From assembly GCA_018398765.1 (NCBI GenBank), contig JAHBMJ010000024.1, positions 1-64,000 on the forward strand: DNA of 64,000 bases, read 5' to 3'. Below the pieces are notes generated by a model. That model searched no databases, was not told the origin of the DNA, and saw only the letters and a list, made by a program, of their open reading frames with translations. Positions 1 through 64,000 of the stretch are shown here, one piece after another. The position numbers and the translations under genes were made by a program. This DNA is from Chromera velia. Its lineage: Eukaryota. How positions within the stretch are numbered: the stretch's first letter is position 1; every line of letters begins with the position of its first letter.

Positions 1-533
1 GTTCTTTCTTCGACCCCCCACCCCGTCTCCATGGCTTCTTCCCGTCTCTCTAGGTTCTTTCTTCAACCCCACACCCACTCCTTCCCGTCTCTTTAGGTTC
101 TTTCTTCGACCCCCCACCCCGTCTCCATGGCTCCTTCCCGTCTCTCTAGGTTTATTCTTCGACCTCCCACCCCGTCTCCATGGCTTCTTCCCGTCTCTCT
201 AGGCTCTTTCTTCAACCCCCTACCCACTCCTTCCCGTCTCTCTAGGTTCCTTCTTCGACCTCCCACCCCGTCTCCATGGCTTCTTCCCGTCTCTCTAGGT
301 TCTTTCTTCAACCCCCCACCCACTCCTTCCCGTCTCTCTAGGTTCTTTCTTCGACCCCCCACCCCGTCTCCATGGCTCCTTCCCGTCTCTCTAGGTTTTT
401 TCTTCGACCTCCCACCCCGTCTCCATGGCTTCTTCCCGTCTCTCTAGGTTCTTTCTTCAACCCCCCACCCACTCCTTCCCGTCTCTCTAGGTTTTTTCTT
501 CAACCCCCCACCCCGTCTCCATGGCTTCTTCCC
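1..533. repeat. Minisatellite of 53-bp (A) and 43-bp (B) units, arranged as a 245-bp higher-order repeat (ABAAB)x2 plus a partial A
   Basis: Unit starts at 1,54,97,150,203,246,299,342,395,448,491. All units end in CCCGTCTCT(C/T)TAG. The array runs off the left edge of the window. Confidence 0.95.
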
Positions 534-3042
534 AGTCTGTCTGTGAGGATGCGAAGACTGCTCAAGAAAGCTGACCTAACAAATAAAGTCCTCCGAATCC
601 GCCGAGACGGAAAGGGCCGTGGAAGAGCAAGGAGGGCTCCTACAGACTCAATGGACAGCCGTGAACACTGAACAGCTGTTCCAACACTCACACTCCTCGC
701 TGGAAGGAGGACCAAGGCACCAAAGAAACACAAAATGGCCTGCAAATAACACAGGAGGGTGCAAGGATGATTGCCAAAAGCGTCCAAAAGCCAGAAGGGA
801 AAAGAGACGGCTTGCATGCACCCCTCGTCATTGGACAATCGGGAGCAGCCGGACACAAGCTGTTCTCGAGTTGACTGACCAAGCATCGATGGGCATCTGA
901 GGGATTCTGCGAGGAAACCTGCTCTCCATTTTGCGGAGGGGACGCCTCTCGGTCCAGGGAATACTCTCAGGTCTCGAAACAAGGCGAGCCAGTGGACAGA
1001 GATGGGAACAGGAGTGGTCTAGGATGGGAGCCCTCTCCAGAAGGAGACAGCAGGAAACATCACGAAAGCTCATCTCCCAGAGCAGGAAGCCAAGGCGCGC
1101 CACGCCTTGCGAAGTAGGGAAGCGATGTTGTCTGCAGACACGCGGAAGGAGCAGGAAGGACACAGAGACGTTTGAGGGCCGAACATTGCATCTCTCAGTG
1201 TGGGGACGACCAGCCAAACGTGCCCCGGATAAAAGTATTCAGATGACTCTCTCATTCCAGGCTTCATACCCTCCTGCCATCGCATCGATGTGAGCCCCCG
1301 ACTCACCTCATGTAAGCACACACGTTGAAGGCTGGCATCTTTCTCTCAGGGTCAGGGAAGCTCGGGAGTCCCCTGAACGGATCGAGACAATTAAGAGAGA
1401 CGCGTCTCCAATCAACAGAACAACAGAATGTGCATGTAGCCGTCTCCAGATCCTCGTCACTCCCGGTGTCGGATCAAAGCAGAACGAAGAGGTCTCTCCA
1501 AGATTCTAAAGTTAGATCCTTCCAGTTGGACTCCTCCGAGGGCATTTGAAGTGTCAAGAACTTCTGCACCAAGCGCGTCTCTCATCTTTCGTTTGCCACT
1601 TGAAATTTTTTTTTCAAAATAAATATATACCCACGTGAAAAAACGTGCTCAGTGCATGGGGGAAAATCCGCCGTGGGGGAACGTCTCGCCGGCCGGGGTC
1701 GCAATTATAACGCGCGCGCCTGCCCCGCGCGACGGCCGGCCCATCGCGCGGAGCTCGCGGGTGCATGGGCGGTCCTGACATCAGCGGCCCGGCGGGCCGA
1801 TTCTCAGCGCGACGATGCCACATGAGATCACATGGGTGAGATTTGGTGAGATGGCACACAAATCCTTGCAAAATTCGGAACGAAGGTTAAAACATTAGAT
1901 GAAGACAGGGAGCCAAGAGACAAATCAGCTGCTGCAACATAAGGGTACATCATCTGGAAACACCATGAAGTTGTTGGGACACTCTGTTCTGGTCTTATTG
2001 AAGAGGGCGAACACAACAACAGAACGTCTCAAAAGACTGTTGTTTGACGCTGCCCGTCTCCACGTGTTGCCAAATGTGAAGCCTTGAGAGAGTCCTTCTT
2101 GGCAACGCGCCCCCTTGATTCATTGTGCCTCCGCATCAGTCTTAGTATCGGCGTGTCTAGTCTATCATGCTGTTTTGAGGCTCGGTCTGTGCTGCGATTC
2201 AGCGAGGCCCAGTGTTGTCACTGAAATCTCGGGTCGTTGCGGAAAGCGGTGTCTGCTTTCCTCTCGAAGGCGGTCTCCCAAGGTGCGCGGTTTTCACATT
2301 CATTGTTCGGCTAGAAAGTTTACTTCTGGGATGAACCTGGACACACACTGCTTTACACGCCCCGATTTATCTGCTGGGATCTGTGAAGAACGAAAATCAC
2401 ATGCAGACCTGCATGTACACATGCATATATATAGACGGTGCATGCGAGGCGTATACACAATTGCAAAGTGTCACTGCAAATGTCCAAATTTGGATATGAA
2501 TTGTGTCGTGTGGGCACAGGGGTATACATGAATACCTGCAGATTCCTCCTTTCGGATTCTTTTTCTCACGCATGTGCTATGCATGTGCTTGGGTGCCGAT
2601 ATGCATGCAGGCATGTACACCCATGCTTGGGCCGTCATCGTTTCACCCAGATTTGCCAGGGGTCTCGACATTGAATCAGCTGGGACGATGTGTAAGCGCG
2701 CATGTATGTGCTGCCTACCCTAAACCTGGTCGGCCACCAGAACATTCCAGAAGCCTAAGAGACCTCGCATCTTCCATAAACGTCCGTCTCGGGTGGTCCC
2801 GCGTTTCTTGCTGTTCTGTCTGTGTGGGTCTAGGTGTGGGAGCCTTGGATTCCTTGAGAAAGGTCTCTGTCTGCCTGAGGCCAGCGAGCGTGGTGTAGCA
2901 CCAATACTGCCTCCATAAAAGAAGATTTCGACGGAGACATCGACACAAGAGCAAAATTCAATACAAAGTATGAGATGTGTTCATGTCGTCGGATGTGGTT
3001 CAGATTAACTCTCCAGCCACGCACCTTCTCGCTTCCTGCCTT

Positions 3043-6000
3043 CAAGCTTTTTCCTTTTCTCCTGCTTGGTCGCGTAGTTTGTCGCACTCTGCGGCACTTT
3101 TCCTGCAATGTGCGATCGACAGTGTGCGACAAGAGATGAAGAGGGTCCGTCTGACGCCTTTTCTCTTATTGCCTGCTTGGTGGTTGAATTGTGTCGCACT
3201 CTGTCGCACTTTTCCTGCAGTGTGCAATCGACAGCTGGGGTGCGACAGGAGATGAAGAGGGTCTGTCTGAAGCTTTTTCTCTTGTTGCCTGCTTGGTGAC
3301 TTTATTTTGTCGCATTCTGTCACACTTCTCCTGCAGTGTGCAATCGACAGCTGGGGTGCGACAGGAGATGAAGAGGGTCTGTCTGAAGCCTTTTCTNNNN
3401 NNNNNNNNNNNNNNNNNNNNNNNNNNNNNNNNNNNNNNNNNNNNNNNNNNNNNNNNNNNNNNNNNNNNNNNNNNNNNNNNNNNNNNNNNNNNNNNNNNNN
3501 NNNNNNNNNNNNNNNNNNNNNNNNNNNNNNNNNNNNNNNNNNNNNNNNNNNNNNNNNNNNNNNNNNNNNNNNNNNNNNNNNNNNNNNNNNNNNNNNNNNN
3601 NNNNNNNNNNNNNNNNNNNNNNNNNNNNNNNNNNNNNNNNNNNNNNNNNNNNNNNNNNNNNNNNNNNNNNNNNNNNNNNNNNNNNNNNNNNNNNNNNNNN
3701 NNNNNNNNNTTTGTCGCACTCTGTCGCACTTTTCCTGGAGTGTGCAATCGACAGGGCGCGACAAGAGATGAAGAGGGTCCGTGTGAAGTCTTTTTCTGTT
3801 CTTGCCTGCTTGGTGACTTTTTTTTGTCGCATTCTGTCGCTTTTTTCCTGCAGTGTGCAATCGACGGGAGGCCACAAGAGATGAAGAGGGTCCGTCTGAA
3901 GCCTTTTCTGTTCTTTCTTGCTCGGTGGTTGTACTTTGTCGCATTCTGTCGCACTTTTCCTGCAGTGTGCAATCGACAGGGCGCGACAGGAGATGAAGAG
4001 GGTCCGTCTGAAGCCTTTTGTGTTCTTGCTTGCTTGGTGATTGTATTTTGTCACACTCTGTCGCACTTTTCCTGCAGTGTGCAATCGAGAGGGTGCGACA
4101 AGAGATGAAGAGGGTCCGTCTGAAGCCTTTTCTCTTGGTGCCTGCGAGGTGACTGTATTTTGTCGCACTCTGTGGCACTTTTCCTGGAGTGTGCAATCGA
4201 CAGGGTGCGACAAGAGATGAAGAGGGTCTGTCTGAAGCCTTTTCTCTTGGTGCCTGCGAGGTGACTGTATTTTGTCGCACTCTGTCGCACTTTTCCTGCA
4301 GTGTGCAATCGACAGGGTGCGACAGGAGATGAAGAGGGTCCGTCTGAAGCTTTTTCTCTTGGTGCCTGCTTGCTGAGTGTACGTTGTCGCACTCTGTCGC
4401 ACTTTTCCTGCAGTGTGCAATCGACAGCTAGGGTGCGACAGGAGATGAAGAGGGTCCGTCTGAAGCCTTTTCTGTTCTTGCCTGCTTGGTGACTTTATTT
4501 TGTCGCATTCTGTCGCTTTCTTTGTGCAGTGTGCAATCGACAGGGTGCGACAAGAGATGAAGAGGGTCCGTCTGAAGCTTTTTCTCTTATTGCTTGCTTG
4601 GTGGCTGTATTTTGTCGCACTCTGTCGCACTTTTCCTGCAGTGTGCAATCGACAGCTAGGGTGCGACAAGAGATGAAGAGGGTCTGTCTGAAGCCTTTTC
4701 TCTTGGTGCCTGTGAGGTGTCTGTCTGAAGCTTTTTCTGTTGTTGCCTGCTTCGTGACTGTACTTTGTCGCATTCTGTCGCACTTTTCCTGCAGTGTGCA
4801 ATCGACAGGGTGCGACAAGAGATGAAGAGGGTCCGTCTGAAGCTTTTTCTGTTGTTGCTTGCTTGGTGGCTGTATTTTGTCGCACTCTGTCGCACTTTTC
4901 CTGCAGTGTGCAATCGACAGCTAGGGCGCGACAAGAGATGAAGAGGGTCTGTCTGAAGCTTTTTCTCTTGGTGCCTGTGAGGTGACTGTATTTTGTCGCA
5001 CTCTGTCGCACTTTTCCTGGAGTGTGCAATCGACAGGAGGCGACAACAGATGAAGAGGGTCCGTCTGAAGCCTTTTTTCTTATTTCTTGCTTGGTGACTT
5101 TATTTTGTCGCATTCTGTCGCTTTTTTCCTGCAGTGTGCAATCGACAGGGCGCGACAGGAGATGAAGAGGGTCCGTCTGAAGCCTTTTCTGTTCTTGCTT
5201 GCTTGGTGGCAGTGTGCAATCGACAGCTAGGGTGCGACAGGAGATGAAGAGGGTCCGTCTGAAGCTTTTTCTGTTGTTGCCTGCTTCGTGACTTTATTTT
5301 GTCGCACTCTGTCGCACTTTTCCTGCGGTGTGCAATCGGCAGGGGGCGACGACAGGAGATGAAGAGGGTCCGTCTGAAGCTTTTTCTCTTATTGCTTGCT
5401 TGGTGGCTGTATTTTGTCACACTCTGTCGCACTTTTCCTGCAGTGTGCAATCGACAGGGTGCGACAAGAGATGAAGAGGGTCCGTCTGAAGCCTTTTCTG
5501 TTCTTGCCTGCTTGGTGACTTTATTTTGTCGCATTCTGTCGCACTTTTCCTGGAGTGTGCAATCGGCAGGGGGCGACAGGAGATGAAGGTCTGTCTGAAG
5601 CTTTTTCTGTTGTTGCTTGCTTGGTGGCTGTATTTTGTCGCACTCTGTCGCACTTTTCCTGCAGTGTGCAATTGACAGGGTGCGACAGGAGATGAAGAGG
5701 GTCCGTCTGAAGTCTTTTCTGTTCTTGCCTGCTTGGTGACTTTATTTCCTCGCATTCTGTCGCACTTTTCCTGCAGTGTGCAATCGACAGCTAGGGTACG
5801 ACAAGAGATGAAGAGGGTCCGTCTGAAGCTTTTTCTTTTGGTGCCTCCTTGGTGGCTGTACTTTGTCGCACTCTGTCGCACTTTTCCTGCAGTGTGCCAT
5901 CGACAGGGTGCGACAGGAGATGAAGGGAGTCCGTCTGAAGCTTTTTCTCTTCTTGCCTGCTTGCTGAGTGTATTCTGTCGCACTCTGTCGCATTTTTTCT
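3043..6000. repeat. Satellite array, ~112/116-bp unit, ~26 units (includes N gap 3397-3709)
   Basis: The core GATGAAGAGGGTC(C/T)GTCTGAAG recurs at 3135,3251,3367,3767,3880,3992,4104,4216,4328,4444,4556,4672...5919 with mostly 112/116-bp spacing. Confidence 0.97.
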
Positions 6001-6500
6001 GAAGAATCCCCAAAAACGCCCTTTTATGTTTTATGGGACTGAGTTGGCTGAGAAAAGAATCTGCAAACACTTTTGAACTGTTTAGTTTCCAGATAAAGAA
6101 TTCCTAAAAATATATTTTTACGTTTTGTGAGACTGTTTTACGTAAAGGAAGAATTCCTAAACACTTTTGTACTGTTTAGTTTCCGGATCAAGAATCTTTA
6201 AAAACACATTTTTATGTTTTTTGAGACTGGCTTATGTGAGGGAAGAATCCTGAAAAATTTTTGTAATGTTTTGTTTCGGGATGAAGAATAAAAAAAAAAC
6301 GTACTTTTACGTTGTGTGACTAGCATTGCCACCGCTTAGGTTAAGGAAGAATCCCCCAAAATTTTCGTACTGTTTAGTTTCCGGATATTTCCGGACCAAG
6401 AATCCCTAAAAATGCACTTTTATGTTTGTGCAGAATAAACCCTCAATCATCATTGTATGCTTATGTGAGGGAAGAATCCCCCAAAATTTTCGTTCTGTTT
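6001..6500. repeat. Degenerate AT-rich tandem repeat, ~93-bp period, ~5 copies
   Basis: AAGAAT...CTGTTTAGTTTCC(G/A)GAT recurs at about 6078, 6171, 6264 and 6369. Confidence 0.75.
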
Positions 6501-6763
6501 GGGGGCGCGCCGCGCGAAGCACACGCGCTGAAAGCGCGCCGCCGACATCACCTATGCAGCGCCACCATGCGCCACCGCACGCACTGAGATCTTCTGTCCA
6601 TTCACATAGATTCCAAGAACGACCAAGAATCTCTCTTTCAATGCCAAAAACAGGGATGAACAGAAGTAATTGGATTTCCCTGAATGATGTGAGTTTACTG
6701 TCAAGGCCCCTGCTTGCATAGTTCCGCATAGTTTCAGGAGTCTTTCGTCTTGTACATTTCCTC

Positions 6764-9168
6764 ATGCCTCCAGTCTCTCGTCAGTTCCCTCCCTCTCGGC
6801 GTCCGGGGGGTGACGCGGAACAAGGAGAGGATGTTTCGATGGATGAGGAAGAACTTGCAGGCATGCTTGCAAATATGGGGCTCGAGTGTGGGATGGATGA
6901 GATGGAGGCTGTGGCAGAAGGGGAGGCATCTCCTGAAGTCGCTATGAAGATTGAGGGGCTGATTCGATATCTTCGTCTTTCAGAAGAAGCTTTTGCTGAA
7001 TTCGAAAGTGCCTCGCAGAGCCGATGGGCGTTTTACATCGCACTTTGTTTGAATTCCGAGCTTCCTTTCGTGGCTACCGAGGCGTCCCACTTCTTCTTGG
7101 ACCAGTTCAACAACGCCTGCTCACCGGTGCTGAAGATGGTCACGAAAGAGGAGGGATCTGACAGACGGCACTGTCGAACCGGAGATTGTCAAAATCTGCC
7201 ACACCATTGCTGACCGCCTCACAGCGGCCTGCAGCAACAACCTTGCCGTCGTTCGATGGAGCGCCCCCCTTCTCTGCCGCCTCCTCTTTCAGGACCGGCT
7301 GGCGTGTAAAGTCGGAAAGTTCCCCCATGAAGTCCCCCCCTTTGCCCTTTTCGATGCCCTTTCTGCCCTTCTTCACAGTAGCACTGCAGAGAAAATAGAG
7401 GCCGAGCTCAAATCACCTGAGGGAAGACATCAGGCACTGACCATATTGGGGAAGAGGGTGCCGATGTTGGGGGAGACCCTCTTCGCCGACCCTGACGTAG
7501 AAGAGTCAGAGTCCGAGTCAGACCCGATCTCTCCCCCCCAAGAGACGGTCGACAAAGCGATCGCAGAGGCGGGCCGCTATGCCGAAAAGACCCGCAATGC
7601 TGCTGCCGGGGCCCTAGCTGACCTGGCTCGTCATGTCACCCATCGCCTGGAAGTGAAGCACCCGTCTGCTCTCGGAGCACCCCCAAATTGTTTCCCGTCT
7701 CGTTGAGTTCCTCCTCTACCGACAGAGCCCTGCACAGACCCCCCAAACCCAACCGGGGAAGAGGGACCGTGCCACCGATGCTGCGGCTGCAGAGACGTTT
7801 GCATACGTCGCCGAGACTCTGGTGCTGCTCATTGATGGCACGTGTTGGCGTTGGGCGTTTGGAGCAGGGGGTGGCACACAGGAGAGGGAGAGGCTCACTG
7901 AGTTCCTCTCCCTCATTGCCTCCCAGGCCGCAGATGCACGGGTCCCTCCTGTAGGGCCCGTATCGAACCGTATGATCGCTGTGGGGTCTGGGCCTGGCCC
8001 TGGCCCTGGGCTGGCAGCCCTCGCACTGCCTTTTTCGGAGGCGGGGGCGGTGCCTGAGGAAGCGGGGCGACGCCTTTCGAGCAAGAAAGGCCCTATGAAG
8101 AAGGAGGAAGTGAGGGGGGGTGCGAAACTGATCTGGGGTCTGGCTGCCGGTGTCTCGGCCCTTTGCCACACCTCCTACAGTATGCGAATGAATGCAGCAG
8201 ACGCGCGTGCCATTAATGATTTTTCCCGCCTTCTTGACTCGAATCTCCAGGCAGCTCGGTCTTTGCTCACCTGCCTCAGACAGCTGCTTGATGTCTCAGC
8301 CGAGGGGTCCTTCTGGATGTCCCGACTCCACAAACACATGGGAGGGGGGGGAGAAGGGGGAGGGCAATCGCTGGGGGAGTGGCTGCTTTCGTCTGCCGAA
8401 CTCTCCATGGAAGCGTTCGTATCGACAGCAGCCCAGTATGCCTCCGGCTGTCTCGCAAACAAGTGGGGGCTTCTAGGGTCGAAGCCGGACTTCTTCAGCA
8501 CTCCCCCCCGATCCGAAGGCGTCAAGTGCCCCCCTCCGGCCGCCGCCGCCAGAGAAAGCAACCCCCTGCAGAACATGCTTGTGTGGCAGTTGGCTGCTAA
8601 CCCAGATCATCAGTCTCTCCCCCGTGTGCGAAAGAGTCTGAGAGGGGGAAGCGGGGCAGGGTTGAATGAGGGAAGAGAACCCGAGTATGATGTCGTGAGC
8701 GTCTGTTTTGCAGGGCTGGACGCGTCCCTCCGACTGGAGGCAGCGACAACGATCGCCAGGGGGGGGAGGTTGAGAGAGGGGTTGCCTCAGAGGGCGTGTT
8801 GCTGGTTTGTCCCTTCTGTGTGGAGTGCCCGTGTGGTGTGGAACAAGGAGAGGGGGAACGAGGAGTTCCGCGGGGGGGTTGTTCCTCTTGCCCTCGCGTT
8901 CTACCACAACGGTGTCGCGATGTGCTCGGACTTTCTCCACATGTTCAGGGCCATCTGCGGCAATGAGCCTGTGACTGAGAGGGAGAAGGGGGCAATGGCC
9001 GAGCTAAGGGGCTCTCTGCAGGTCACCCTCCTGTCCAACATTGCACAGTGCTGCCTGAGACTGGGGGAGAAGGAGCAAGCAGCAGAGGCAGCGAGGAAGG
9101 CCCTCAAGCTCGACCCCCGGCATGAGAAAAGCCTCCTTCGGTTGAAGAAGGCAACTGATCCAGAATGA
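6764..9168 (+). pseudogene. C-terminal TPR-domain protein with two apparent frameshifts (pseudogene or sequencing indels)
   Basis: Three overlapping coding-like frames (from 6764; 7134-7706; 7657-9168) joined by +1 shifts near 7140-7155 and 7655-7680. The C-terminus LLSNIAQCCLRLGEKEQAAEAARKALKLDPRHEKSLLR is a typical TPR motif. Confidence 0.6.
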
Positions 9169-9843
9169 TTTCAAAACATTGAAACCAATAGAAGGTGCTG
9201 ACAATGCACAATACAATTTGTTTATATTAAATTTATAATTGATATTTATCACATGTGGTACAGAACTAGGTAGAAAAACCTGAAGAGAAACGCTTGAAAA
9301 GTTCAGAAAACATAAGTTGTTTTTCACTAGGTTTTTCAACAAATTTAAAGTTGTAAAATAGACTAAAATCCCTACAAAGCTTAATAACGAAATCGATACC
9401 GACCCCCTAATTATTTTTACAGTTGTCTTACTTCTGTACTAGCTTCTGTATACTGAATTATAGTGATTATTACAATTAAGATTAAGATTAGTGATGAATT
9501 AAGCAGATATAATTAATGCTGCATATTTTATTAATAATAAAATCATTATCACCATTAGTATCACCAATGCGATTCACCATTATCATTACTAGTATTATTA
9601 TTATTTTTTTATATAATAACCGTTTTTATTTTTGCATATTTTTGCATTGCATGCATGTCGTCTGTATTAGTTTTGTTTATCATTAATTTTACTATTGATC
9701 TATCAAAATTTTTAGTAGTTTAAAAAAGCCGGTGCCTAGGTCGGTGCTATTGATTGATTGATTGATTGATTGAATCGTATGAAGCTTATTTTATAAAAAG
9801 GTTCTACTCCATCATTTCTCATGTGCATTGTACAAAGCTTCAG

Positions 9844-10673
9844 TTAGTACTTGATCACTTTTCGCAGAAAAAGATTTTCTTTTGCCTTCTTTAACTCTCT
9901 CACAACAATTCTGTATTCTCGGCTTCCCTGTGTGTACTGTTTTGCACGAAACACTCCATGATCTTCCCCACAATACCCGCACTTGGAGACGGACTCCATG
10001 TAGCAATGCATGAATCCGTCCTCATCCATCGTCACCCCCTGGTCTTTTCTCAATTTATTGAAATCCGGGCTGGTGATTCTGGCCTTCGCAGACTTCTTCA
10101 GGTACTGCCGTGCGAGGAATGTCCCGGGCATCCACTCCTCTGCAACGTAAGCCTTCATGGGGCACTTCGGGCCTTCCTGTCCAGATGCCCGCTTGAGGAG
10201 GCTCTTTTGCTGCGCAACAAATTCCGACCACCCGCCCTGGTCACAGAAGTGATCTGCGAGGCTCTGGGCATCCTTCCGGATGAGTCCCAGCCAGGTCTGG
10301 TGGCCGATCTTGTTGTTGTCGAACAGTTCGTCCCCCCAGTCAATGGCGGAGGGAAACTTGAGGCCCTCTCTCCTAACGGTCCAGGCCTCAAACTCCCCCC
10401 AGGACTTCAGAGGCATGCTGTTATTGGGGAGCCAGAAGATCCATCGAGCGGAGGGGAATCGACCAAGGGCGCTCTTGATCATCCCCGCCAGAAGTCGGGG
10501 AGTCCGTTGGTCGCCCCATGCGAGACACGCTGCAGCGGAGATCGAAAAGCATTTCGTTTTGAATACAAACATTCAATAATTCAGAGAAGGAAACAAAGTT
10601 GGACCTCAGAAAACCTCACGCAGACCGGAAGATATGGAGAGCAAGACTAGGAGCAAGACGGATAGATGGAGCA

Positions 10674-10746
<73 letters not shown>

Positions 10747-10992
10747 CAGACAAAGACAAGAAAGAAAGAACGAACGAGGGAACGGCAGAAAGACGGAAGA
10801 AAGGAACGAACGAAGGAAGGAAGGGAGAAAGAAGAAAGGAACGAAAGGAGGAGGAAGTGAGAAAGGAGGCCAGAAAGAACAAAGAAAGCAAGAAAACAGG
10901 AAAACAAGAAAGAAAGGAAGAAAACGGGATGAAAGGAAATGAAAGGAAAGAAGGAAACGAAACGAACGAACGAATCCACGAACGAATGAACC

Positions 10993-11057
<65 letters not shown>

Positions 11058-12458
11058 AGAGAGAAAGGAAGGAAGAAAGAAAGAAAGAAAGAAAGAGACA
11101 CAGAAAGGAAGGAAGGAAGGAAGGAAGGAAGGAAGAAAGAGAGAGAGAGTGAGTGAGTGAGAGAGAGAGAGAAAGAGACATAGAAAGGAAGAAAGAAAGG
11201 AAGGAAGGAAGGAAGGAAGGAAGAAAGAAAGAAAAGGAAAGCCGGAAGGAAGAGAGGAAGGATGGAAGGAGTGAAGGAAGCAAGCAAGGAAGAGATACAG
11301 ACGGCAGACCATATTCCATCGTATTCGAGAGAAACAGATACCGTGTTTTCTTTCTTTTTCTGTTTTCCTTTCTCTTGAGCCATTGTCACCGACAGACGAA
11401 CAGAAGGGTCACGAAAAACGAACGAACCAACGAACGAACGAACGAACGAAAGAAAGAAAGAAAGAAAGAAGGACGGAAGGAAGGAAGGAAGGAAGGAGGG
11501 AGGGAGGGAGGGAGGGAATGAATGAATGAAGGAAGGAAGGAAGGAGGGAAGGAAGGAAGGGAGGGAGACCTATTTTAAAAAGTCAGACAATGTGGGAGGG
11601 TCCCGGAAAAGTGTAGAGTCAAGCGCCGCTTGCCTCTATACCTCCCGACAGTATTTCACGTGATCACTGAAGTCACACGTTACTTTCTATGCCTCCACAC
11701 AAGATAAGAAAGACAGGCAGACAGACCCTATACTTTTTTTCTTTTTCCATAAGTCCCTTCCCGGCTCTTCTTTTTTTTACGAAAAGGCAGACGGTCTGTA
11801 TGGCTTCTTTCCCTCCTCTTCTTGGAGAGAGAGAGACGCCCAACTGGGACGCATAGACAGACTGACTTACTGCTTCGTTCTTTCTTTTTGTTCCTCCTCC
11901 TTTCTTTCTCACTTTTGTGGGTGGGAATGATAGGCAGAGGAGAAAGAAGCAGACAGATACACACACAAACACACAGAGGAGCACGCTCACGCACAGAGAA
12001 GGATAGACGGACGGAGGGAGGGAGGGAGGGAGAGTGAGACACAGAGACAATCAAGCAAACAAAGATCAAAAGAAACGAACGGAAAAAGAAGCAAAGGAGC
12101 AAATCGGTAGGACTGCATGTGTGTGAAGTTCGAACATACCAGCAAGCGGTTCCATCCATGCCCTGAAGGGCCCATCGAGGAGGTGCGCCGACGTGCTGTC
12201 AACGCAGGGAACAACCGCCACCTTCTCCTTCGACTCCTCCCGCAGCTTGCTCCACTCCCCGGGCATTGTCAATCTGGTGCCCCCCCCGCACTGAAGCAAG
12301 ATGACGATCTCCACCTTCGAGGCACTCTTCCGAAAGAGGGAGCGAGCCTTTTGCTCCATAGGGAGCCTCTTAAGGGGATCCTTCTGCACGGCCCTTGCTG
12401 CTTTGGCCTTTTGCAGCACTTTCATCTTCCCAACAGAACGATTCTGTCGCGGCGGCAT
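9844..12458 (-). CDS. Core-2/I-branching enzyme-like glycosyltransferase (GT14/Branch-like), 2 exons, ~334 aa
   Basis: Exon 1 12458-12140 (G|gtatgt) joins exon 2 10529-9844 (ctgcag|CG) in phase 1. Branch-family motifs appear in order: AWG..., SALGRF...IFWLPNNSMPL, HQTWLGLIRKDA, AEEWMPGT, C-terminal LFLRKV. Confidence 0.7.
10675..11570. repeat. Compound GA-rich microsatellite (GACA, GA, GAAA, GGAA) in the GT14 intron
   Basis: Directly visible simple repeats. Confidence 0.95.
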
Positions 12459-15226
12459 CTTTTGCTTTCAACAGAGTACCGTCTATACGTACCGATACAA
12501 GGAAGTGAGACGTGCAGGTGTTGTCAGAACGCATGCAGGTCTCAGAAAGTCACTTGCATAGACGAAACGTGTTATGCGGCTTCCGGGGCTGCACTGTTCA
12601 CCTTGCATCAAACGGAGATAAGCAGAAGAAGGGACCTCATTTGGTTCATGCATTCATGTTCATGCCATGCACGTTCAATTAACAACAGTCTGCGAATGCA
12701 TGGCATGTGCCAACTTGAACCTGACATGCACTGCCTGACAGTTAATTACTCCGTGCGAGCTCTCTATGAGCTCTCGGCATGTAGAGTCGATCACATACAT
12801 GAAGCGCAACAAAAAGACGATTCGATTATATTAAGTGCCCCACACCTGTATCCGGGGCCACTTTGCTGGTACTCCCCTCCCTTTTTGTTGCACTGTTGCA
12901 ATGATCGTGCATGTTGCACCGTAACTTGCACGGAAAGAAACCAATCTGTAGTCACATCCCGCCAGTATGCTCTGCGTTCTTAAGAGGGAACGGAGTGAAC
13001 CGTTCTTTTCTGCAATCGAACCGACCCAGCGAATTTGTCATGTTGCGCTTTCCCCGATACATATATACACTCGACGCAACACGTTTCAGGGAGCTTGCAA
13101 AAGAAACGTCTCCAACTTTGACGAAGAAAACAAGGTCCAGGCAAACGAAATTTGGCTGAAGTTTTGCTTATGTGCACAAAAAGAATTGAGACTGCCCCTT
13201 CTCTCACAGGTGACGGCAGTGGGCGCTTGTCCCTTTTCTTTGAAGTGAGAGGGGAGCAGAGAACTTTGTCGCAGGAGTCAGGTCAAGGTCAGTCACAACC
13301 TGAGCGATTCCTTTGAACACACGGAATTACTTCCCTTGAAACGAGCGACTGTGATGATAGGTTTTCACACAGCATAAATGGCAGATGCGAATCAACAAGA
13401 GCTACAACATTCCGGACTTCAGCGAAAGACGCAGCCGAACCCCAGGAGCATTCGTACCGACGACTTTCATGCAGAATTTCCAGATCAATTGCGGCATTCA
13501 TACACAATCTCTCTGGAGTGGAAGCCAACGTGTTCTTCGTTCGATCTCTGTCACTAGACTGGGAGCTCTGTGACGCGTAAACTATTACCCCAAGCGAGAC
13601 AGACTGTGTGCTAGGTGGATGCGGGTGCATGGAAATGCTGCAAGACAATGACGAAACAAAGCAGATGATAAAAGCGCTGGTGTACGTAACTGTGTGTGCA
13701 ATTTCAGTGTTGTCGAGACTGGCAGGTTTCAGTGTTGTCGAGACTGGCAGGTCAGAGCACAAAAGCAAGACGCACGAAGGAACTCAACGAAGCGAGGTTG
13801 TGAGAGAAGAAACACAGAGTGATGGTGAAGATGGTGAAACGGGAGGAGAATGAGGTTTCACAAAGGCGCAGGATCAAGGAGGGGAATTTCATTGGACTGC
13901 TTTCTCTCTCTCTCTCTCTCTGCGTGTATGTGTGTGTATGTGTAAATGTGCGAGTGCATAGCTGCATCTGTGCGTGTGTGTGGGGGGGGGTCTTTGCGTG
14001 TGTGTGCGTCTCTCTCTCCCTATCTCTCTCCCTCTCTCTCTCTTTGTGTGTATGTGTGTGTGTGTGTGCGTGTGTGCGTGCGTCCATGCGTCCATGCGAG
14101 ATTGAGTCCAATGAGTCCAATGAGTGTGTTATTGAGCGAGATTGAGTATTTATCCTATGCAATGTGATCGGTGTATCTTTGTATATGGGCTCCAGATGAC
14201 ACTAAATAAACTACCAAAAAAAGTGCTCATGAACTGCCCTTTGTCCATTAGGTGTATGAGATTCAGTTTGCACTCTGAGTTTTCCCATCTATGAAAAACC
14301 TGAATAAGCAAGTGCCGAGCTTTGTATTTGTTGTCATGCAGGCGAACTTCCGTCAAATTTGGAGGTCGACGAATAAATTAAGCTTAATACACGTACTATG
14401 AAGGAATTAATGACTAAATGGATCAGTATGTGAATAGTTGGATGATTAATGATGATTAGACAAATTTGGGAAGCAAAATCGAAGTCAAACGTAGAGCCAT
14501 ACTCTGCTACTTTAACAAATAAGTTTGTACACATATAAATATAAAACATCAGAAATTCGTTTTCATTGGTAAAATAAAATATAAATCAGAGAATAATTGT
14601 AAGGATTTTTGACATGAATTGTACTGAATTATATTTGTATTGTATTTTATTGTTGCAGAATAATTAATTCACGTTTAAGACTTACAGCTAGACTTACAGG
14701 CTCAGAGTTTGTGTTTACCGGATAATAAAACGTTATACTAGCTTATCATTTTAATTGAATTTTTTTCTCTAAACAAGTTTTAAATTGAAATATTGAATTC
14801 ATAAGCACTTTTAATTAATTTTTAAACTAATCATTCTTATAGAAGTAAACGGTCTGAACTACATACCACTATGACTTAAAAAGTGAGTTTACAACAGAGA
14901 TATATTGTACTGTCTGTACAAGTATGATCAAGTATGTTGAATACCATGTTCATTTTTTTTTTGTAATGTGACTGAACTTGAAAAGCATTAAATGAACTCA
15001 TTTGAATATATATTGTCAACGCGTGGGCCTCAGGGAATGCCGGATGCCAACTACTCCTGCTTATGCCAAAAATCCCGGAGCTTATTTTAGGAATGGACTC
15101 CGACCTTCCCGGGCCTCGCGGGCCTCCCTCCCGCTCTTCATACATGGGAGGGCAGAACGAAGAGGGGGAGGCACCCGAGCCCCCATACGAAAACCAGAGA
15201 AAGCTTTTAAAATCTTTCAGCATTCT

Positions 15227-16756
15227 TTACAGCTCGTCGCGAATTGTGCTGGAGTGAAACATGTCGCCGTGGCGGGACGTGTCTTTGGGGAAGAGTGGGT
15301 GCTCCACAACCGACCGCATCGCATCTTCAATGAACCTCACAGCCGCATCCACATCAACCTTGTAGTCGCGAAACTTTCTACTGCCCCGAGAACTCTCAGC
15401 CACTTCCACTTGCGGCTCAAAGGCTTCCACGTCCTCGCTTTTGCCGCTGTAGTATTCGAGACCGGAGAGGCGCGCCAGGTCGCTGTAACACAGGTCCTCA
15501 CAGTCGAAGACCTCAACAACGCTGCCCCAACGCGGCAGAAACAACATGTGGGTCAAACCCGCTCCATGCATCCCCACCAGCACGTCTGCACTCATCACGC
15601 TCTCGGCTTGATTCACGAAGGGGACCCGTGCACTCACATCAAAATCTGCGATATCAATTTGCACGCGTGACGCTGGGTATTTGTTTCTGACAGCCTGCAC
15701 GACGTCGCCCTCATTCAACAGCTTCCGCGTCCCACTGGTGGTGCCTGTGCCCCCACTGCGGGACAGAACAAGAACCTTGATGGGGACATCACTGGGTGGT
15801 GACCGAGCTTGCAATGCAGGTGCGAACTTCCAAAGTACGGGGTTGCCTCTGGTGATAAATTCAAGGAAGCTACGGAAGAAACCGCTGTGACGACAAGTGA
15901 TGTCGTACTTGGCTTTTTCGGTCCCAGAGACCCCCACCGGTGCAAGACGTCCCGGCACAGCCATGCTGAAGAAGAAGTTGGGCACACTCCCGCGGGGGTT
16001 CATGCTCAACGCCATTTCATCGTAACACACGCGCTTTCCCTTCAACTCGCCCACCGACATGACAGGCGCGTTGGGTGAGAAGCTCTTGAAGAGGTCCAGA
16101 TAAGAGGAGCGAAAGTTTCTGGCCAAGTCGCTCCACATACGGATCTCCAAGTCGACAAAGCTGTGCTGCACTCCAAAGGTGAAGTCTTCACGCTCCACTG
16201 CGTCGATATGCACCCAGTCTAGGAGGTGCAGAGTCAGATACAAGTTTGCAAAGTCGCACATGGCGTGGTAGAAGTTCGCGTGCGAGTCTGGTTTCAGGAA
16301 GATGGTCTTTGCTGTCACATGAAAGTCGCACTGTTCTTCCATAGGCACCCCGTCCCTCATCGGGGTCACCCAGCTCTGCTCATCTCCCCACCGCCTCCGA
16401 GTTCCTGAAGTGATCTTCTCGTTCGGTACCGTCAACACGACCCGCTTCCCATGGCAGGCTACAAAGTCCTCTCCACTGCACGCAAATGTGCTTTCCGCGT
16501 CCTGAAACACCCAGTGCAATGAGTCGCGGTACGTGCGCACCACGCCGAAGTCGGCCCCAGACCAAAATGCGTCTTCCTTCTGACGCGTGGGCTCCAAGCG
16601 GGTGGGGTTCTCCACGAGTGAACAACTTTCAAACGCTCGGTTCTCCTGGTCAAAGTAAGGGTACCATTTGTATCCAAAGGAGTCCATTTTCGCAGTTATA
16701 GTGGTGATGACACTCGGTGTACAGAGAAGTGCGAGAGCATGCGTCGAGCGAGGCAT
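15227..16756 (-). CDS. EOGT: EGF-domain-specific O-GlcNAc transferase-like protein (GT61), intronless, ~509 aa, ER-retention signal RDEL
   Basis: EOGT-type motifs: FWSGADFG, NFYHAMCDFANLYLTLH, GKRVCY...PR, CRHSGFFRSF, DVLVGMHGAGLTHMLFLPRWGSVVEVFDCEDLCYSDLARLSG, KFRDYKVDV. The protein ends RDEL*. First in-frame ATG is at 16756; the true start is not certain. Confidence 0.88.
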   Translation of the reverse strand: MPRSTHALALLCTPSVITTITAKMDSFGYKWYPYFDQENRAFESCSLVENPTRLEPTRQKEDAFWSGADFGVVRTYRDSLHWVFQDAESTFACSGEDFVACHGKRVVLTVPNEKITSGTRRRWGDEQSWVTPMRDGVPMEEQCDFHVTAKTIFLKPDSHANFYHAMCDFANLYLTLHLLDWVHIDAVEREDFTFGVQHSFVDLEIRMWSDLARNFRSSYLDLFKSFSPNAPVMSVGELKGKRVCYDEMALSMNPRGSVPNFFFSMAVPGRLAPVGVSGTEKAKYDITCRHSGFFRSFLEFITRGNPVLWKFAPALQARSPPSDVPIKVLVLSRSGGTGTTSGTRKLLNEGDVVQAVRNKYPASRVQIDIADFDVSARVPFVNQAESVMSADVLVGMHGAGLTHMLFLPRWGSVVEVFDCEDLCYSDLARLSGLEYYSGKSEDVEAFEPQVEVAESSRGSRKFRDYKVDVDAAVRFIEDAMRSVVEHPLFPKDTSRHGDMFHSSTIRDEL

Positions 16757-17653
16757 GAATGCCAAATCAGACAATTGACGGAATCCAATCGCAAAGGTGT
16801 CGGGAACACATGAAGTCAGGAGGTCTACAAAGACAAGCAGGCAGCAAGATCAGCGAGCCCAGCGTTTCCGCAAACTCAATTTGATGTGTGGAAAGACATT
16901 GTCAGATGGAGCAAAAATCGTACACTTAGTGAGTCTTCAAGACAGAATCCATACAGATGGGACTCAGACACCGCTTTCATGCAGTCAGTTAGCAGGGACG
17001 TCAGTCCGGCGTCCGCTGAGTCAAGAACAATGATTGAGGGTCTCAGTCAAGAAAAGGAATTCTTTGCATGGGCCCCGCGATTCTCATATGGCTCTCATTC
17101 TCTCGCGCTCTCAGTTTGTCCCATCAGAGACTGACGCGGACTTACTTCAAAATTATTAATAAAATTATTTTCAAAAATAATACCGACTCATATAATTGAC
17201 AATTCTTTAAATTTAACCTGCATTTCCATTGAGGGACAAACTCGGCATCAATGAGAATATTCTTCACATAGGATATCATAGGATATCAAAGGGCCCCGGC
17301 ATGGCCCCAATTGGGCAATTGCGCGCGTAGACGGCCGGTTCAACGATTGCACGCGGTCATTGAACATGTACAGTGACTGCCACATTCTCCTGCATGACAC
17401 GGGGTCACGGTCTGTACACCTAGGTATTGCCAAGGTCAATACACAATCTGAAGCATCCAGCCGCCTCCATTAAGAAGAAGGAGTGAAGTCAAACGCGTCT
17501 TCTTAAGCTGTTCCTCGAACTCGATTCTGGTCCACTGTTGTCCACGCAGCGGGGTGTTGTGCGAACACAATTTAGAGACTGCGCAAGCAGGCCATACAGG
17601 TCCTCACACCGGCTCCGATATCAAGAAAGCTGACGAAGAGTGTTTCAGAGCCT
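16757..17653. promoter_or_regulatory. Putative bidirectional promoter shared by the EOGT-like and EGF-repeat genes
   Basis: 897 bp between divergent start codons, with an AT-rich tract (17150-17225), a GC element GGGCCCCGGCATGGCCCCAATTGGGCAATTGCGCGCG (~17291-17327) and TGCATG sites. Confidence 0.5.
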
Positions 17654-18032
17654 ATGAAAATCATGTTTTCGAGCACTGCACAGTTTCTTGCCGTTGTGCT
17701 CCTCTTTGCGTCAACGTCTCCTTCACACGGGCAAGGTCAGTCAATCGAGCAGGCCCCTGGGAACTTGACAATGCAATTGCAGGGTCCGACGTCTTGGCCA
17801 TTATTTTCATTCATGTTTGCTGAATGGAGAAAGCAGAAGAGTGCGAGCCGCTCCAATTTGTACAAGGTCAACGCGTGGGCTGTGCATGTCCGCTATGTAG
17901 TCCTACGATGCCCTACGATGCTTGCGTGTGTCCTGTGCTCGTTTTCGTTCCACGTTATTGCTCCGTCCGTCACATCGAGAGTGCATGAGTGAGTGTTTGG
18001 GTGAGTGGATGGGCCATGCAGTCCCTCCTTCT

Positions 18033-18063
<31 letters not shown>

Positions 18064-21000
18064 CCTGTGCCTGTGCCGGCCTCTTTAATTCTTCCATGCT
18101 GACCGTCATGCAGTCGTTTCTCGTGCATGATGTAGTGGTGACATCTGTCATTGCAGAATGCACCCCCAGCCCGTGCGACCCCAATGCGGAGTGCACAGAA
18201 TTGAATCCCGGTTTTATGTGCATGTGCAATGAGGGCTTCACTGGAGCCGGGGAAACATGCTTCGGTGAGTGTTCCCCCCCCCCTCCCCATTCTTGCTCCC
18301 TGTCTGCCTGTGACACTGCTGTTCTGGTCTTTGGGTCGATTGCTGGGCGGGAGGGTCTCTTCTGCTGTTCCGTCTCAAGGCGCTTCCATAGGTATTTTCA
18401 GCTGCTTGTTTCTTCGTTTGGAGCTGTAAAGCAAAGCATCAATGCCGGTTTGGCTTCTTGCAGACATTCTCGAGTGTCTAGCCACTCCGTGCGACCCCAA
18501 TGCTGAGTGCACAGAACTCCCCGGATCCTTTGAGTGCATGTGCAATGAGGGCTTCGCTGGAGACGGGCAAATCTGCGACGGTGAGTGTTCCCCCCCCCCT
18601 CCCCATTCTTTGTCCCTGTCTGCCTGTGACACTGCTGTTCTGGTCTTTGGGTCGATTGCTGGGCGGGAGGGTCTCTTCTGCTGTTCCGTCTCAAGGCGCT
18701 TCCATAGGTGTTTTCAGCTGGTTGTTTCCTCGTTTGGAGCTGTAAAGCAAAGCGTCAATGTCGGTTTCCCTTTTTGCAGACATCGACGAGTGTGAAGACA
18801 GTCCGTGCGACTCCAACGCTCAGTGCACAAACACCCCCGGATCCTTTGAGTGCATGTGCCTTGAGGGGTTTACTGGAGACGGCGTGACATGCACTGGTCA
18901 GTGTCTTTCTCGCCTTTCTTGATCGCCTACTGCTCTTTCCATGAGTGGGGGGATGGGTGGGAAGTTGCTTTGTCTGTTCTGTCTGAGGGTCTTCGTGGTT
19001 CGCTCTTCGACGAGTACTCGATCGAGTTTGACTGTTGTAATGTCCCCTCCTGCAGACATCAACGAGTGCAACGCTGAGCCTGGACCATGCGCTGCCAACG
19101 CTCAGTGCATAAACACTCCCGGATCCTTCACGTGCATGTGCAACGAGGGATTTACCGGAAACCCTTTGGACGTGTGCATGGGTGAGTGCCTGCCTGTCTT
19201 CAGCCGAGTGCTCTCCATTTGCCTGCCTGTCTGCCTGTCTGCCTGTCTGCCTGTCTGCCTGTCTGCCTGTCTGCCTGTCTGCCTGTCTGCCTGTCTGCCT
19301 GTCTGTCTGTCTGTCTGTCTGCCTGCCTGCCTACCTGTCTGCCTGACTGCCTGCCTGCCTACCTGTCTGCCTGCCTGCCTGCCTGCCTGCCCGTCTGCTT
19401 GTTGCCTGCCTTGCCAGCTTCCCCGGCTGTATTCGTTAATGAATGAACTGTCGGTTGGTTATTCACTCGGGCGGCTGGTGAGTATGTGGGTGGGTCGGTT
19501 GGGCTGTTTGAATACATTTGAATCGATGAGGGTGACGTTCCCTCCTGCAGATATAGACGAGTGCACTTATTATGTGTTTATTTATTTAATTATTTATTCA
19601 TTTACTTATTCTGTATTCTGTTTTTATGTTCGAATCGATGAGGGTGACGTTCCCTCCCGCAGAAATAGACGAGTGCACTTATTATGTGTTTATTTATTGA
19701 TTTATTCTGTATTTTGTTTTCATGTTCGCATCGATGAGGGTGACGTTCCCTCCTGCAGATATAGACGAGTGCAGCGACATCCCCAATCTGTGCGATGACA
19801 ATGCTTCGTGCACAAACACCGAGGGAGACTTCATCTGCGACTGCGATGAGGGGTTCGTTGGAGACGGCTTCAATTGCGGTGGGTTGGCATATGCATTTAT
19901 TTTCGTATATCCATTTATTCTGTGTGAACAAGAATTCTGTATGAATATAAATGCATGCGACGAGGGATTCGTTGGAGACGGCTTCACGTGCGGTGGGTTG
20001 GCGTGGGTGGGTGGGAGGGTGGACGGATCGGTGCATGGGTAGGTTCGCTCTGTCCCTGACTGCCTGTTTTTACCATCTGTCAGGGTCTTTCAATCTCATC
20101 GCTGCGCTGCAGAGCAATTGTGAAGCAAGCTTGCTTGGTTGGGCCCGTTGCCTGCCCTCTTGCAGGCCCGGACTTGTGCTCTCCCGATCCATGTACTGCC
20201 GTGATTGCATTTACTTTCATACAGAATTCATCCACAAATAGTTGTGTGAAAGTAAATGCAGACCCGGACTTGTGCTCTCCCGATCCATGTGCTGACGATG
20301 CGGAGTGCATGAACACTGAGGGAACCTTCGTCTGCGTGTGCAATGAGGGATTCACTGGAGATGGAGTGACCTCGTGCATCGGTGAGTGTTTCTCCCACCT
20401 TCCTTGTTCCCTTCCTACCGGCCTGCCTGCCAGTCTGCTCTACGGGTTGCTGCGTTACTGCGTGGGTGGGTGGGCTCTATTCTTTCTCTCTATTGACTTT
20501 TTCTTTTAGTCTGTGGAAGCTGCAGAGCGAAGCGACTATGCGGATACCTGTTTCTGCAGACATCAACGAGTGCGGAGACAGTCCGTGCGATCCCAACGCT
20601 GAGTGCACAAACACCCCCGGATCTTTCACGTGCATGTGCAATGAGGGATTTACTGGAGACGGCGTGACATGCACTGGTCAGTGTCTTTCTTAACTTACTT
20701 GATCGCCTACTACTCTTTCCGTGGGTGGATGAGTGGGTGGGTAGGTGGGTGGGTGGGTGGATGGGTTGGCTATCGGTTGGTCTTTTCTTTCTCAGCCTCT
20801 TTGTGCGGCTCCTTTTTTCCAGTCGTCTCTCAACTTGCAGCATGTCGCTTCTTAAGCTGCCCGTCTGCCTGTCTGCCTGCCTGCCTGCTTGCTTGCTTGC
20901 CTGCCTGCCTGCCTGCCTGCCTGTCTGCCTGCCTGCCTGCTTGCCTGCCTGCCTGCCTGCCTGCTTGCCTGCCTGCCTGCCTTGCTGAGTCTCTTTTTGA

Positions 21001-22689
21001 CTGCGCTGTCTGCTCGTGACCTACTCATTCGGCCGGTGGATAAGTGGGCGGCTGGGTCAAATGGGTCGGTTTGGCTGTTTCATGGATTGAAATAGATTAT
21101 GGTGACGTTGCCTCTTGCAGACATCAACGAGTGCGGAGACAGTCCGTGCGACCCCAACGCTGAGTGCACAAACACCCCCGGATCCTTCACGTGCATGTGC
21201 AATGAGGGCTTCACTGGAGACGGCGTGACATGCACTGGTCAGTGTCTTTGTCAACTTCCTTTATCGCCTACTACTCTTTCCGTGGGTGGGTGGGTGGGTA
21301 GGTGGATGGGTTGGCTATCGGTTGGTCTTTTCCCTCTCAGGCTCTTTGTGCGGCTCCCTTTTTCCAGTCGTCTCTCATGTCGCTTCTTAAGCTGCCTGTC
21401 TGGCTGCCTGCTTGCCTGCCTGCCTGCCTGCTTGCCTGCCTGCCTGCCTTGCTGAGTCTCTTTTTGACTGCGCTGTCTGCTTGTGACCTACTCACTCGGC
21501 CGGTGGATAAGTGGGCGGCTGGATCGATTGGGTCGGTTTGGCTGTTTCATGGATTGAAATAGATTATGGTGACGTTGCCTCTTGCAGACATCGACGAGTG
21601 CGAAGACAGTCCGTGCGACCCCAACGCTGACTGCACAAACACCCCCGGATCCTTCACGTGCATGTGCAACGAGGGATTCACTGGAGACGGCGTGACATGC
21701 ACTGGTTAGTGTCTTTCTCGAGTTACTTGATCACCTACTGCTCTTTCCGTGGGTGCGGGGATGGGTGGATTGGGTCGGTTTGGTTGTTTCATGCACCGAA
21801 ATAGATTATGGTGACGTTGTCTATCTTGCAGATATCGACGAGTGTGAAGACAGTCCGTGCGACCCCAACGCTGAGTGCACAAACAGCCCCGGATCCTTCA
21901 CGTGCATGTGCAACGAGGGATTCACTGGAGACGGAGTGACATGCACTGGTCAGTGTCTTTCTCGCCTTTCTTGATCGCCTACTGCTCTTTCCGTGGGTGC
22001 GGGGATGGGTGGATTGGGTCGGTTTGGTTGTTTCATGCACTGAAGTAGATTATGGTGACGTTGTCTATCTTGCAGACATCGACGAGTGTCTAGCCACTCC
22101 GTGCGACCCCAACGCTCAGTGCACAAACACACCCGGATCCTTCACGTGCATGTGCAACAAGGGATTCACTGGAGACGGCTTCACGTGCGGTGGGTTGGCG
22201 CGGGAGGGGAAAATCTTCTGTTGCTGTGTGTCTCTTTCTAGCTTCGACCAGAGATCTCTCATCAGAATTGCTTCTGTTGATTCCTTTAATTCGTGCAGAA
22301 GTTATCAATTACTTCGATGATCCGTGTGATGACAATGCTCAGTGCACAAACACTCCAAATCCTTTGTGTGCACGTGCAGTGAAAGGTTCACTGCAGATGG
22401 GATTGCGTGCACCTTGCTATCCTCTTGCCCGACTGCATCTTGAGTTGCTCTCTGCAAGTCCGCCGTCGTCCTCCATAGAGCTCTGTCCTCCTGTTCTTCG
22501 CATGTGAAAAACCTTTTGAACGTGTCTGTCCCAAGAAGCCGAGTTCTGGGCATTTTATGATCTCATTCACGCATCTTCTCCCCTGACCACTGCGGCTTGT
22601 GTGCTGGCCGCGTCAATGCAGAGAGGAACAAAGGGGCCAAGCAGGATGAAGGGAAGAAGTACGACTTCGGCAAACTGGACGGTCAGTAG
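17654..22689 (+). CDS. Secreted calcium-binding EGF-repeat protein (signal peptide + 11 EGF repeats, one per phase-1 exon)
   Basis: Signal exon 17654-17735 ([26 protein letters not shown]). EGF exons at 18157-18264, 18464-18580, 18780-18896, 19056-19181, 19759-19878, 20262-20381, 20560-20676, 21121-21237, 21588-21704, 21832-21948 and 22076-22189, all bounded by GCAG|...|GT. Consensus DIDEC...[31 protein letters not shown] probable terminal exon lies at 22622-22689, but the 3' end is uncertain. Confidence 0.9.
22299..22413 (+). pseudogene. Decayed 12th EGF pseudo-exon
   Basis: After tgcag| it reads [20 protein letters not shown], then shifts frame to [18 protein letters not shown]. The first Cys and the GT donor are lost. 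Confidence 0.75.
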
Positions 22690-22824
22690 AGTAAAGATGG
22701 CTTGAAACAGCTCGATGAACAAGGCTCTTTCTCGGGCTGTGTGGTGACGATCTCCACTGCTTCCTCATTTCGTGTCGCAGAAGTTCCCACTTCGTTTGTT
22801 CGCCGTTGGATGTCTACCAAACCT

Positions 22825-23093
22825 GCATAATTTCTCTTTGTCTATTGTTCTTCAGGCCTGCTTAATTTATTTTTGTCTAGTATCCTGTGTCTATCGTTCT
22901 TCAGGCCTGCTTAATTTATTTTTGTCTAGTGTCCTTCAGGCCTTTTTAATTTCTTTTTGTCTATCGTCCTTCTGAGAATCAGGCCTGCTTAATTTCTTTT
23001 TGTCTAGTGTCCTTCAGGCCTGCTTATTTTCTTTTTGTCTATTGCCCTTCAGGCCTGCTGAATTTCTTTTTGTCTATTGTCTTCAGGCCTGCT
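22825..23093. repeat. ~35-bp minisatellite, ~7 copies
   Basis: Recurring TTCAGGCCTGCTTAATTT(A/C)TTTTTGTCTA. Confidence 0.9.
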
Positions 23094-24474
23094 TGGCGGT
23101 CTCGGCAACTTGACGAAGAAGGGTCTATTCCCTGAGTTCGGGGGTGACTCAGGCTCAGAGAAGAAAAGTTTCAAGCTGTCCGATCTCAAATTCGATCTTC
23201 CATCGTTGGACCAGCTTTTCCAAAAGGACTAAGCTGGAACGACTCGGATGTAAAGAGGCCAAAATATTGTTTCCAGTCCCTTCCGCTTCTTTTCATCAGA
23301 GCGGCTTCTATGAATGATAAAAGTGGTATCGTATTCTTCCTGTCTTTTACAAGAGCGTTAATAGCAAAAATGTCTGACTCATGATTGTGGCTGCAAATGT
23401 TTTGACTGCCAGGATTTGATAGACTTTGCAAGGAGTCGGCAGACTCGCAACAATCTCTTGATGCATTCTATAAAAGCTTAACACTGTGTGAACATCCTAC
23501 TAAAAGCTCTTGATTCTACTTTTTTGTGTTTTCAATGCCAGTTTCAATATAAACAAGCACAAACTGTTGTTAAAAGGGAAATATGAAACGCAGAAACTTC
23601 GATTATCGTTCGGTGTTTTATTTAGTATCTTTTATTTAGCATTTTTTAAGTGTTATTTACTTTTAATATGATCATCATTATGACTGTCAACTGGTCTTTG
23701 CCATTATTATTGAAGCACAAGGCCAATCGTCATCATTCTCATCATCATAATATGCCATTGCCGTCGGCCCATACTAAGCGTCTAGCGTTTGGCAGGTCAC
23801 AATATGCAAGACATTTGAACGCAGATTGTTATCATCTAGATGAAAATCCGATCAAAATTGTTTCCTATCTTTACCTATCCTATTTTGTTTTATTATTTTT
23901 ATGTCTTTTATGGAGTGTTACACCTGGTGACCTAGTGTTACACTCTCGAGGTCCTGTGTAGGATAGTGTAGGATGAATGCGCACTTGAGTCAGCACTTGA
24001 ATGAAAAGTGAGAACAGTCATGTACGAATCAGTACGAATGAAGGTGTGCAGGCGCATCAAAGCCCGCCTCCAGCGTGTGTATCTGGGATTATCCAGGGCG
24101 GTCCGCATTACCTAGGAAAAGCGCGGGCCCGCGGGGGNNNNNNNNNNNNNNNNNNNNNNNNNNNNNNNNNNNNNNNNNNNNNNNNNNNNNNNNNNNNNNN
24201 NNNNNNNNNNNNNNNNNNNNNNNNNNNNNNNNNNNNNNNNNNNNNNNNNNNNNNNNNNNNNNNNNNNNNNNNNNNNNNNNNNNNNNNNNNNNNNNNNNNN
24301 NNNNNNNNNNNNNNNNNNNNNNNNNNNNNNNNNNNNNNNNNNNNNNNNNNNNNNNNNNNNNNNNNNNNNNNNNNNNNNNNNNNNNNNNNNNNNNNNNNNN
24401 NNNNNNNNNNNNNNNNNNNNNNNNNNNNNNNNNNNNNNNNNNNNNNNNNNNNNNNNNNNNNNNNNNNNNNNNNN

Positions 24475-26820
24475 GGGGGGGGGGGGGGGATAAACTCAAG
24501 GGCCCGAAGCTCCATGATGATAGTCACTGGCCCTGTGTTCCCCCCTCCTTCTTCCCCCGCTTTTTCTCTGCACATGATAGAGGAAACCCTGAAAGGAATA
24601 AACGTGAATAAGGCTGCTGGTCTTGATGGAATCGCCCCTGAACATCTCGCTCTTTGCTTCAAACACTCAACCCTTTCTCGCTTTCTCCTCTTTGTCTTCT
24701 TTAATCTGTTTCATTCTTTTTCATTTTGGCCATGTAGATGGAATGTCCTGAGGATTGCTCCCGTACCGAAGGGCCCCCCTTCTCTTGATTGTAATGAATG
24801 GAGGCCCATTCACATTGTTAGTCTCCTGGGTAAGGTTTTTGCTCTTCTTATGGACGTCCGCCTTCGTAAAGAGACAAAGATCGGTGAGAGACAGCTAGGC
24901 TTCAGGAGGGGCGTGGGGACACGGGAAGCGTTCGCGTCCCTCTCTTCTCTCATTCTTCAGTCTAAGCACAAAAGGAAGCCCCTCATCGCAGCGTTTGTAG
25001 ACTTCTCCAAAGCTTTTGATACAGTGCTCAGAGAGAAAATGTTACAAAGACTTAAGGACGAAGGGGTCAGTCAGGCGGACATCCACATGATTCATTCCAT
25101 GTACTGTAATGTGACAGCAAGGGTTGATGGGGGAGACAAGTGCTTGTCGGAGGGAGCGGGTGTGAAGCAGGGTGACCCTCTTTCTCCTCTTCTTTTTCTT
25201 CTGTTTATAAACAATTTGCACAAAGCCCTCAGCTCGGAGAACCAACAGCAGAGCGGTAATGAGGGAAGGAGCGCTTTGAAACCTGTCAAGCTTTCCTCGA
25301 CCCTAATAGAGAGTATTGGATACGCTGATGATCTTGTGTTGTTTGCCCACAGCGCTGCAGACCTGCAGGAGAGACTCCAGCGCCTCGAGGTATACTGCAA
25401 TGAGCACGGCCTCACGGTGAACTTGAAGAAAACAAAGATCCTCCGTCTATCGTCCCCTGATCCTCTCATTGAGCCCGACTCGGAGAGTCCCCTTTTGTTT
25501 TCAATGGAAGGCCGGTTGAGCATGTTGATAGATACAAATACCTAGGCAACTGGATCTTTGAGGGGGGGGATCTATCTAAAACTGTGAAAGCAAGAATTGA
25601 GTCGGCAGAAAGGGCTCTGGGGGGAGTATTTGGAACTCTCTCTTCAATTGGTTTTGTTTCTTCTTTCTCCCGAATTCAACTGTTCAAAGCTCTATGGGTG
25701 CCTGTGGCAATGTTCGGTCTTGAAGCCCTAGCTCCCACTCAGGCAGTCAGATATTCAATGCATCTCTCGATGCATTGCAGCTCCGTTTTGTTCGCTGGTC
25801 TTTTGGTTTGTCCCAGAACTCTTTTGTTTCTCCCTCTCTTCACTCTTTTGGTTTGGAACCCTTTGGTTGTCTGCTTGCGAAACAAGTAGCCAGCTTCTTT
25901 CAGTCTCTTAAATCTATAGAACGCGCCTTGCCCACGGCTGTATGGGAGGCCTGCATCGCTGGTTCTTGTGCTCCCTTTGTCTCCTCCACCAAGCGTCTGG
26001 CTGTGCCCCTTGACAGTTCTCTCCTGGCAGACACAGATGAGCCACGCCAAGAAAAGCCAAAAAAGAAAGGAAAATTCAAACGGAAAGAGGCGTGTCGCAA
26101 GATTGAGACGAATCAATGGCTTGGTGAATGGGCTAGAAGACAGGAAGGCAGCAGGAATAGAGACAGAATCTTCCATCCTCTTAGTGCCCTCACTGATTTC
26201 CAAAGAGAGAACCCTTCCAGACAGAGGCTCTCCATGCTCCTGCTTGCAGAAAGGAAATGGCAGTCATGTCCGTCAGACACAGGAAACGATCTACACATAC
26301 GCACGTTGTCCCCTTGTCTTCTTAAATCCTCTGCAAACATCCGCCCTCTCCTGAGAGCGATGACGGGTGGTTTTGTGCAGCGGGGGGAGCTGGAGAAGAC
26401 CTGCTCGGCTTGCTCTGGCAGAAAAGTTCGTGATGAGATCCATCTGCTCACGGAATGTGCGGACACAGAGAGGGAGAGACGGAAGCTTGACGAAATCATC
26501 AGCAGAATAAAGGAGCGCGCGCCCATTGAGAAACGGGTAGAAATTGCGCAATGGGTGGCTGTCTCAGCTGGTAGGGGAGTGGGGGAGAGTGAAAAGAAAG
26601 TCCGAGAGATGATCGCTCTTATATCGTCGTTCCAGCCTCTGGCGGGTATGAGGGCGGTAGAAGAGTGTATAGCCAAATTGGCGTGAGTTCGTGTTGTCAT
26701 GTTCGAATGGGTCAATGCGCTAGGTTAACAAACCAACATTGCATGTCATGCCCCGTGGTTGGCCAGAGCCTAAGTGGTGGCTCACCGGCTTTAACCGCCT
26801 CAATTCAATTCAGATTCAGT
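24475..26820 (+). mobile_element. 5'-truncated, frameshifted non-LTR retrotransposon (LINE): RT plus C-terminal Cys/His finger
   Basis: RT motifs KAAGLDGI, WRPI, QLGFRRG, FVDFSKAFDTV, GVKQGDPLSPLLF, YADD, GLTVNLKKTK, and YKYLG after a frameshift near 25500. A second shift lies near 25770, followed by CSAC...H....C, stop 26686 and an (ATTCA)-like tail near 26800. No endonuclease domain is seen, though the adjacent N gap limits the view. Confidence 0.92.
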
Positions 26821-27435
26821 CACATTTAATCAATGAACCACTAGCACTAGAAAATAAGAAAAAGTAGTTACTAGGTTAAAGACTAAAAAGGCAAGTGGAG
26901 ACTGTGAAGTCCCAGTGGACACTGTAAGAGGTAGCAAAGGTAGCCAAAGACAGAGCTAAAATGAGCTAAAACAATTATGAACAACCCGTATCAGAGGATA
27001 CAAATCGGTGTAAAAAGAATTTAAAAAATCAATGAAACACTGAGAAAACAATTCAAATAAACCTTAGAAACATGATTGGTACGCTTCGTTTCACTAGGAG
27101 CACTAGACAGAACATCCTAGTAACTGATAGATCGAACATAAGGAAGGTGCTCCAAATGTCAAGTTTGGATATCCAAACCGATTTCGGAGAGATCCAAAGC
27201 TCTAAAGCATCTTTATCATATTAGAAGAGAAGTGAGCAAGCCCTTGTTCGCCCTTGTTGCATCATCACTTGCATGCTTTATCAAATCGATCAGAGTTTTC
27301 ACAAACCTGAAAGCCTGTTAGAGGCAAACGTATAGCGGCCAAAAGAAACAGACAGTCAAATGTCATGCAACTTAGACGTCATCAGCCGGAGCACGGTACA
27401 CAGCTTTAAAAGGCTTCGAGGGCTGTCCTGCAAGG

Positions 27436-28019
27436 ACCTAGGAATTTAAACAGGAATTTAGATAGGAGTTCAAAGGGATTTAGACAGACAGGAATCTAAA
27501 GGATTCAAAGGAATTTAAAGTTCCAAATTTCTAAATTTTGGAGGTTGATTAATCAACTTGCACGATTTTTTATGAATTATGATAACTTAGATCAAATTTG
27601 ATACTGACGGTGCTTCAACGAGCACAATCAATATCGAGGAATTAGTTTTAACTAATCCTATTCATGATTGGAATGGTTCCCTCTCAGTCAGCAGCCCAAA
27701 ACATGCAAAGTTCAGAAGAGTTGTTAGTTGATCGCGGCCTAGGAAACCAGGCGGGCCACGGGGTGTGGTCTGAGCCTCAGGAGTGAGGCACACCCCCCTG
27801 CCGTTTGCGGGGGCGACCTTTATAGGACAAAACGGCGACAGTGCTCTAGGGCACCACTAAATCACTTATCACTTATCACTTAACTAGATAAGCAATCGAC
27901 CTCCAAAAGTTGCTAAATTCATCTAAATTCCTCTTTTTAAATTCTTTTAGATTCCTGTACGTAACGTCTAAATTTCTTTCTGAAATCATTCCTCTAAATT
28001 CCTGTCTAAATTCCTAGGT
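27436..28019. mobile_element. Foldback/MITE-like non-coding element with ~115-125-bp imperfect terminal inverted repeats
   Basis: 27436-27550 (ACCTAGGAATTTAAACAGGAATTTAGA...TTTTGGAGGTTGATT) is the imperfect reverse complement of 27894-28019 (AATCGACCTCCAAAA...TCTAAATTCCTGTCTAAATTCCTAGGT). Confidence 0.6.
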
Positions 28020-28499
28020 TTTTGGACGGGGCCCTGAGGGGGGGTCTGATACTTTAGCCTACTCAGGCTAGCTAAGCCTAGCTCAGAAACGCCCCGCCTT
28101 GATAGCTCTGGCAACAAAGGGACATAACGGGAAGGTGCGGGAAGGCCTATTGCGGGGAACCAATCAATTTTTTTTGAATCAATCAATGGGCAATCAATCA
28201 ACCAATTAATGAATAAATAAATTTATAATAATACCACATGCTTTCCTAATGGTGCCAAGAAGGCCCACTGCCACTGGGAATAGACTGAGACTGATCGATC
28301 TAGTGATCGATCATGTTGTTAATTACGACAAATTTACGGGCTGAATCAATTCATTTGTAATTCAATGCTACCAATTATATTAGCGTTTTACAGCAACTTA
28401 TATTTTGTTGAGCAACGCCTGTCATTTAAAACTCTTGTACATAGGCATTCCTGAAGACATTTGGTATGTCTTTTTCTTGAATAAAGAAGGTTCCTGCAG

Positions 28500-28507
<8 letters not shown>
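27908..28507 (+). repeat. Dispersed direct repeat, copy 1 (copy 2 at 34029-34730)
   Basis: Shared blocks such as GGGGTCTGATACTTTAGCCTA and GCTACCAATTATATTAGCGTTTTACAGCAAC...GAAGGTTCCTGCAGGCACACAC. Both copies run into CA/GAAA microsatellite. Confidence 0.9.
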
Positions 28508-28538
<31 letters not shown>

Positions 28539-29188
28539 GAAAGAAAGAAAGAAAGAAAGGAAGGAAGAAAGGAAGAAAGGAAGGAAGAAAGAAAAGAAAG
28601 AAAGAAAAGAAAGCAAGAAAAGAAAGCAAGAAAAGAAAGAAAGAAAAGAAAGAAAGAAAAGAAAGAAAGAAAGAAAGAAAGAAAAGAAAGAAAGAAAGAA
28701 AAGAAAGAGAGAAAGAAAAGAAAGAAAGAAAAGAAAAGAAAGAAAGAAAAGAAAGAAAGAAAAGAAAAGAAAGAAAAGAAAGAAAAGAAAGAAAGAAAAG
28801 AAAGAAAGAAAAGAAAGAAAGAAAAGAAGGAAAGAAAAGAAAGAAAGAAAAGAAAGAAAGAAAAGAAAGAAAGAAAAGAAAGAAAGAAAAGAAAGAAAGA
28901 AAAGAAAAGAAAGAAAGAAAAGAAAGAAAGAAAAGAAAAGAAAGAAAAGAAAGAAAAGAAAGAAAGAAAAGAAAGAAAGAAAAGAAAGAAAGAAAAGAAA
29001 GAAAGAAAGAAAAGAAAGAAAGAAAAGAAAGAAAGAAAGAAAGAAAGAAAAGAAAGAAAGAAAAGAAAGAAAAGAAAGAAAGAAAAGAAAGAAAAGAAAG
29101 AAAAGAAAGAAAGAAAAAAAGAAAAAAAGAAAGAAAGAAAGAAAGAAAGAAAAGAAAGAAAGAAAGAAAGACAGACAGAAAGAAAGAA

Positions 29189-29255
<67 letters not shown>

Positions 29256-29268
29256 AGGGAGAGAGAGG
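28501..29268. repeat. (CA)n + (GAAA/GAAAA)n + (GA)n microsatellite
   Basis: Directly visible simple repeats. Confidence 0.97.
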
Positions 29269-29285
29269 GAGGAGTACAGAACACG

Positions 29286-29307
29286 TGGTGACGCCAGCGA
29301 GAGTCGA
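29286..29307 (+). other. Primer-binding site complementary to a tRNA 3' end (discriminator A, possibly tRNA-Leu)
   Basis: The reverse complement of TGGTGACGCCAGCGAGAGTCGA is TCGACT-CTCGC-TGGCGTC-A-CCA, which fits T-loop, T-stem, acceptor stem and CCA. It lies 2 nt after the LTR end. Confidence 0.8.
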
Positions 29308-32300
29308 CCCTTCTGAAAGGAGAAGAACCAAAGAAACTGGACCACACCACGAAGTGCTGCTCAGAATCATTGAGTAATCACCTACAGGAGCCATCGACAA
29401 CAACGAAAACGACAACAGCAAGGAAAAACAACAGAACCTGGACCACACCACGAAGTGCTGCTTAAATTGGCAGATTGATATTCTTGGTCCCCTCACAAAA
29501 ACAAAGCAGTGTTGCACGGTGCCCAATTGTAGTACCTGCGCATCTTTCTGCTCGCTCGATGACTTTGAGTGGGAAGAAGAGCGATCAGCAACAATCAGGG
29601 AGGTGGGGAAGAAGGCGTTTGCTGTGCAGGCGGGGAAACAAGTGGTTGCATCGGGGGAGACGGTTGCAGAACTTGACTCCCAGTGCACGTTCTCGATTTT
29701 CCCCAGATCGAAAGTGCGCGTCATCCGCGAATGGCCCTGCGTATCTCGGTACGTAGAGGTCTTCGGACACAGGTCCGAGGCAGTCACCACCTCCAGGGGT
29801 TTGTGTTGTCTCCAGTATCCGTCTCCAGGGGGGGAGGGGACTGTTTCCGTGGTGCAGATCGGGAACATCACGGATAGTCCGGAAGCCGACCTCCTGATCC
29901 ATGCGGGGGCGGTCGATCGGTTTGATGGGACTGCGGTTGTGAGGAGCGCAGGTGGAAAGTTCGTGCGCGTGGGTTTGCAACGAAAATTTGATCCACAGGG
30001 GGTGTACCCTTTCCGAGCAGCGACGGTGGTGAAGGCCCTTTCGGTCAGCCGGGTGGCAGGGGGGGTCCCTGTGTGCGATGTGCTTGCAAAGGAGCAGTGA
30101 GCTGCGCATGTACCCTCTGTCTGTACGCTCTTTTCTGTGTTGATCAGATTTAGTTCCCATGCTTGCATTGAGTGTTTTCTGTGTGTGTATGAATAGGAGT
30201 TTGATTCTGCTTGGGTTGGTTCCCTGCAGAATCCTCCCGCACACGGGGATTCACTGAACACCACCCCAGACAACGACTCCCTCTCCTCTTTCAAAGGCAA
30301 ATAGGGAGTAGCCACATGTTCCTCGATTCCTCGTCCTTTTGTTTCGAATTCTCTTCCTCCTTCTGTTCTTTTTCGCATGCTGCGTCAACACATTCGTTTT
30401 GGTCATGCTTCTCTTCCTCGTTTGAGTGCAAGCTTGAAGGAGCAAAAGGCTCTCTGCTGATGTTTTCGAACTCAGCCAGATTAATTCTGATTTGGGAAAG
30501 AAGATTTCTCTTTTGGGTTTTCGGTATGTGTTCGTGATGAGAGATGCAAAGGCAGGGGTGGTGTTGACACGTGCGATGAAGAAAAGAACGGACACCGGTC
30601 CTCTCTCTGCTGTGTGTGAATGGATTGATAAGTACGGGCTCATGAAACGATTTGTGTCAGACAACGCAGGTGAGTTGTGTGAAGGTAAAGTGAAGGCAAT
30701 GTTAGAAGGAAGGGGGGTGCATGTTTGCCCCCGACCTCCTGAGTCATCAATGGGGCCTGCAGAGCGATGGGTAAGAACGGCACGTGCTGGTCTGAGATCG
30801 ATGATCCATACATGGAAGTTGCCTCTCGAATTCTTTCCGTGTGTGCTACGGGCCGTTGAGTATTCATACAATTGCACCGCGTCTGCTGAGACTGGCCGCT
30901 CTCCTTTGCGTTCTGCTTTGGGTGTCCGGCCTGACACCTCAACCATGCCTGGAGACCCTGTTGTGTTTGTACCTCCCTTTCACAAGAAAGTTCAGAATTC
31001 GCTTCGTCCCCCAGGAAAGGTAGGCATCTTCCTCTCTGTTGTCTCTCCATCCGAGTGGCAGTTAGTGCAATGGGATGCTCTTCGGGGTGATTGGTCAAGG
31101 GTCGTGCGCGTTCATCCGATGAAGCATGGTGTGAAGGCTTGCTCCCCTGGTGTCCTTCTCTCTTCGGGTTTGGTTGATCACATAGGGGAGTGGCTTTTGC
31201 CTGAACGCCGGCCTCGGTCAGAAGTCGGGGGGGGGGATAAGAAGAAAATTGACTGGGTCGGCGGGGGGCATGGGCCAGAAGAGAAAGAAACCGAAAGCAA
31301 AAACCTTCTTTCCTCCTCTTCTTCCTCTTCTTCTGTATCCTCCTCTTCTTCTTCTGCCCCATCTTCTTTCCCTGAAGTCTTGTACGGAGAACCAGTCGAA
31401 TTGGATGATCTGTCAGAAGAGAAGGCAGACCAGTCAGTCTGTGGATTTTGCTTTCATGAAGGCCACAGAGCGTTTCGATGCACTCAGCAAAAGAAAAAAA
31501 AAGAATGAGGATCCTGAGCTTTCTTTTTCCATTTCCGACACAGAGAAACTGTCAGGCAAGAATCAGATCCCTGTTTCTCCATCGGATCCTGCAGTCCGGG
31601 GGGGGAAGTTTGATCAAGCAATGGAAAGAGAGCTGAACAAACTTGAAAAGTTCTCGGTCCTCAAAGAGACAGACGGAGAGAAAGACGACGTGCCCGCTTC
31701 CTTGTCTCATGTGCTGTTTGTTCCATCTTTCTTTTGTGTCGTTGGGTGTTCACTTGGAAGTTGAAGGACGGGGAGAGAATCCCAAAAGCTCGTCTTGTCT
31801 GCATGGGGCATTCAGGAAGGGATCATCGCAATTGTGACACATATTCAGGCACACCTGATTCTTCAATCTTTCGTTTGTTTTTCATCTTTTGTCTGGTAAA
31901 GAATTGGGCGATGGCAATCACGGATGTCACGGGTGCCTTTCTCCAGGCGCCAATTGTCGGTTCTGCTGCCTCTTCTGTGCGTGTGAAGCTGCCTTCATTG
32001 TTTCCAAAGGGGAAGCGGTGGTCTTTCGTTGCAGGGGGGGTGTATGGCTTGAGAAAGGCATTGTGCGGACTGAAAGATGCTCCGCGCATCTTCACGCAAT
32101 GGCTGAAGAAAGTGCTCTTCCGTCTCTTTTCCTTTTCTGAGTGTGTTGAGTCCATTTTGATCCAAACTCGTTCTCCCGTTCCTTCTCCCGTCCGTTCGTC
32201 AGATGAAAAATTATGGGCTGACGTTGAGCAGGCAGACATCACCGCAGCGTGTCAGATGCATGTTGATGATTTGTTTTTACTTGCACCTGATCCGTTGGAT

Positions 32301-33224
32301 TTGTTGAAGCAGTTTGGGAAGAACGTGGAGTGCGAAGATCCAGAGCTGATTGGAGCAAAGAGGAAGAAAGTGGTTGGTCTTGAGATGGCACATGACAGAC
32401 AGAAGGGAGAAATCACTCAAGGACAAATGAGTTACGTCAGCACAGAGTCTCTTCACGAGCCGAAGAGAAGCCGTAAGCTCGAGAAGGCAGACTTCGAGAA
32501 GCCAGAAGAGAAAGAAGTAGACATGAGACTGGAAAAAATTTTCCGCTCATTGTTAGGGATGCTGGGATGGTTGTGCAAAACCCGTTTTGATCTTTCTTTT
32601 GCTTTTTCACAGTTGTCTCGCTGGTCTTCCTGTCCCTCTCCACGTGTTCTTCGCACCCTTTCAACCGTTTTGTTTTTGGCTGTTGAGAAGGCATGCGAGC
32701 TTGTATTTCTTGCTGTTTGTCTGCCTGAACTGCGTTTGTTCGTCGATGCTGCTTATTGTGATCGACTGTGCGAAGCGAGAAGTGGGTATGTTTTTCAGCT
32801 TGCCAATGCAGACTGGCCGTTGACGTGTCGAGCAAATTTGATAGACTGGGCAAGCCACAGAGAGAAGAGACTCATGCGTTCCACCGCTGGAGCAGAACTG
32901 CTTGCTCTCTGTCAGGGTGTGTTGAGAATGCCTTTGCTTTTAAGGATCACTCGTATGCTTTTTGGAAAGGTGAAGGTGCATGTTCTGACAGACAGTGCAG
33001 CGCTGGTTGAGCAGCTCAAAAATAGAGTCTGCAAGAAAGAGCCGACCTTGCAGGGTCGTTTGCTTTTTGTGTTGCAAGAGTTGGAGGCAGTGGGGGCTTC
33101 CTTTGAGCACGTTGATGGAGCCGTGAGTCAGATGGCGGATTGCCTTACAAAATGGAAGGATCCTGATGTGGCGTGGCCGAAACCGATGGATGCCGCTTAT
33201 TAAGCATGCGCGTTAAGGGGGGAG

Positions 33225-33774
33225 TTAGTTAATTTCGCTTTCCCGGGCAGTCTCTCTTAGAGTCTTTACGGAGCCACTAGAAATTGGCAGTTATTTTCGG
33301 CAGTGTGATTATTCTTTTTCTGGCGGTTTCGATCAATAGATTGCATTGCATAATATGAACAGACTCTTGTTATTCCTTTTCCGTAGTTAACTATACGTAT
33401 GGTTCTAAAGCTCACTAGAACCTAGCGTCTAGAAGAATTGAATCGAGCATCCAATCGAATCGAAGCTTCCGAGCATCCTTCAAGACCCAGCGACTCCAGA
33501 CCAGACGACCAGTACTGAACCTTCAGACCTTAGCTCTGTAGACCGATACGTGCAATACCGATACAGTACAGCCAGTACTGAATGCTCAGAAAGAGCTTAA
33601 CCGATACGTCACTTCATCTGTATATACCGATACGACTAGCCTTCTAGGCTCCTATAGCGTCATCTAGGTTAGATTTTGTCTCTGTCTAGCCAATCGCGTC
33701 GGAGGAGAACAGAACACTAGCTAACTAAAGAGTCTGCACTCTGTCTGACTTTGGGGTCAGAGGAGTACAGAACA
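33225..33774 (+). repeat. 3' LTR of the copia element (~550 bp)
   Basis: Begins right after the PPT and ends in ...CAGAACA, matching the remnant before the PBS. It lacks the canonical TG start. Confidence 0.7.
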
Positions 33775-34028
33775 ACATACAGGTATACACACATATACAC
33801 ACACATACATAGGCATACACACACACGCAGGCATACATACATACACGTACCATGATGGAGGTGGGGAATAAGAGGAATAAAAATGAGCGGGGAAAAGAAG
33901 GGCACGCACACACACAACAGAAACTACACAACCCAACGATGAGCCATGCAAGGCATAGGTCTTTGCAGAGGTGGGAGGGGGGTCCGGGGAGGGGGCAAAA
34001 GTTTTTGTATGAACAATTGACAATTAAG

Positions 34029-34723
34029 AGTTGCTAAACTTATCTAAATTCATCTTTTTAAATTATTTTATATGCCTGTCTAATTTTTTTTTAATTCCAG
34101 TCTAAATTCCTCTCTGAAATCATTCTTAGACTCATTACCCTAAATGTGTGTCCCAATTCCTAGGTTTTTGGAGGGAACTCTAGGTAGGGGTCTGATACTT
34201 TAGCCTAGCTCAGAAACGCGCCGCCTTGATAACTCTGGCAGCAGAGGGGTACTATCCCCGGTATAGCGAGAAGGCTTATAGCGGGGAACCAATTAACCCT
34301 AGAATCAATGAATGCCAGTGGGCAATCAATCAATCAATTAATCAATGGGTAATCAATCAATCAATTAATCAATCAATGGGCAATTAATTCATCAATCAAT
34401 CAATTAATGGGCAATCAATGGGCAATCAATCCGAATTAATCAATCAATGAATTAATGAATGAATTAATAATAATACTACATGCTTTCCTAATCGTGCCAA
34501 GAAGGCCCACTGGGGATAGACTAAGAGTGATCGATCATGTTGTTAATTACGACCAATTTACGGGCTGAATCAATTCATTTGTAATTCATTGCTACCAATT
34601 ATATTAGCGTTTTACAGCAACTTATACTTTGTTGAGCAACGCCTGTCACTTAAAACTCGTGTACAAAGGCGCACTCGAAGGCATTTGGTATATCTTTTTC
34701 TTGAATAAAGAAGGTTCCTGCAG

Positions 34724-34730
<7 letters not shown>
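34029..34730 (+). repeat. Dispersed direct repeat, copy 2 (copy 1 at 27908-28507)
   Basis: Same shared blocks as copy 1, with an internal AATC microsatellite expanded. Confidence 0.9.
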
Positions 34731-34793
<63 letters not shown>

Positions 34794-34803
34794 AAGAAAG
34801 AAA

Positions 34804-34866
<63 letters not shown>

Positions 34867-35530
34867 GAGCAAGAAAGAGAGCAAGAAAGAGAGAGAGAGG
34901 GAGGGAGGGAAGGGAGAGGAGAGGAGAGGAGAGGAGAGGAGAGGGAGAGTCACAAACACAGTGACAGAGACAGAGGGAGAAGGAAACGGAGAGAGACAGA
35001 AGGGGGCAGAGAGACAGAAAAAGAAAAAGATAAAGAGGTGGAGAGCGATAAGCACGGGCTGTATGAAAAAAGTGTCTGCACATGCACGTGCAGTCACAGT
35101 GAGAACAAATCAGAACCCAAATCCGAGGATTCACACTTGAATTGCCTTAAACCTCGACCCCATAGCCATGTGTCGAGAGGTATTTGTTTGTGGGTGCGTT
35201 TGTTTGTGGGTGCATTCGTTGGGTAAATAAAGTCTCATGCCGGGTCTCGTTTTTCACTTTCTGTCCTCCTTGTCGCGCACACATAGGCAGGCTACATACA
35301 CACACACACACACACACACATACACACATACACAGGCATACGCACACACAGGCATACACACACATACACAGGCACACACACACATACACACACACGCAGG
35401 CATACACACATACACGTACCACGACGGAGGTGGGGAACAAGAGGAATAGAGATGAGCGGGGAAAAGAAGGGCGCGCACACACACAACAGAAACCACACAA
35501 CCCAGCGATGAGCCATGCAGGTGTACCTAC

Positions 35531-38500
35531 CAACCATCATCCACAGGCCCCTCCTGATCAAAACCCAAAGCAGACGCGACGTCTGGGTGCTTCTCCCAGA
35601 GCCCCGATTGATTGCTCCAGTCTCCTTTCCACCTCCCCCCCGTGCCGGTGCCCCATGTGTTGCAGGCTCTCATGAAAGCTCCAGAGAACTTTCCCGGCTC
35701 TCTGTGCACGCTCACGATGCCGTACGCGTGAAAATCTACGAGGCCTGTGCGCTCGTTGATGAACTCGTCGGATTCATGGGATCCCAGACTCACCTGGAAG
35801 GAGAGGGCATGCAGAGAGTCCTTATGATGATGAGTGAATGGATGGAGAGGAGGGGAGGGGAGATAGCAGGAGAACAGGGGGACGAGAGACAGCGAGGAGG
35901 AGAGAACAGAAACATCTGTTGAGTGACTTTCAAAATTTCAGACCATGTCGAAAGACATGGTCAACCAAGGTCCCTCCCTCCCTGTCTTCTTTTCCATGAC
36001 TGTCTCATGTGCGCCCGCGAGGCACGTGTGACTGTCTGACTATCAATTTTCTTATCTCTCTGTGTGTTTGTCTGTCCGTCCGTCCGTCCGTCCGTCCGTG
36101 TGTCTGTCTATGCATCCACCGCTTTTTTCCTTCAGTTTCTCGATCAAAACACTCAATAAGGGGTCCGGAAAAGAAGGCCATCGGGTGCAGGAAGACAACG
36201 GAATAGCCCTCGCCCCTCCAGCATCCCCCACCCCTCACACACACACACACACACACACACAGAGGGAGGGAGGGTGGGAGGGAGGGAGAAGCATAGACTT
36301 ACCACAGCCCTCCCCTTCTCGATCAATGTGATCAGCTCTTCTACGACCGGTCTCTTCTCATTCTTGGACAAGCGCGTGAAGTCGATAATTCTGTATTTCT
36401 GCTCCTCTGTAGGACCAAGCAAATGCTGGGAGCAGCAGTGGGGTCCGGGGGTGTTGAAGGAGCCGACCATCTCTGGGTAGCTCCCCTGCGACATTTAAAA
36501 ACGCGCATCAAAATTGCACACTTATCCATCTTCAACACTTTAATTTCTTTTATCTAAAAGAAACCGACGAAGGAACATTGACACTCGACCATGCAGACTT
36601 CCTGAGTGCATATTCCCTCGCTGCCTCGATGGGGATGCAATCCGAAGATTCCCTTCTCAATATTATAAAGCCGACCTACATGTCATCACTCATGCAGACT
36701 CAATTGAGCACACCCACCCGTCACACAGCCTAACTTACCTGCATCTTTGCGAACGCCTTTTCCAAAAGAGGAAGCCACATTACGTTCCTGCCCACTCCGG
36801 AGGCATTCGTCCCAAAAAACTGCCACGAACCTCCACCTTTGTCGACTGCATATATGCACATTGAAGAAGAGTGCGCATAGGCCATATCTGTGAAGACACA
36901 ACATACCAAAGATTCAATGTGTACTTTCTGAAAGGTCGCCCAGAAGCACCCACAACGGGACTGTCAAGACAGAGCTCGTACGATGTTCGTATACGGATTT
37001 TTTTCATTTTTTTGCGGAAGATAACCACGACAGCACACAATTGTATCGATAGCCCATGCTTCCTTTTTTTGGTGTCACCATTCGCTGTCTCATCCACAAA
37101 TAATCATGCATGCGTGTGCGTGATGTATCATCCATCCAGCACATCGATCGATCCATCTCCCTCCGCACCTGCAGGCAGAAAGTCATCCATCACCACGAGT
37201 CTCCACTGAGAGAGTTGAGGGCTCCAGACTCTCACCACACACATCCCCGAGTCGTCCAGAAAAGGACCTTCCTCGTCGTCTGAAGAAGAGCGGCCGTCAG
37301 GAATCACGAAGGCGTCTCGAAGTTTGGAGGGGAGAAGGGAAGCGTAACTTATGAAGGACTGCAAAAAGATAGCCATTCATCAAAGAATTCTTGACAAAAT
37401 CTCATGTAGAAGCAAAAACGGATCGCTCTAATTCACGGAGAGTCACGAGGCGAACCCTTCGGTTGGGATTTTGGATGATCCAATGAAGGAAATGAAAAGA
37501 ATTAAAGGTAAAAGAGGAAATTTGTAGCAACGGACAGACAGAGGGGAGAAGACAAACATTTGCTTTCAAAGGACGACGCCACACAAGAGCACAAAGAGGA
37601 AGAACTGAAGGAGCAAAGAGACGTCCTTGTGGAGCATCGCCTGGATCGAGAGACGTAATTCTTTTTTTTTGTATGAAAGTAAACGCCTCGATCGAGAGAC
37701 GTAATACCGACCAGATGCAGAGTTTTTCCCTTCCTTTCCTTGGTTTCCCTTTTCTTTTCCGCCTGTCTCTCCCCCCTCCAAGGCAGCCATTCTCAATCCA
37801 TTAACGATGGATCAACAACGGCACTCACCGCAATCATGTAGCAGTTCCCGACTGCGCCCTGACTGGTGTCCTTGTAGGAGGGTCGCTGGGAGAAGAGGAC
37901 AGGGGAAACGTCTGCCTCTGCAGACAGATGCCAACAGCTCTTCATCACATCACATAGACATACAGTGCGACTGAAATGGAGGTACACAAAAATAAGAGAT
38001 TGCACGAGAAAGAAAACTTTCATCCCTGCACAGACAGAGATGAGAAGGAGAAACAAAAGAAACAGGAAGGGAGTGAAGATGCATGTACTACGGGACGGAC
38101 ATGCACATCGGAGCCTTCCTCAAACTTTCAGGAAGCGAAACAATAGCTAGGGAGGCAGTAATGCAAAGTCATCCTTCGTCATGAATGAAAAGCAATGCAG
38201 ATCTCTCTTTTTGCTCTTCGCCCGTGCGACGTCTGGATGTCTGCCTTCATTCACACAGTTGGATATGCCGTTGACGGGACTGCAGCTAACCCCCGTCGGT
38301 GGCCTTTCCGTCGAACCGCACGACCTTCCACCTGCCCCCCTCCGTCTCCCTCTCCAGAGACCCCACTGAGGTCTTGATGAGTCCCACCCCCTTCTCTACG
38401 GGGGGAACCGTGAAGGCTATCGCCTGTCTGTCCGTGCGAGGCGCTCCCTTGTCGTCGTCCTTCACGTACACCAACAGCAAGACGTCCCCGACGCTCCTGC

Positions 38501-40649
38501 CCACGAACCCCCATTCCTGCAGGCAGGAATGGGCACTCGCAATCGATAGGAAAAGATGTGGAAAGAGGAAAATGGAGAGCAGACAGCGGACCCATGCAGA
38601 TGGAAAGGCTCGACAGGTGCCGGTGGAGAGAGACTGGATCAACAGAAAAAAAAACAGACGCACAGACAGACAGACAGACCTCTCCAGGCCGTGTATGAAA
38701 GTAAAGAAAAAAAAACACAGACGCACAGACAGACAGACAGACAGACAGACCTCTCCAGGCCGAAGGAACCCAACCGGTTGGGCACTTCCTCTGTACCTCA
38801 CATCGAAGACTCGGAGGATATCCAATGTGTCATTCTTTAAAAACAGCCGAGGTTTTACTAGGTGATCGCCCTTTTTAGGCGACGGGAACGGTCTGGGTCT
38901 TTTCATTCTCATCTCCGAAGCCCTGACTGCACTGACTCCCTCGAGATCACTCTTTTCACTGATTCCATAGAGCTTCTCCTTTTGCATTTCTTTTTCAATG
39001 TTTTTCATGGGGGCAAATAGAGGGTCCACAAACTTCTTCCCGTCTTTTCTGAGAGCAGCTGCCAGGTCTTTCAAGGCTTTCCTGTTAGTCTCTGTGTCCT
39101 CCAGTGTGCAGGCTGCACGAAGGTCCACCGTGCTGAGTGGTTTCTCTTTCTCAAAGAGACGACAGAGGCTCTCTGCACACGCCGAGCACTCCTCCCTCTC
39201 CGTTTGCCACTCTCTGACCTCTCCCGACCCAATCTTTCCTCTCAACGCAGCTACGATGTCCTTCTTCCTGCCACACACGATGTTCTTCTTCTTCCCGTCC
39301 ATCCGAATGCGATATTCCCACTCGCCCTCGAATCTGACCGCAAACACGCTCCCTGCGGGGCAGATGATTTCGCAGTTGCAGTTGGGTTTCAAATCATAGC
39401 TGAAGTTCCGTCGAAGCTGTCCTTCGGGGTCTATCGGCACAGCCATCCCCTGCTTCCCGCTGCAGTTCTGCACAGAGAATCGGATGCGCCGGGGGTCATG
39501 ACAGACAGAGACGTCCCAGGGGAAAGAGCATCTGCAAGCACGCCCGGGGGAAAGAGGGAAAGGTGCCCATGCATATTGTTATTCCTGTGTGTACTGACTA
39601 CTGCTCGCATGTTTCACAAATTCATTCATGAAGTCTACATGAGGGGAATCAGATCATCAGACAAGGCCATGCATGGTACATTGGACTGCACGTTGGATGG
39701 ACTCGCGTTTTGGCATCTTGTTTGCTTTAGTCGGATGTTGAGAGAGTTCTTTGACCGCCAGATCTCAAATGCACGTGAAAAGAAGGATTGACTGCTTGAC
39801 TAGGTGCAGGTTCTCCGACCTGAGATCTTTGATGTTGGTCACCGCGTCCTTTGGGTACACGCAGGCGACCACAGAGTCCTCGAGAGCTGCAAAGGGCCCA
39901 GGGGGGGCGCCGACAGCCTCACTTTCGAAGACAGGCTCACTTTCGGATTCCTCAATGATACGGGGCGAGGTTTTTCTCTCACCCGGCGAGACAAATCGCT
40001 TTGTGAGCCCTACTGCAGAGAGCAGTAGGAAAAGGAGACGGGAGAGAGGGCGAGACATCACAAACAACTGGCACGACAAAACATGGTCATCGCACTTCAC
40101 AAAGAAGGTAATCTTCCCATGTGTTCTCAATGAACCAATGAAGGAAGGTTAAGAGCATGTGGAGACCCCCAGAATCAGCGACAGAAACTGCATGACGTTT
40201 GACTGCGGCCGGCCTGACTTCTCGTTCGCCGCGATATTAGAGGCTGCATGTGCCGTCTCCTTCCGTTCGTTGTTCTCTTTCCAATCACAAGAGGACACCC
40301 AGGTCCAAAGCACGTTCTTTAAAACTCAAACCCAGCAAAAACCCAACATCCATCCTTGAATCCTCTTGCCCCCACCTGCAATGACGGCGACGGCGACGAT
40401 CTCTGGAAGCTCCAAGTTCAACAAGCCTTGGAGAGACGTGACGGGGAGCTGTTGACTTAAGGATGGCCGAAGAAACCCCAAAGACGGTGTGTTTCTCACA
40501 GACCAGCTCACAGGTTGCTCAAGCTCCCCCTGCCCGCTTCGTCTGTGCGTCTGTACTGACCCTGATCTGCTCAGGATGGACTGAGGTGGAAGGAAGGCGA
40601 GACAAACACCCAACTGGGCGACCAGAAGAACCACCCTGGAAAGCGCCAT
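35531..40649 (-). CDS. Calpain-like cysteine protease (CysPc) with N-terminal signal + transit-like presequence and a TM segment; at least 9 exons, 3' end not found
   Basis: Phase-compatible exons 40649-40376, 40012-39820, 39459-38751, 38516-38291, 37917-37829, 37358-37169, 36845-36739, 36485-36303 and 35793-~35531. Motifs: FVDPLF, QGAVGNCYMIA (catalytic Cys), VMDDFLP, WLPLLEKAFAKMQGSY, GLVDFHAYGI (His), CNTWG (Asn), WKGDWS, DDG. Exons 1-2 are joined with lower confidence. Confidence 0.85.
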
Positions 40650-41289
40650 TTTCTCACAAGTCCACAACTCCAAACTTGCTGCTTCTAAACCTGACAGAGG
40701 CGCGTTAAGGGAGACTTTGACAACCAGCTATGAGACAATCGACACAAGAAAGCGGCAAGAGGTCTTGAAGCTAGGGCAGGGCCTCGATCGGTTCTTTTGC
40801 ATGGGAGGGCTCCTGCGTCACGCAGACCGTGCGAACTCCGTCACCAGTCTGAAATCAACTGAAAAAAATATGAAAACGTGCCCCTCAAGAGTAAACTGCG
40901 GGGCCCAATGGGGCCCATGCATGGACCACCACAACTGACGCACGCCATGCAATGCTCATCTGACGCAAGCAAGCTTGCGAACGGCCCCGGAAAGCAAGAA
41001 AAATCAGAACTGCACGATTGACGCACGCCGGCCATGCAGCCTCACGCCGACCCCCCCCCCCCCCGCGGAAAAAAAGCATGTGCGGAACCCCCCCCTCCCT
41101 CGGGAAAAAAGCCCGGGGGTAAGTGCATAACCCATCTGATGCACGCATGGCCCAAATTTAGCTTTTCGGGGCTGGGTTTTTGGTGAAAGACACTGTGCAT
41201 ACACGCGTAGGCTGGGGTATTTCTATTTTGTAAGTGCCCCCCACTTTATTTTCTAGGGTCATGCATGCACTGATCAACTGTTGCATATA

Positions 41290-41650
41290 TGGATGGAGAG
41301 GAGACGCGATTGCTTGAATGAAAGACGAATGAATAAACGGAGGGAGGAGACTCGGGCCGACGACGGTTACTTGAATGAAAGACGAATGAATGAACGGAGG
41401 GAGGAGACGTGGTTACTTGAATCAAAGACGTATGAATGAACGGAGGGAGGAGACGTGGTTGCTTAAATCAAGGACGAATGAATGAACGGCGGGAGGAAAC
41501 GCGGTTATATGAATGAAAGACGAATGAATGAACGGAGGGAGGAGACTCGGTTGCTTGAATGAAAGACGAATAAATGAATGGAGGGAGTAGAACCGGTTGT
41601 ATGGAAGAAAGACGAATAAATGAACGGAGGAAGGAAATGTGGTTACACAA
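41290..41650. repeat. 46-bp minisatellite, ~7-8 copies
   Basis: TTGAATGAAAGACGAATGAATGAACGGAGGGAGGAGACGTGGTTAC at 41371, 41417, 41463, 41509, 41555 and 41601. Confidence 0.92.
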
Positions 41651-44600
41651 ATGCGACGCAAAGGAATAGATGGAAAGAGGGAACGTGGGTGAATGAATGG
41701 AAGTAAAAAGAATGGAGGACAGGGGGGGGCTGAAGGAATGAAGAGGCCCACGAATACCTACGAACAAATGAATGGAGGAGGAACATAATTCAAGCATGTA
41801 TCGAATCGGATGGTCTGCGCCTCCAGCTTCAGTCCCTCCTGGGGAGCTCAACTCTGGATACACTTTCAATGAGTTTCTCGAATTCGGAAGACCAAAACGT
41901 CTGACCTTTTTGTATTACAAAACTGTTGCTCCCACGACTGTCTCTTCTCCAGTTTTTTTCCATTGCCAATCGTTTTTTCTTCGCAAAACTTCACAAAACC
42001 ACTTCACGATAAATTGACGGAGTTTATGAATGAAACTAAATAAACTCGATCCCTTCTTGACAAAGTGCTAATTGAAGCTCACAATCGAGTTCCAACATGT
42101 TGCATGCATACAGAACTGAATTTATGTATGCAAGGGATCGGGATCGTGACAAGCTTGCATGGGAATCAGGGCCGGGGGGGGGAGGGGAGGGGGGTAACGG
42201 GGGCTGGAGAGTATAGGCCAGACGCCGCCACGCAAGCAGTTTGTAATAACTTTGTATCATCTGCCCCTCATATACAGGGACGCGGCATACATAACAAAAA
42301 CCTCAATCAATTGTATCATCAGTCTGTTAAACGGTTGAGGACAACCATTTTGAGCGAAGGGGATGTGTTATATAGTACTTTACCTTATGTATTGCCTCGA
42401 TGGAAGCATGAGAGAAAACAGATAAAAAAATACTAAAAAGAAAATATTGTTTCCTAGAAGTTAGTTAAAAATATTTAACTTTTAAGAAAGTCAGACCAAA
42501 ATATTTAACTTTTAAGAAAGTCGAACCCAACCGACTTTAAAGTTGGTTCCATCCAACTTTCAAGAAAGTACAACAAAAAGTTTCGACTTTAGGTTTTCAG
42601 CCCAAAACATGAAAACTTGGTTGAATCAAGGATCAGGAAAAGATTACCCAGGACAATGTCTCTTCTTTTCTTGAGATCTTTGGGCCTTCGACTTGACAGA
42701 GACATAGTTCTGACTCGAGTATCCCTGACAAAACTTTGGACAACAGTTGACAAACAACTTTGATAGACCACGGGAATTCATACTAGGTGATTGACGCTAG
42801 CTAGTACCAGTCTTCTGCAGTTTCAAATAACAAATTGATTAAAACCGTTTCTGTCCCTCTCTAGTAAACCAAGTTAGGAGGAGCCTAGAACAGGGGCGTG
42901 AGTCGGACAGAGGGTGCTGTAATGTTTATCTGTGAACACGTAGTGTGTAGACATGCCATTGGGTGCGGGAGCACGCCATGCACGGCGCAGTCAGACTGGG
43001 GTGCGCCGCTTAGACTTCAGACGGCGCGGCCCTGCAACGCATGCTTGCACGCGCAAGCCAAAAAAAATGGCAGTCTCCGAAAAAAAAGACTCGTTCAAGT
43101 GTTTGCAAGTCAAGGTAGAATGCTGTACTTAGAAGAGAGACTTCGTTGCGCTTCGTTGCGTTTGGTGAAACCGAGTCGTCTGCTCATTCGGATGTTTTTC
43201 GAACCCAACGAGAATTGTTTGTTCTTCGTTTGGTTCGTCTTATCAGGTTGATTCTTTTTACTCTCCCTCTAGCTCCACCCTGGATTTCATATGTATGTAT
43301 GTATATCACTGGTGTGGTGATACCATTTAAGGTTTAGGGCAGGGCCAACATTATAAAGACCTTGCAATGTTAACATTGCTGTAGTTGAGGCTCCATATCT
43401 CTAGTCCTCCTTTACATTAAGCTTACGCGAGGTAGGCTATAAAAGTGAAGATATGTGAAGATATGAGTTTGAGGAGTATATTTCAGTCTACTAGGGACCG
43501 CTAACTTGGGATTGCTTTGATTGCTATCATCTAGCGGAGTCTCGGAAACGCTCGGAGAAATATTAGTCATCAAGACGCTTCTGCCACTCTTGACTGTTTC
43601 ACCCACTAAGGCATCCGCTTGTCTGTAGGCCTAGCTGTAGGCGGGGCGCTTACGCATAGCATAGTACCTGCATTCCCCAAACGGTCCCTTCTTCTCTCCT
43701 TACCTCCTTCCAAATAATTAAGTAGGTAAGGATAGACGACTGCCCGAGATCCCGTTCTCCTAGGACACAGGCCTAGGTTGTTAATTCATGCTTGCTCGGA
43801 GACAAGGAAGTCTTCAGATACAACTAAACAGTGGTAACTGCTTAAGTCTATGCAACAGCATATTACTGAGAAGGGGTAATGTACAACATAATACTACGGC
43901 TTTCACTATAGCTCTCTCCCTAATTTCTTCTTCAACCCTCCATCTTAGACTAGCTTTCACCAAGATGAAAAGTCCAAAGTCTCTTCTGAATTTAATATAT
44001 CTTGAATAGATTTCTCCCAATACTTCTTCCACTTTATTCCACTTTGCAACCTCTTGTTTCTTGTTTTATCACTGACAGTGAAAACCTTGATTTTTTGTCT
44101 TTTTAATTCCTAGTTCAATTCACTCCGACGTCTCGGCATACGTTCTCAAAGTTGGCCTAGACGATGTTTTACTGCCAGTGGGCTCCGGGATACTATTGGA
44201 GCCTGTAGAAGTCTGGTGTGGAAATGACATCCTGCGTGGTAGTATACATAAGTAGTACGATGTTACATGTGACGCACTCCGTGCCTAGCTCCGTGCAAAT
44301 GACATAGAAAGCGAAACTAATTCTTCTTACCCTGCATGGGCTGAAATTTGCATGGTAAACGCCCCTTTAGCCTAGCCTTCAGGTGATTCAGAATTGTTTT
44401 TCCGGGCCTACTAGCTTAGCGTGCATCAAATTACGTTTTATCTTTATGTCTTTCTCTCTCAACAGAAGGTAGCCTTTGCCAAGGCAGGAAGATGTTATAA
44501 AGGTTTTGCGCCACCTTTGATCTCCTTAATTCTTTTGTCTTAAATTTCTATATTACATTAAATTACTATTGAAGCTACAATAATATAAGCCGTAGTATGA

Positions 44601-45682
44601 GCCACTGTCACAAACGATAAGATAAGCCGCGAATTGAAAGTGTTCCCTAATGCTCCTAGAATTCAGATTAATAGGAAAAAGCGGAACTTTCTGATAAAGT
44701 AGGCTAGATCCGCCCATCATATATGAGGATACAGCATGCATATTAACAAAACCCTCAATCATGATGGTTATGTTACTGTGGCCCCCCTGCCATGGCTGAT
44801 GGTATGTTAAAGTCGTAGTACCCCTCAAAGCTCGTTAAAATAATAGTACCCCCCTAAGCTCAACCACGATCCACCAAAAGTTTGCAAGTTTGCGTCCCCA
44901 GCTGGCTAGCTTCAATCCCGTAGCCCCCGGTTGACGCGGTATAAACCGCGCGTGCATATACATGCATATAAACATAGCCGCCGGCGGAGTGGGTGTAAAC
45001 TAGTCAGCTAGCTAGTCAGATACCGTGGCCGCCGGCCGCCGGCGGAGCTGGCCAACGAAATTGAACTTTTAATAGTTTATGAACTGTTGGGAACCGCAGT
45101 ATATTCCCGAGAACCGCCGGGAACATTTCAGTACATTATATATAGTCGGAGTACTGCACCATAATTGCAGGCATCTCTTTGACAGGAATATTCATGAATT
45201 TTTGACCCCTGTATCCTGCTATATCATGCATAGTTTGTTTTTTTTGTTACTTCAGTTCGCTCCCTCAGCCTCCCTGACTCGGACCCTGAGAAGGGACAGT
45301 CTTTGGGCAAAACTGCTGTCGATAAATTAGCTTATAGCGTTTAAATTGGACAGATGCTTACTTAGCGCGATTTACTATTGATTAGCTTAACCGGTAGTAT
45401 TGTCCTGCAACAGAAAAAAAACTAACTAAACCTAACCAGTATAGGACAATCATAGTTGCAAAAAATTGAGGAAACTAAACTAAAGGTAAATCTTCCACCC
45501 AATTTTGGCGGCTTAAATCACCCGATATAAATAATTTGTTTAGTAATTCTAGTTGCATTTTGCAAATCTAATGGAAGTTCTAGTCATGACTCATGATTTT
45601 ATTAATAATTTCAGTTTTTTTCTAAATATTCTTCCGTTACTCTTCCTAAATTTTTAAGTAAAATAAAGAAAAATAATGATAT

Positions 45683-45958
45683 ATATTGCATACAGGCTAG
45701 CAGCCTAGGAATACAGATGCACAGAGGATAGAGATGTCCCGACTGAGTACAAAGTCCAAGGACTGTCAGATCAGGCGAGGGCGTGAAAAGAGGTTTCAAC
45801 CAGTGTGGATCGATCAGAGTGAATGCAGGCAGAAGGAAATATTCTGCCGTTCAGGGTTTGACCAGCCGTAGCCCCCAGCCGCACATGCGAGAGCGCACGG
45901 TATCTGGCCGGGGCATGCCGGAACCACTATGTGGGACGCAACATAGCGGCATACAACA
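45683..45958 (+). repeat. 276-bp dispersed repeat (SINE-like or LINE 3' end), copy 1
   Basis: Colinear with 47082-47357. Both end in GGGACGCAACATAGCGGCATACAACA. Confidence 0.85.
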
Positions 45959-47081
45959 TACATTACTTTTTCTTCTTTTCTTTCCTTCCTTCCTCCCTCT
46001 TCTTATGGTGAGCGTGTGTACCGTCAAGACAGACAGACAAGGCTACAAGGGCAGTTCACTTCACAACATGAAACCTAGATCGGTTAAAAGACATCCTCCT
46101 CTGCTCCTTCCCCACAAACAAGCCAACAGTAGCCACTGAGGGATGAATGAACTAACAAGTGACCACAACACAAGCCTCTGGAACGCTGCCAAAGAGAAGG
46201 ATGCATGAACGAACGGGGGGCCGACATATGCATGCACGCTTGAGCCCGTCAGCTACTTGAAAGTACTGCTGCACAGACGTAGATTCGAACAGAGGACTAG
46301 ACGGGGACCGAGAAGATGCTTTTCTTTCTTTTTCTCTTGCCTGTTCTCCTTTTGTCTTTTCTTTCTCTCATCAATTTATGCCAAAGGTCAAAAAGTACGA
46401 TCAAGCATGGCCACAGACCAAACAAAGCGATGCAAGGCATGCCATTACCCTCACCTATCCTTCCGGCCAACAAAGAAAGGAGAGGAAGTATGCGCTGTGC
46501 GCGCACTTTTCTGGAACCGCCAGAGGAGGATCGGCGTACACAAGCACCAACCAAACCAGAGGAAGGCCCGCCTGTCACAAGGAACAACCAAAGCGTACAA
46601 GGAAGGAAAGAAGACAATTCTTCGCGCCAGAGAGACGGAGCTTGTTGGAGCTGGCAAAGGTGGGGGTTGCCAGAAGAATCCAGGAAACCCATCACACAGC
46701 CCTGGGGCCACAGGAAATGTCCACTTCCCCAAATTTGTTCCAGTAGCTCTTGGCATCAACCAACCCAAGTTGGCCAAAGAGCACCACCAAAACAGAAGCA
46801 AAGAGACGACTCCAGACAGTAGTCACAGTAAAAAGGATATGGAGACGGCAAACGCAACATCAGCGCTTCACTTTTGTTTTCTGGTTCAGCTTCTATTCAG
46901 TCGTAAGACCACAACCACAGAAAAAAATGATAATGGGGATGGAAGTAGTTGGTTGCAGTGGCTAGCGAAGGCGATGGAAAGGGCAATAAAAAAAATAACT
47001 CAGACCAACAGTCTCCTTCATGGGTGAAAGAAGTACTGAAAAGTCCGAAATCATTTCCCCGGATTGACGAGGTCTGCTGCC

Positions 47082-47357
47082 ATATTGCACACAGGCTAGC
47101 AGCCTAGGAATACAGATGCATAGAGGATAGAGATATCCCGGCCGAGTACAAAGTTCAAGGACTGTCAGATCAGGCTAGGGCGGGAAAAGAGGTTTCAACT
47201 AGTGTGGATTGATCAGAGTGAATGCAGATAGAAAGAAATATTCTGCTGTAAAAGGTTTAACCAGCCGTGACCCCTGGCCGCACATGCGAGAGCGTGCAGT
47301 ATCTGGCCGGGGCATGCCGGAACTACTGTGTGGGACGCAACATAGCGGCATACAACA
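47082..47357 (+). repeat. 276-bp dispersed repeat, copy 2
   Basis: Colinear with 45683-45958; the differences are mostly transitions. Confidence 0.85.
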
Positions 47358-48517
47358 ATATAACTTTTTTTTGTATTAGATTTTTTTTTTTAAGGCAAGA
47401 CCACTTGACTCTGACACTAGTCTAGGCAGACGAAGATGATGTGTGATGATGATAATGACCAAATATTCTTGCTTGGTACAAAACTTTAGACAAAACCTCT
47501 AGCAAAACCTAGAGTAAAACTAAGGGGAAAATTATATAGTGACGATGGAATGAAACACAAAATAAAATTGTTTAGACCATCTATACTTCACTTTTTCGTG
47601 ACTGAAACAATTTGACGTTGAATTCGTGCATGAACTGGCGCACTGGTGCATGCAGCATTCCGATTGATTTTCAAGTTTGAAGTTTAAATGCAGACGGCAT
47701 TCCAACCATGGACCTAGCACACAGATCAGACGAGACAAGACCGTTTGCGTCTCTCTCTCTCTCGCTTTCCCTATCCAACAGATGCAGTCTCTTTCCTAGT
47801 CCCTCACCCCCCAGCAGGAAAACAAGAACCTCCTTTTATGATGCGATCAGGCGGGGAGGACCGAGGAACAAGGAGTGCAGAAAGAAATGGAGCTTGAAAT
47901 TGAGCAAGTCGACAACACAGAAAAAGCAACCAAAAACGAAAGAAACTTCGAGGCTTCAAGGCTCCTGTACGTATATTTCGGCATATGGAGGTCTGTAGAG
48001 TCAGTGTTGTTGGTGGATGGGGAGGATGGATTGTTTGACGAGATCAATCACTCGATCGATCGATCAATTCAGTGGCCTCTCCTGAATTTATTTTCTCCTG
48101 GTGGCGTCGCTTCAAAATTCCCTTGCGGGCTGTGAACCCGACATTGACAGCTGCTGGCGTTTCTCTCTTCTGTGCACGCATGAATGAATGTCAACGTCCC
48201 GACGAATGAAGCTATTCATATACAAACAAACACACGCTCGCGCTCGCTTAAAATCCATGTTCCACCACACAAAACAAAGCCAAGCAGGCAAGAGGTAAGA
48301 AAGAAGTGCAGAGTCAATCAACAACGCGAGGTCACATGCATTCATACAATGCCCACCTACTGAAACAGACAGAGGCAAACAAACACACAGACAGAGGCAT
48401 TTCATTGACATGAAACACTCACTCACTCACTCACTCACTCGTCAACTTATTTACAATCATGAACATTGATTCATGAATTCGCTCATTCTTTCTTCATTCT
48501 CTGTTTTCGTGGATTCC

Positions 48518-51500
48518 TCACGCTTGGACGGTCTCTTTCATCTCTCCCGCCCCTTCTTTGTTTTGCTCGTTCACGATCTTTTGGAGATTTCTGCACACAC
48601 ACACAGAGGGGGGGCACACCTCAACTTTCACAAAAAAAAACAAAAGGCCAGAAAACCACGCATCCTTCCCTCTATATTGACTCAAGCGAACGCTTCCCCA
48701 ACTTTCCTTCCCTCTCCCACCCCCGTGTCCGTGCCTCCCAGCTTTCCCCCATGACGTCCTCAGAGATCAATCGACGCACGCAAGGACGCATCAAAAATTT
48801 CGATGCGTCCTTGCGTGCGTCGATTGACGTCCTCAAAGATCCCTTCAACGTCCATTCATCCACCCCCTAGATCACCCATAAGCAAAAAAACAAAGAAACC
48901 GACCGCGGGAGTTTCCAGTTCACATTCTCCTCCACGTCCACCACCTCCTCCACGCTGCTCACGCCGTACGCCATGAGCTTGTCAATCACACCCTGCACGG
49001 ACAAACATCAAAAGCATGTGGACATACGCTCTTGAGGCTTCCGCGTGCAGAGAAAGTCTCGGCCCACACGAGTGCACACGAATTTGAAGGCAAAGGAAAA
49101 AATTGAGAAAACGTCTGTTCCTTCACTGCTACGCCGGAAAGAGAAAAGAGAGCACGAACGCGACGGAAAGGGAAAAGCAAAACCACAGAGAGGTGTGAAG
49201 TGCTGATACCGAGGAACTTCCAGCAGAGAAACAGAGATCGAAAGTCAGAAGTCCCACGCACCTGCACAATGTCCTCCGGTGTGCTTGCCCCCGCCGTCAA
49301 GGAGACCCTCTTGACGCCCTCCAGCCACTCCGGCTTCACGTCATCTGCGCAGTTGACGAGGTGCGCGTTGACCCCTCTGTTCGTTGCGACCTCCCTCAGC
49401 CGGTTGCTGTTGGAAGAAGTGTGGTGACCGACAACGATCGTCAGATCGGTCTGCAACAGTTAGAGAGAGAGGAGAGGAGGCGGGGGGGACAGAGGACACA
49501 GGGGGCAAATGGATTTCGGGACACACCGACAAGCAGTGTGAGGAAGAGAGGAAAGTCCTACAAAAATAGCAAAACACCTGCACTCACTCAAACTTTTCCG
49601 CAAAATGAGGGGTGCAAGATGAGAGAATAAGCATGTAGGTGAAAAATGCAGACAGAAGGAGATGGGCAGGGAGGGAAGAAACCTTTGAGCCAACAGCTCA
49701 CATCTTCAACAAAAGCCTTGAGGGCGTTCTGTCTGTTCGTCGTTGCGTAACAGATGGAACCGGAGGGGATGGTCTTCGACTGCGGGAATTTCTTCAGGAG
49801 GGCACCTGCAAGGAGAGACACACATGTGGAGTTGTCTTGTCGTTCGATCTTCTCTGGTTCGGCTGCTCTGCCTGTCTCAACCACACACATATGCGTGCAC
49901 GCGAGCGCGAATGGCTGGAGGGAGAAAATTCTTGAAGAGGTTTGAGAGAGGGAAAGCGTCTGAATGAAGTTTTTCATCCATTTTCGCATTCTCCTTTTTT
50001 GTCTTTGCGACGCAGCCCTGGACCAAGAGACTGAGGGGAAAGCGAAGAGACGTAGAAAATGAAGGACGGAACGAAAGAAGGAAAGAAGGAAGAGGGGAAG
50101 GAAACCGAAGGAAGGAAGGAAGGAAGCCAAGAAGTACAAACTGTCTCCCTCACTCACCCAGAATTTCTGCGCAGTCATCCATAGAGAGCGTCGTTTGGGT
50201 GGCATAGAAGATCCTGAGAACAGCAGACGAGAGGAGAGAAAAGGAATACAGACGTTTGAGCGCTGAGAACGAATGGATTGTCAGCATCTCAAAAACGCGT
50301 CGCAGCGACATCAGAACCGACTCACCGGTGTCAAAAGGTTAAAATTCGCTCCTCAAGGGGCTCTGGCTGGAAGAGAACCACTCCGATTTGAAACAACGAA
50401 AAAAAATGAAAAGTGAAAAGTTGCCGCAAGGAAAAGGAAAGTGCACACGATACACATACAGGCCTATCAAAACCTGCTCAGACGTTCACAGGAAAGCACA
50501 ACCACTGCCTGACTTGTCATCGGGACCGAAGGGGAGCTTGTCGACGTCCTCGGGGGTCTCCAGGACGGTCGTCTGCTCGGGGGCCTCCGCAACCACTCCC
50601 TGGATCTCAACTGCACCCATGCACGCACGCATGTCCACGCACGCAAATGAGACGAACGGACACATGAGTACAGAAACAGAAGAGAAGTCTCACAAACCGC
50701 CGTCTCCTCCAGGGAGTCTTCGACCGCTTTCTGAATCCCGTCTAGACGCTGTTAGTCTCTTCCATTCACTGAGTCAATCAATCAGAGTGCGAAGAGGACA
50801 AGTCAGGGAAGAAAGGGGTGCAATTCCAAACTTACCGAGGGTCTACTCATTCAACCCTCCATTCTTTGTGGTTACAGTGCCGGTCTCACGAGTACACCAA
50901 CCTCTGCTTCCTCTACACAGTCAGCCAGAAGGACACACGAAATGCGCATTTCCTTTTTTCATTGCTTCTCCTCTCATGACTGACAGGCAGACAGAGACAG
51001 ACAGACTCCATGGATTTTCTTCACAGAAAGACGGACAGACAGAAACAGAAGCCACCTTCCTCTCCCAAGTTCCCATCTCTTCTTTCTTTGCCTTCCTCTC
51101 CCAAGTTCCCATCTCTTCTTTCTTTGCCCCTACAATCCACTTGTCCATCTCTTGTCCTGTCGAGCTGTGCGTGCACTTACCGTGCTTCTTGTGTCCGATG
51201 AGGACGATGTTCTCTCCCTTGGCTGCCGCCTTCTTCACGTACACGTGGACCTTGGTGACCAGAGGGCAGGTGGCGTCGACCTCGTACAGCTGTCTGTCTG
51301 CAGCCTGCTGACGGACCTCGGGGGGAATGCCGTGGGCAGAGTAGATCACCTTGGCGCCCTCAGGAACATCAGCAAGGTCCTCAATGAAGATCGCCCCCTT
51401 CTCCTGCACAAACAGGGAGGATGGGAAGAAACGCATTTTCCCCTTCTCTCTTCACAGACATACATTTTCTGTGTGTATCTTCACATCGTTTCTGCAGAAA

Positions 51501-51769
51501 AAAACAAAACGCGAGGGCGCACAAATTATCCATTTATGTCCACAACATGTACGTCCACTCGAGTCCCGGCAAAACCTCTCAACACCCACACCCTCCCTGA
51601 CTGACCCTGAGACGGTCACACACGATTTGGTTGTGCACGATCTCGTGCTTCACATAGACGGGCGCTCCCCAGATCTTGATGGCCGCCTCAACGGTGTCGA
51701 TCGCCCTGGTGACACCCTCACAGAACCCCCTCGGGGCTGCGAGCATCAGCTTGATCCCTCCCTCAGCAT
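48518..51769 (-). other. ispH: HDR/IspH (LytB) half of the fusion gene
   Basis: Motifs [64 protein letters not shown]. All three [4Fe-4S] cysteines are present. Confidence 0.95.
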
Positions 51770-54700
51770 CTGCACGGACGCATAAACAAATAGACACACG
51801 GACACACACGGACACACACACACACACACACACACACAAAGATGACCTTTTCTCTCCCACCTGGAATGAAAAACAAGAAACCAATGAACCCTGAGGAGCT
51901 CCCGATTCGACTTTCCCATCTGCCGCGACAGCCACCAGAAGCAGCAGAAGTGGAGGAAAGAGCCAGACAGCAAAAAGAGGGGGGGGGGAAGAAAGAAAGA
52001 CAGAGCGAGCATCAGACAGAGCCAGAGACAGAACGGAAAAGGGAGGCAAGGAAGAAAAACACAAGCAAGCCGCAGGTCACACAGAGGACCACAAAGAGAG
52101 ACTGACTGCTTGACTTTGTCGCCACATTCAATTGCAGTTCCTCCTCGGCTTCTGCGCTCTTCACCACGTCCCCTCCCACAGTCACCTTCTTGTTCATGCC
52201 GTCTCTCTCAGGCCCGACCTGCATGCGACAGTCGTTGTGCACACACACGAATCATTTTTCTCTGTTGGGTGAGTTTTCGTTTTCGTCCATGCAGTTGCCC
52301 CCAGACAGAGCCTGTCGCGAGAAGGTACGCTCTACAGGAAATGGGAGACTTGTAGGCACACGTGAAGGCGCGAGCGTCCGCATACACACGCAGGAAGAGA
52401 GGGACAGAGAGAGAGAGAGAGAGAGAGAGACCTTAAGAGAGAAAGAGGATTGGCTGCGGGACGGAGGGGAGAGGGAAAGGTGTTCATTCAAAAAAGCGCA
52501 AGTCTCTTCTCTTGCGTGTGAGAATTGACTGACCAGCATATTAAATCTCTTGACCTCCTCCTTGCTTCCCATCGCCACCTGTGTCTTATCGTTCAGTCCT
52601 CCGGATACAGGCAGGTCCAGGAGGGAGAACAGACCGTTCGACGACGCCCCCCCTGCCTTCTCGATCACGTAGGCAAGCGGTGCGGCCTCATAGAGAAGCT
52701 TCAATTTGGAAGGGAACTGGGGCGAAGAGGGGGTCACAAAGACACCACGCCCCTTCACGAGAAGCTGGTTTACGTCAGGAACAAACCCACCCGTGTACCG
52801 GAGAGTGTATTTGTTCTGCACACACACGTACACACACACGCACACACACACACACACACATTCACGCACACACACACATTCACGCAATGGATAAAAAAGG
52901 CGGAACGGGTGGAGACGGAAAGGTCAAAAGGCGCAAAAACCACGAGGGTGGCAGAAGAAAAAAGAGGAAGACATGAAAACCAAGACACAAAAAGGAAAGT
53001 CAAACAACCCAACGTGACAGAAGCAAAAAAGCAAAATTGTCGTTCTACAGCTAGCAAAAACACCCGAAACAAACACCCCTCCCCCCTGTCTGACCTGCAT
53101 CCAGAAGTCAACGAGGGACTTGTATCCCTTGTTATCCTGAGTGGCTCTCAAGTTGCCTGCACAAAGCGAAAACAAAACACGACAACAAGCACGAAGACAT
53201 TCCAGAAGACCGCCACTCAAAAACGACCACCGCGTTCAGGCAGCATGTAGCCCGCGCGCCAAACTATAAACCCAAAGCCATCCAGCTGCCTCGAACTCTC
53301 CACTCTTTCCCACTCTGCACTCGATTCTCTCCAGACTGATTGCTCGCTTGTCCTGTGGCGCCCCCCCCCAAAAAAGACACACTTCGGCTGAGTGCATTGA
53401 GAGAAGGGGGGAATTCATGGGAGAATCAGGAAATGAAAGGGGAAGACTCCTGGGCCCTTTGCTCCTCCCGTCTCTCGCAACTCTGAAAGCTCACACACCG
53501 CCTTCTCCCCCTCACCTGGAGAGAAGAGCTTTCCCTCTTCCAGTGCCGCAATCTCATTGGAGTGAACGAAGTACCCGTGCTGCCCGCTCAGGTCGTCTCT
53601 CAGAGTGAACTCATGAGCCCCCGGCACGCCGTCAATGGCTAGCGTGACCATCGTGCGGGGGCCGTACACAGCCATCCCCGCAGCGCTCATCTCCCTCCCC
53701 GTCACGCCCCTCAACTGCTGGGAGGGCCAGATGCCGAAGATGGTCCCGACAGCGAAGTCGGCATCGACTGCAACAAAAAAGAAGGTGAGGGAGGAGAAGG
53801 GGATAGACAGAAAGGACAGAGAAACAGCGAGACGGGAGAAGAGAAAGGGTAAAACCAAAACCAAAACTTGAAGAGGGAAACAGAAGAACACAAAGTAAGA
53901 CGTCCCACCATCCTCACACAAAGCCCGTGCACGCACCCACCGATGGAGGACCCATCAAGAGGGTCAAAAGCGACACTGTAATCGTTCCCCCCCATTCTCT
54001 TCTCCACCGGCTCCTCCTCCGAAGAGGCCACAGCAACCACACCTGCACATATGCGCACGAACACCCATGACTTTCGTTCGCACAAATAAAGACACATACG
54101 CAACAAAAATGTGCGCGTGCATGCGCGCATGAACAGACGTAGACTGTTCGGAAGAGGCCGCTAAATGGACGGATGCATTCGCATTGCTCTGTCACATCAT
54201 GACGGGCGGCCTCTCATCCCAGGGTGAGAAAAATGAAAAAAATTGTGCAGCAATCCCGCCTCGGTCAGACCGACAGAAAGGAACGAAGCGTGAGCTTCAC
54301 AACTGCTCTCCAGAAGAAAGAGGTCGTAGGATGCTTGACAGGCAGGCCCGACCTTTACTCTTTTTCTTTCCCTGCGTGAGAAGAAAAAGGGAGAGAACCT
54401 GCCAGACTCACCAGAGGATGCGAGGTTTGCCATCAAGATGTCATTCGCAAGGACGTCGATAGCAAGCTGCACACAGGAGGTCGAGCGCGTGTCAGAAGAA
54501 GCGGGGACCAAGGCATACATAGGTGGAGAAAGGAAAACGAGCAGATCAGAAGTGCGGAGAAGGACACGTGAACTCGTCCACAACAAATGCACAGGAGGGG
54601 GGAAGGCCCATGGGAACGTGTCCAGCGGAAATATTGAGAAGGGGGCAAGAGACGAGGCAAGCAAGCAGTGGCACAAGGATGGATGGGGAAGGCAATGATG

Positions 54701-55197
54701 GCTCCCCCGTCCCCTGCCCCTCTTCAGACCCAGTCCCACTCCTGACCTGATTGTCTCCCAGCTCATTGAAGCACGCTGTCTTGTCACAAGAGGCCGTGCG
54801 AACCTGCGGAGAGGAACAGACAAACAGAACAAACACACGCGTCAGTCTCGTCGTTCCGTCCACTAGATGGCAGAGCTCATCGGTCCACAGCGTCCCAGAA
54901 CACTGCCCCTCCCCTTCTTACCTTGTAACTGATAAGTTTGACTGCCTCCAGGATTCCGTTCACGACTTTCCGGAGTTTCGGGTCGACATTATTCGAGTCA
55001 AGCCATTCGTGCACCGTCTCCAGCCTTTGAGTCTGGATGGTCTCAGGCCCATACAGGTCAAGAGAGGACAAGTGAGAGGCTCTCCGAAGTGGTTGTGACC
55101 TTTGGAAGGACCCTCCTTGAAATCTCAACTGAAAGGCAGAAGCAAGAAGACCCTCGAGAGAGAGGACTACAGTTAGAAAAGAGAAGACTGCCTGCAT
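48518..55197 (-). CDS. SBP-HDR: Plastid-targeted fusion of sedoheptulose-1,7-bisphosphatase and HMBPP reductase (HDR/IspH), 16-17 exons, ~730-740 aa
   Basis: Exons 55197-54922, 54803-54747, 54466-54412, 54042-53941, 53767-53516, 53156-53095, 52815-52534, 52218-52107, (51919-51890 optional), 51769-51606, 51403-51181, 50610-50514, 50213-50158, 49805-49702, 49450-49262, 48992-48904 and 48590-48518 splice in one frame with GT-AG sites. There is no stop after the SBPase domain. The N-terminus is signal peptide + ASA-F + transit peptide. Confidence 0.9.
52534..55197 (-). other. SBP: SBPase half of the fusion gene
   Basis: Motifs [106 protein letters not shown]. Confidence 0.93.
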
Positions 55198-55419
55198 CTT
55201 CCCTTCCCTGTCTTCCCTTTTCTTCTCTCAATAAACCAAAATCGCACCCAAAACTGATCTCTCTGGCAACTCCAGGCTACCCTGAGCAGAGACGACCACT
55301 ACAGACGTTCAGATTGATAATTTTATACTCCGAAGAAGAGACCATCCGAACACTTGCAGCTCAGTTTGTGTAAATGAGGGTTCGAAATCCTCTTCCAAAG
55401 AAAAGAGACGCCCCGTCAA

Positions 55420-55660
55420 TCAGTCATGCGCCGAATGGCCCGGCCCCGCTGATCGACGCACGCAGACGTGCCGGCGTGCGAGCAGCCCCGTAAAGCGAAC
55501 ACTGTCCATTTCCATTCATGCAGTGCATGTAATTCCGTGCCTCCATTCGAGGTCTTTACGGGTCCATTCATGCCCCCTCGAAAGGCGGAGGAAAATTTCC
55601 GCGGAAGGCGGAGGAAAATTTCCGGAAGGCGGAGGGCCAATAAAAAAAAACTATAAAAAA
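55420..55660. promoter_or_regulatory. Putative promoter of SBP-HDR (GC-rich, TGCATG, repeated AAGGCGGAGGAAAATTTCC)
   Basis: Lies 200-450 bp upstream of the ATG at 55197, with a 2.5x direct repeat at ~55582-55634. Confidence 0.35.
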
Positions 55661-55924
55661 AATCTGACAGGGTGAAACGACTGAAAGGAGACGCGCTTTT
55701 CGACACACAGGAAAGCTTCTATCTCCGGTAGAAGAGACATCTAAAGTTGCCCCCGATGCCCCTGACCGTCTGAGATCCTGCACAGGAGCTTTGGTGGCCG
55801 AAAACAGGCAGGAAGACAGAAGAATGGACAAGGATGCGAAACCGAGACGGGCTAGTGTTGCTTTGAGTCTCTCAATTTATTAAACCGAGGTAGTAGCAGA
55901 TATTATTGCAGTCATCGGCTCCAG

Positions 55925-58900
55925 ATGAGCAATGAACAGGCCCATAACTTTGCAGAAAGAAGTCTCAGTGTCATTTGCCGCTTGCATCCCGGAGACAGCC
56001 TCCAGCGGCTTCCAGCAGGCTTGAAGATAGCTTCCTCCGTAGAGACGGTGAGTAAGAGACAGCAGATCTGTAGGTCCCGTCTCCTTCGCCTGGTGTGGCT
56101 TTGCCTGGGCTTATTAGGGGCTTATGTGTAGTTCAATGTAGACACAATCAAATGTTTGTTCTTCTGGATTGATATGGTGTGCAGATTGTTGCCTCTTGCT
56201 CAAGTTTTCGTGGGGAGACTGCTGGTCCTAACCTTTTCTGAAGACTGCTGTCTCTGTCTTTTTCTCTGTGGACGCGGTCTTCAACTGGCCTGTCTGCTTC
56301 CCGGAACTGACCACCCGGATTGGAGAATGGCTTGTAGCATCTTTTCTGGGGCTTGGGACGTCTGCATATCGAGGGAAACCCAGGGAGACGCCACAGATTG
56401 GTAAGTCAGAAAGATCTCTTTGGTAAGCCTGCAATTAATAGTCTGGAGACGGAGACGGGAGGTCGATCCTCGCCGTCTCTTTTGCCCCGTCTCTCGCATG
56501 CTTCCCCATTTCTTTTTCCATTTCCCTCTCCACGCTCTTCTGAATTCTAATACACACAGTCTATTGGTGTGTGTCCATTCCCCTGCTCCTTGCAGACCGT
56601 CGTCTCTTCCCGGACCGTCGTTCGGCCTCTACGAGAGGAGGAAATCTTCCCATTGTTCGTCTCCGTGAATGGCCCTCACTTGCCCCTTTCTGCACTTCCA
56701 CTCCCTGTGGACCTTCCTTGTCTCTTCTCTGCTCAGGTCGGGTCACTTCTTGATCGATCGGTGCAAACCGTGTGGGATGTGAATGGGGAGAAGGAGGGGA
56801 ATGCGAAGAGACGGAAAGCAGACGTCGGGGCTAGTTAGTAGAGGCGTCAGCCCAGACTCTAAGGCAAGTCGAAGACCGTCAAGAGACGTCAGCTGCCACC
56901 CCCTTCTTGTTTGCATTTCTGTTCGCTTTCATTCACTCCACTCTCCGTCCGCCCCGCAATCCCGCTTTCTCTCCTGCCTTGCCTTTCCGGATCCTCTCTC
57001 CTCCTTCTCTTCTCTTCCCCTTTGTGTCCCTTTCCACACAATCAGCGTGTGTCTGATTCTGTGCAGACTATCCTTTCCCCGGGCACCGATGACCAACCGT
57101 TACGGCGTGCGCCTCGTGATGCAGAGGATGGAGTGCCCCGATAGATTTGATCAATCGTCCACGTAAATGCTCGGCCCCTTCTCTGGACGCCCTCTCTCTA
57201 CGAACCTTCGGCCGGAGCCACTTTTCTGTTCAGGTCAGCTGTTTGTCCATCGTTGAAGACAGAGTGCCTGATACGTATCTGGGGAGAACGAGGGAGGGAA
57301 GGGGTGTAGACAGCGAAAAAGAAAATGAGAGGGTGGTTGGCTGAGACCTCGATCTGCCCAGAAGCACTCTGTAGATAGGTCTTTCTTCGCATCTCTTTTC
57401 CCCTCTGCTTCCATTCTCACATTTTCTCTCATTTTTCTCTGTTTTTTCCCTCCTCTACCCCTCTCATCTCTTCTCCTCTCCTGTATTTGTGTCTTCTCTT
57501 CCCTCTCTTTCTACTTCCTGCGCACATACTGATAGATGGAGAGCACAAATAGAAGGAGGGAGAGAGAGAGAGGCAGACAAGGAGACTGATGTCGCCGCAT
57601 TGATACTACTCTCCCGTTTTGAATACCTTATTCACACTGTGCCGGCGTGTTTCCTCTCTGTGATGCTGTGCGCAGACAGTCTTTCCCTGGACCAACAACC
57701 TGTCCGTCCGGCTGGCTGTACAGTCGCTGGTTGGAAGAGATGAGCGCCCCCGTAGTTTGTCATCGTGACTCTCTCTCCGGGCACCTTCTCTACACTTCTC
57801 TGTTCAAGTCAGCTCTCTTTTGATCGTGTGGAGCGTTGATGGGTAGAAGGAGGGAGAACACGGAGAGACGGAAAGAAAACGGGGGGCTGGCTGGATGAGT
57901 CGTCAGCCCAGAGGCAAGCGAGAGACCGTTAGAGAGCCGAGCAGGGTTCCTCTTGTCTTTTTTCATTTTTACATTCCATTCAGTCCGATCCCCTTCCTCT
58001 CTTGCCTTTTCCCTTTCCCTCTCCTCTCTTCTCTTCCTTTTCGTCTCTCTCTCCCGCGTCTCCCTTTCCCTTTCTGTCTATGCCCCTCATTCTTTTCCCC
58101 TTCCATTCTGTTCCTCCCTATCCGCTGTCTCTTGAATGTCTGTCTATCGATCAAAAGAAGGAGACCATTCAACTCACGGGAATGCAGAAAATGAGTGAGC
58201 ATATGAACGCAGACAAACGGAAAAAACGGAAACTCTAAGACAAGAGGAAGGCATACAGAATCAGAGAGAGTGCTTAATTGAGCCCAGCGACGATAGGTCC
58301 TCGCCTGGCCCATCTCCGTCATGTCCCCTCCCCCCCTTAGCGAACTTTCCTTTTACGCAATCTGCGCGAATGCACGTCTCCCTCTGATTCTCTGCAGACC
58401 GTCGTCCCCCAGACCAATGGCTGTACGAGGACATGAGCCACATCACTGTGTGATTGTGAATGCCGTCTCCCTTGCGCGGCTCTGCACTTCGCGTCTCTCT
58501 GGGCTTTCAGCGCCACTTCTCTCATAAGGTCAGCCTTCTGTCCATCGTTGCAGATGGTCTGAGACCTGAGTGGAAAGAAAGAGGGGAAGAGCGAGAAGAC
58601 AGACCAAGAAGAGAGGGGGGTCGTTGATTGAGTTCTCGGCCTACCTATAAGTGCGTTCGATAGACGAGCTGCTGGGTCTTTGTTGGATCCTCTTTCACCT
58701 TCCATCCCCGTCCTGTCTCTTTTCCCCCCTGCCCTTTTCGTCTCGTCTCCTTCTTTCTCGATGCCGTCTCCTCTCTGGCTCTGTGATAGTACTTGCCCAC
58801 ATACACTCGCACACCGGCAAGTGGAGATCCTAAATAGGGAGGGGGAGAGAGAGAGAGAGAGCCTGGAGAAAGAGTGGAGAAGGTGAAAAAACGGCAGACA

Positions 58901-60715
58901 GGCAAGTGTCGTCTGCTTGACACCGCTCTTCTTTCCTGAAGCGCTCTTTCCCACCATGTGCGCGCGTGCTCTTCTCTCTCTGATTCTGTGCAGACTTTGG
59001 TCTCCTCAACCACGCGTCCGAATGCATGCTCACGTGTTCAAGGAGATGGGTCACGGCAGTTTGTCGCCGTGATGGCCCCCTCACTTTGCCCCTAATTGCA
59101 CGCCTCCTCTCCGCTTGTCTCTGCGGACCTTCAGCGTCGATTCCCTTCTGAGGTCAGATCTCTTCCGGTGGTTGTAAACTGCCCATGATCCTCTCTCTCT
59201 TTCCTCTCTGCTCCCTTCCCCTCTCGTTCTCATATCCCTCCATGCCCCTTGCTTCTCTCGCCAGACAGGCAGACAGCAAGACAAACAGACAGACAGCCAG
59301 ACAACTGCAGACACCAGGCAGGCAGACAGCAAGACAAACAGACACGCAGGCAAACAGACAGCCAGACAACCAGACAGTCAGACAGGCAGAGGGCAGACGG
59401 CCAAACAATCAGACAGTGAGACGGGCAGAGAGAAAGGCGGGCACAGCGGACGTGCAGACAGATCGGACAAATAGAGAGAGAAAGAGAGGGAAACAGAGAA
59501 ACAGAGCACAGTTGCAGCTACGCATACTGAACTGAAACCCGCCTTCCCTCCTCTCTCTCTGTCTACCATCCCTTTCTTCCCTCCTGCTCTTCAGTCCCAA
59601 TTCCTTCACCACCCCTAGAAGATGCAATAAGAGGCGTGCGCCCGAGAAAGAATCACCAAGATCTCCTTTGTCCTTTTCTTTTTGACTGTGCTGGTTGGTG
59701 AGGGGCCCCGACAGTTTGCGGCGTCCTCCCGCATTTGTGCCTTCTCTCTACTGGCAGCTACATACACGCGGTCCGCAGAATTTTGCGTCTCGCCTATCTG
59801 TTTTCATGTTCCCCTTTCTGGACTGCCTTTCGTCCGTCTCCTCATGAAAGTGTTTGCACCTCACTCACTATGTACACTCCGAAGAGTAAAGAAAACTCGT
59901 ACTTGTTTGTCTGTGCTACACTCTCTCACCGGACTGACTTGTGCAGCTTGCACTCAACAGGTTCTTATTCGCTTTTCAGCTCTTCTCGTCTGCACCGATA
60001 GCTGAGAGAATTAGAGGTAGATTCCCTTTTCCGAATTTCTGAGCATGTTTCTTTCTGGACACCTTTCTTACTTAGCCTCTCATTTCCACACTCCTGACTG
60101 CTCTCACCTTTACTTTCTTTCAGTGATCGCTGCAGGAAAGCAAAAGGCAAAAGAAAGACAAGCTAGAGAGAAGGGGACGGTTGGATCCTCTCTGCTGAAA
60201 ACAATACGGTCAGTTTGTGACATGCTTTGGGTCGCCTTCTTCTTTCAATTCTGATGCTTTCTTCAATCACGCTATCCGAAACATTGAATCCAACCAGCGA
60301 CATCTCGCTTCAGCGTATGTGCAGTGACTTGCTTCCCGCTCCTTCGCCCTCTCCCTTTTTCGGTTCGTCAGGCAGTTGATCAAACTTTGTGGACGGTCAT
60401 CTCTTTTCAGTTGCCGCCCTTCTGTGCCGCTCTTTCCATGTGCACTTTCTTTCTTCGTTTCCACTGTTCTTTTCGTAATGGCCAGCAGCTTTGTAGCTCC
60501 GTTCCGCTTTGTTCCTTCCCTTCTTCATTTTCATCTGTTTATTTGTTGAAAAACACACCACTTTGGACCCTTTATATCTCCTTGTCTGCAGACTTCAATT
60601 TGACGGCATCCACGTCTTTCGTGTCCAACCATAGATCGTGTCCAAGTCCCCCAAGGTGCACTCCCCTCCCTTGTCCCTCCTGTCCCTGCGAGTGCACCCC
60701 CCTTGACCCTGTTGA
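55925..60715 (+). pseudogene. Possible degenerate multi-exon gene of related exon modules; product unknown
   Basis: Several ~125-170-bp segments bounded by GCAG|AC...|GT (mostly GTCAG/GTCGG) at about 56597, 57068, 57676, 58398, 58994 and 60592, with mutual similarity. No consistent open frame was found. Confidence 0.3.
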
Positions 60716-60925
60716 GTGCGTGCGTACAGTTGCATGGAGGGGGGGATAGTGGGTGGACGGGTTGGGCCTGCTGTGTAGTTCTGACGTCCCTCTCTGTCTT
60801 CTCTCCTGTCTCCCCCCTTGCCCTCGGCCCCCCTCCCATTTAAGCCTCTCACTCCCGCCAGCCCCCGACGGCCACCCATCCAACTAGGAGTCCCCACTAG
60901 CCGATCTAGCGAGCCCACGTTCATC

Positions 60926-61620
60926 CCAGGTCAAGCGCCTGCTAGCTAACTCCCTAGCCCTCCCAACCATTCTCTTCTTTCAGAGTTCGAAGCCGCGAAG
61001 CGCTGCCCGACTGAGAAGCTCGATCCTAGTAGGATTCTAGGATTCGCTGCGGTGGTTTGATAATTTTCTGCGACTCCAGGAGCCTACCCTCCAGCCTCCT
61101 GTTACCATTTCTTTCCTCTTTTCCAGTCGATTTTAAGAATTTCGATCCCCGACAAATCGATCCCCCTTCCTGCTTTGTGTTCGATCTAACCCACCTGCTT
61201 CGCTCTCTCCCCCCCCCAAGGCGTCCAGCCCCCTCTGCCAGCCCCTCCCCCCCGATTATCCCAGGTCAAGCGCCTGCTAGCTAACTCCATACAGCCCTCC
61301 CAACATCTCCTAATCATTCTCTTCTTTCAGCCTCCGAAGCCGCGAAGCGCTGCCCGACTGAGGAGCTCGATCCTAGGATTTTATGCTGTGCTGCGGTGGT
61401 TTGAGAATTTTCTGCGACTCCAAGACCCAGCCCTCCGGCCTCGTCCTACCATTTCTTTCCTCTTTTCGAGTAAATTTCAAGAGCTTCCATCCCCGCCAAA
61501 TGGATCCCCCTTCCTGCATCGTGTTCGGACGTCTTCTTTGCTCTCTCCCCCTCCAAGGCCCCCAACCAGATTTTCCAACTCTCAGTCCAGCCCTCTCTGC
61601 GAGCCCCTCCCCCCCCAGAG
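60926..61620. repeat. ~335-bp tandem duplication (2 diverged copies)
   Basis: CCAGGTCAAGCGCCTGCTAGCTAACTCC at 60926 and 61261, followed by colinear sequence. Confidence 0.85.
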
Positions 61621-62434
61621 TGTTTCCTCCAGCTCCCTCACGGCCCCCTCCTCAAACTTCCGGACTGCCCCTCTCCCCGTCCATCCTTCCGTCCCTTGAA
61701 GCCCAAATCGCATCAAAACTGCCCCTTACCGCGGAGCGCTGCCCGAATTAGAACCATTAGAAGATCCTAGAACGCCCATTCCTACGAGTCCTCGTCCCCC
61801 GATCCCAGCTTTCTCCCCTCATTTCCCTCTCCCTGTCCCCCTTCTTTCTGTTCGTCCCTTGAAAAGATTTTCTTGAGAAAACATACCTGGCCGCGAAGCG
61901 CTGCCGAAATTTTATGTTCATCGTGACCCTGACCTAACTTCCGTTGATTTCTTCCCGTTTTTTAATGTCCGCACTCTTTTTATCCACGTGAACTTGAGAA
62001 AAAGGAATCATTCCGCGTTCTCTGGACTTCCTCCTGAATGTTTTGTGTGCCTGTATGTATGGTTTGAGTGCATGTGCGGGCACTTCGTTCCCGGATGACG
62101 AACGGGTGCGTCTGCACTCTGATCGAGAAGGAGTGCGACAGAGGGGCTCTATGGCGACGCGACACAGCATCCCTGGATCACCGAAGGTGTGTGTCATGCT
62201 CTTCATACGTCTTGTGTGTCAGTGAACAAGCGCATGTCGAAATGTGTTCGTGTAGCAGATAAAGCACGAGAGTGAGGGTGCATGCGAGTGCATGCATGCA
62301 TCTCTCCTCACAGCCGGCAGCCACAATCACGGACCCCACGCAGAGTGCGGCAAGACGCCTCCTTGGATCACTGAAGGTATGTTCTTCTCTCTGTATATGT
62401 CTTGTGGGGATAAAATGAGTGTAAGTATGGGAGA

Positions 62435-62670
62435 TCGTGCGTGTGTATGCGTATATATTCTTCCAACAGCGCCGGAGCGACGACGATCAAGAACCGCATG
62501 CAGAGAAAGAGAGAGTAAGTATGAGTAAGTAAGGGCGTGCGTATGTATGCGTATATATTCTTCCAACAGCGCCGGAGCAACGACGATCAAGAACCCCATC
62601 CAGACCATGAAAGAGAGAGTAAGTATGAGTAAGTAAAGGCGTGCGTGTGTATGCGTATAAATTCTTCCAA
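62435..62670. repeat. ~102-bp tandem repeat, ~2.5 copies
   Basis: GTATGCGTATA(T/A)ATTCTTCCAA at about 62446, 62547 and 62649. Confidence 0.85.
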
Positions 62671-62682
62671 GGCAGAGAAAGT

Positions 62683-62684
<2 letters not shown>

Positions 62685-62722
<38 letters not shown>

Positions 62723-62787
62723 TGGTGTGTGTATGGTGTGTGTGTGGTATGTGTTGTGTGTGTGTGTGAGGTGTGTGTGTGGTGTAT

Positions 62788-62846
<59 letters not shown>

Positions 62847-62903
62847 GTGCGTGTGTGTATGTATGTTTGTGTGTGTATGTGTGTGTTTTGTGTGTGTGGT
62901 GTG

Positions 62904-62936
<33 letters not shown>

Positions 62937-62957
62937 TGTGTGTGTTGTGTGTGTGTG

Positions 62958-62995
<38 letters not shown>

Positions 62996-63012
62996 GTGTG
63001 TGTATGTGTGTG

Positions 63013-63058
<46 letters not shown>

Positions 63059-63212
63059 GCGTGTGCATGTGTGTGTCTGTGTGTGTGTTTGGTGTGTGTG
63101 TGTGTGACTCAGAGGTGTGTTTTTTACGTGGTGTGTATGTACGTGTGTGTGTGTGTGAGAGATGTGTTGTGTGTGTGGTGTGTTGTGTGTAGTGTTGTGA
63201 GTGTGGTATTGT

Positions 63213-63296
<84 letters not shown>

Positions 63297-63413
63297 TGTG
63301 TCTGTGTGTCTGTGTTTCTGTGGGTTGTGTGTGTGGCGTGTGTGTCTGTGTGTGTCTGTACCCATCTCTCTATCTATCTCTCTCGGCGCACTCGCTCGCT
63401 CTCTTTCTCTCTC

Positions 63414-63461
<48 letters not shown>

Positions 63462-63850
63462 TCTGTGTGCCTCCTCCAATCTTCCCCCTGTTCGCCACGG
63501 CTCGTACAAGTCCACGTTGAGATGGCCTTTCTGGAGCTCTAAAGGTACGCTGTGCATTGTGCATGTGTGTGCATATGTATGTGTGTATGTGTGTGTGTGT
63601 GTGTGTGTGTATGCCTCCTCCAATCCTCCTGCTGTCGCCACGGCTCGTACAAGTCCACGTTGAGATGGCCTTTTTTTGGAGCTCTAAAGGTACGCTGTGC
63701 ATTGTGCATGTTTGTGTGTGTATGTGTGTGTGTGTGTGTGTGTACTATGCCTCCTCCAATCCTCCTGCTGTCGCCACGGCTTGAACAAGTCCACGTTGAG
63801 ATGGCCTTTCTGCAGCTTTAAAGGAACGCTGTGCATTATGCATGTGTGTG
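62685..63850. repeat. (TG)n/(CT)n microsatellite followed by three ~140-bp units separated by TG tracts
   Basis: TGCCTCCTCCAAT...CAAGTCCACGTTGAGATGGCC at about 63467, 63612 and 63748. Confidence 0.92.
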
Positions 63851-63926
63851 TCCATGACACCGAGTTTGTGTAGTGTGTGTGTATGTGTGTGGTGTTGAGT
63901 GTGAGTGGTGTGTGTGTGTCTGTTTA

Positions 63927-63968
<42 letters not shown>

Positions 63969-64000
63969 GCTCACTATAAATATGAGAGAGAAAGAGAAAG

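What the first reader, a model, noticed from the sequence alone, without database searches (positions are those of the whole stretch)
15227..22689. Head-to-head enzyme-substrate pair: EOGT-like O-GlcNAc transferase and a secreted EGF-repeat protein carrying the acceptor Thr
Seen: the ER-retained (RDEL) GT61 gene and the signal-peptide EGF gene diverge from 897 bp of shared upstream DNA. Nine of the 11 EGF repeats have C5-x-x-G-F-T-G (e.g. [25 protein letters not shown]). Established: animal EOGT adds O-GlcNAc in the ER to Ser/Thr in C5-x-x-G-x-(S/T)-G-..-C6 of EGF repeats (Notch, Dumpy). Inference: this is a co-regulated extracellular O-GlcNAc module in a unicellular alveolate, a pathway usually regarded as animal-type. 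Caveat: there are 4-5 residues between G and C6 here, versus 2 in the usual Notch consensus.
Basis: partly seen in the sequence, partly recalled or inferred. Interest (0 to 1): 0.92.

Follow-up and report, generated by a model that had tools for sequence, protein, structure and literature searches.

The report
Non-animal EOGT beside EGF-repeat gene
An alga, likely Chromera, carries a gene related to the animal enzyme that adds a sugar to Notch, facing a gene for a likely secreted protein of the repeat type that such enzymes modify; soil bacteria keep the same enzyme in a cluster with Notch-like repeats and relatives of three other Notch sugar enzymes, so this chemistry likely is not confined to animals.

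Summary
Both genes are real. The intronless GT61 gene (16756-15227, minus strand, 509 aa, ends RDEL) keeps all six UDP-binding residues of mouse EOGT. It matches EOGT at E 2e-36 against 2e-5 for POMGNT2. It falls in a non-animal subfamily (100/97) beside animal EOGT. The EGF gene starts 897 bp away, has 11 EGF exons, and ends at 23232, not 22689.

The 'acceptor Thr' argument is weak. S/T fills that position in 66 of 108 similar repeats elsewhere, six of the repeats are near-copies, and 0 of 11 have the published G-x2-3-C6 spacing. Co-regulation is unshown: head-to-head pairs under 1 kb are reported as over-represented in chromerids.

Better support comes from outside the window. The top search hits are Acidobacterial genes clustered with Notch-type EGF genes (8 of 11 loci) and with POGLUT1, GXYLT-like and XXYLT1 homologues. 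My six searches found no paper on this cluster.

Verdict: a non-animal EOGT, likely active on EGF repeats (about 0.7). The neighbour is its substrate at about 0.5, and a co-regulated module at about 0.3.

The parts
15227..16756 (-). EOGT-family GT61 glycosyltransferase, single exon, 509 aa plus stop
   Evidence: one ungapped contig of 2.0-2.1 kb spans it in each of 3 of 4 runs
15230..15241 (-). C-terminal RDEL, ER-retention-type signal
   Evidence: HDEL is required for ER retention of mouse EOGT (PMC13123520)
16265..16276 (-). N161 and H164, equal to mouse N245 (UDP phosphate contact) and H248 (candidate catalytic base)
15725..15760 (-). R333 and R344, equal to mouse R372 and R377, with a 6-residue insertion between them shared with most of the non-animal subfamily
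15548..15610 (-). Q383 and H403, equal to mouse Q412 and H432, the uridine contacts that POMGNT2 lacks
16757..17653 (.). 897-bp stretch between the two start codons; shared promoter inferred, not shown
17654..17735 (+). EGF gene exon 1, hydrophobic leader
18157..18264 (+). EGF repeat 1 (Thr)
18464..18580 (+). EGF repeat 2 (Ala at the acceptor position)
18780..18896 (+). EGF repeat 3 (Thr), calcium-binding type
19056..19181 (+). EGF repeat 4 (Thr; five residues between G and C6)
19759..19878 (+). EGF repeat 5 (Val at the acceptor position)
20262..20381 (+). EGF repeat 6 (Thr; five residues between G and C6)
20560..20676 (+). EGF repeat 7 (Thr), near-copy group
   Evidence: not separately resolved by contigs
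21121..21237 (+). EGF repeat 8 (Thr), near-copy group
21588..21704 (+). EGF repeat 9 (Thr), near-copy group
   Evidence: not separately resolved by contigs
21832..21948 (+). EGF repeat 10 (Thr), near-copy group
22076..22189 (+). EGF repeat 11 (Thr)
22301..22414 (+). degenerate, frameshifted twelfth EGF copy inside an intron
22622..22681 (+). EGF gene exon 13, charged tail
23087..23232 (+).
   Evidence: joint in 4 of 4 runs

Best explanation
The minus-strand gene encodes an EOGT-family enzyme that likely works in the ER and likely adds one GlcNAc from UDP-GlcNAc to a Thr between C5 and C6 of folded EGF repeats, with the protein of the facing gene as a possible acceptor. Shown: family membership, all six UDP-site residues, RDEL, spliced transcripts of the EGF gene, contigs spanning the enzyme gene, and linkage of the same subfamily to EGF genes in Acidobacteria. 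Inferred: ER entry through a weak leader; UDP-GlcNAc as donor (from the EOGT-specific Q and H uridine contacts); EGF repeats as acceptor class; tolerance of the longer C5-C6 loop. Speculation: the enzyme's shortened N-lobe segment (21 residues against 52 between the R155 and W207 columns, with both Cys of the C135-C187 bridge gone) may be what admits that longer loop. The sugar would aid folding or secretion of a rod-like extracellular protein, by analogy with Dumpy. Shared regulation is not part of this claim.
For: Best PDB sequence match is mouse EOGT 9wjk, E 2e-36, against POMGNT2 at E 2e-5. The Atlas model matches an EOGT cluster at TM 0.78 (both are predicted models). N245, H248, R372, R377, Q412, H432 and W207 are all kept (their roles from PMC13123520). 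In a 39-row LG+C20 tree the non-animal subfamily has support 100/97, the animal-type group 97/94, and the two together 95/91. The six best hits after itself are bacterial or bacterial-type proteins, E 1e-60 to 1e-51. An EGF gene lies in 8 of 11 GTDB loci; the three misses are two contig ends and one gene fragment. In one bacterial family 9 of 11 genomes with the enzyme have an EGF-domain match, against 5 of 81 without it (Fisher p 1e-7, kinship not corrected). In 3 of 5 genomes examined every EGF match lies in the cluster. One unnamed relative is fused to a POFUT1 homologue (E 1e-70). No other EGF exon lies in the 64-kb window.
Against: 0 of 11 repeats have two or three residues between G and C6, as the published consensus requires, whereas 21 of 22 bacterial repeats do. 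The bacterial linkage therefore speaks for Notch-type repeats, not for this type. The Thr frequency matches background. Thr persists in EGF repeats of a bacterial genome where no EOGT was found (G348). The enzyme lacks the C135-C187 disulfide, called critical in mammals, and has no N-glycan site. Its leader is weak. Four of the 5 listed differences between the runs and the window inside the ORF change an amino acid, though none touches a catalytic residue. Head-to-head spacing is ordinary for the lineage. No second eukaryote with the linkage was examined. The bacterial clusters are probably one acquisition.
Confidence: 0.5

Rival explanations
1. The enzyme is a working EOGT, but its acceptors are short-loop, Notch-type EGF repeats encoded elsewhere. 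The neighbour is an ordinary fibrillin-like calcium-binding EGF protein that lies next to it by chance.
For: 0 of 11 repeats fit the consensus spacing. The best relatives of a repeat are fibrillin and LTBP-like proteins, and 6 of 11 repeats fit the strict POGLUT2/3 site instead. EGF proteins are described as expanded in chromerids and close genes are often head-to-head.
Against: A chance EGF neighbour should be rare. If 50-150 of about 26,000 genes (gene total; the EGF number is my assumption, only five examples are listed) carry EGF domains, either neighbour would be one in roughly 0.4-1% of cases. The scan, however, looks at very many pairs.
Confidence: 0.27
2. The enzyme has drifted to another acceptor (a glycan or a non-EGF protein) or is decaying, so no EGF O-GlcNAc pathway operates here.
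For: Long branch (1.25 changes per column); loss of a conserved disulfide and about 30 residues; weak leader; 4 of 5 strain differences are non-synonymous. [quoted passage not shown]
Against: An intact 509-codon frame, all six UDP residues, RDEL, contigs spanning the gene in 3 of 4 runs, and the subfamily's link to EGF genes and to other EGF-modifying enzymes.
Confidence: 0.18
3. The intronless enzyme gene, alone or with the EGF gene, came recently from bacteria or is a contaminant of the assembly.
For: No introns in an intron-rich region; top search hits are bacterial.
Against: Third-position GC is 0.67, against 0.68 and 0.67 for two neighbours. Identity to the bacterial proteins is only 32-37%. 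The window's protein branches outside the group holding the bacteria, which sit with a fungal protein and a KEEL-ending protein. It has RDEL. The EGF gene has 13 introns and a different repeat type. No POGLUT1, GXYLT, XXYLT1, POFUT1 or transporter match lies in the window.
Confidence: 0.05

Closest known systems
Metazoan EOGT (GT61; mouse structure 9wjk) acting on Notch and Dumpy EGF repeats
   Same: GT61 family; all six UDP-site residues and W207; xDEL end; a Thr at the matching place of the neighbour's C5-C6 loop.
   Different: Sister subfamily at about 30% identity; 6-residue insertion between the two arginines; no C135-C187 bridge; N-lobe about 30 residues shorter; no N263 glycan site; weak leader; the candidate acceptor has 4-5 rather than 2-3 residues before C6; single-celled host; enzyme gene next to an EGF gene.
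POMGNT2 (GT61)
   Same: Fold (Foldseek E 1e-15, TM about 0.46) and N-R-R triad.
   Different: Sequence match only E 2e-5 over about 75 residues; POMGNT2 lacks the Q412 and H432 contacts that this protein has.
Fibrillin/LTBP-type calcium-binding EGF arrays (POGLUT2/3 substrates)
   Same: EGF_3 and EGF_CA domains; 6 of 11 repeats fit the strict POGLUT2/3 site, 8 of 11 the relaxed one.
   Different: Short 525-aa protein with no TB domain or membrane anchor seen in its translation, and a charged tail with no usable Atlas hit.
Acidobacterial EOGT / GXYLT-POGLUT1 / XXYLT1 / EGF / MFS cluster (seen here; no paper found)
   Same: Same EOGT subfamily and insertion; enzyme gene next to a gene for EGF repeats with a leader.
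   Different: Operon-like and on one strand; Notch-type repeats with exact EOGT and POGLUT1 sites; three more enzymes and a transporter; no xDEL.

Membership tests
EOGT (GT61) | GT61 domain, closer to EOGT than to POMGNT2 | tested here: met
EOGT (GT61) | N-R-R triad plus H248, Q412 and H432 | tested here: met
   against swan EOGT P0056, whose numbering matches the mouse residues at 13 of 14 positions checked
EOGT (GT61) | Groups with animal EOGT to the exclusion of other GT61 proteins | tested here: met
   95/91; the outgroup was six more distant GT61 proteins, none identified as POMGNT2 or a plant xylosyltransferase
Metazoan EOGT clade in the strict sense | Nested among animal sequences | tested here: inconclusive
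   best trees place it in a sister clade, but an AU test does not reject holding it with 14 animal-type rows (p 0.254); only 5 of the 21 'animal' rows carry a source name
EOGT (GT61) | C135-C187 disulfide and N263 glycan site | tested here: not met
   the model has low confidence at residues 118-126, so the local alignment is uncertain
EOGT (GT61) | Signal peptide plus xDEL, ER lumen | tested here: inconclusive
   RDEL present; leader hydropathy weak; no predictor or localisation
EOGT (GT61) | Transfers GlcNAc from UDP-GlcNAc to folded EGF repeats | not testable with these tools
   needs an enzyme assay
EOGT substrate EGF repeat | C5-x-x-G-(Y/F/L)-(T/S)-G | tested here: met
   9 of 11, but near background
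EOGT substrate EGF repeat | Two or three residues between that G and C6 | tested here: not met
   0 of 11; nine have 4 and two have 5; consensus
Co-regulated bidirectional pair | Shared promoter and correlated expression | not testable with these tools
   only assembled contigs were available; their depth cannot rank expression
Conserved gene pair | Same linkage in related alveolates | not testable with these tools
   no eukaryote genomes are held; no hit named as an alveolate among those I could name

The most novel reading that the evidence does not exclude
Notch-type EGF glycosylation is not an animal invention. A separate non-animal EOGT subfamily (this alga, a chytrid-related fungus, unnamed eukaryote-like sequences, soil Acidobacteria) travels with its EGF acceptor genes. 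The alga has re-tuned it for long-loop, fibrillin-like repeats and placed enzyme and acceptor on one promoter. A family of soil bacteria runs an exported Notch-glycan assembly line: O-GlcNAc plus O-glucose-xylose-xylose on their own Notch-like repeats, with a linked transporter that would supply the sugars.
Probability: 0.4. Interest if true: 0.92.

Novelty: new variant of a known kind. Interest (0 to 1): 0.78.

Why it matters
The 2026 EOGT structure paper (PMC13123520, parts 1-3 of 5 read) traces EOGT only to sponges and cnidarians and suggests it co-evolved with animal EGF arrays. A review (PMC8724618, passages) calls extracellular O-GlcNAc a modification of animal EGF domains. A full-site EOGT in a relative of the apicomplexans, inside a wider non-animal subfamily, would move the origin back or require transfer between eukaryote groups. 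It would also give a natural test of how the enzyme reads the C5-C6 loop. The bacterial cluster is the larger surprise: homologues of EOGT, POGLUT1, GXYLT and XXYLT1 beside Notch-type repeats that carry the matching sites. If active, it offers simple bacterial versions of enzymes whose human form is mutated in Adams-Oliver syndrome (EOGT), and a route to making glycosylated EGF repeats in bacteria.

Tried and rejected
No genome is held for the window, so EGF gene number, other Notch-glycan enzymes and synteny in the host could not be counted.

Co-expression: four runs were laid. All are contigs, RNA by guess only (no RNA holder listed on record), so depth and the uncovered stretch between the genes were not used. 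A second laying was not available.

A complex prediction of enzyme plus one repeat was not available.

Foldseek on my model (mean pLDDT 68) returned only POMGNT2 as a GT61 match. The EOGT entry did not appear; it may postdate that library, which I did not verify, so this says nothing on EOGT against POMGNT2.

The Thr motif as evidence: rejected. The background came from 16 proteins, many animal, so it may itself include true EOGT sites.

Recent transfer from bacteria: rejected.

POFUT1 in the named bacteria: not found in 5 genomes by protein or in 92 by family (where nothing rang in the controls either). The fusion P0004 rests on one unnamed 3.2-kb contig.

Repeat search around the shared upstream DNA: nothing notable. 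The tail exon gave no usable Atlas hit. Two look-ups of earlier findings returned nothing.

Tree rows left out: hits covering under 300 profile positions (two shorter rows were added by hand), ten near-duplicate bacterial rows, the database copy of the window's own protein, three near-duplicate outgroup rows; 39 of 75 rows went into the careful tree. Three further subfamily-like fragments and one frameshifted bacterial-type sequence were not placed.

Literature searches without a matching paper. The library lacks most subscription journals. bioRxiv supplements were not seen; the substrate list of 10.1101/2021.11.02.463467 could bear on the spacing rule.
Full report
1. What is in the sequence. 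A 509-codon ORF runs from 16756 to 15227 on the minus strand without introns and ends RDEL. It carries PF04577. A second gene starts at 17654 on the plus strand, 897 bp away. It has a leader exon, 11 EGF exons and two tail exons, all 13 introns in phase 1, and gives 525 aa. Contigs of four public runs show GT-AG joints for most introns, including 22681 to 23087 in 4 of 4 runs. A frameshifted twelfth repeat is skipped. Exon-plus-intron units have duplicated recently: two intron pairs match at 189 of 199 and 120 of 127 bases. One ungapped contig spans the enzyme gene in 3 of 4 runs. Host: an SBP/FBPase gene and a LytB/HDR gene lie in tandem at about 49-54 kb, as in the SBP3-HDR fusion described for Chromera velia (PMC3971594, passages). 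I infer a chromerid, likely Chromera.

2. The enzyme. Its best solved relative is mouse EOGT (E 2e-36); POMGNT2 scores 2e-5. The EOGT structure paper (PMC13123520, parts 1-3 of 5) names N245, H248, R372, R377, Q412 and H432 as UDP-site residues, the last two absent from POMGNT2. All six are kept, as N161, H164, R333, R344, Q383 and H403. Differences: a 6-residue insertion between the arginines, loss of both cysteines of the C135-C187 bridge with about 30 residues around them, no N-glycan site, and a weak leader. A profile search of 1.84 billion representatives supplied rows for trees. The careful tree puts the protein in a 10-row clade (100/97) with Acidobacterial proteins, a protein of the fungus Hyaloraphidium and three unnamed sequences. 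This clade is sister to the animal-type group (97/94; joint support 95/91). An AU test does not reject grouping it with animals (p 0.254). Either way it is EOGT family. No POMGNT2 or plant sequence was identified in the outgroup.

3. The neighbour as acceptor. Nine of 11 repeats have Thr at the right place. The published consensus ends G-x2-C6 or G-x2-3-C6 (PMC5388531, PMC3650022 and bioRxiv 2021.11.02.463467, passages), and these repeats have four or five residues there. Among 108 distinct long-loop repeats from 16 other proteins, 66 have S/T and 42 have T. Six of the 11 repeats are 83-97% identical, which leaves 4 of 6 independent cases, in line with background. The repeats look like fibrillin-type calcium-binding EGF: 6 of 11 fit the strict POGLUT2/3 site (PMC13756544, passages), 0 of 11 the POGLUT1 site and 1 of 11 the POFUT1 site. 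The motif is compatible with acceptor status but is not evidence for it.

4. Head-to-head arrangement. PMC4501334 (passages; supplements 1-12 searched for four terms, 13-16 for EGF only) gives a median intergenic distance of 989 bp in Chromera and an excess of head-to-head pairs under 1 kb, cites modest co-expression of such pairs, and notes EGF expansions. Spacing and orientation are thus ordinary. Only the identity of the neighbour is unusual; my rough estimate of chance (0.4-1%) rests on an assumed EGF gene number.

5. Evidence from relatives. The top hits are bacterial. Eleven GTDB loci, labelled Thermoanaerobaculia, Holophagales or Acidobacteriota, some on contigs of 0.8-8.4 Mb, hold the gene. 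Eight of the 11 also hold a gene for Notch-type EGF repeats, with a leader where I read the protein. In one search, 7 of the 11 hold a POGLUT1-like gene, mostly fused to a GT8 domain, and 8 hold all or part of an MFS transporter gene. One 1044-aa protein (L009) matches XXYLT1 at E 7e-105 and POGLUT1 at E 1e-83; its N-terminal GT8 domain I call GXYLT-like from a recalled motif, not from a call. Of 22 bacterial repeats, 21 have the exact EOGT site (11 with F/Y, the rest W), 22 the POGLUT1 site and 1 the POFUT1 site. My pattern already required the glycines, the aromatic residue and the proline, so these counts test only the S/T and the spacing. The gene was found in 2 of 301 genomes of the class and 11 of 92 of one family; EGF matches in 3 of 301 and 14 of 92; the overlap in the family is 9. 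Four further EGF loci carry the other enzymes without an EOGT in the stretch fetched or at a contig end (L101/L102, L104, L106, L107), and keep Thr in most repeats, so the cluster can lose EOGT. Further metagenome loci repeat the pattern. An EOGT-POFUT1 fusion and an MFS-EOGT fusion come from unnamed contigs. This is probably one acquisition from a eukaryote (inference from patchiness and the tree), so it counts as one independent link between the subfamily and EGF repeats.

6. Mechanism. Likely: the enzyme enters the ER, is held by RDEL, binds UDP-GlcNAc through the six kept residues, and uses H164 as base on an EGF Thr (about 0.7 for activity on some EGF repeat). That the neighbour is an acceptor needs tolerance of the longer loop (about 0.5 overall). 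The shortened N-lobe may provide it; this is speculation. Co-regulation: about 0.3.

7. Novelty. PMC13123520 follows EOGT only within animals; PMC8724618 (passages) treats the modification as animal; PMC2770060 (passages) lists O-fut as holozoan and EGF repeats as eukaryote-only. Six searches (listings only) found no account of a chromerid EOGT or of the bacterial cluster, within a library that lacks most subscription journals. Databases do auto-label some bacterial members as O-GlcNAc transferases. I rate the window's finding a new variant of a known kind, interest 0.78.

Noticed in passing
L009:9917-16760; L007:8986-15721; L001:4805-13525; L006:8165-16658: Soil Acidobacteria encode EOGT, an MFS transporter, GXYLT-like/POGLUT1(/XXYLT1) fusion proteins and an exported Notch-type EGF protein in one cluster; 11 of 92 genomes of one family hold the EOGT gene. 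No paper found.
   Followed up: partly
P0004 (745 aa) and P0082 (899 aa), unnamed contigs: Fusions of the bacterial-type EOGT with a POFUT1 homologue (E 1e-70) and with the MFS-like transporter.
   Followed up: partly
P0114: The fungus Hyaloraphidium curvatum has a member of the same subfamily ending HGEL, with Ser in place of N245 and without the insertion.
   Followed up: partly
P0133, P0146: Two unnamed proteins ending TSEL and REEL form a still deeper EOGT-like branch, with His in place of N245.
   Followed up: no
window 48989-53954 (minus): SBP/FBPase and LytB/HDR exons in tandem, matching the SBP3-HDR fusion described for Chromera velia.
   Followed up: partly
window 17654-23232: Every EGF repeat is one phase 1-1 exon, and exon-plus-intron units have duplicated recently; partial copies lie at about 19551, 19664, 19950 and 20166 and a frameshifted copy at 22301-22414. 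This resembles animal-style exon duplication (recalled).
   Followed up: partly
window 18464-22189: Six of 11 repeats fit the strict POGLUT2/3 site and 9 of 11 the Asn/Asp hydroxylation pattern, so other EGF-modifying enzymes may be worth seeking in this organism.
   Followed up: no
window 15656-16666: One run shows a non-canonical 1009-base skip inside the enzyme gene (AT..CC ends, 5 shared bases), probably an artefact.
   Followed up: no
window 24001-26686 and 30438-33200: Retroelement remains: a reverse-transcriptase-like frame just downstream of the EGF gene (read by eye) and an RVT_2 match at 31647-33200.
   Followed up: no
window 7657-9165 (plus): Long ORF with a TPR repeat.
   Followed up: no
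P0045, P0053: Bacterial proteins with long-loop EGF repeats like the window's; in P0045 all 11 such repeats have S/T at the acceptor position. Their gene neighbourhoods were not seen.
   Followed up: no
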